Shown: positions 1-37,095 of the stretch, piece by piece
How the letters are laid out: each line of letters begins with the position of its first letter
Numbering within the stretch: position 1 is the stretch's first letter
DNA from: Pelomyxa schiedti
Taxonomy: Eukaryota; Protista; Evosea
Assembly (NCBI GenBank): GCA_020536535.1
Contig: JAHLWZ010000965.1
Location: forward strand, 1 to 37,095
Length of the DNA stretch: 37,095 nucleotides
Direction of reading: 5' to 3'
Notes under the pieces: generated by a model
The model's database searches: none
What the model saw: only the letters and a program-made list of their open reading frames with translations
Told to the model about the DNA's origin: nothing
Program-made: the position numbers and the translations under genes

Positions 1-1
1 A

Positions 2-2247
2 AAGGGACACAAAGTTATTCCCGTGGATGACATTTCTTCACACTGCCGTGACATGAGGGCAGAACTACAAAGTGAATTACGTGATCACGAGAATGCGTGC
101 ACTCAAACACTTTCATTGATATCTGACTCTATTGATTCTTCTCATCAAGTTTGACGCCCTCCAGTGCCTCCCTCCAAGTTTGAGGAATTCCAAAAACTCT
201 CCTCAGGCACAATCAGAACTAGAGACTGAAATCAACAGCTGCTTTGAACACCTCATTTCAGTACTACAAAGCCGGAAAGCATGCTTGATAAAGAATTCCC
301 GTGACCTTCATCAAAGTAGAGGTGATTTACATCAAGCCCTCAAGACCCTTTTTCTCATTTTTTAGCTACTCTGTTACAGCAAAATAAGGAAGATATCCGC
401 GAAATTCTTCAAAGGGTTAATGTATCCACTACTACCTACTCACCATCAACCACGGACTTCGAGATAGGCCTACGATTACAGGATACTCGGGCACTCATAA
501 ACGTCAGTTGCCTTTTTGATATAAATTCATTGGTATTCAGGCCCACAACAGGAACTTGTGCACCGTGAAAAGTACACTACCAGTTTAATTGATGCCAACG
601 CAACCATTAGTGAACTCTGTTCTACTCATCTGGAACAAGAAATAAACAATTTTGGATCTATCAGGTCTGCTGGTAATACTTACTTTGGTAATGGTTCCCA
701 AATAACATCTGCCAGTGCCACGGGCAATTACGCAAGAACCGCGCACAACACCTTCTTCATCTACTAACAATACCGCATGCAGTTTTGATGAAATGGGCCT
801 GTCAGACAATGTTTTAAGGTTACGATATAAGTATAAACCAAGTGTAAAATAATACAGAGGCATCTATGCTTGGGGCTTTGAAACTCCTTCCCTACCACAG
901 CGCAATACAATAACAGGAATGATGAGTGGGCGTGACATTCTCACTCAAGCACAACCTGGCACTGGTAAAACTGCTGCTTTTGTAATCCCATGTCTCCAGA
1001 CCCTTGATGTGAGGAGCAACAAATGTCAAGTACTAGTACTTGTTCCCTCCCATGAATTAGCCTTGCAAGTCCACAGGGTACCCTTGCTTCCTTGTCCTTT
1101 CCTTAACAAATCTAAAAATCAGATCATTATTGGCCTGGGAGCGTACCTGCCTGGACTTAAATGCATGACTTGCATTGGTGCTACTAGTGTCAGGGAAAAC
1201 ATGAAAATGATGGATGACTGTCATATAGTTGTTGGAACCCCTGGTCGAGTCTGTGATATGATAAACAGGAAAGCGCTTCAAACAAACTATGTGAAGCTTT
1301 TTATACTTGATGAAGGTGATATTCTGTTATCCAGGTGCTCTTGACTGTCCTCACTACTCTTGTTCTAAAGTTTTTGTATCCTTTCAAGGTCATTTAAGGA
1401 CCAAATTTATACTGTATTTACCTCACTTCCTACGGATGTCCAAGTGGGGTTATTTTCGTCAGGAATGCCCAAGGAGTGTCTTAGTCTGACAGAAAGGTTT
1501 ATGAGGGAACCCATCCGATTCCTGCTGGAAAAGTCTGAAGTAATACCGAGCAACATAAAGCAGTTCCATATTGAACATGACAATGAGAACCAAAGTAATT
1601 CTTTTGATATATAATACCTAAAGTAAACACATGAAACCCTAAATGGTTCCTTTCGTTTTTTCCCCCCAGAATTTTCTACACTTTGTGACTTGTATGAGGT
1701 GGTTAATATATCTCAATCTGTTATCTTCTGCAACACAAAGAGAAAAGTGGATTGGCTAGTTTCCTCCTTGGGAGAGGCCAACCTAATTGGTATGTCGTTG
1801 AGTACCATCACTATACTAACACTATTGTAGCAACTGGAATACATGGAGATATGGCAATCCAGGAACGCAACGAAGCCGTCGCCTCATTTAGAAGTGGTGC
1901 TACACGAGTTCTCGTCACGACGGACCAGGTTAACATTCCCTATTACAGGAAAGTTTCCAACCTACTGGTAGATTTTGGTTGGCATCGATGTTGCTCAAGT
2001 TTCAGTTGTTTTAAATTACGACCTTCCGAATTGTCTAGAGTCTTATGTTCGGAGGTTGCTTGTTCTCTTATTGCATCCATCACTTAACTTTTCCTATTTC
2101 AGAGTTGGGCGCTGCGGGCGATTCGGCAGAAAAGGAGTGGCTATCACCTTGATTTCATTGGCTGCAGACATGACTCTGTTCCATGAGCTCGAGGAAGAGT
2201 TCGGAACTATACCCCCCATGCCCGCCAACATAGAGGACTTTATATGA
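2..2247 (+). CDS. B-box/coiled-coil (TRIM-like) + eIF4A-like DEAD-box helicase fusion with degenerate motifs; 5' end outside window
   Basis: Frame stays open through GT-AG introns 149-206, 322-365, 503-551, 673-715, 819-857 and five further ones. Translation: [10 protein letters not shown] (B-box tail), helical [24 protein letters not shown]...[11 protein letters not shown], then [24 protein letters not shown] (Q motif), [47 protein letters not shown] and the eIF4A-like C-terminus MPANIEDFI*. Confidence 0.85.
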
Positions 2248-2409
2248 TTCTGAAACCCCTGTCTAGGATAGAAGGGGCACCCTCATCGTCGTGGTGCCGC
2301 ACTCTATCTGAGCAACTGTGAAACCCAATTTGGTTTTCTGCTGTTTTGCATTTTCGCCAAAACAGTTAAACACACGAAAAAAAAAAAAAACCTTGTTGGT
2401 GACAAGCAA

Positions 2410-3023
2410 ATGGCCGCTTCAAGACTAAACAATGAACTGCGCGAACTCGCCACCAACCCACCAGAGAACGTAAACGCCAACCCCCTCGATGACGACATTT
2501 ATCACTGGCAAGGAACAATTATGGTTCGTAACATTCACCCCCGTATCTGTTTTTTTTTTTATTTTGATTGTACTCTCCAGGGACCTGACAACACACCTTA
2601 TGCCGAGGGCGTTTTCTTCTTAGATATTTTGGTTCCAACTGACTACCCAGTAAATCCACCCAAAGTCAGCTTCACAACTAAAATCTTCCACCCGGTAAGT
2701 TTTCCGCTTGATTTTACTTAACTTCACCTCATCCGGATCACATTCAACCACACCCAACTTCCCGTACTATCAACACTGACACTCTACACCCAAAAAAGGA
2801 TGTTCGAGGAGATGGCTCCATTTGCCTCACCCTATTGAAGCCAGGACACTGGCAACCAACCATCACAATTGCACAAATCCTGGTCTCCATTCTGGCTCTT
2901 CTTCACGAGCCTGAGGGTTTGGCTGCCCCATTCAACCCTGAGGCCGCCGCCCTCTATCAAAGAGACAGGGCCGCATTTGACCGCACTGCTGCTCAATGGA
3001 CCAAAGACCATGCTTCTGTTTGA
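2410..3023 (+). CDS. Ubiquitin-conjugating enzyme E2, Ubc4/UBE2D-like
   Basis: Exons 2410-2523, 2581-2694 and 2799-3023. Motifs: [60 protein letters not shown] (catalytic Cys present), WQPTITIAQILVSI. Confidence 0.93.
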
Positions 3024-3164
3024 GCAGTCACAAACAAATGAGACAACCATTTTATTTGAAAGGGAAAAAAAAAAATGTGTTTCTATTCAACAATTGAATC
3101 CCTTCAGACATCACGTCAACGATTCATTGAGTGAGCTTATTATGTTGGTGTATTGGTTTGTTGA

Positions 3165-4545
3165 TCACTCGTCTTCGAGGGAGAAGGACAAATGGGCAGG
3201 GGAAGTGAGTGTCTTTTTGGGTTGGGCTGCAGCTGTTTCCGGTTCTACAACTACGGGAGCCTCTTCAATCGTGGTTGCATCAGAGCTCATAAGATTCACA
3301 CCGAATTTAGTTTGCACGTAGTCAAGTAGTCTTGTTGACTGAGATTTCCTGCAAAGACATTAACCAAAAGGTAAATACTAATTTAAGAGTACAATGCTGG
3401 GTCAGTCATGGAGGGGTCGCCAAGAACTTCAAAGATATCATGCAAACAAACAAGGAGAAAGTTGGAGTCGGTCAAGGGATCCACAAAGAAATCTTTTGGG
3501 GCATGCCCAAGCTGTGCTTGCACAATGCACAAGAAGTTGAAGAAAAATCCAGCGTGCCTGTTGCTGTTTCAGAAACAAAAAAGTTAGAGATACGAGATGT
3601 AGTTCATACACTCCAATTGCTTGCTGACAAGAACACAATAACTTCACTATTTCTTTCCATTGCTCGAGAGCAGAGAACGAGGCTGTATATAAGAATAGAA
3701 CATAAGAAAGCTGCAGCTCGCTAAGTAATTCATCTGAGTTCCCTCCGTATACAGTTGTTATCACCCATTCAAGTCTTCCCGAGCCATCGTGATGGTACTG
3801 AGTTCTCTGAGCACAAGGTTAAGTGGAAAAAATTAGAAGGATTACAAACTTCAGTAGGTGAAAGAGTAGCAAGGAAAGGCTTGGGTGGGGACAGATTGCT
3901 GAACTTGGGAATACGGGGAGCATCCTCAAAGAACGGTATAACTTGTTGACTCTGGGAAGTGCTGGAACGCGTTTCATCTCCGCCAGAACATATCTTGGAC
4001 ATTGGAGGTATTGCACATCTTTCTAGCGTCAGGGAAAAGCTTTTACAACTTGTACTATACCTATGTAAGGTTGCCTCCGAAATTCGATCAGATACTTCGT
4101 TCCAGCTGGACATGTGTTGTATGGGATAAGCACCGAGCCTCTGATCAAGCTCGGGTGTATTGACCAAATCTTGCATTCTTCGGATTTCGTCCTCGTCTCT
4201 GACTATCAAACAAAAAAGGAGAGAAGATGAAGCTCTAAGAAAAAGCGAGAATTGTTAGGACTGCACAAAGTTGGCTTATGGCACACCGAATTTGAAGTCT
4301 TCCTCCTTGTCGTCCCAATCGACCACAACAACTCGTTTCTCGCTGCTGAACTTCACAAAAAATGCCAACCCCATTCCGGCTCCACCACCTGACGAGGGCA
4401 TACTGTAGTGCACTAAATGGAGCCCCATTGGGACCAGTTTGGTTCCCATAAACCGCGGCGCCACCGTTCTGTAGCTCACTTCGTCCACACCAAATTCCAG
4501 CTGCCGCGTGACATTACGGCATACTACGTACCCGTAAGGTTGCAT
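3165..4545 (-). CDS. AAR2: AAR2, U5 snRNP assembly factor
   Basis: Motifs: EFGVDEVSY...FMGTKLVPMGLHLVHYS, LDQRLGAYP, LLSELQLSYVLFL, ALEQWKEIVKLLCSC, QLGHAPKDFFVDPLTDSNFL. Five GT-AG introns; TGA at 3165-3167. Confidence 0.9.
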
Positions 4546-4654
4546 GGCACTCCCCTCGTGTGTTTTTTTTTAATTAAATTAAATTAATGAATTTATGTGC
4601 GGATTTTGATCAATACGGCGAGAAAATTCTTTTTCTACATAATTAACAGTTAAG

Positions 4655-5368
4655 ATGCCAAAGGGAGCTGTAGTTGCCTGCTTTTTTCTAATATTAAGGT
4701 GTCAAACGCAATGTGTCAAGATCTCTCAAACATTGTTATTATTGATAGAATGTGGACCAGAATAACAACAAAGAACCTGAACAGGGTGTTTGAACCAGAG
4801 GGAGCGCCTGTGTCAGTTACACTCAGTGGATTCCCCATACGCAAGATAGACCGCGTGGAAGTTGGGATTGACGAAGTGGATCCGCGGCACATACAAGGAT
4901 CTTGGGGCACTTGGTGTTGGGTGACAGAGACATCGACATCCTCTGACGTATTTTTGCTGCAACGAAACATCTTCGCGAGATGTTGGGAGGTGGTAACGGC
5001 TCCTTCTATTATATGCTAATCCCATTACAGACCTATCATCTCTTTAGAAATGGATTGGACCCGAAGGGAAATGCTTACACAAAACACTATGCCGACTTCT
5101 ACTGCATCGGAATGGCATTGGGTTCTTTGGTATGTACTTGCTTCCGGGGAAAGACAACTCACATGAGTAGGTACTGCTAGCTGGAGCCATTGGATTCTTC
5201 ATATCATCTATCTTTGAGAGCACAGTTGGGGTTTGCATTACTTTTATTGTGATGGCAATTGGTCTTCTGCTGCTCCTTGCCAACATCTACGGCCGTACAA
5301 CTACAAGACCATTCTCCCAGATGGTGTCTGGTCTGATTCCCAGGATAGAAACTATTGACGACTTGTAA
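4655..5368 (+). CDS. Hypothetical membrane protein (about 2 C-terminal TM helices)
   Basis: ATG 4655 is divergent from AAR2. The spliced C-terminal exons give CIGMALGSL..GAIGFFISSIF and VGVCITFIVMAIGLLLLLANI, ending TAA 5366-5368. Internal exon structure is uncertain. Confidence 0.55.
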
Positions 5369-5484
5369 TAAAGCTAAAAGAAAGGCCTTTGTGTATCTCT
5401 TCTGGCTTCACTATGGATCACAATCATAAATCAATGAACTCTTCTTTTATATTCCTCTCCATTCAATTCAATGCAACGCAGCTG

Positions 5485-6145
5485 TCAGCACAAAAATATC
5501 TTCTTGGTCACAGCAATTCTGCCATCGCACACAGGGCATTTTGAGACCAAACCAGAGCAGCCAAGGCACATGCACACATGGTAGCAGGGAATCACCACAA
5601 CCTCACTGTTCTCGCTGCAACAGATGACGCAACTATTATTTGAAGTGTGCGGCTTGGTCAGGTTATAGATGCAACGCCTTATCCAACCTCCAGCCTTTGT
5701 TTCAGACCAGCCTATTGGTTATTTTCGGCCCAATGGTTAGTCTAGTACCTCATAAATAGAGTAGAGTTACCTAAGCCTTCAAGGGACTCGACCATATTTC
5801 CAATGGATTCCAGAAAGACTTGCGTATCAGCTTCGTGATAGTCAAGGTGAGTATGGCACTTGAACTTCCAGTCTTTCACATGGAACCTGCAAATAAACAA
5901 CAGGAGTTGGCGTGCTATTATTCTCGCTTATACACAAACCTGTGGGTGTTTTTCCTCTTATCACAGAACATGTAGGCCTCGTCATCAATGTACATCTTCC
6001 CGCCACAATTGGTGTGCTCCCAATAGTGCTTTGCCATCCCATCAGTGCACTTTGGTTGGCCTACTGGGCACCTCGAATAGAACGGTATGGCCGTGGGCTC
6101 TGCCGTGCGACGCCAAGAACCCGAGTCCGTAGGTGATCCGCTCAT
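5485..6145 (-). CDS. C-terminal C3HC4 RING-finger protein with an N-terminal Cys/His-rich domain
   Basis: Last exon reads CVICCSENSEVVVIPCYHVCMCLGCSGLVSKCPVCDGRI (RING). N-terminus reads CPVGQPKC...WEHTNCGGKMYIDDEAYMFC...WKFKCHTH. Two GT-AG introns. Confidence 0.85.
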
Positions 6146-6354
6146 AGTACACTGCAATCAAACACCGTGTTCTACTTATGAAACAAAAATACTTTGTCCA
6201 CTTTGGCATAGCCATGGTTCGTCACCACCCACTGTACGTAAAACCTTCCCAACAGTTTTTTTGTTTTTTTTTCCTTTTTTCGTGTCAAATCAAAAAATCA
6301 AGTCGCTGGAAAACAGTGGCGTTTCGCTTGGGAAAGGCCACACAACGAAAACGA

Positions 6355-7042
6355 TCACGACCAGGTGCAGTTGTCGCTAAAGAACGGCACCAGGGCCAAT
6401 TGGACGGCGGGGAGGTACAGCCCCTTCCTGGTAATCAGCCCCTTGGTCAGCATCCCCACGGCGCCCTCCTTGCTCCTGGCGTCCTCGGTGCCGAACACGC
6501 GGTCCACGGCCGCGCCCAGCTCCGACCCCCCCAGCACCAGGTCGGCCACCTCCGCCGGCAGCGCGAACGCCGCGGCGCGCGCCTGCCCGACGACGCCGGG
6601 CCGCCGCGACGACAGCGCCACCACCCACGTGATGGCTTGCAGCCGCCGTCGCAGCCGCGGCGGTTGGCGGTCGCCGTCGCCGCCCGTGGGTTGTTCTATT
6701 TCTATCCCGCCTTCTATTCCAAGCCAGAACGACGCTGTTGGGACTCTCCTCTGTGCCTCCTTGGCTCTGTTCAATGCACCCTTTTTTGGAGCATGTTAAC
6801 CATTTGTTGTTGTGTGGGGTTGTGGTTGTTGTTGTTGTTGTTGTTACTTGGAGGGTCTCGGCACTGGACATTGGCTGGGCAGCCACACCGGAATCCACTG
6901 AAATAGAATGCACAGTAACCGTGGACAACGTGTCCCCATTGGCACTCAACATGCTGGAAAGAGCCTCCTTTGTGGCATTGACTTTGACTGGGTTGGTTGA
7001 GGCCACAACAGCCTCAATGTTGTTGTGCTCGTGTTGCAACAT
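6355..7042 (-). CDS. yjjX: Non-canonical purine NTP phosphatase (inosine/xanthosine triphosphatase, YjjX/NTPase_I-T family)
   Basis: Motifs: VVASTNPVKVNA, SGVAAQPMSSAETLQGALNRA, WLGIEGGI, GSELGAAVDRVFG, EGAVGMLTKGLITRKGLY..AVQLALVPF. One GT-AG intron at 6781-6847. Confidence 0.9.
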
Positions 7043-7103
7043 CCTCGTAATTAAACACGAAAAGTAATTTCCGGAAATTGCGTACTTTTGATTAGATACG
7101 CGT

Positions 7104-8469
7104 TTAGGTTAATTTGATGGTCCGGTTCGTTTCGCGTGTGAGGTCGGAAAGAGATACTCGTCCTATGTGAGTGGGATTGAGTTTGGGTTTTGGGGAGGAT
7201 AGGATATGACAACCTCTTCTTGTGATGTACGCACAAAAGGATTTCATTTCATCCATGGTGAGATTTATGAACTTGCCGCTTTCATCTAGCAATCCAAAAA
7301 GTTTACCTTCTTCTTCAAGTTCATTCAGCATTTCTACAACATCCTACAACATAAGTTAGGACAGTGAAACAAAATCCAAGAGCGGACACGTACTAACGGC
7401 TTCACTCTAAATTCACAAGCAGCGTCTTCTATTGCAGTAACTTTCTGCCTCTGTAAATTAAGAAATTCTGCCTTAGTAACGCCTGGAGAATTGAAGTTTG
7501 ACCTGGAAATACTGAATGAACTCAGTTACCCTTCTCTTAAAACGCGATGCATCTGATTGCTTGGAACCAGACGATTCTAGTTCAATTCCTCCCTATATGC
7601 ATATGTAAATTCCACTTCCGGACAATGGCACAACCTTCCACTTTGAATATTCTGCTTCTTCCCTTTCAGTTCTCTCTTTTTTTATCTTGGCCTCCTCTTC
7701 TTCCTGGTTACTTTTGGTAAGTCCAACAAAAAATTTGTTGAAAAAACCTGTTTCTTTTTTTCTGCCAGCTTTTTTTCTTGCTTCTCTTGGAATTCTTCTT
7801 CTTCTTGTATGTGCTTCTTTATTCTTGCTTCTCGTGCTGCTGTGAGAGCCTAAGAAAGAGTCACACACTCCATGGAAGCAAGGACAAACCTGATGAGCTT
7901 GGCGTTTCTCCTCCTTCTTCCGCATTTTTTCTTGGTACTTTTTCCCCTTACCACCTTTCATCTTGGGCATAGCTGTCTCCTCAGCCTCTTCAGCCTCTTC
8001 TCCATCACTGTCATGTTCTGGTTCCTCTGCTGGGTTTTCTTCTTCCTCTGGTTGGTCCACATGTTGTTCCTCTATAACAGGTTTTTCTATTAAAAAACGA
8101 AAACGGACCGTTAGAAAGAAGCTAAGGCAAAATAACAAAACCTGGAGCAGGTTCTTCATGGGCAACAACTTCCACAGCAACCTTTTTTTTCATGGCACCC
8201 AAAGCCCTTTCAGCCCCTCTCTTGGGTTCTGGTTCCTTAGCCTAGTCCATAGGCAATATTTATTTGGTCAAGTTGGCTAACACAGTCCCACAAACTAAAA
8301 TCCACAAAGGCAAATGCATCCCATAGTTCGGTTTGTGGTTATTGTGTGTTACCTGTTGTTTGGTAGGCGTGTGGGGCGCCGGTTTGGTTGTTGTTAACCG
8401 CCAGGCAACAACAAGTAGTCCCATAATGAAAAAGAAGCAGCCAATCGCCAGCCACACGGCAAGGTCCAT
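7104..8469 (-). CDS. DDRGK1: DDRGK domain-containing protein 1 (UFM1 E3 complex adaptor, UFBP1)
   Basis: N-terminal TM (MDLAVWLAIGCFFFIMGLLVVAW), a charged coiled coil, EEAEYSKWK, EFIQYF..QKV, and GKLFGLLDESGKFI (DDRGK motif as DESGK) followed by YITRRGRVSLSDL. Confidence 0.9.
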
Positions 8470-9109
8470 CGCCGCTCCCACCTGGTATCTATTATCTACA
8501 AAATTTCCTAACAAGAAAAGACCTTCTCTCTTCTTGTGACAGTTATGTGGCCTGTCACAAGAGATGTTCCTGCAAGTGCCCTCTAACCAATCATAGTCCC
8601 GTGACCAAATGACACGAGGGAGCACCACACCAACCCAAAGACAAAAGAAGAAAACTTTATACAACAAGTGCTTTGTTTTGGATGAACATTGACTTTGGTG
8701 GCATTTATGGGGGAGCAGGAGGCAGCAGCATAACGCGAACTGGTTGAACTTAGCAGAACAGAGCCAAATATGCCCCGAGAATGCATGCTGCCGCGGAAAG
8801 CCAAACACTCCTCCCCAAGGCCCATTGCCCACTCCAACGAGTCTGCAACCGGGAAGCACCAGGGTGCAGGAAACGGAACCGAGTGGGCCTTCGGTTCCGA
8901 TCCCACAACCCTGGGTTCCCACTGGCCGACTACGCCAAGAGTGGGCTTGGGGAGGAGTGTGAGACAAACCAATAGCACTCAGCCAGAGCGAGTGGCTACC
9001 AAAAAGTGTGCCGCAAGAGCAGAGTCAGTGATAAAGCCAAGAGTATAACAAAGCACAGCAAAGCCAAACCAAGTCACCAGCCCCGGGACAAGAACACTGC
9101 GGAGGAGTC

Positions 9110-9120
9110 TCAATTGACAA

Positions 9121-9183
<63 letters not shown>

Positions 9184-10980
9184 CAGCACGAGCACCAGCA
9201 CCAGCACCAGCACCAGCACCGGAAAGAGGCTGACGAGGACCCTCAGCAGTCGATTTGTCAATCTGAATACTCATGTTAGAGAAACAAGAAGAGTGTGAAA
9301 GAGAGGTGCTCCTTACCGGGTAAATGTGCCGCACTGGTGGTCGTTGTGCTGGCTTTCGAAATCCACCAATTTTGAGGAGGTCCGCGGTAAGTGCCGACAT
9401 CGGCTTGTGAAGAATTGGTGGTCTTGTTGTTGGAACTGCTTGGGTTGGCGTGCTTGGTGCTGGCGAAGGTAGCCTGCTGTTCTTGGTTTGTTGTGGAACT
9501 GTTGAACCAACTGTCCATGGTGAAGGTGACAACGGTGATGATGGAGCAGATGGGGGCGATGAACAGCAGCAGTTCACGTTGTTGAGATTGAGCGCAGATA
9601 GGCGTCGCCGTGAACGGAAGATGGATGCAGTGAGCGCCACTTGTTGAGCGAAGGATCTTATCTTTAGTTGTGGTGGTGGTGGAGGAACAGGAACAGAAAC
9701 AGAAACAGCCCACGAGTGAATCATAGATCCCAAAGTATCGCGCACGGCGATAGCCAGCTGGACGGTGCAAGTATAGCAGCAGAAACGGGTAATTCGCACC
9801 AATGCAGCCCACATCGCCTGTATGATCGATACTGCCAATGTCGGAGCAATCCTGAGTAATCTGAAGACATGTATCACCGCGGTAGCCAGGAATATGATGA
9901 TGAGTATAGCCACATAACCGATCAGGTACATCAAGGTTCCCCACACCGCGAATATGGCACATGCCAAAGCTGAAAGACCGGACGACATCCACCACAGACA
10001 AGAGCTCACTGGGATTCTGCGCAGTGCTGCCACCAGAGCAGGCAGCATTTGAAGCCCAAGGTAGTAGTCGTGCATCCAAGCCAACACCACCATGACCAAG
10101 AGTATAGCAGAAAAGTAAGTATGATACAGGGAATGCAGTGCCGACCGAGCCAGAATCCCCACGTCCATAAGCAAAAAGCTGGGGTTGACCAACCAGCGCC
10201 AGCGGGAAGGTGACGAAAGCCATGGTGCCGAGAACAAAGACATCGGCACATCTTGGGGGATGTCGAAAGGGGTGATGACCCGGCCATATCCATAATACCC
10301 GCTCACGCCAGGGCTTCTGTAGTAGTGGCGGTTGCAGTCATCATCAGAGAGGCCGATGTGCCGCAACGCATTGTCCAGAAACTTCGCGAGTATATTCCAC
10401 CGCATGTCTGGGTCCCTTTCGAAATCGAGGCACTCAGCAGCGTAATGAACATCGTGCGGGAAGGGCAAAACCCCCAGAATGATCAGGTAAACATGCCTCA
10501 AGGAATACTCCACGAAGAGACACCAATCCTGTGTTTGTAATGAGGAATTGTGATGAGGAAAATAAAGCGGAAACCTCAACGAGAGTAGTCCCAGTTTGTG
10601 AAATTCCAGGCACATTGTCAATGTTGGGTGTCCTCCACAACTTGTGGGATGCACTCAATACGAAGACCAGCCTGTTGTGTTGCGGTTAGTGTTGTTACAC
10701 AAAAAAACAACCCCCACGAAAAGAAACCCATAGCGAAACAAAAAAAAAACTCGAGGTGGTGCGAGCCACACGAGGGTGGCGATGACGATGGCGGTGTGTG
10801 CCGTATTTTTTGCAATAACAAAGAAAGAAAGGGGGAAAAAAGGGAGGCGAGGACCAACCTTACTACTCCGGCCGCTACGCCGACACCGGCTATCGATAGC
10901 CAGCAGCTGAGCGCCGCAACTGCGATCTTTCTTAGCACGTACAGTAACAACGTTAACACGAATGCGACAACGGTATTCAT
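9110..10980 (-). CDS. Hypothetical multi-pass membrane protein with Pro/Ser-rich tail ending in (GA)n-(AR)n dipeptide repeats
   Basis: Long final exon (most of the 514-aa ORF), joined by two plausible GT-AG introns (~10529-10575 and ~10671-10858) to a hydrophobic first exon MNTVVAFVLTLLLYVL. Several hydrophobic stretches; no family recognised. Confidence 0.55.
9121..9220. repeat. Hexamer microsatellite: (CACGAG)10 followed by mostly CACCAG units, about 16.5 units in total
   Basis: Directly visible: 10 perfect CACGAG units at 9121-9180, then CACCAG, CACGAG, (CACCAG)4 and CACC. Confidence 0.97.
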
Positions 10981-11896
10981 CTCTCGTAAAACAATCGAAT
11001 GCAAACAGCAAAATGATAAAATTATGAAAATGCCTTCAACTGCAGGCTTTTATATTCGAGAAAACATTTGCAACTGAACCGTTTAAAGCACTCCCCTGCT
11101 CATTGTAAAGAGGAAATTTCTCTCTAAACTCAAATCCTAAAGATCTAAATCTCAGGGAGCCAAAAAAAAAAAAAAAAGAAAAGAATACAAACCTTCTCTG
11201 CCAACCAACGTAAGTCCCACAATAACAACTTCTGGACCTGATAGTCTCAGTAACCTTTCACAAACAAACAAAAGCCTCACCTCTCTAAGATCTTAGATGG
11301 GTTATTTTCCATAAGCCAGCATTTCCAATAAACGTGATTGACGTATATACACGCAAATAGATTTCAAAAAGCAGCATTACAAATAGACGTGAATACGCAA
11401 ATTACATAGTTTTCCAAAGATCGTAAATAAAAACGACCATACACTCGAGTAAGGCAACATTGCTGTGAGTTAAATACAATCACAGAGCAGAGACTTGCCT
11501 TGCCTCTATTTGCTGAGATCCGGAGATGATATCCCAAGCCAACAAACATTCAACCGGGTTGTGTTTTTTTGCTTTCCTGCATCCTTCCAACTCTTCAGTA
11601 ATCCCCATCACCTCCCACAAGAATCCACTTCCCACACACACGACCGTTCTGCATCTTTTTCCTTTACCACGACACTCCACATTGATTGGAGTCGTACGGG
11701 CCAGGAAAATCAAAATAATGATTGATTGCTCTTATGTTTATTGGGTTTTTTTTGTGTGGCCTGCCTATCTTTTCTGGTTACAATGATCACCACCCTCAAA
11801 TCCCTTCAAAAAACTGGGAAGCCGTTCTGATGGCAAGTGAAGGTTGCTAGGAAGATAGAACAACAGAAAAAATTTTCTCACTTAGTTTCTTTTGTG

Positions 11897-13433
11897 TTAC
11901 TCTCCACAGAGTCCAGTGAGGGGATTTGATTGAGTTGTTGATGGTGTAGCTTGTGCTGTGGTTTTGGCTGTCCGTGCGGCCTGTATCTTTGTGAGCCAGT
12001 TGGCTGATCGATTCTTTTGTGATGTGAGTACACTTTCATTGACCACATTTTGTTGAGCCACCAGGTTCTTGGTACCCAAGTTACACGGCAGAAGCAAGTC
12101 CAACGTTTCACTTGAATTTGTTGCTGGAGAAGATGATGGTGCGGGGGTGGATGATGCCGATTTGGATGAATCAGGTTTGCCGGGGATGATTGTTGAAGTA
12201 TTCGGGGTGGTACTTTGTGCTGCTTCATCGTACTGTTCCAGAATCTGCCGGCGGAGAACTCTGCTTGGTGGGGGCTTGCATCCTGGTGGAAGTTGAGTGC
12301 AACTCGGTGGTTGTGCCTTGACTGCTGCCATTTTGGATGCAAGGATGTGTGTTGAAACAGGGCCAAAAATGGCATCCTCGTGCGAAAGTTCGGCAGCGGT
12401 CAGAGTGGGAATACCGTGAGTACCGTGTAACTTGGAAGGGAGTTCAAAGTCATCTTCGGCATCTATCAGTGATTAATGAGAACCCTTGTGGAGAGAAGAA
12501 TGAACAATACCAAGTAGAGTGTCATTTACATGTGGTCTTTCATCTAATGGTGCATTGGAATTCAAGTCGAACCTGCGAGTAAAGGAAAGTATAAGGGATT
12601 AAAAAAAAAGTAATTGCATAATGCCTTTCCCAACCACGATCACTACTTTTTACGTTGGGAGTAGTTGCATCCTCAGATGTTTCTTTAGAGGTATTGTTCC
12701 GTGGACCATCTGCAACTTTCCCCTCACCAAGAGTACTTGCCTTTTGTTGGTGTAAAAGTGTGCTGTCAAAGGCAGCTTTTTTTTTTTTTGTTAGAGGGAA
12801 AACCCGATTGAAAGTACTGCAAGCTCTACTCTACATACAAACTTTACATAGCTGCAGTTGCATTTTTTCTTTTACCCTCTGGGCTGGAGTCTGAAAAGTA
12901 TGAGTGAATGTGGTGAAATGGTAGGAAAACAACAACCATATTATCATACCCAGGGATCCCATCACGTAGTTTTCTTGATGTGAAATTAGTAGGAGGCCCA
13001 CCGGAATGCTGTTTGGTTCAAACCTTGTGTGTGGTGCCTTTGTTCCACTACAATCAGACTCAGAATCAGAATCTTGTCTTCCAGTCATATCCCTGACCAC
13101 CTTTTGGTCACCACAAATAGGAGCCAAATAAAAACAAAAAAAAAAAAAAAAAAAAAAAAACAAATATAACAAGCCAGCCAAGCACCTTCCAAATTCGTCC
13201 ACGAGCACCTCCTTGTTCCCATCATCGCCTTTCGGGTTCCTGCGGCCGCCACGCCCGGCCCCTACCGCCGCCTCGTTGTGCCTCGTACTCTTCCTCCCGC
13301 CGCCCCCGGTGTTCGCTGTGCCCCTGCCCGACGCTTGCGGCTCCTTCCGTGCAACCCCTTCGCCTTGCGCCACCCTGGCCCTCTTGGGTCGTGGCGGCAC
13401 TGCCCCTCCTTGTCCCCTGTCTCGAGTCGCCAT
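11897..13433 (-). CDS. Conserved hypothetical protein (basic N-terminus; TPAQRVKEKMQLQL / GWERFD..APLD / HEDAIFG motifs)
   Basis: The multi-exon chain includes a GC-AG intron at 12573-12624. The motif series resembles, from memory, an uncharacterised eukaryotic (plant-annotated) family. The N-terminus has NLS-like PRPKRAR. Confidence 0.65.
12573..12624 (-). other. GC-AG intron
   Basis: Minus strand reads TGG GAA AG|GCATTA...CTCGCAG|G TTC GAC, restoring GWERFD. The segment contains no GT. Confidence 0.75.
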
Positions 13434-13560
13434 TTTGTTTCTTCTAAAGGGATCTGATGGGAGGGTATGGGTATTACCCACAAAACACTTTTATGTAATT
13501 GCTTTTTTATTCAGATTGGCCAAATACAACAGACAACTGTCAAAGAATCAGACGCAGCTA

Positions 13561-15698
13561 TCAGTGGAAACTGCGCATAGTATCCGCACGGGATGAGGTT
13601 GTGTAGGAAGTAAGGCTGTCATAGCCGTACGAGGTGACACGCTGCCTGTAGTGCCCGGTGCCACACGTAGTCATGGTGCTGTGCCCATATGAGGTATAGG
13701 AACGCCTGTCTTGTACTCCAGCGAGGCATGTCTCCAGGTCCTTCACTAGACTGAGGCAGAATGCATCCTCCCCTTATGTTATGGTTGGTTGATTTGGTGT
13801 GTGGAGGTAGTTTTTAGAATGTGTGAAGTTACTTGAAGCTGACTCCTTAATTCTGCTTATGGCATCTGATAGAGTTTTCCTAGATTGGTCCAGTTGATTG
13901 TCGTTGGCTAGTCTGGTGGCAACTTCCATAGCTTCAGCTGCCAGCAACCTCTGAAGTGGTGTAAACGAAAGAAAGAACGCGAGTTTGCTACATTTCTCTG
14001 AATGTCAAGCTTGAGGTTGATTTTTTGGTCTAGCGGAGCCTCGACAGGTCGGCGTACACTACATACACACACTTTGGTTTCTTGTCTTCCTTGCACCACA
14101 TCTCGATATGTCACGTTTATGGACAAAAGCTGATGTTGTTCAGTAGGCTCCAGCATCGCCGGGATTTTCAACTGTGTGATGATTGTCAAAAAAGGAAGTT
14201 ATTTGGTAGAGCGTACTGAAACAAGGATATCTCTGTGCTCCTCGGCTTGTATATCCGCAAGAGCAAGTTCGTAGCTGGTATTTGGTGTTATTTCTCTAAC
14301 CTCGAAGCCTGTAAGAATCTTCTGAATTTGAGATCCATTGACTAAAGCCTGGTCAGAAATAAAAGGGGTTCAGTTTAGCATACTTGCATCAAATCTCAGA
14401 GTCACATTTTGTGCACAAACACTGAGAAGGCCGCCAAGACAATTTGCAAACGATTCTACAATGCGCGGTTCTGCCTCAACATAATAGAAAACACCGTTCC
14501 CAGCTTCGGCAATCTACACGAGGAGAACGATGAGATGCATTAACTTGGAATTGGGAAAACCTTCTTCAGCAAGGTAGGGTCGTGGTCTGAACCAAACCCA
14601 AAAGTATTCACAGTGCAGGGAAGTATTGTTTTAACAACCTAAGAAACAAGTCAGCGAGGAATACTAATTAGTTGCTAACTACTTTCTCTCTGTTGGATCG
14701 GTTGTAGTTCGGATTGTGCATGAAATTGATAATGTCACTCTCAGATGTTAGCCCTACATTGGCAATTCCATCAGTGAAAACAATGATACTCGCCCTGTAG
14801 AATGGTATTGATATGTGATGCAGTTCGAAATGAGTAGCATACACTTCACTGCGCTTATTGGTACGCATTTGGTTCAACCCAGCCCCAATTCCCCCAGCAA
14901 GATTGGTTGAGCTACCAGCAACTAACCTACCAATAGCCCTTTTTGCGTTCTCTACACCTGTCTTGATTGTGAGATTTACCAATTAAGCCAAGCACCTGAA
15001 CTGACCTTCAGTATCAAGGGAGGTAAGAGGGAGTTCGACAGCTATGTTGTCATCAAAAGAAACAATGGATATCCTATTTGTGGAACTAGATGAGATTTGA
15101 TTGATGTGTCGTGTCCTTGTACCTATCAGTGGGGAGTAAGTGTTCAACAACATGAACCATTGTCTTCTTCACAAGTTCCAGTTTTCCTCCTTCCATACTA
15201 AACAAATAAACGAAGTATTAGCAACCAATGCACAAAAGGAAACGTGATTAAAACTCGCCTCCCACTACGATCAATCACAGCAACAAGGTCAATCGGTGCA
15301 CGAACAGTCGGCTGTACAAGAGGTTAAATTTTGCAAGAACGCATGTAATAAGGATACAAAGTAAGAATGACAAAAAGGGGTCAAAGAGAGAGGTTGCTAA
15401 CCTTCCACTGAGGAGCAACCAAAGAAGCCATCACAACCAATTCACGCTCAGTTGGGTAAGTCACGGCCTGCAGCTCAGGCGTCGACTCCAAACTCAAACC
15501 ACTGTCCACAGGCGCCGCAGTGCTCGTTGTGCTCGTAGTCGAAGTAGTTGCAGTCGTAGTCGCAGTTGCAGATGACGTAGGCGACGCGGAACTGGGCGCA
15601 GACACGGCTGTGGTTTGTGGTGGCTGTTGCACTACAGTAGTCTCGTCCATCGTGAGATCTATCACCGGTATACCGCCAGGCGCTGTTTCGGATGACAT
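13561..15698 (-). CDS. von Willebrand factor A domain protein (APIDLVAVIDRSGSM type)
   Basis: MIDAS motif VIDRSGSMEGGKL, RISIVSFDD, STNLAGGI, IIVFTDGIANVG, NTFGFGSDHD, IAEAGNGVFYYVE, FANCLGGLLSV, LADIQAEEHRDILV, and a C-terminal helical region. Confidence 0.9.
15198..15258 (-). other. GC-AG intron splitting the vWA MIDAS DxSxS codons
   Basis: Minus strand reads GAT CGT AGT GGG AG|GCGAGT...TTTAG|T ATG GAA, giving DRSGSME. Only the GC donor restores the motif. Confidence 0.85.
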
Positions 15699-15906
15699 GT
15701 TGCTACTATGAGGGACGGTTTTTTTTTAATTTTTTTTTACTTGGTTTGAAATTTTTCACTTTGGGATGACAAATCGAGATCTTGAAACTAAAATGGCAAC
15801 CAAGTTGCTTGGTTGGGGTAATTTGTTGGTAGGTAGTGGACAAAACCAGTCTCTGAGTCTGTCACTTGTGTCGTTGTCTGCGTTGTAGTTGTGATTCTTG
15901 AGCGAG

Positions 15907-18900
15907 TCAAGAGTGGGAGTCCTTAAGTAGAGAGGCTAACATTCTTGTGGTCTCTGTGATGTAGTTGGGTCTCTCTACATAATACGCCTGGAGTGATACT
16001 TTGTTGCCAAGTGTTGGTTGTGCAGACTGGAATTTATGTTGTGAGTGAGTATTGATGTCGGTGGAGTGGATAAGAACCTGATGTGGAACCATTGCCCAGG
16101 CGTATACTATGAATAGGGAGTTACTACACAGGTCCACAGTGTCGAGATAGTCCAGGGTTCTATTGTATATTTCGTCATAGGCGTCTGCTGGATTATACAC
16201 TTGGGCTTTGTTCACGATATGACTATGTGACCCTGTGTGCCGTTTGTGAGAGTTCCATGTGTTGGTTTGTTTTGTCGCACTTACACTCAAATGACCCTTT
16301 GGAGTGGCAGTATACAAGTATTTCCTCCTGTACTCTTCCACTCCTTTCAGTTATTTGAAGAAACGTCTAAAACGTACTCCTTTGATATTGAGAGTATAGT
16401 CAATGTTGACTCTTCCTCACAATGGAGGTATGCCGTGTTAGACCCATCATCTAATATACAGAGACTTTTCCAATGGGTAGTTCCACCGCTTTGTAGTTTA
16501 GAAGTGTGGCAAGCAAGGGTATAATTACAGCAATAAAACCACCTGTAAGATACAGTGACTCGTATTGGCGTGACTGTAACAGAGTTGATTCTAACGGTTA
16601 CTTGTGTGAACTTGGTGCTTAAGCTTTTACTTAGCTCAAGTAATGAAACAGTGGGTAAATTCTCTAAGAGCCTGAATGGAACATCACGCAACACGTAACT
16701 ATGTGGTGACATACTGTTTATCCATTTCATTGGGAACAACCTCACAGGGTGTTTGTCCTCTGAGAATGGGTGTGAATCGCGTTCTGTCAAGGCCCTCATA
16801 AGACAAAAAACTTTCCTATTGGTAGAACAAAAACACATAAAACTGCAAGAATAAAACTGGTGGAAAGACGAAAGAGCAAGTGGGATGGAAGAGTAATTAC
16901 ATCATTAAAAAACATCTTGATCAAACTGGCTTCAATATGTTTTGTGCACTTGAAGAATGTCACAATAGATCCGGGAACCTAATGAGGCACTTGATTTGTA
17001 TGCACAATCAAAAGAGAAAAATTACCAGTCCGGTGGGGTGTAAAGATAGAGGGATCTTCATTGAGATGAGGTGAGGCTGTGAAACATCTTGGATTGTCAA
17101 CAGAGAATTCTGATTATTCTCTGAGAATTGTGTTGAAGACGGGACATGGAAGACTTACTGAAGGGAAGAGGGCTTTGGATATGAGGGTTCCTCTGAAGGA
17201 GAACAGTTCAGTATCAGGGCCGGCCATACTGAGAAGATCACGAACGCTGCGGTTTGAGTGTTTAGATCTTTCTTCCTCCCTCTTTGTTGTGGTTACTTAT
17301 GAATAGTAGTGTGCTGGGCCGCCAGTGATGCCTCCTCCATACGTGTCAGTGACACTTTGTGCGAGGTTTCGTGTATGCACAAGTGCGGCGTCATGTCTTC
17401 AGCGGATACCAAGGAAGCAGCTTCAATGCTGGCTGCATTAGGTCAACGGGAAGAAAAAAAACTTACAGAGAAAGGTTTACATGGCGGGATTATAGTAATA
17501 ATCGAGGAAGAAGATTTGTTCACATCACGGGCACCCTTGATGGAATAATAATTGTTTGGCTTGATGAATACATAATGGCCAGTATCCCTGCCAGCAAAAT
17601 TTAGAGTAACCTGGGGGAAAAAAATTAGGATTTTTGACATTTATCTCCTACTAGGTAATCACACCGATTCGTTGTGTTTTTCGTGTTGTCCTTGGTTGTC
17701 AACTTGTATGAGGTGACCCAATACAGAAAATCCATTGTGTGAAAGGCGTTTGTTCTTCGCCTAAAGAATGTGTGTTACCGATAGGATGTTACCCAAAAGA
17801 ACTCTTTACCAAAAGAATGAAAGAAGAAGAGGCGGGAACTTCATCATCCTTGTGAGTGAACGGAAGGTCGACTGATGTGTGACTAAAGTGCAGGCTATCC
17901 GCCATCATAAATTGAATGATGTGACGAGGATTTGTTTCACAGATGAAATTAAATCTATCGCTTTGCGTTAAAGCCTGTATTGAGACTCAGCTTACTTATT
18001 AACAATGCACAATTTCCCCAGATGATGTGGAAGAGCGTCCGGTACAATGGCAGGAAGACGGTTGACATTATCAAATAGAGAAAGGGATTTTAAATCGGCA
18101 CTCATGACCAAAAAGCCGGCCGTCCACACTTTCTGTTCCAAATCCTCATCAGTTATCACTGGCACAATTATTAAGGAAAAAAAAAAAAAGAATAGCTGAG
18201 AACCTTGTGATAGGGACTCGGCCAAAATATTAGTTTCTACAGTTTTCATCAATTCACAGAGTGAAACAAATTTTGGTGGTTGTTTACTAAAACCACTGCT
18301 TCTAAAAAAAAATTAAAAATGGGCAAGAAAAAAACAAGCCTTACATTGTTGCACATATGTTTCCTCCCACATGATGACTTATGAACTGGTCGTATACATC
18401 TCTGATGAGCTGCACAGCACCAAGATGTCTGATGATCTCTTGCATGTGTCCCTTCTGTCCCAGTGTCAGAAGAAAAATGTTGAAGTGTAAAACGAACCAT
18501 GTCAGTGGAACCAAGAAGCTCATCTAAAGATAAACTTGGGAATTGAGATGAAAAAGACTGGAATGACTCGTTGAACCTTATTTTACCAACTTGTTATATT
18601 CCACAGAGTTAAGCAGTCACAAAATACCAAATTGAGTCTGGGATGCTCAGGTGTTCCATATAGGGAAAGAGGCGGCTTGAAGAGTGGATGATTGGATAAA
18701 AGCACTCTGTACTGCTGGAAAACCTGCCAACGGAGATATGGCCATAGATGCAAAATCCAAATCCCTGCATTTATTTAAGTGCACTGATATCTCAAGGGAG
18801 CCGTACAATGAATTTGCCATTATAAATGATTGGATGTGTGTTGTGCAAAGTGATCCTGGCACCATTCCTCAATCCCCTTTTTTGTAGGAATCAATCATTG

Positions 18901-20472
18901 CTAGGTGATATCTGGTGAAGTGGTAGGGGCCAAACCTTCCCCTTGTCCAGTGGTGTTGCAAAAAAACTTTGACACTGCCGTCCAACTGAAGTATAAAACC
19001 CTAAGTTTGAACCGTTACCTTGGGGTTAATCCTCAAGATGGCACACGTGCTGACGGCCAGTGATTGTACCACAGTAGCTCACAACTTCAATCTCCCTCTC
19101 TTGCTGCGTTTCCCACATTGAAGTGTACTCATGAAGTTGAGCAAATGACAAACAAGGAGCTGTGTTGGGATCTTCAGGTGATATGGAGGTAGTAAGCATT
19201 GTAGATGATGCCGAGGACGAGGCCATTACAGAGGAATTGGAGATAATTGCCTCACTTTCAGTTGAGTGCATATGTTGTGGCTGGTATACAATAGAAACAT
19301 GTGGTCGAGTAGATGGATGAGCAACAAGAATGAATCTCTCCCTCCTTGTTTTGGGGAACATCTTTGTATTGGCAAGGTTAGAAATTATAACCTCTTGCCC
19401 CTGGCTTAAAAATGGACGCCATCGCACACATTCCTTTTCAACAAAGAGTATAGCCGTAACACAATCACTGTGGGAGGGAGTCACTGAGGGAGGAGAAAAA
19501 GAAAGGAAAGGAAACCCATGTGTCAATTCAATAAAAGAAAACGGGTTGTACGGCGACCGTTGGTTCTTCACTATGATGGCACTGAGAGCACTAATAACCC
19601 CTCTCAATGTAAACAAATTTTTTCTGTTACCTCTAAGTTTATGCACGAAAATAGAGAACACATACATTGTACTTGCAGAACCACTTTGAGTAATATGGTT
19701 GGCGAAGTCTGAAACTGTCATGACATAGTTTCTCTCCAAGAAAGGACTTTCAACCAGGCAACAGGAAATTGGTTTCCAGTCCTCTTATTTGATATAAGAT
19801 TGTGTTAAATTGGGTTCTGCAGCAAAATCAGAAGGAGAAATCTACCAGCTTCAATGTACGGGAGATAGAGGCGAGATTGTGACTTTACAGCAGATATGTT
19901 AAGTCTCCATCTACGCACAAGCAGCATAGTCTCATGCATATGAGGCGGTGGTGGATCTGTAAACAGTATAGGTATACTCCCTGTCTGATCTTCCAGGCAC
20001 AAGTCACACGTGTCATCTGTGTTAAGTTTAAATAAAAATAAATACCTCAAACAAACAAACAAACAAACAAACAAAAAAAAAAAAAAACCAAACCTTGTGC
20101 CACCAATTTTGCTATCAACGGGGAAGTAATGTCACCGACTTTGGACGAGCTCAAAGACGACAGATCTTTTACAGTGGGCACATTCCAATCAGGCACACTT
20201 GCCTCAGTCCCCCAGTCCTCAGGCACGCAGTACTCCAGAATCGCCCCTGCCGCCAATCTGAACGACTCCTCACGGTCCATTGGGAACTTTTCCTTGATCT
20301 TAGCCCACACTTTGGCCCAGGTCTTGTCCGGGGCCCCGGCCCCTCGCGGTCCATTTCTTCTCATCGTGGATCCTGGCGACCGGGGAATCAGTCCTCTTAC
20401 CAAGGCCCACTCGGACATCGACAGCGACGTGTTCGTCCCTACTTCGTCTTTCTGTGGTCTCCCATCGTCCAT
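15907..20472 (-). CDS. CTC1: CTC1-like multi-OB-fold subunit of the CST telomere complex
   Basis: Large multi-exon gene with CTC1-style OB-fold motifs: LCLEDQTGSIPIL..LVRRW..YIEA, LRGVISALSAII, WRPFLSQGQEVIISNL, VVSYCGTITG, and C-terminal CILDDGSNTAYLHC. Exon boundaries are only partly resolved. Confidence 0.7.
20047..20072. repeat. (CAAA)n tetranucleotide microsatellite followed by poly-A, in the first CTC1 intron
   Basis: Directly visible: caaacaaacaaacaaacaaacaaaca followed by an A-run. Confidence 0.85.
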
Positions 20473-20660
20473 TCAGGCAATAGAGTAGGGTATTAGAGAT
20501 TAGAAATCCTCGTCACGCGCCCATCAAATCAAACAAACAAAAACCTGTAGATCCGTTGCTCCAATCACATCCCTTGAGAGGAATTCCCTGCGCCAAACAC
20601 ATCAAAAAATAAAAAAATAAGAAGCTGACAGAGAGGAAGAAGGCGCCGCGCCGTCTGGGT

Positions 20661-22503
20661 ATGTCTACCGGAAACACGACAGACAACGTGCCTACAACGA
20701 CCTGTGTTAAGCGGGAGGAGACCCCACCGGGGCCAATCGGGACCCCTGCCGCCGACGTCCCGTTGGCGGCCGTTACTGACGCTACTACGATGTCGTCTAC
20801 GCCCATTACGGTGCCGCCACCGCCGCCAATTGCCTTAGAATCAACTACACCTACAACGACAACTACAACGACAACTACAACTAGTGGTGCCGTTGTGGCG
20901 GGGGAAAGTGGGGGCGACGGTGCCAACGGCAACAACAGCGGTGGGACTGGCAGCAAGCGGAGATCGAGCGTGCCGTGCCACCGGTGTAAGAATGACCACT
21001 TGTTGGTGCCGTACACGTGGGACGAGCTGCTGGAGGAGAGAGACGAGTACCGGGATGGGATGGAGTGCAGCGTTTGTTTCAGCCACATCAGCAGGAACCG
21101 CGTGGAAGTACCCACTGTTTTGCATTGCACACCCGTATCATGCCCTCTCTTTTTTTCTTCGGAACACACATCACATTTCTTGATTGCCTTTTGTACACAA
21201 ATTCTAATGTTCTATACAGTGTGACTTCTCCTTGTGTGCTGCTTGCTCAAAACCGGGGAATAAGCCAGCAACACCACCGGCAACACCAAAACATTCAAAG
21301 TCAAGTAACACGTCATTTGAAGCTGTAACTGAAACAGTGAATGACACCCCCAGACGCCGCAAACACAAGAAAGATTCCAGCAAGCCCTCTCGGTCCGAAA
21401 GAGTTAAATCTCCTCCTGAAAAACGAAGTAGAGCTTCTCGTCAGTCGGCCTGTGCACAGCGCACCAGTGGCGATGTTATACAAGTTACATTATCTATGTA
21501 GCACCAATTGTAATTCACGAACAGATCCAAGACACTATAAAAAGGGAAATCGAACAGGAATTTGATACAATGGCTAAGACAGTCAAAAAAAAGCTTGAAG
21601 AAAAAAAAAGAGAGCTTGTTTCCCAAGTCTCATCAAACTCCCAAGTATGTACCAAAGGACAGTTTAGTCTTTCTAATAGTTCCTTTACTTTCACGCTAGT
21701 TATCCTTTGATCCATTTGGAAAATTAAACACCTGTGACGGCGTGCGTAAACAGAAGGTAATCACTGTTACTACCATATAAACTTGTTGACTTGAAAAAGC
21801 TCTTGTCAATTAAAGACCGGTTTTATGCTGTAATGGATGAAACCCTTGCTCTCTTTTCTATACACCGAGGTTACTTTGCTTATTATCCTCTCTGCTAACA
21901 ACATAGCAGGTGTACATCTCTTTGACATCCCGGTTATGATTTTGAAACAAATAATCGAATATCTTCCTGACGACTGCCTGCAAAAAGTCCGCACAGTATG
22001 CAGAACCTTACGACATATTGTTCACAATGGTACCATTAAAACATAACCCACTATTATTAAGACGATTAGTTGTGGCTTGCACTGTATCAGGCAGTATATT
22101 GATTGGAAATATCCGCAACTCGATAAAGGATCCAGTACACAACGCACCTACAGTCCGCACACTAACCGGAGGACTAGTATCACGAACAATGGACTTCACA
22201 CTCAGAGCCAGTTTCAAAAAGAGCAAGGGCGTACTCGTTACCATCTGGATAAAGGAGAAGAAGCTCTATGTGTCAGACAAGAAAGTCACCTTTTCTTTCC
22301 AAAGGAGCAGTGAATGCCCAGAAGTTCTGCTGACCAAAAACAAGCACTTCCAACGGAGTCACCTAGCAACACTTGCAGCCGAGAACGCCGGCTACGGCTG
22401 GTTTTTATCCCTGCCCCTAATTGCAGACCGTGACGCCTTTGTGGTGGTGTACACTATTCAAGACACCTCAATCGGACAAGGTGGCTCGTACATGAAACAT
22501 TGA
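20661..22503 (+). CDS. ZZ-like zinc finger + coiled coil + F-box + MATH-like beta domain protein
   Basis: One frame through six GT-AG introns: CHRCKNDH..CSVC..HCTP|CDFSLCAAC, then coiled coil IKREIEQEFDTMAKTVKKKLEEKKREL, F-box LFDIPVMILKQIIEYLPDDCLQKVRTVCRTLR, and C-terminal ...GYGWFLSLPL..FVVVYTI. Confidence 0.7.
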
Positions 22504-22662
22504 TCAACACTCAACAATCCGTTCTAAAAACTCCTCCAACTGTATTCCTTTGTGACATGAATGAACATAACAGCTTTTAAGTTGTGAAAGGGCTACGCAA
22601 AAAAAAAAAAAAAAGTTTTTAGAAAAATAGGGGGAAAGGTTTACAAGTACAAGAGGGAGTGA

Positions 22663-24501
22663 TCAAGACGATGCAGCGATTTTAAAGTGCGCACAAACGT
22701 CGTGAACAGAACGGGAAGCATATTGGCGTGAATGCTCCCGTGCCTCCCTTGTGTATCTGGCTTTATCTTCCTTGAAGAGTGTTGCTTTGTAGGTATCCAG
22801 GGGGTCATCTCCGTTGGGATGCTCCATGAGTGTTTTTATTGCCGTGAGAATGCGGGAGATGGAAAGTGCTGGGTTCCAGGCTGTGCTGAGTAAGTCAAGG
22901 CAAATTCTGCCATCGGAACTCATGTTGCAGTGATAGATGGGAACAATGAAGCGGACTTGTGGGGGATTGGCTGGGTAGGTTCCGGGGAACTGAATGCTGA
23001 GCATCCACCGGCATCCTTCGTATGGTGTTCCTGTTGGCCCCTCTATTAGCACTTTCCAGAACATACAGTCATCCGCATTAACCCAGGCCCCAGCAACAAT
23101 TGGTGTGGGTTGGCCAAGTAAATCCCGCAGCTCTTTGAAGACACGCTTGGTTGTGGTGGTTGATGCTGCTCGGGCTGCTAAAGCTACTTCATAAGCTCCA
23201 ACCAATACGGGTGCAGTTGCCTGCTTAGGTACCACAGACTTGACATCACTCACCCCCTGTGCCGCTTGGGTATTGAATAGACGCGAAAGGTCACCCTCTG
23301 ATCTGGGTGCCGATGGCGGAATGGCCGGAGGGTCGCGGCATGAAACCCGTAGTAATGCTTCTCGCTCGAAGAGACCTATACCTTGTGCGACTTGTGATAC
23401 TGCTAGACAGAGTCCTCCAGTGGTAGCTGCCATCGCCTGCAGCCAGTTGTTTGCACCAGCTAGGGGAAAAGCATCCAGAACTATATTCCTTTTAACCAAC
23501 TCTGCAGCAACTTCCCAGTGCCTCCTGGAGCTGGCTATTTATTCGTTAGGTCTAGGAAACTACACGAGAAAAAAAAAGGTACATGTATCATCTCCATCAG
23601 TCAAGCAAAATACTCTGGCGAGGCATTCTGGGTGCAGATCAGCAGAGTGTGATTTACGGAAATTTTCAATGTGCATGGCAGCATCGTAGATGGCATCGTA
23701 TAACTTGGTGCTCCCCTGTGATGTATCAAGCTCTCCCAGGGCACCTTCAAACTTGGTGCAATCCCGGGTGAAGGGTGTGAAATCAAGTCTGCTACCAAAA
23801 GTAAGCAACCCAATGGCATGAGGTAACTCTGCGCCAGCGTATTTATCAATCATGGCCTGGAAGAGGATTTTGCCCACCTCGGCCCTTGTTTTTTCTCTAT
23901 CGAAGGAGTCGGATTTCATCGAACCACTCACGTCGAAAGCAATAACATCAATCTGGGTGATTGGCCTCTGATCGCCGTGGTCAGGTTCCGGGCAAGACGA
24001 ACTTGACGAAGTGGATGTGGTGGCCACAGTTGTAGCTTCAGGAGTGGAAGACGAAGTTGAAGTTGTAGCAGGAGCAGTGGTTCCTGGTGGAGAAGTAGTG
24101 GTTCCAGGCATGGAACTAGTCCCTCCAGCAGAGGTACCAGGACCACCTGTTGTTGGGGGTGCAGCAGCAGTTCCAATGAAGCGGCGAAGTGCATCCTTCA
24201 CTCCAACTGGTAAATTCAGCTCTTTCCATCTAAGAATCAATGGCCGGTTAGGGGGAATGTTTGTACTAGTATATTATCCTTATACAATGTCATTGGGTGC
24301 AATTTGGCAGCGAAAATAGGGTTAGTAATTATAAAAAATGAAAGTTGGTAAGTACGAGACATCAGTTGCATCCCTGAGGTCATCAACTGTAGTGAATTCT
24401 TCGTTGTGAAGTACGCCCATCCACTTTTCACGTTTATCCTGAGGCTTGTCGGGAAACACAGCCTCCATAAACGCTTGGTCGATTTGCAATTTCGTTGTCA
24501 T
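22663..24501 (-). CDS. SAM-like + vWA + ubiquitin-conjugating enzyme (E2) fusion protein
   Basis: Exon 1 ...LHNEEFTTVDDLRDATDVS|WKELNLPVGVKDAL (SAM-like); vWA IAFDVSGSM, GLLTFG, TKLYDAI, FCLTDGDD; E2 KRVFKELRDL, WKVLIEGPTGTPYEG, YPANPPQVRF..IYHCNMSSDGRICLDLL..WNPAL, PNGDDPLD. Two GT-AG introns. Confidence 0.92.
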
Positions 24502-24757
24502 TCGTTCTCTGCCTTATTGTTTATGATTTGTAGTGTGTTGGTTGTTTTCTTGTTTTTTGTGCTTGTGCAATACCTTTGGTTCGTTGTTACCTCTTGTTCA
24601 AAAAAAAAGTTTCGTTTGGTTTTTGAAAGTCCTTCGTAAATCAGTTGTTCAAGGAATCCTTTTTACCGGCAAAACGGCCATTATTAAAACCCTTCCTTTT
24701 TCAAAAGAAACAAAAAGTAGTAAAAAAACCAAACAACCAAAGCACTCTTGTTGGACA
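24502..24757. promoter_or_regulatory. Putative bidirectional promoter between the vWA-E2 and RhoBTB-U-box genes
   Basis: 256 bp AT-rich gap between two divergent ATGs (24501 minus, 24758 plus), with T-rich and A-rich tracts. Confidence 0.6.
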
Positions 24758-27062
24758 ATGGAAGCGATAAAAGCGGTTATTGTTGGTGATGGTGCCGTGG
24801 GAAAAAGTTGCCTTTTGATTAGTTATACAACTAATGCTTTTCCAAGTACGTCTTCCATTAGGTTTTTGTATTTTTTTTTTAATCAAACTATCACAGGTGA
24901 ATATGTTCCGACTGTATTCGAGTGTGCAGCATACCTTTTTATACTTTTCCTGCTCACTTTTTCCCCAGCAACTACTCTGCAAATATTATGGTCGATGGGA
25001 AACCGATCAGCCTTGGATTGTGGGACACAGCTGGTCAAGAGGTAGATTGATAGAATGTTTGTAGTGTATTATGACACAAAAAAGGATTATGATAGGCTGA
25101 GGCCATTGTCTTATCCTCAGACTGATGTATTTATTATTTGCTACAGCTGTATCAGCCCCACAAGCTTGGAGAACGTAAAATCCAAGTGGATCGAAGAAAT
25201 TAGACATCACTGCCCTGCTGTTCCAGTTCTCCTCTCCTGCAATAAATGTGACCTGAGGAAAGATGCCAAATGGTCATCCAAACAAGTACCAAAAGCACAA
25301 GGTGATGCCATAGCCAAGGAAATCGGTGCTGTGGGGCATTTTGAAACATCCGCCCTCACCACAGTCGGTTGCAAAGACCTTTTTGATGCTGCAGTCAGGG
25401 CGGTTATATGTGCTCCCAAATCCGCCAAGAAGGCAAAAGCCAGTGGAGGTGTATTTGGCTGGTTCGGAGGAAGTTCTTCATCCTCTTCATCTGAACCTTC
25501 GACACCAGCACTTCCTCCACCTCCAGTGCTGCCAAAAGGCATTCCTGCACCCTGGATCAATGTAGCTCCTTCCACATACTCAGACGATATGCGCCGCTTG
25601 CTGAATCACCATCGAGGGTCCACAGATATTACATTCATTCTTAGAAGTGAGCCGCCCAACACACAACCAGCTCTGCTTGCCCATAGCGTCGTGTTGATAT
25701 CGGCATCAACTTTGTGGAAACGATTGTTAATCGAATCTCCACATCTATGGCGAGAGCGAAAGCCTGTAGCTCTGGTGCCAGCTGCCGTTGAACCAAGCTC
25801 TACTGACCCAGCTCTTCCTGACAAACCATTGCCTGAATTCCTTGATCCAGTTACTGAAGAGTTGATGCAAGACCCGGTTATAGCCGCCGACGGGCATACT
25901 TATGAAAGGAGTGATTTACTTGTCTGGCTGAGCAGGCATGACACCAGCCCCGTTACTGGAGCTCCACTTGCAAACAAGGAGCTGGAGCCCAATGAAAAAC
26001 TCCATGCACGTATTGAGGAGTTCTGTTTGAGGACTGGATGGAAGGCCAAGGGCTCCATGCTAGGTGGGCCAGCAATTCCTGCGTCTCCTTTTGGATGCTA
26101 TCTCATTGAAGCAATCCAATTCGCAAATCAGGACCGTCCTGAGAAAGGCTTGGTGGTTGTAATGGAAAATAGTGTTACCCGCCCAGCAATGGAGCGCCTG
26201 ATCGAGTTCTGGTACACCGGATTGCCAGGGATACCTACTAGTGCTGCTGCTGACCCGGTAGTCCAGCAACTCACAACCGCTGCCACTGCCTTTGGCAGCG
26301 AACACCTTGGCACAATATGTAAAAACATAGAGGAGGGGAGAGACATGCTCAACCCATCAATCGGAACATGGCTAAACGACGAGACCGGGAAGGAAGCAAA
26401 GGCACTCTTCCTGGGTCACGAAACCATGGCCGATGGAGCTTTCCTCGTTCAGGGAAAAACAGTACCGGTGCACAAATCATTCCTGAAGGCCCGGTGCAGT
26501 GTTTTGGCTTCACTACTTAAAGGTGATAGCCCTACAGAAATCGAAAACGTTTCAGCACAAAGTTTCCTGGCAGTGCTCGAATTTATCTACACAGATCACG
26601 CTCCAATAGACACTGAATGTGACACAGACAGATGCGAGGTTCTACATCTCGCTCATAATCTAAAACTCCCCAGACTAATTACACTTGCGGAGCTGTATTC
26701 CTCCAAGGCAGTTGAAGTAGCCACACGGGAAAGTGTCAGTCAATGCAAAATGCCTATTTGCGCCTTGCTCGAAGCGGCACAAGATGCAGACGCCCAGCAA
26801 CTTGTTAAATTCATGCAACACTTCTGCTGCACAAACTACGGGCCCATTTCACAGCGGTCTGACTTTGCCAAACTGTCATCAGCGAACAAGCACTACATTG
26901 ACGAAAACCAGTAAGACCAGTCCCTATTTGTTTCTCTGTCCTCCTTCTAATACAAAAAACAACTACAGGTGGCCTCCCAAGAGTTATCTCAAAGAAGTTG
27001 AAGACTACGAGAAACTCGTGGCTGGTGCTGGTGGAAAGAAAGATAATTGTAGTGTCATGTAA
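24758..27062 (+). CDS. RhoBTB/RacA-type GTPase with a U-box inserted in the split BTB1 domain and a C-terminal CAAX box
   Basis: Rac-like G domain ([43 protein letters not shown]), then a Pro-rich linker. BTB1 N-half [17 protein letters not shown]; U-box [40 protein letters not shown]; BTB1 C-half LIEFWYTG; BTB2 [30 protein letters not shown]; C-terminal WPPKSY and ...KKDNCSVM*. Four GT-AG introns. Confidence 0.93.
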
Positions 27063-28094
27063 ACTTCTTTGTCCTGTTGGAAAAAAGTTTTTCATTTTAC
27101 ATTTGCGGTTGTTGGGCTTGATTACGAATTGATGGTGGGATTCCAGCGGTGTTGAGGTTATTGCCTAAATTGTGCCAGTTGGTTTCTGTTGGCGGAGTAT
27201 TCATGGCTGTGTGAAGTTTGTGGGATGGGACCAACAATGCACACCAGTGTGCGAGCCACTTGGTGGTCTTTTCTGCCATTGGCACTGGTGTGCTCCTCAG
27301 TGATGTTCTTGAACATCAATTGAAGCTTGTGCCATGCCAATCCCATCAGGAGATGTGGGGAATTTGATTGCTGACTTCAAGGTATTTTGTCCTTGAATGT
27401 CTCCCCTGGAAGAAATCAATGTTAAAACTATGATGAAATAAATCAACCACAAAGGGCCGATTTGAATGTGTGTATATACGTTTCAGGTAGACATAGTAAC
27501 CTAAATACAACACACAACACACAAGTGGGCCATCGTAGCATACCCAACAAATGAACAACACTGTTTCGTGTATGCAACGTCTTCCGACGTTGAGGACCCT
27601 GCTGCAGCGAAAAAGATTGCAGTCCTTGGTTGATGTTTTGCGCGAGACACTCCTTGACTTGTGTGAAAACGCTCCATGTCCGGAACCAAGTTGGCGGAAT
27701 AAAAAAACACCAGACCGCCGATCCTGAGCGACGATAACGAAAATGACAGCGTTCCGGTCCGTTGATTATTTTATTCAGCCAGTAATGTCGTTGTGCCGAG
27801 TGTAGAACGAAAAGTGTGTCGTTTTGTGCTGATCCGCATTTTATTGGGTGCACGGCACCCCGGGGTGTTTAGATGGTGCTTGTTTAGTAAAACCCAGATA
27901 CAGGACTTGGGTCAACAAGTACTTACTGGAAATAACAACCCTGTGTGTAGGAATGGGGTTTCCTTGTTTGGACCAACAACACTCTAGTTACCTGCAACTT
28001 TTCTGCGGCCAACACCAGTTCTTTTTTAAGGACTTTCGGTTCGATTTTTCCCGTTTTGCTTACAGCTGTAAGCAAAAAGGGAAAAATCTAACCG

Positions 28095-30191
28095 ATGATA
28101 AGTAGTTGTCTTTGGGTGCTTTTTGCATCAGTTGGTGTACTATTGCACGAACACTGCGTGAACGAACGCGTTGGTGTGGTGTCAGAGATCGTGGGGTTTG
28201 TGTTTTTGGGATCCTCACTGGTGTTATCTACTGGTGCCTTCTTTTGGTTTGTATTACCTCGCTGTGATGAAATTATTCGGAGATGGAAAGGTGGGTACCT
28301 GCGTTTGGTTTTTGTTTTTTCCTTGTGAGTGTTGTTTTGACTCACACAGTTATGAGTGCTATTGGAGTGTTGGAGTTCTCCTTGGCCTGGGTTGTAGTTA
28401 AGGATCCCAAGACTTATTGGGCTGCCATATCTAGTCTTGGCCTCATAGTTTTCATTCATTTCACCTATTATACTGCCTGTGGGGTGGCTTCGCTCTACTC
28501 AAGTCACACAAAGAGTTTGCTTCTCCACAACTTTCAGTTTTCAACCTTTATTCACAGTTACTGCTACTGTACTTGGTGCACTGTGCTTGAGCAGTCTCTT
28601 TCTACCATGTGCACAGTACCTCAAGTTCACTGTTCTTATGGTGCTCTTGATTCTTCTCTCTGAGTTTATACGTGAGGAGACAGTAGATGAAGAGATACAA
28701 AGAATTCTCAAAAGTAAATTGGATGACCTGGACAATACATTTCGCACTATGCATACGCACTTGAGTAGTTGCCGATTCTTCGGTAAGAGTATCAGGGAAA
28801 CATTGGATTTATTGAATAGCCAGGTAATTGTCTGGAACCTCAAGTATCTTAACCATCCTCCATAATTAGATCTATGACAGTTGGAATGAACTGAAGAAAA
28901 ATGACTATAGCAAGCCCTTCTTCTACTGGGGGACAAAGTGGGTTCGCACAAAAATCCATGAAGTTTTCTGGGCCTACACCATAGAAACGATACTGGAAGA
29001 TGGGCAATACCTTCTTGTGTTATTTTCAGTCCGGCTGCTGTGGCACAAAGTATGGCCACTGATACTTCCTCACATGAATTGGATGTTTTCTCCTGGAGTT
29101 TGGGTGAAAAGGGTGGATACCACTGTTATCACCATGGTTGTTCAGTGGTGGTGTTCAATTTTTCTCACGCTGACAGGATTTGCCACCTTCTTCCTTGTTT
29201 TCACCTCGTTTTTCTTGGCACTCACTCAGGTTCATAAATCACAAGATCACATAAAATTAAATGTAAAAGGTTTAACAGGTGGGCTTCATACTTGCGCTTC
29301 TGGTGAGGTTTTCCAAGCTGAGGGTGGATGCTCTCAATAAAGGAATGCACGACACCTTTCTCGCGTGCATCAAAATGTGTTTGAATATTATTTTCATCGT
29401 GTTCCCACTTTCAGTGGTGAGGGCAATTGTCGCCAAACTAGTGAATTTCACAATCGCCATTCATGTGCTCAGTTTTGGGGTATGCTTTTATGTAATGGAA
29501 TTTCTGTTGGATGTCGATACCCCATACGCTTTCTGGATTGTATTGTATGATCTCATTTCATAATTCCTTGGCACCCACTTTCCTCAGAACTAAAGCTTTT
29601 TGGGGAGTGTTTACGAAGTTTCTTGATCAAACTGTATTTCCAGTACTCCCTTTTTTCCTTCTATGGTTTATTGTAACTTGGTTGATGTCCATTGCAAGTA
29701 GAAGCCTTCTCATTTTAAAAAGCTCTGAAATTACACACCCTCCAGATGACATTGAGGAAAAACTGTTCCGCTATGACTGCGTTTTGTACCATCTCTCAAT
29801 TCAACTTCTTCAGCTTGTTTTTTACGCGTGGATACATTGCGTTGGCGTCACATTGGCAAATCTAACCGGAGCCCAGCAGATAGTCATCGTTGTGCACGGT
29901 GTCTTTGTGCTCAATTACCTCGTGCAGTGGGTTCAATCAACGACACATTCAGTGACAATGTCGCAGCCCTCGATTCTCTGTCAGGTTTTTTTACGTTTCG
30001 ATCCATTAAAACGCTGACAGGATCCCTATGATACCGATGCCGATCTTTCCTATTTTAGCAATTCCGAAGTGAGGTGGCTCCATGTGATGGAGGTGATCAC
30101 CACTTTAATTGCGTGGCCTGTTGCACTCTTACTGTGGGTGCGGGTGCCTTTGCCATTCTCATTACACCTCACGCTGCCACAGCTGAACTAG
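28095..30191 (+). CDS. Hypothetical polytopic membrane protein
   Basis: A series of hydrophobic exons separated by short GT-AG introns. The final exon DPYDTDADL...WPVALLLWVRVP...QLN ends at TAG 30189-30191. Family not recognised, and one junction (~28940-29020) is unresolved. Confidence 0.6.
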
Positions 30192-30254
30192 TAACACAAC
30201 AAACCCTTTTTCCTTTCCAGTAAAAAGTTTTATCGTAATATTCTGGGAAGAGTG

Positions 30255-31511
30255 ATGGGGTGGTGTGTGTTGGTAATACTCCTCGGACTGACGATGTCGT
30301 TTGGTGTGGTGGTTTGGTTGAGGAACTGTTATGGGACGTGGGGGAAAAACAGCAGGATGGTGAGTCGGCTGGTGCGCGACCGTCACATTCGCAACGCAAG
30401 GCATCATCACTTTGATTATGGGAGATAGAAGTCGTGGGAATATTGATTGCTCTTTAAGATTAGAGTATTGCTAACTAACTTGCCCCGTTTCTGTGTCACC
30501 ATCATCACTTTTTGTTCCATTTCGAAAGACTGGCTTTGGCAATGAAAAAAGTGAATAGAAGCTACTTTGTGAATGCACCTGATCCATTCGTAAGTGCCGC
30601 ATTGCCAATTGGTTCGTACTGCTAAGTACTCTTTCCTGTTTGTAATGGGTTGCAAGGATTCGGAGCAACTATCAGTGAACCTAGCATGGTATTCCTATTT
30701 TATGCACCGATTAGGTATTGTTAAGCATTTCCCAGGCGGCCATAGGTCTTGATGTAGTGACAGAAGTTATTAATCCTGGTAGCACTGTGATGGATATTGG
30801 AAGTGGATCCGGGTATACATCAGCAATACTTGCACTGCTGGTTCTTTCACTCTTATTTGAGCCATATCTGAGACTGATAAGGTTGGACCCACTGGACATG
30901 TTGTTGCCATAGATCACATACCTGACCTTGTAAAGCAAGCCCAGGCAAACATTTCCAAACTAGACCATACTTTACTAAAACGCATCACGTTCCTGGGTGA
31001 GTCATTTTCCGCTGGTCTAAATTCCTTATTCCAATAAGTTTCCGATGCAAAATTTGGGAGTGCTGCCAACGGACCCTATGATGCAATTTATGCAGCAGCA
31101 GCACCTGAACGTATGAAGCATTTGCCTCGTTCTTTCCGGAATAAAGTAAAGTATTTCAGAAATACCGCCAGAACTGGTAGAACAATTGAAAGTTGGTGGG
31201 CGCTTGCTCATCCCAGTAGGTTGCATATCCTTAATACAATACTTAAGCCTTGATAGGTTGGTCCTGCAACCAGCTTCCATCAACTTATTCAAGTCGTTTC
31301 CTATCAGAATTTCTATTTTTCTCCACTCACCCACAGTTTCCCTAGGTTGATAAACTAGAACCAGGAAAACCACCTCAGATTAAGAACCTTGGCACAGTGA
31401 GGTTTGTACCTCTCGATAACCCAGAGGACCAGGTCACATGCAGCAAGAGGCTAAAAATTCCAATCACAACAACCTATGTGCCAGCTCCAGATATGTCTCT
31501 GGAACAACTAG
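30255..31511 (+). CDS. PCMT: Protein-L-isoaspartate O-methyltransferase (PIMT/PCMT) with N-terminal hydrophobic anchor
   Basis: NSRMVSRL..HIRNAR|LALAMKKVNRSYFV, IGFGATISEPSM, SAM motif I VMDIGSGSGY, VGPTGHVVAIDHIPDLV, GPYDAIYAAAA, QLKVGGRLLIPVG, VRFVPL. The 3' end is ambiguous: TAG 31509-31511 via intron 31433-31484, or TGA 31614-31616. Confidence 0.88.
30401..30528 (+). other. Probable GC-AG intron in PIMT
   Basis: AAC GCA AG|GCATCA...CGAAAG|A CTG GCT restores the conserved PIMT N-terminal helix pair. The nearby strong GTGAGT donor is in the wrong phase. Confidence 0.65.
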
Positions 31512-31612
31512 ACCAACTCAAGAAACAACTAACAGAAAACATTTACCATTCGCGCCGTTTCGTTTCGAACTCATCACTTTTTTTTTCCTTGAACTACAGG
31601 ATACAACGAGAA

Positions 31613-33232
31613 ATGAACGACGTAGTTTTGGGGTTCCTGTGTGCCCTTGGTGGTGGTTTGGTTGGTGGATTGTATGTACTTTGAATTGTTGTTGTTTCAA
31701 ATGCTCACACTGGATTGCTTTTTTTTTTGTTTTGGGATGGGATGACAGGTACACAACACCAATGAAGTTGAGTGTGATGCAACGTTGGAAGTGGGAAAAC
31801 CAGTGGTTGTTATACAGTTTCTTTGCCCTCATATTTTTTCCTTGGTTGTTCGCTGCTTCTACAATTTCTCCAGATATAATTGATGTACGCTGGAACGTCT
31901 TCTCACCAACAACTCTTTGTTCTATACGGAATTACCTAACCAATGACAACATGCATGTTGAATAACGGCCTACTTAGATTCTTGCTCATTCACCAGGAAG
32001 TGCAATAGCAGAAGTGGCTTGCCTTGGTTTTGGGTGGGGTGTTGGGTGCACCACATTCGGAATTGGTGTTGCATGGGTGGGCCAGTCTCTCACATTTGGA
32101 ATTGTCCTGGCACTTTGTTCCACTTTGGGCAGTGCCATACCTTTGCTGGTTTGGAATACTGACCAAGCTGGGTCACTGGTAGGAATATTTGATTGGATAG
32201 GGCTGGCTGTAAGTGTTGGTGGCGTGGCAGTATTAGCACTGGCAGGCGATCAGCGCGATAAAGAGCAAAACCGGTACCGTGATTTGATTGTAATTGTCTT
32301 ACTCTAACAAGAGGAAAACGCCAAAGTGCAGCTGTCAATAGTGAGGAAGTCCATCTTTTGAAAGAAGATGACCCAAAAGGTAGTTGTGAGATTTCTTTTT
32401 CTTTTTGTCAAACAAAAAAAAACAAAAAACCAAATTAAGGGCAAAACACCAACAATATACAGCTAACAAGCCATTCAAGGTGGGGCTACTTATTTGTATC
32501 ATATCTGGGGTCCTTTCATCATGCCTAAATGTTGCTTTTGCCTGTGGCGCCCCAATAAACGATATTACTCAGCAATATGGAGCCTCCTCATATCTGGCAA
32601 ATAACGTTGTGTGGGCAGTGGCTGTTACAGCTGGATCCATACCAACATGCGGATATTGCACCTACTTGTTGATTACCACAAAGTTTGTTTAACTCTCTCA
32701 TAATTATTAAAGTAAATATGGCAATAAGCTTTTTAACCATTTTTCGTCTACTAGAACGTGGAGACTCTTTGGGGTTAGTTGGAAGGTGTTCCTTCTCAAC
32801 CTTGGTTTGACCGCAGTTATGGGAGCAATGTGGTATTTCTCCAATATTGTATACGGCATTGGAGCCAACATGATGGGTTCTCTCGGTGCATCAGTCGGTT
32901 GGCCCATTTACATGGTCACCATGGTCAGCCAATTCCCCAATCCATTAGAACACTCTCTCTCTCTAAATCCCATCTTTAAACATGGCACTCTCTAACAGAA
33001 TCCCCAGGTTCTCACTGCCAATGTTGCCGGAATGCTGACAGGCGAATGGCGTGGTTCTAAAATGAAATCGCGCCTGCTATTGGCCGCTGCTCTCGTAATC
33101 TTGGTTGTTGCAATTGCACTTTTAGCAATCGGCAGCACCTTCAGTGAATCCTCCTCTTCCTCATCCTATCTCTCGTCTCCTTTGGATTTGCTCTCCTCTT
33201 CTAATGGAAATAACATCACTGTAGTTTTTTAA
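31613..33232 (+). CDS. rhaT: RhaT-family L-rhamnose/proton symporter-like transporter (DMT superfamily)
   Basis: Motifs: YTTPMK..WKWENQW, FPW, GFGWGVGCTTFGIGVAWVGQSL, LGSAIPLL, GLLICIISGVLSS, GAMWY..YGIG, SVGWPIYM, ANVAGMLTGEWRG. Six GT-AG introns. Confidence 0.8.
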
Positions 33233-33273
33233 ATTATCTTACTCGTTTTTTTCCCTTTGTTTGGAGTTACAAA

Positions 33274-36217
33274 TTAGATAGATGTACAGTTGCAGGCTGG
33301 GTTGCAAAAACACACAATACTACAGTCCGATAGTGTGGAGGGTATCAGACAGCTTCCTGTGACAAAGGTGCTGGATCCAGGAGGTAGTGCCTTGATGCTG
33401 CATGACTCTAGGGGGTTTCCATGGATGCGAACGGTAACAGCGGTGCTGTTGGTTGTGATCTGTTTTATGCGTGGGTGAGCTACAGTAAGGAACTTGCTGG
33501 TGTCTCCAATCAAGAACCAGCCGGATTGTAGAACGGGAGCTATCTTTGTATTTTGTTATGATAGGGGAGGGGGATGGTGGTGGGAGGTACCACATAGTAC
33601 TTAAAGTCCGTAACCTCGTCATCGTTAGCCATTTGCTCGATGATTAGAGGTCTTGTGTCGTTGAAGACGATAGGAGTATCAGGGGCATCAAAGTAATCAA
33701 CGGCAATACACTGTGTTCCTGCCAGAGCGAGTGATGAAGGATAAACGGAAACAGTCTCGGTAAGCTGAGCTGCAATGACATAGTTCCACACCATGTTACT
33801 ACTCTCAGATGACGTACTGGCAAGCTGGATAATTTCGGGTTCATTAAATTGAGAGAACACTCTGTGAACATGTTAAATGTTTGCTAAGTGAAGGAAAGAG
33901 TACGTGTTTAATGGAATCGCTGGACGATCAGGTTTGATTAAAGTACCATCTTTCATACAAGTCTTGGAAATCAAATCACTATCTGTCATTCCAATTTTAT
34001 CACCACTAGCGATAGGACCACAAGACAGAGCAGAAACTAGTGCATGTAAAACAGAGTTTGGCTCACGGCATTTGGTATAACTTTTGCTGATGTTAAATAC
34101 TGGGTGTGGTATCAGTAAAGCTCACGGGCAATCAGACTCAGTCTCTGAAGTCCAAAATGTATCTTTCACAGGTACAAGACCAAGGCACCACACTAAAAGG
34201 TTATTGAAAAAAACCTATTTTTTTTTTTAAGGTTGTACTAATTTGCAAGTGCACACCTTCCACTGCTCGTTTGAAGGTTGGTAATCAACACTAGTACGAG
34301 CTGCAGTAACAGCGAGAATTTCTGTACTGGCCAGCAGATGATTGGGAAGCGGTCTGCTATACTGAAAGAGGTGGGTTGTCAAGTAAGTGATTGTTTCTTT
34401 ACCTGAATGCTGAGGTACTTCTGCGAGGCAGCATTTCCCATATTTTTGAGCCAGTTGCTTGCAAAGGTTACTGTCTGTTGAGTAGCCTCCATTTGCAAGT
34501 ATGTGGTAGCAAGGTCATCCACTTTGTAAACAACAGCTCCCCATGAGGTTGCTTTAGTGAAGAGGTAGTCATACCTTTGTAAGTTTTTTCAAAGTTAGTC
34601 CAAATGTTGGAAACAGGATGCACAACAAATCTTGGTTGTTTGGTAGAGAGCATGTACTCTCAATCGTGAAAGAGAAATTCTTGGCATATGCATTATCAGA
34701 ACTGAAGCATCTGATAGGAGTGAGAAGTTCCATTGCCGGAAGTGTTGTGGTTTTCTACTCACGATGTTTGAAGGATGAACGAGGAGTTGCCCATATTGTT
34801 AGCAACATAACGGAAACCGTTAGGAAAAACATCCGCTCGAGGTTCCCTATTTGTTATTTGAACTGTAGTGCAAGGAGGTTCAAAAGTTTTACCATAATTT
34901 TACAGCTGTGCCAGTGGTTGTGTACCACCATCTATCAAACTATTGATATGTAAGAGGGATGTTAAATAGAAAGTAAAAACATACTTGATACACTTTTGAG
35001 CAGTACTGTGATTGTTCATTATATAAATCTATCATTGTATCCTGGTAAGTTTTGGAGGGTTCCGTTTGAAAATAGTAGTAGGCCCCACTGTTTGCAGTGA
35101 GACTAAGTTTGGAGTTGCGGTGGATACTTGTCAGTGTTATAATGCAACTGTTGTGCAGTTAAATCTGTGAATCAGTTAGCGCTTTCTTTCAGTGCAGGTA
35201 ATTACCAGTGCTTGAACTTCTGTACTTTGACGAGAGTGTAAGGAGGTGTGATCCCCAGTCATACATGGCTTGTGTGACCCCAACATCAAATACAATCACT
35301 GTAGAATGTACGAATCCACTTGGAAGTGATTGCACTTTCCCCTGAATGCCACATGCAAGAGCCTCTTCGAGTGTACTGGATCTGTTAACGACCATTACAC
35401 AAGTTTACTTCTGTACAAAGGAAACATTATTTGAGAGCCAATCATAAAATTCTTCATTGGAGATATTACAAGGGTGGCCATATTTTGATCATAAAGGCAA
35501 AGAGGAACACCACCAGAAACCCCTCCCTGTTAGGTTGTTATTGTTGGATTTTATGTAACTGCAGGAACACACGACAAACTTAGTGACATCCCATTGTCCC
35601 AGAAGTGGAACAGCAAATTCCCCATAATAGGTAAGGAAATTGACAGTGTTCTTTACATAGAAAGACGGAAATGCGGAGACTATGTCCGTATTATCATTTA
35701 GAGATGTGTCTGAAGCCCCATTGGGGAACTCCTGGTCCAAAACCACCATCTCGTAGTCAGTGTAGCTGAGTGATTTAGTAAGGGGGTTGTTTGTTTTGTT
35801 TGTGTGGTGTGTTGTACCTCTTGAAAGAGAGGACCATTAAAACATTGGGGTCCAAAATTGATTGATAGGTATGCTTGATGATTGTATAGGAGCCAAAGAC
35901 ATCACTTTCCGTAGTTGCACTATCGAGAATATGATAAGATGGTCATATGTTGTATATATAACTGAGTTTGTTTGGACTCACTTTTCTACAGTAATAAGTT
36001 GCAGTGTGGCTGCTGACGTGGATGCCCAGACACCACCAGCGTGTATAGCCGTTGGGCCACTTTGCAGCCACGTCACAGAGTCAACAAGTATTTTGTATGT
36101 AGCGTCCTCGTTAACTACGAGACTCATTCTATGTGTAATACAAACAACGTTCCCGCATAGCAGTCCAGTAATTACAACCACCAAAGCCAAGATCTCCACT
36201 CGGCTTGTGGGCCACAT
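33274..36217 (-). CDS. Secreted glycoside hydrolase-like protein (clan GH-D, GH27/GH36 raffinose-synthase-related TIM barrel)
   Basis: Signal peptide MWPTSRVEILALVVVITGLLCG, then TDNGAYYY, FDRWWY, DVFPNG, VYKVDD, WLKNMGNAA, ARTSVDY, PVKDTFW and CGPIASGDKIG...DGTLIKPDRP. Many GT-AG introns. Confidence 0.7.
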
Positions 36218-36492
36218 TTCACAACACAGTCACCTGCTGTTTTGTTTTTTTTAATTTGTGTTGCAGAGTTTTCTCGTTCGTTCCGTTCTGGCCCCGGCAG
36301 ATCTCCATAAAACCCCAAAAAATGGCGAACAATCGTCGACTTTCTCCACCCGACAGGACACACGAGCAGGGAACTCCTGTCATTTGTGGCGTTATTCCCC
36401 TGCCGTCCTCGGGGAGAACCAAAGAGTTCTTCAGAAAGAGAAACATGCTGCGGATCTTTGAGCTGATCAGATCGGAAATTTAATTCTGTGGC

Positions 36493-37095
36493 ATGGAGTA
36501 CAACGAGGCCGTAGAGGACGGCAACAAGTCACTTGTTGATGCTGTGTGGGAATTTGTTGACGCGGTAGATTGGAGGGAATCTTGGATACAACTCCTTGTT
36601 GTGTTTCATGTCTTGGTGTTGGTGCTCGTTGTTATTACAAGAAGGAGCACACCGTGGCAGTGCGCGCTTTTCCTGATTACTTGTTGTTTTTGTTTTCTTT
36701 TTTTTTTGTGTGTGTTTGGTGCTGTTCTTCCTCCGCTTTTGCAGTTCTTTTTTCCCCCTAGCACTGGTGGAACTATGTGAAATCTAATGAAGAGAAAGGT
36801 GTGATGGCGGCTCTGGCACAACCAATCAATGCTCTCGCGCAGGAATACTGGGAAGCTTTCACCTCGTACAACTACTTTGATAGATCCGGCTTCTTCATTT
36901 CAATGACATTCACGGCTCCGCTGCTAATCTGCTGCTTCATTTGCGTGGTATCCCCCCTTTCCTTCCATCCATTATTATAAAACCTAACACCCTCTCCAAC
37001 ACAAACAGTGCAATCTTCTCCTCATTGCTGCTCGGATGCTCATTACCGTAAAACGGGCCCAATTCCAGGAAGAAAGAAGAAGAAAGCAACAAGAA
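36493..37095 (+). CDS. TMEM18: Transmembrane protein 18 family (3'-truncated by window)
   Basis: AVDWRESWIQLLVVFH, AQPINALAQEYWEAFTSYNYFDRSGFFIS..APLL, LITVKRAQF and a basic C-terminus. Confidence 0.88.

Follow-up and report, generated by a model that had tools for sequence, protein, structure and literature searches.

The window that we analysed is an entire contig of 37,095 bp (C965) from the anaerobic amoeba Pelomyxa schiedti. At its centre of interest lie two genes that are transcribed in opposite directions: on the minus strand a gene for an E2 fused to a vWA domain (vWA-E2; protein P0271), and on the plus strand a gene for a RhoBTB-type protein that contains a U-box (RhoBTB/U-box; protein P0001). 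The exons of both genes translate to exact substrings of these database proteins. For P0271 they run from 24501-24356, 24229-23583 and 23534-22666 with the stop codon at 22665-22663, and for P0001 they comprise 24758-24845, 24897-24921, 24969-25041, 25085-26910 and 26969-27059 followed by the stop codon. The head-to-head arrangement with a gap of 256 bp, as given in the preliminary description of this DNA, is bounded by the two start codons and is exactly as claimed. The features of the locus are as follows.

21837-22503, plus strand: convergent downstream neighbour of the E2 gene, marginal F-box (Pfam F-box 22.0 bits, F-box-like 23.9 bits)
22663-24501, minus strand: SAM-like/vWA/UBC gene, P0271, 554 aa (exon match, spliced RNA contig, Pfam UQ_con and VWA_2)
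22717-23157, minus strand: UBC (E2) core, residues 391-537 (Pfam UQ_con, 4.6e-38), with catalytic Cys476 at 22900-22902
23158-23397, minus strand: vWA-UBC linker, residues 311-390, with the family motif LFEREA; conserved and modelled at pLDDT 86-97
23398-23961, minus strand: vWA domain, residues about 139-310 (Pfam VWA_2, 1e-6; AF2 pLDDT >90), split by the 48-nt intron 23535-23582
24166-24480, minus strand: SAM-like five-helix domain, residues 8-70 (AF2 model, Foldseek, family conservation), split by the 126-nt intron 24230-24355
24502-24757, between the genes: divergent intergenic region of 256 bp, putative shared promoter; its plus strand is T-rich, then A-rich
24758-27062, plus strand: Rac-like GTPase/BTB1 with U-box/BTB2/CAAX gene, P0001, 701 aa (100% identical to P0001; exon match; Pfam Ras, U-box and BTB)
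24758-25432, plus strand: Rac-like GTPase domain, residues 1 to about 178 (Pfam Ras, 3.7e-21; motif positions; RacA identity)
about 25571-25729 and 26096-26338, plus strand: halves of the first BTB domain (alignment to RacA)
25832-26029, plus strand: U-box, residues 312-377, inside the BTB1 insert (Pfam U-box, 2.2e-18; genome scan match)
26417-26692, plus strand: second BTB domain, residues 507-598 (Pfam BTB, 1.4e-17)
27048-27059, plus strand: CAAX box CSVM (farnesylation), residues 698-701, preceded by the RhoBTB C-terminal motif WPPKSYL (residues 672-678)

An F-box gene had been described as converging on the E2 gene from downstream. The convergent gene is present, but its F-box score of 22.0 bits is only marginal against the Pfam cut-off of 20.5, a homologue search with this gene found none, and the F-box gene next to the Anaeramoeba relative is not related to it. 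It is at most a candidate member of an E2/E3 module, and including it adds nothing testable. A second E2 is encoded in the same window at 2557-3017.

A spliced RNA contig confirms both introns of the E2 gene: the segments missing from it are precisely 24230-24355 and 23535-23582, each with GT..AG ends when read on the minus strand. Three single-cell RNA runs, all of one sample, contain the assembled and spliced E2 transcript; in the same three runs the RhoBTB gene has no contig, and 24563-27100 is covered by none, although contigs show presence and not absence. These contigs give no support to co-expression of the two genes. An RNA contig of the E2 gene reaches to 24478 and carries loose letters at this end that resemble a template-switch oligo.

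Architecture of the two proteins

The claim that P0271 fuses an E2 with its catalytic Cys to a MIDAS-intact vWA domain is upheld by our analysis. Cys476 lies in the active-site motif quoted in the preliminary description, and the vWA domain has the motif DVSGS (23920-23934) as part of a complete MIDAS, whose residues D148, S150, S152, T223 and D260 vary little or not at all among 35 family members. Residues F320, E321 and R331 of the linker are invariant in the vWA-E2 family, and an HMM built on the linker region retrieves 108 family representatives. The structure model joins the vWA domain, the linker and the UBC core with confidence into a single unit (pTM 0.71).

PDB chains of UbcH5 align to the UBC core of P0271 at e-38, and the top structural match of the core model in Foldseek is 2oxq_A, with an rmsd of 1.2 Å and 43% identity. 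Similar to UBE2D/Ubc4/5 (UbcH5; about 43% identity and a model rmsd of about 1 Å), the core retains the catalytic Cys, the Asn of HPN, Asp87, Asp117, the helix-1 K/R residues and the W-x-P-A-L loop. In contrast to UbcH5, it forms the last part of a 554-aa protein in which the SAM-like and vWA domains and the conserved linker come first, it has HCN in place of HPN, as does the whole vWA-E2 family, and Phe62 is Ala in the Archamoebae clade. Cys476, His466 and Asn468 do not vary across the family. Because P0271 keeps these residues together with Asp478, the NPA loop and those K/R residues of helix 1 that make contact with E3s, the E2 looks active, as far as its residues can tell.

The N-terminal 70 residues of P0271 are predicted to form a five-helix bundle (AF2 pLDDT 87), in which W20, E28, F29, W43, L48 and P49 are invariant among 24 family members. 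In Foldseek, SAM domains make up most of the best matches (TM 0.6-0.69, rmsd about 2.1 Å), with E-values above 0.7 that are not significant, and therefore the label SAM-like, already used in the preliminary description, is consistent but not proven. As the domain has no sequence match in Pfam or PDB, we use the label for a predicted fold only.

P0001 has a Rho-family GTPase domain, a split BTB1, a BTB2 and the C-terminal region of RhoBTB proteins, and its alignment with Dictyostelium purpureum RacA reaches residue 686, including the motif WPPKSYL. P0001 is 52% identical to RacA in the segment of residues 1-277 and 38% identical in the segment 420-686. Between these two segments, residues 278-419, 142 residues that include the U-box, replace the 47-residue BTB1 insert of RacA, and the BTB1 halves, which align to RacA 229-260 and 308 onward, flank the insert. 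The U-box scores 66.6 bits with PF04564, against a cut-off of 21.4, and 70.8 bits in the genome scan. The motifs of the GTPase domain are all canonical (GDGAVGKS at 10-17, the T35 loop, WDTAGQE at 56-62, NKCD at 115-118 and SAL at 151-153), and its Rho insert is shortened. These G motifs are conserved in nearly all RhoBTB/U-box relatives whose N-terminus is present in the scan, and as they are intact in P0001 as well, the GTPase looks switchable. Most of the complete family members scanned end in C-x-x-M. The architecture proposed for this protein, a U-box inside a prenylatable Rho GTPase with BTB domains and a CAAX box, is thus borne out by Pfam, by the RacA alignment and by the CSVM end.

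Human RHOBTB1/2/3 and Dictyostelium RacA likewise combine a Rho GTPase, a proline-rich linker, a BTB1 split by an insert, a BTB2 and a C-terminal WPP..YL region, and the nearest ESM Atlas clusters to P0001 are RhoBTB1/3 and racA. P0001 differs from these proteins in that its BTB1 insert, a loose one in other RhoBTB proteins, contains a complete U-box, and in its GTPase motifs, which are all canonical and Rac-like. A CAAX box, as in P0001, is found in RhoBTB3, whereas RacA and RhoBTB1/2 are without one (PMC8305917). Human RhoBTB proteins bind cullin-3 through BTB1 (PMC8305917), and the U-box insert may alter such binding by BTB1 of P0001. None of the papers found in our literature search mentions a U-box in a RhoBTB protein.

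A divergent gene pair conserved in Archamoebae

In Mastigamoeba balamuthi, the orthologue of P0001 is P0003 (m51a1_g9329; reverse strand, 12553-15505; 56% identical) and that of P0271 is P0121 (m51a1_g9330; forward strand, 15770-17490; 59% identical). The two genes have consecutive numbers and are divergent across a 264-bp gap; from these numbers and the contiguous coordinates we infer that they are on the same scaffold. Since the orthologues have the same divergent layout, the arrangement in Pelomyxa is not an accident of contig C965, and the vWA-E2 and RhoBTB/U-box genes are a conserved divergent gene pair in Archamoebae. P0271 groups with P0121 in a clade (SH-aLRT 100, stem 0.70) that excludes the other vWA-E2 paralogues of Pelomyxa and Mastigamoeba, and P0001 and P0002 form a clade with P0003 (support 100, stem 0.72). 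These stems are long in both trees, and each partner therefore has a long stem branch at the base of Archamoebae. Terminal branches measure 0.004 for the linked copy P0001 versus 0.19 for the dispersed duplicate P0002.

The conserved synteny expected in relatives is thereby found in the one pair compared, g9329/g9330, but it does not extend to the Pelomyxa paralogues or to genomes outside Archamoebae. The Pelomyxa paralogues are unlinked, with RhoBTB/U-box on C1006 and vWA-E2 on C959 and C427. The Rho exon is absent from 870 bp upstream of a metagenome member of the P0271 clade, and in Anaeramoeba, Ectocarpus and three other contigs, including metagenome, the neighbours are unrelated; linkage is seen only within Archamoebae. 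Each family also occurs by itself: stramenopiles and Fabomonas have vWA-E2, and Anaeramoeba has RhoBTB/U-box.

Each of the two genes belongs to a wide and apparently undescribed family, and P0271 is a fast-evolving Archamoebae paralogue of a vWA-E2 family that is wide in eukaryotes. Pfam finds a U-box in 11 of the 25 long representatives of this family, teleost proteins from Coilia and Gadus among them, usually just after the UBC core and once before the vWA domain. ESM Atlas clusters with UQ_con, VWA_2 and U-box comprise 458 members, 97% of them with a U-box. The U-box-fused proteins have the linker and the HCN motif of the vWA-E2 family. The share of 11/25 therefore links the family to U-boxes in general, on evidence that holds for domain families and not for orthologues, and a U-box in the same polypeptide in many relatives gives independent support to the idea that this type of E2 works with U-boxes. 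We see no special kinship between the fused U-boxes and that of RhoBTB, which is at least as close to other U-boxes of Pelomyxa. The uncharacterised fusions of Coilia grayii (KAL2078640.1) and Gadus chalcogrammus (LOC130378566) share with the Pelomyxa pair the combination of vWA, linker LFE.E, UBC with HCN and U-box; they differ in having the U-box in cis, with long N-terminal regions or OTU added, whereas the Pelomyxa U-box is in a separate divergent RhoBTB gene. In some vWA-E2 relatives, ubiquitin-like or OTU domains are present instead of a U-box. In discosean relatives of RhoBTB/U-box (Stenamoeba, Sappinia and, by database name, Vannella) a RING domain is in the place of the U-box, and an E2-recruiting module appears to be what is kept.

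Possible cooperation of E2 and U-box

Canonical contacts between U-boxes and E2s centre on Phe62 of the E2 and on the Ile of the CPI motif of the U-box. P0271 has Ala453 (22969-22971) at the position of UbcH5 Phe62, and hence lacks the canonical residue for RING/U-box contact. At this position the Mastigamoeba orthologue likewise has Ala, and two metagenome members of the clade have Ala or Thr; most of the vWA-E2 family has Phe, which is replaced in about one third of the representatives. The contact motif of the U-box is DPV (or DSV, DPI) in the Archamoebae clade versus CPI in most relatives. Judged from sequence, Val for Ile is a conservative change, and Ala in the E2 and DPV in the U-box both appear to shrink the canonical hydrophobic contact, without compensating each other. 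The CHIP U-box with UbcH5 or Ubc13 (PDB 2OXQ), the entry that also holds the top structural match of our E2 core, represents the canonical contact that a pairing of P0271 with P0001 assumes; in the Pelomyxa pair the contact residues are instead Ala (E2) and Val (U-box).

What could the two gene products do together? An E2 of a type that is fused to U-boxes in other eukaryotes is encoded beside a RhoBTB/U-box gene, in the same arrangement in Mastigamoeba, and therefore the two proteins may cooperate. We tentatively favor, at somewhat less than an even chance, that the pair is ancestral to Archamoebae and transcribed outwards from a short shared promoter region, and that its products are a dedicated, still unproven E2/E3 in one ubiquitination pathway. 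The E3 would be a farnesyl-anchored RhoBTB-type protein with a U-box in BTB1. The GTP state of its Rac domain would free the BTB1/U-box module at the membrane, the U-box would then engage the ubiquitin-charged vWA-E2, and the vWA metal site and the SAM-like domain would act as tethers between the E2 and the ligase or substrates; the BTB domains may recruit cullin-3 too. We can only infer co-regulation of the two genes, the proposed binding of the vWA-E2 to the RhoBTB U-box, GTP gating of U-box activity, and a role of the vWA/SAM-like part in tethering or in binding of substrates or polymers. The cognate E2-E3 couple suggested from the start has its architectures, the Mastigamoeba linkage and the domain-family fusions on its side; Ala453 of the E2 and the restriction of linkage to Archamoebae speak against it.

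These last points would fit a different explanation, which we regard as a real possibility: the two genes are conserved neighbours only, held by a short bidirectional promoter since the Archamoebae ancestor, while RhoBTB/U-box uses generic UbcH5-type E2s and cullin-3, and the vWA-E2 serves other ligases or vWA-bound substrates. Short divergent gene pairs tend to resist rearrangement, whatever their function. Moreover, the vWA-E2 family is widespread without a RhoBTB/U-box neighbour or homologue, RhoBTB/U-box occurs in Anaeramoeba beside unrelated genes, the Pelomyxa paralogues are unlinked, the main E3-contact Phe is replaced by Ala, and the RNA contigs include the E2 transcript without that of RhoBTB. 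Mere neighbourhood, however, accounts poorly for the repeated fusion of U-boxes to the vWA-E2 family, for the parallel long stem branches of both partner clades and for C965 as the sole co-location of E2 and U-box in the genome. The last point also bears on another reading, in which the two genes are adjacent by chance because the genome is compact and has many ubiquitin-system genes. The window does contain further ubiquitin-related genes, the second E2 and the marginal F-box gene, but with about 41 UBC loci and about 19 U-box loci in the Pelomyxa genome only about 0.1 adjacent E2/U-box pairs are expected by chance, for a gene number that we assume to be 15,000-20,000, and the orthologous Mastigamoeba pair is oriented alike, across a gap of almost equal length. 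Chance is thus very unlikely.

It is improbable, though less so than chance, that the vWA-E2 is self-contained and similar to an E2/E3 hybrid, with substrate binding by its own vWA and SAM-like domains, and that the loss of Phe62 is a retreat from E3 binding to which the neighbour is irrelevant. The replacement of Phe62 in about a third of family representatives, the modelling of vWA, linker and UBC core as one unit, the nearly invariant MIDAS site and the ubiquitin-like or OTU domains in place of a U-box in some relatives are in line with such an enzyme. Nonetheless, the helix-1 and NPA-loop contacts to E3s are retained, the U-box in cis in many relatives implies that E3 help is used in the vWA-E2 family, and the conserved pairing with a U-box gene would be left unexplained.

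A dedicated E2/E3 pair, the reading that we tentatively favor, can be set beside known systems that join similar modules in other ways. To our knowledge, none of RGLG, UBE2O and BIRC6 is a conserved divergent gene pair, and no vWA, SAM or GTPase domain is involved in UBE2O or BIRC6. The latter two are E2/E3 hybrids that combine extra domains with ubiquitin-transfer modules. The plant RGLG ligases consist of a vWA domain plus RING and work with UBC35/Ubc13, and here the vWA domain is on the E3 and not, as in P0271, on the E2.

Gene models and transcripts of the divergent pair

The amoeba Pelomyxa schiedti belongs to the Archamoebae, is free-living and anaerobic, and has short spliceosomal introns; its genome assembly comprises 52 Mb. 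Two unusual genes stand head to head on its 37,095-bp contig JAHLWZ010000965.1 (C965), which the window covers in full, and their models were examined by sequence searches in which single exons or the database proteins P0001 (RhoBTB/U-box) and P0271 (vWA-E2, 554 aa) served as queries.

Exons of the two divergent genes (both strands read)
24501-24356, 24229-23583, 23534-22666; minus strand; vWA-E2 gene
24758-24845, 24897-24921, 24969-25041, 25085-26910, 26969-27059; plus strand; RhoBTB/U-box gene

In database searches the large plus-strand exon best matches a P. schiedti "rac gtpase" of 701 aa (P0001), and the translations of all exons, checked singly, are exact substrings of P0271 or P0001. 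For transcripts we used Logan contigs from one sample, for which there are three single-cell RNA runs. As a 1587-nt contig spanning 22743-24478 on the minus strand omits exactly both GT..AG introns (23535-23582 and 24230-24355), the vWA-E2 gene is expressed and its splicing agrees with the gene model. Zero contigs cover the RhoBTB gene across the three runs, which at the level of assembled contigs does not prove silence but lends no support to the co-regulation suggested in the preliminary description.

The 1587-nt contig stops at 24478, 23 nt within the annotated vWA-E2 coding region, with loose letters attached that we read as the tail of a template-switch oligo. If that is right, the mRNA begins inside the annotated coding sequence, and the true start may be Met12 (ATG at 24468) behind a 5′ UTR of ~10 nt. 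The RNA contigs also differ from the genome at 23050 (C>T), 23332 (G>A), 23380 (A>C) and 23826 (A>G), consistently between runs, apparently because the cells sequenced for RNA and those behind the genome assembly differ in strain or allele. A 63-nt RNA contig leaves out 133 nt of the UBC exon (22965-23099) with non-canonical AT..CA ends; because its flanks are short, the gap is most likely an assembly artefact.

Conservation of the arrangement

The nearest relative of the vWA-E2 is m51a1_g9330 (plus strand, 15770-17490) and the nearest non-Pelomyxa relative of the RhoBTB protein is m51a1_g9329 (minus strand, 12553-15505), the m51a1 prefix being that under which genes are named in the paper on the Mastigamoeba balamuthi genome (PMC8136499). 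The two genes carry consecutive numbers, have contiguous coordinates and point outward from a gap of 264 bp, compared with 256 bp in Pelomyxa; numbering and coordinates strongly indicate that they lie on the same scaffold. Quick maximum-likelihood trees identify them as orthologues of the Pelomyxa pair. P0271, its Mastigamoeba counterpart and two metagenome proteins form one clade (support 100, stem 0.70), apart from other vWA-E2 paralogues such as those on Pelomyxa contig C959 and Mastigamoeba g14564. Likewise, P0001, its duplicate P0002 on contig C1006, the Mastigamoeba protein P0003 and a Mastigella protein group together (support 100, stem 0.72). P0002 is a recent duplicate, 81% identical to P0001, and since the duplication the linked P0001 has remained almost unchanged (branch 0.004 versus 0.19 for P0002). 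The head-to-head observation was correct and reaches beyond chance, the same divergent layout being present in Mastigamoeba, and the gene pair dates back at least to the common ancestor of Pelomyxa and Mastigamoeba.

The conserved synteny holds for these two genera but not for the paralogues, nor outside Archamoebae. Upstream of the RhoBTB duplicate on C1006 there is no vWA-E2, and the surroundings of the vWA-E2 paralogues on C959 and C427 contain neither a RhoBTB nor a U-box gene. A metagenome contig with a member of the vWA-E2 clade shows no Rho exon within 870 bp upstream, and the neighbours on Anaeramoeba, Ectocarpus and three other contigs are unrelated. Since paralogues are unlinked and relatives elsewhere have unrelated neighbours, the divergent pair is a feature of Archamoebae and not a rule of either family. 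Among ~41 UBC and ~19 U-box loci in the Pelomyxa genome, the contig described here is the only one that carries both. A metagenome scan with the vWA-E2 clade alignment returned only bacterial vWA genes, the generic MIDAS pattern driving the matches.

The 4.1-kb contig C1639 carries, at 1333-4099 on the minus strand (locus L015), the third RhoBTB-type gene of this genome. It is more divergent, has U-box traces and may correspond to the older Mastigella paralogue (P0307); the contig end cuts off the upstream side, and the contig is too short to judge linkage. Around the pair itself, a protein search for a Mastigamoeba neighbour gene with the 161-aa exon of the F-box neighbour gave zero matches, and 20 other open reading frames of the window yielded almost no domains against Pfam. 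The RhoBTB/U-box gene of Anaeramoeba ignava is followed directly 3′ by an F-box-like gene (locus L016, 12719-13339); a relationship between it and the Pelomyxa F-box neighbour was rejected, as there is no sequence similarity between them.

Architecture of the two proteins and their families

Pfam matches in P0001 comprise Ras, U-box and one BTB domain. Its residues 1-277 align to residues 1-260 of Dictyostelium purpureum RacA and residues 420-686 to RacA 308-574; therefore 142 residues holding the U-box stand in place of the 47-residue BTB1 insert of RacA. The G motifs are canonical throughout (GDGAVGKS, the T35 loop, WDTAGQE, NKCD and SAL), and the C-terminus has the RhoBTB motif WPPKSYL followed by a terminal CSVM. 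RhoBTB proteins that have a U-box and terminate in C-x-x-M are known from Mastigamoeba, Mastigella, Arcella, Amoeba proteus, Copromyxa, Flabellula, Rhizamoeba, Luapelamoeba and Anaeramoeba ignava, the Arcella relative being auto-named "RING-type E3 ubiquitin transferase" in UniProt. In discosean RhoBTB relatives of Stenamoeba and Sappinia (P0016, P0045 and P0068, together with Vannella) a RING occupies the U-box site, and the database name of the Vannella relative is that of a RING-domain protein; here the E2-recruiting module is exchanged and the remaining architecture retained. In Mastigamoeba P0003 an 87-residue block of the GTPase domain is tandemly repeated (residues ~39-125 and 129-215), probably an artefact of annotation or assembly and not biology.

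P0271 matches UQ_con (4.6e-38) and VWA_2 (1e-6) in Pfam, and its UBC core is nearest to UbcH5/Ubc4 (e-38, identity ~43%). The full-length AlphaFold model (pLDDT 87, pTM 0.71) fits UbcH5 chains at ~1 Å. The catalytic Cys476, His466, Asn468, Asp478, the helix-1 K/R residues and the W-N-P-A-L loop are retained, HCN replaces HPN, and Ala453 occupies the position of UbcH5 Phe62. The MIDAS residues are invariant or near-invariant across 35 relatives. Residues 76-133 form a disordered Thr/Ser/Pro linker, and the 80-residue stretch that joins vWA to UBC is conserved (LFEREA motif) and modelled confidently. The N-terminal 70 residues match nothing by sequence in Pfam or PDB; they are conserved in the family and adopt a five-helix fold in the predicted model. 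SAM domains predominate among their top Foldseek matches (EphA7, tankyrase, BICC1, p73, Ste50), with TM scores of 0.6-0.69 and non-significant E-values, so that SAM-like is a reasonable but not proven assignment.

More than 100 clusters, from 1.84 billion cluster representatives searched, match the whole 290-residue vWA-E2 exon (vWA end, linker and UBC), and the family linker is present in 108 of the best 150 matches. Members with a named source belong to Mastigamoeba, Arcella, Clastostelium, Fabomonas, Ectocarpus and Heterosigma; a SAM-like start, a MIDAS site and HCN are shared throughout the family. A literature search for a U-box in RhoBTB or a vWA-E2 fusion retrieved generic reviews only. 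In the papers searched we found neither family described: SAM-like/vWA/UBC enzymes with HCN, from amoebae to brown algae and fish, and RhoBTB proteins of Amoebozoa and Anaeramoeba with a U-box or RING in BTB1 and a farnesylation box.

The window contig carries a second E2 gene at 2557-3017 (plus strand), recognized as two exons by tblastn with the UBC core and with Val at the Phe62 position (YPVNPP). The preliminary description labelled it Ubc4-like; it is only ~35% identical to the vWA-E2 core.

Is the pair a dedicated E2/E3 couple?

Evidence for a bond between the vWA-E2 family and U-boxes comes from fusions elsewhere. In the ESM Atlas the vWA-E2 query retrieved two clusters that combine UQ_con, VWA_2 and U-box, a eukaryotic one of 458 members (97% with a U-box) and another of 61 members. 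By Pfam, 11 of the 25 vWA-E2 representatives longer than 800 aa have a U-box, mostly 20-30 residues C-terminal of the UBC core, once N-terminal of vWA and in cod accompanied by an OTU domain; in six others there is a ubiquitin-like domain. The fused proteins have the family linker and the HCN motif, and a FastTree tree requires seven or more changes of the U-box state, a count that incomplete sequences may inflate. These domain combinations mark U-boxes as a recurrent partner of the vWA-E2 module. The fusions do not show the RhoBTB U-box to be that partner: a special kinship between it and the fused U-boxes was rejected, as a profile of RhoBTB U-boxes gives the latter no better scores than it gives other Pelomyxa U-boxes.

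Phe62 of UbcH5 is the chief contact for RING and U-box domains. At this position the Archamoebae vWA-E2 clade has Ala or Thr and most of the family Phe, which is missing in about one third; in the Archamoebae RhoBTB clade the CPI of other relatives is replaced by DPV, DSV or DPI. The canonical contact is thus altered on both sides in the same lineage, and because side chains become smaller on both, the changes are not compensatory. Judged from these residues, the canonical high-affinity contact cannot be assumed for this pair. A correlation of Phe62 loss with a fused U-box (raw-table Fisher p = 0.007) was rejected, as a phylogenetically independent-pairs test on the tree gave no signal. Prediction of a complex between the U-box (P0001 300-390) and the UBC core (P0271 385-554) scored 0.00, no verdict either way.

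What, then, does the conserved neighbourhood mean? The preliminary description proposed a cognate, co-regulated couple, tethered by CAAX and gated by GTP. The ancestral pair and the affinity of the E2 family for U-boxes, documented by its fusions, speak for a dedicated couple, and the RNA contigs lend no support to co-expression; it is a reading that we stop just short of calling probable. Conserved neighbours without direct partnership are a possibility of some weight, if a more doubtful one: the unlinked paralogues and the Ala at the Phe62 position agree with it, the recurrent fusions do not. That the vWA-E2 is self-contained is decidedly improbable; its own conserved domains are consistent with this, the persistence of the RhoBTB gene beside it much less so. 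Chance adjacency is very hard to credit given the Mastigamoeba pair. Inference extends to co-expression of the two genes, to contact between the E2 and the U-box, to gating by GTP and to what the vWA and SAM-like domains do.

A more specific form of the dedicated couple, which we consider rather unlikely in full, is an Archamoebae two-gene cassette. Here a truly GTP-cycling, membrane-anchored Rac switch would govern its built-in U-box, this U-box would function solely with the E2 encoded next door, and that E2, lacking the Phe62 contact, would be kept on the ligase by the vWA metal site or the SAM-like domain. E2s have mostly been matched to E3s case by case, and to our knowledge operon-like genomic clues are nearly absent in eukaryotes; the cassette, if true, would be the first described conserved divergent E2/E3 gene pair in a eukaryote. 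At the level of the locus, three independent clues agree: the conserved divergent pair, the recurrent fusion elsewhere and the parallel divergence of both partners. Should the pairing hold, it would offer a testable case of a small-GTPase switch coupled to ubiquitin transfer; should it fail, both families still merit proper annotation.

The cassette would also be a split form of enzymes that fish and other eukaryotes make as one vWA-E2-U-box chain, and the pairing, if it holds, could hint at the role of the uncharacterised vertebrate proteins, on which we found no literature for teleosts. Those of Gadus chalcogrammus (LOC130378566; P0185 and P0308-P0312) and Coilia grayii (P0241) combine vWA, a UBC domain with HCN and one or two U-boxes. 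With the OTU deubiquitinase domain that the cod proteins add, their domain content suggests single-chain E2/E3(/DUB) enzymes.

Follow-up and report, generated by a model that had tools for sequence, protein, structure and literature searches.

RhoBTB proteins are tumor suppressors and products of neurodevelopmental disease genes, and no purpose has been assigned to the split in their first BTB domain (BTB1) (PMC4931677). The human proteins RhoBTB1, RhoBTB2 and RhoBTB3 are Cul3 adaptors in which the GTPase makes an autoinhibitory contact with BTB1 (PMC4931677). The 37,095-nucleotide window of the Pelomyxa schiedti contig JAHLWZ010000965.1 analyzed here contains a gene for a protein of this type in which the split in BTB1 is occupied by a U-box. 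The question that this locus raises is whether such a protein would work as a Cul3 adaptor, as a ubiquitin ligase in its own right, or as both. The original prediction, made from the DNA letters, left the choice between a self-sufficient and a dual Cul3/U-box ligase open.

Gene structure and protein product

The gene is located at 24758-27062 on the forward strand and consists of five exons (24758-24845, 24897-24921, 24969-25041, 25085-26910 and 26969-27062, stop codon included) that encode a 701-amino-acid protein. The translation of the joined exons is identical to the database protein P0001, which carries no name more specific than "rac gtpase". The introns, of 51, 47, 43 and 58 nt, are all GT-AG. 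Database and profile searches were carried out with separate exon stretches or with P0001 as the query. The domains follow each other in the order Rac-like GTPase, proline-rich linker, BTB1 N-half, U-box, BTB1 C-half, BTB2, 3-box/BACK-like tail and CAAX box. The assignment to the RhoBTB proteins proved correct, and the protein is of the RacA type: it combines a Ras domain, tandem BTB domains, a bipartite BTB1, a proline-rich linker and a BACK/3-box-like region.

The GTPase domain (residues 1-178; 24758-25432, forward strand, as are all the features of the gene) is spliced across exons 1-4. It matched Pfam Ras (E 1e-20 for the exon-4 portion) and, at E about 1e-36, Rac1 chains, the alignment to the latter having two gaps around the insert region. 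Its nucleotide and switch motifs are intact: G1 GDGAVGKS, the threonine of switch I, DTAGQE (which holds the catalytic Gln), NKCD and SAL can all be read, and the G1-G5 motifs are invariant across the family alignment. Compared with Rac1, the Rho insert is shortened by about 7 residues. While this domain is a near-canonical Rac, the GTPases of the human RhoBTB proteins are divergent, with G12 replaced and extra insertions. As expected of a RhoBTB or RacA protein, a Pro-rich linker precedes BTB1. This Ser/Pro-rich segment (25433-25576) ends in the family-invariant PPxLPKGxPAPW, where P206, P209, P212, P218 and W219 are the invariant positions of the alignment, and it is ordered in the predicted model (pLDDT 87-96).

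The U-box is nested in the first BTB domain

Exon 4 is an unbroken 1826-nt reading frame that includes the BTB1 N-half, the U-box and the BTB1 C-half. Translation of 25619-25729 (STDITF...LWKRLL), 25826-26026 (the whole U-box) and 26189-26221 (ending in EFWYTG) confirmed that the U-box lies inside the split BTB1 within a single exon. The limits given below follow the structural model and are slightly different from those of the original prediction. The N-half (residues 227-285; 25577-25753) is composed of a helix, two strands and then helices, corresponding to model residues 25-83 and to the alignment with RacA-like proteins, and ends in LWKRLL. The C-half (residues 403-478; 26105-26332), which includes EFWYTG, has two strands and three helices (strands at model residues 201-206 and 216-220, helices at 226-276), and its dN/dS in the Pelomyxa paralogue pair is 0.06. 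A Pfam scan, anticipated to return Ras, BTB, U-box and BTB, detected Ras, the U-box and BTB2, but neither half of BTB1 was matched, even at E 1. The halves were recognized by the alignment to relatives that have no U-box, by the predicted fold, and by the family profile of the C-half, which matches residues 59-121 of the myoneurin and BCL6 BTB domains. In relatives, three BTB stretches were scored by Pfam.

The U-box domain (residues 308-380; 25820-26038) is joined to the BTB halves by two linkers. Linker 1 (residues 286-307; 25754-25819; pLDDT 69-82) is Pro-rich and shows the weakest conservation in the gene, with a dN/dS of 0.33. Linker 2 (residues 381-402; 26039-26104) leads to a conserved SPFGC strand that the alignment shows to be common to RacA-like proteins, and its pLDDT is 57 over model residues 181-190. 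Several observations, at levels far above chance, uphold the claim that the insert is a complete canonical U-box. Pfam PF04564 gave an E of 2.2e-18 and 66.6 bits, the cut-off being 21.4, and 67.1 bits were obtained with P0001:200-701. Among the solved U-boxes searched with phmmer, 7xed, the OsCIE1 U-box solved with OsUBC8, was matched at E 6e-13 and 45% identity. The modeled domain matched the U-boxes of CHIP, Ufd2 and E4B, several of which come from structures that include E2s, at an rmsd of 1.1-1.4 Å and Z of 12-13 (E4B 3l1x, Z 13.0, 1.4 Å; CHIP 9ye9, Z 12.6, 1.1 Å). The Cys/His zinc-ligand pattern is absent from the U-box sequence. Between two Pelomyxa paralogues (dS about 0.5), the dN/dS of the U-box is 0.08 versus 0.17 for the whole gene; the U-box is under strong purifying selection.

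In CHIP and E4B, the hydrophobic residue after the proline of loop 1 and the proline of loop 2 contact the E2. The Pelomyxa U-box has DPVT in loop 1 and SPVT in loop 2 at these putative E2-contact positions, P(I/V)T and SPxT are found across the 18 U-box members of the family, and the consensus of these members retains the P(I/V)T, DPV, GHTYER, W, SPxT and PN positions. In its U-box fold and signature residues, P0001 resembles CHIP/STUB1, Ufd2/E4B and plant PUBs such as OsPUB12/CIE1. Those proteins, however, have a terminal U-box accompanied by TPR, ARM or the Ufd2 core, whereas in P0001 it is nested in a BTB loop of a GTPase-BTB protein. The domain could instead be a non-catalytic structural or protein-binding module that holds an E2 or a chaperone, or regulates the contact between GTPase and BTB1. 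We consider this quite improbable: all canonical positions are retained, the fold is within 1.1-1.4 Å of active U-boxes, and some relatives have a classical C3HC4 RING in the corresponding position, E2 recruitment being the only trait that a RING and a U-box have in common.

The alignment with U-box-less relatives placed the U-box at the site of an insert of 33-57 amino acids found in Dictyostelium RacA and other RacA-like proteins. This position is the BTB1 loop that follows the second helix pair, i.e., the α3/β4 loop in the KLHL3 nomenclature. The Dictyostelium discoideum RacA and the mollusc, echinoderm and sponge "racA-like" proteins resemble P0001 in their Rac-like GTPase, PPxxPxxxxAPW linker and insert in the same BTB1 loop, as well as in the connecting helix with its 11-residue motif, BTB2, the helical tail and a predicted BTB1-BTB2 pseudo-dimer; those outside Dictyostelium mostly end in CxxM. 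One difference resides in the insert itself, which in RacA-like proteins is a short helix and a β-hairpin and in P0001 a U-box on two linkers, 139 amino acids in all. Human RhoBTB1-3 also have a "bipartite BTB1" (PMC4931677); that they share the insertion site with P0001 rests on the literature, since our alignment covered the RacA-like proteins.

Predicted fold of the BTB region

The AlphaFold2 model of the BTB region (pLDDT 91.3, pTM 0.81) has BTB1 folding around its insert. Both halves come together in one predicted BTB, and the U-box is held on the two less confident linkers (pLDDT as low as 57-69), so its placement relative to the BTB core is that of the model. The core matched the tethered Miz1-BCL6 POZ dimer 4u2m, to which 227 of 240 residues were aligned (Z 16.5) over model residues 19-401, a span that includes the U-box. 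The model of Dictyostelium RacA matched the same structure (Z 17.1) over residues 19-300, a stretch shorter by about 100 residues. In both proteins, BTB1 is thus predicted to pair with BTB2 of the same chain as an internal pseudo-dimer, an arrangement that can be proposed as a testable hypothesis for RhoBTB proteins in general. Sequence searches found no solved RhoBTB structure, and literature searches found no paper combining RHOBTB2, CUL3 and cryo-EM.

BTB1 is connected to BTB2 by a helix (26342-26410; model residues 280-302) with an invariant 11-residue motif. BTB2 (residues 513-612; 26435-26734) was matched by PF00651 at E 1e-17, and the F-x-E loop of its relatives is deleted. The 3-box/BACK-like helical tail (residues 613-690; 26735-27026) extends across intron 4 (26911-26968). 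The SPOP BTB plus 3-box aligned with model residues 280-469 (Z 16.7), and Pfam BACK was weak on the tail (E 0.07) and as good as 1e-5 in relatives. P0001 therefore shares the BTB plus 3-box fold with SPOP, KLHL3 and KEAP1, and its relatives also share their AMFxGxF-x-E motif in the α3/β4 loop; the homodimer of those adaptors appears to be replaced in P0001 by the two BTB domains of one chain. The protein ends in a CAAX box, CSVM (27048-27059), read from the sequence as a prenylation signal, and a CxxM terminus is present in most full-length members of the family.

A family of U-box and RING proteins

The U-box members (n = 18) include three Pelomyxa copies and proteins from Mastigamoeba, Mastigella, Pellita, Luapelamoeba and Anaeramoeba as well as environmental sequences. 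The subfamily spans Archamoebae, Discosea and Anaeramoeba and is present in the databases under generic names. The P. schiedti genome has three loci with the U-box design, one of which has introns within the U-box. Since the genome is a single-cell assembly, and the model of the Mastigamoeba orthologue, P0006, has an obvious internal duplication, a mis-assembled or mis-predicted chimera, or removal of the segment by splicing, had to be considered. Such an artefact is extremely improbable in view of the uninterrupted 1826-nt exon frame, the design shared by the three P. schiedti loci, the U-box dN/dS of 0.08, and the independent transcriptome assemblies of other genera: transcript-derived orthologues from Mastigella, Pellita and Luapelamoeba contain the U-box in the same domain order.

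In a family tree computed without the insert columns, the 18 U-box sequences fall on one side of one branch (SH-aLRT 84), so a single change is needed. This result suggests a single capture of the U-box within the RacA-type family. Homology to Dictyostelium RacA over the BTB region was seen with the U-box-less relative P0013: its matches to dictyostelid proteins had E values of about 1e-103 to 1e-105, animal proteins named "racA-like" by NCBI were also hit, and one tree holds them all. Other relatives, Lithocolla globosa P0087, P0084 and the Vannella robusta P0074 clade, have a RING in place of the U-box. These proteins belong to the same family and, like P0001, have an E2-recruiting domain nested in BTB1, but theirs is a zinc RING, in some joined by a TRAF-like finger, and the tree sets them apart from the U-box clade. 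In the Vannella clade, the RING is in another BTB1 loop, between the first two strands. The BTB1 split thus appears as a permissive site for nesting whole E3 domains in the protist RacA family.

No paper linking RhoBTB or RacA with a U-box, or describing such an architecture, was found in the literature searched, and we know of no E3 domain in the BTB1 insert of the human RhoBTB proteins. The expectation that the architecture was undescribed was thus borne out in the literature searched, but it is not unique to this gene, being that of an 18-member subfamily with RING cousins. The U-box RacA proteins are a small, undescribed protist family.

The Cul3-binding motif and the proposed mode of action

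In canonical BTB dimers, the α3/β4 loop of each BTB faces one Cul3. Because canonical BTBs offer this loop to Cul3, the U-box would occupy the place on BTB1 where Cul3-Rbx1 could otherwise dock. SPOP and KLHL3 make their main contact with Cul3 through the same loop (PMC3616122). The canonical Cul3 signature of the family, AMFxGxF-x-E followed by a 3-box, is located on BTB2, where F-x-E aligns with the M-E-E of SPOP in the profile alignment and the spacing is that of KLHL3, A77/M78...M83-S-E85 (PMC3616122). While the BTB2 of RacA-like proteins retains F-x-E, that of Pelomyxa has it deleted and does not have the phi-x-E of a canonical CRL3 adaptor. Accordingly, of the two loops that could carry this motif, the one in BTB1 is filled by the U-box and the one in BTB2 is lost.

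The F-x-E loop of BTB2 was lost in the Pelomyxa, Mastigamoeba, Mastigella and Anaeramoeba copies and retained in discosean and several environmental U-box members. It is missing in 15 of the 23 sequences that carry a U-box or a RING versus 2 of 36 without either; the other 34 of these relatives have F-x-E/D. A naive Fisher test gives p 1e-6, a value that is not trustworthy because the presence of an E3 domain and the loss of F-x-E account for 2 and 6 changes on the tree and just 1-2 independent contrasts. The family's only canonical Cul3-docking motif being deleted in Pelomyxa, a self-sufficient ligase is favored over a dual one, and the protein probably works without Cul3, as judged from its sequence. 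Of the two options left by the original prediction, the first is therefore preferred for this gene. Its premise that BTB1 binds Cul3 holds for the human proteins (PMC4931677), but here the canonical signature is on BTB2.

A dual ligase, in which the BTB region assembles Cul3-Rbx1 and the U-box recruits a second E2, would be conceivable by analogy, possibly with one arm priming and the other extending the chain. Human RhoBTB1-3 bind Cul3 through BTB1 and not BTB2, despite the insert that interrupts BTB1 (PMC4931677), and therefore loss of the BTB2 motif is still compatible with Cul3 binding. In addition, the P0001 model has an intact BTB1 fold and keeps the 3-box/BACK-like tail, F-x-E and the U-box coexist in the discosean and several environmental members, and the P. 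schiedti genome has at least 7 cullin loci, in which the cullin genes are divided into many short exons. Against this reading are the loss of the BTB2 loop in the Pelomyxa, Mastigamoeba, Mastigella and Anaeramoeba copies and the U-box that fills the BTB1 loop used for Cul3 by SPOP and KLHL3 (PMC3616122). On balance, we regard a dual ligase as rather unlikely in Pelomyxa.

We think it fairly probable that P0001 is a RacA-type RhoBTB acting as a self-sufficient, GTPase-linked, single-chain U-box ligase, probably independent of Cul3, its activity being predicted from the sequence and the models. The U-box would recruit a charged E2 directly, and the protein, putatively farnesylated and membrane-anchored, would act as a one-chain ubiquitin ligase. 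The BTB pseudo-dimer and the tail may provide a scaffold and a substrate site. By analogy, ligase activity or targeting may be coupled to GTP loading of the protein's own Rac domain; the autoinhibitory contact between GTPase and BTB1 in human RhoBTB offers a model for such coupling (PMC4931677), and RacA-GTP has effectors (PMC8305917).

A UBC domain is encoded close to the gene (22666-23163, reverse strand). A complex prediction of this domain with the U-box (P0001:300-392) gave scores of 0.25 and 0.02, the mark being 0.34, values that weigh neither for nor against binding. Conserved synteny with this head-to-head vWA-E2 neighbor was considered and rejected: positions 11000-20500 of the paralogue contig C1006, a stretch that reaches about 5.6 kb upstream of the first exon of the paralogue, had no vWA or E2 match, and therefore the adjacency is not conserved.

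If the proposed single-chain ligase is active, it would be a compact case of a small-GTPase switch in direct control of ubiquitin transfer at the membrane, an aid to understanding RhoBTB regulation and a possible design template. Its history can be proposed tentatively, as a scenario that is possible but somewhat doubtful: the U-box was captured once at the Cul3-facing loop of BTB1, RINGs were acquired there and in a second BTB1 loop elsewhere in the family, and the BTB2 F-x-E then decayed in most of these lineages, so that the Cul3-Rbx1 arm would have been replaced and a single-chain, prenylated, Rac-GTP-switched ligase would have resulted. The family offers natural "Cul3-free" and "Cul3-plus-U-box" versions for comparison.

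Gene Structure and Domain Content

The gene under study, from the anaerobic amoeba Pelomyxa schiedti, was read from the DNA as five exons on the forward strand (24758-24845, 24897-24921, 24969-25041, 25085-26910, and 26969-27062), separated by GT-AG introns of 43-58 nt. A local equality check showed that their translation is exactly P0001, a 701-amino acid NCBI protein annotated just as "rac gtpase [Pelomyxa schiedti]", which shares 100% identity with the large exon (25085-26911 as searched). This exon or P0001 served as queries in the database searches. The original prediction had placed a complete U-box within the split first BTB domain (BTB1) of a RhoBTB protein, at 25619-26220, and translation of the region indeed yielded the N-terminal half of BTB1, the U-box, and the C-terminal half. 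The Pfam scan of the exon product detected Ras (E = 1e-20), the U-box PF04564 (E = 2.2e-18; 66.6 bits, cut-off 21.4), and a single BTB (E = 1e-17). The expected domains were recovered with the exception of the two BTB1 halves, which had no Pfam match in P0001. In relatives, Pfam scored three BTB stretches.

The GTPase domain closely resembles a canonical Rac: motifs G1-G5 are present, as are the switch I threonine and the catalytic Gln, and shortening is confined to the Rho insert. The helix of this insert (25220-25300, residues about 118-135) is approximately 7 residues below the Rac1 length in the Pelomyxa and Mastigella copies, and the insert is full length in relatives beyond the Archamoebae. 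A CAAX box with methionine at the last position directs farnesylation, a modification that the C-terminus of P0001 predicts. Most full-length family members end in CxxM.

The P. schiedti genome includes three copies of the gene: that in the window, a paralogue in contig C1006 with 87-88% identity to it, and a third in contig C1639 (positions 1-4129; minus strand, about 1330-4110). The latter has several short introns within the U-box, is closest to the Mastigella proteins P0010 and P0090, and is cut by the end of the contig inside the GTPase domain. The window copy lies head-to-head with a gene on the reverse strand (22663-24240), the starts being about 520 bp apart, that codes for a vWA domain (PF13519, E = 1e-6) and, C-terminal to it, a UBC E2 core (PF00179, E = 5e-38) in which the catalytic Cys is kept and HCN replaces HPN. 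This neighbor was not found beside the C1006 paralogue in the sequence retrieved, which includes about 5.6 kb on the 5' side of the paralogue's first exon.

The U-Box Is Nested in BTB1

The location of the U-box inside BTB1 was examined by alignment, profile search, and structure prediction, and all three agree with what had been proposed. In U-box-less relatives (among them dictyostelid proteins, animal proteins named "racA-like" by NCBI, and the environmental P0012 and P0013), 33-57 residues separate the end of the helix ...FRRLF from the strand preceding ...EF(W/L)YTG. The same interval in Pelomyxa has 139 residues, U-box included. A profile of the family aligned the segment that follows the insert with residues 59-121 of the BTB domains in myoneurin and BCL6, the C-terminal half of a BTB. 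An AlphaFold2 model of P0001 residues 203-701 (numbered from 1), built with 59 homologues as input, had a mean pLDDT of 91.3 and a pTM of 0.81. In this model, the N-terminal (25-83) and C-terminal (201-276) halves of BTB1 form a single BTB fold. The flanking linkers have the lowest confidence (pLDDT 57-69) and are also the least constrained, with a dN/dS of 0.33 for the first.

BTB1 and BTB2 of the model (19-401) superpose on 4u2m, the tethered Miz1-BCL6 POZ heterodimer (Z 16.5, 227/240 residues). The model of the Dictyostelium homologue P0043, which lacks the U-box (pLDDT 93.7, pTM 0.88), also superposes on it (Z 17.1, range 19-300), with the same arrangement as that of Pelomyxa in a span about 100 residues shorter. 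Therefore, the base design of RacA-type proteins is predicted to be an internal POZ-POZ-like pseudo-dimer of BTB1 and BTB2 (models mdc989a7e8966 and me3d55f312d20), on which, as modeled, the U-box is an extra element in a surface loop of BTB1. A search for a solved RhoBTB structure to compare with the pseudo-dimer found none.

The U-box (model residues 106-178) is canonical and complete, as anticipated. It matches those of E4B (3l1x; Z 13.0, rmsd 1.4 Å), the CHIP-UbcH5b complex (9ye9; Z 12.6, rmsd 1.1 Å), and Ufd2, and it shares 45% sequence identity with a rice U-box whose structure was determined together with OsUBC8 (7xed). The signature P(I/V)T, M.DPV, DGHTYER, W, SPxT, PN is kept across 18 family members. 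In CHIP and E4B, a hydrophobic residue of loop 1 and a proline of loop 2 touch the E2. Comparison of the window copy with its C1006 paralogue (dS about 0.5) gave a dN/dS of 0.08 in the U-box versus 0.17 over the whole exon, and an in-frame U-box is present in transcriptome-assembled orthologues from Mastigella eilhardi, Pellita catalonica, and Luapelamoeba hula.

Cul3 Docking and Proposed Activity

The main Cul3 contact of canonical adaptors is made by a helix and the phi-x-E motif of the alpha3/beta4 loop (A77, M78, and M83-S-E85 in KLHL3; PMC3616122). The U-box occupies exactly the alpha3/beta4 loop of BTB1. In the RacA-like family, it is BTB2 that carries the canonical signature, AMFxGxF-x-E; the motif aligns with M-E-E of SPOP, and a SPOP-like 3-box comes after it. 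F-x-E is present in 34 of the 36 aligned sequences without an E3 domain and missing in 15 of the 23 with a U-box or RING, including all archamoebal copies, Anaeramoeba, and all those with a RING; the motif is retained in the discosean U-box proteins and in some of the environmental ones. This association of an E3 domain with F-x-E loss involves few independent events on the tree and is suggestive only. Judging from these sequences, the Pelomyxa protein is most likely Cul3-independent, and some lineages may use both Cul3 and the U-box.

BTB1 of human RhoBTB binds Cul3 as well as its own GTPase domain, which results in an autoinhibited state, and the human GTPase domains are divergent (PMC4931677), whereas that of P0001 is near-canonical. 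According to an amoebozoan Rho survey, effectors of the PAK and WASP families are bound by Dictyostelium RacA-GTP (PMC8305917). In the Pelomyxa protein, the U-box would provide the E2 recruitment that Cul3-Rbx1 provides in ordinary BTB ligases, and the Rac domain and lipid anchor would set the place and time of action.

Family, Distribution, and Origin

P0001 belongs to the RacA-like branch of RhoBTB. A search with the BTB region of a U-box-less member gave matches in dictyostelids (E about 1e-105), in animals (molluscs, a sea urchin, and sponges), and in many protists. The U-box was found in Pelomyxa (three copies), Mastigamoeba balamuthi, Mastigella eilhardi (two genes), Pellita, Luapelamoeba, Anaeramoeba ignava, and about nine environmental sequences. 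About 95 GTPase-domain residues are repeated in M. balamuthi P0006 (m51a1_g9329), where NYSANVMVDG... occurs twice, probably an artefact of prediction or assembly.

In an unrooted maximum-likelihood tree constructed without the insert columns, a branch with SH-aLRT 84 sets the 18 U-box sequences apart and one change is needed, with the U-box-less P0012 as their neighbor. This topology, moderately supported, fits a single U-box capture. Other relatives have a zinc RING: in P0084 and Lithocolla globosa P0087 it replaces the U-box in the same BTB1 loop, and in the Vannella robusta clade (P0069, P0074 from V. robusta, and P0083) a RING and a TRAF-like finger occupy another BTB1 loop, the hairpin linking its first and second strands.

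No paper in the literature searched links RhoBTB or RacA to a U-box or to the U-box-bearing taxa; the original prediction likewise knew of no description of the architecture. The RacA/RhoBTB passages of the amoebozoan Rho survey do not mention a U-box, and the Archamoebae are represented there by Entamoeba (PMC8305917). Proteins of this design are already in public databases with precomputed Pfam matches; it is, then, a so far undescribed form of the RhoBTB/RacA family rather than a novel type of system.

According to a 2020 review, no RhoBTB members were found in sponges (PMC7600811). RacA-like GTPase-BTB-BTB proteins were observed in the sponges Ephydatia and Halichondria (P0060, P0066, P0067, P0079, and P0080) and in bilaterians (P0054-P0059, from molluscs and sea urchin).
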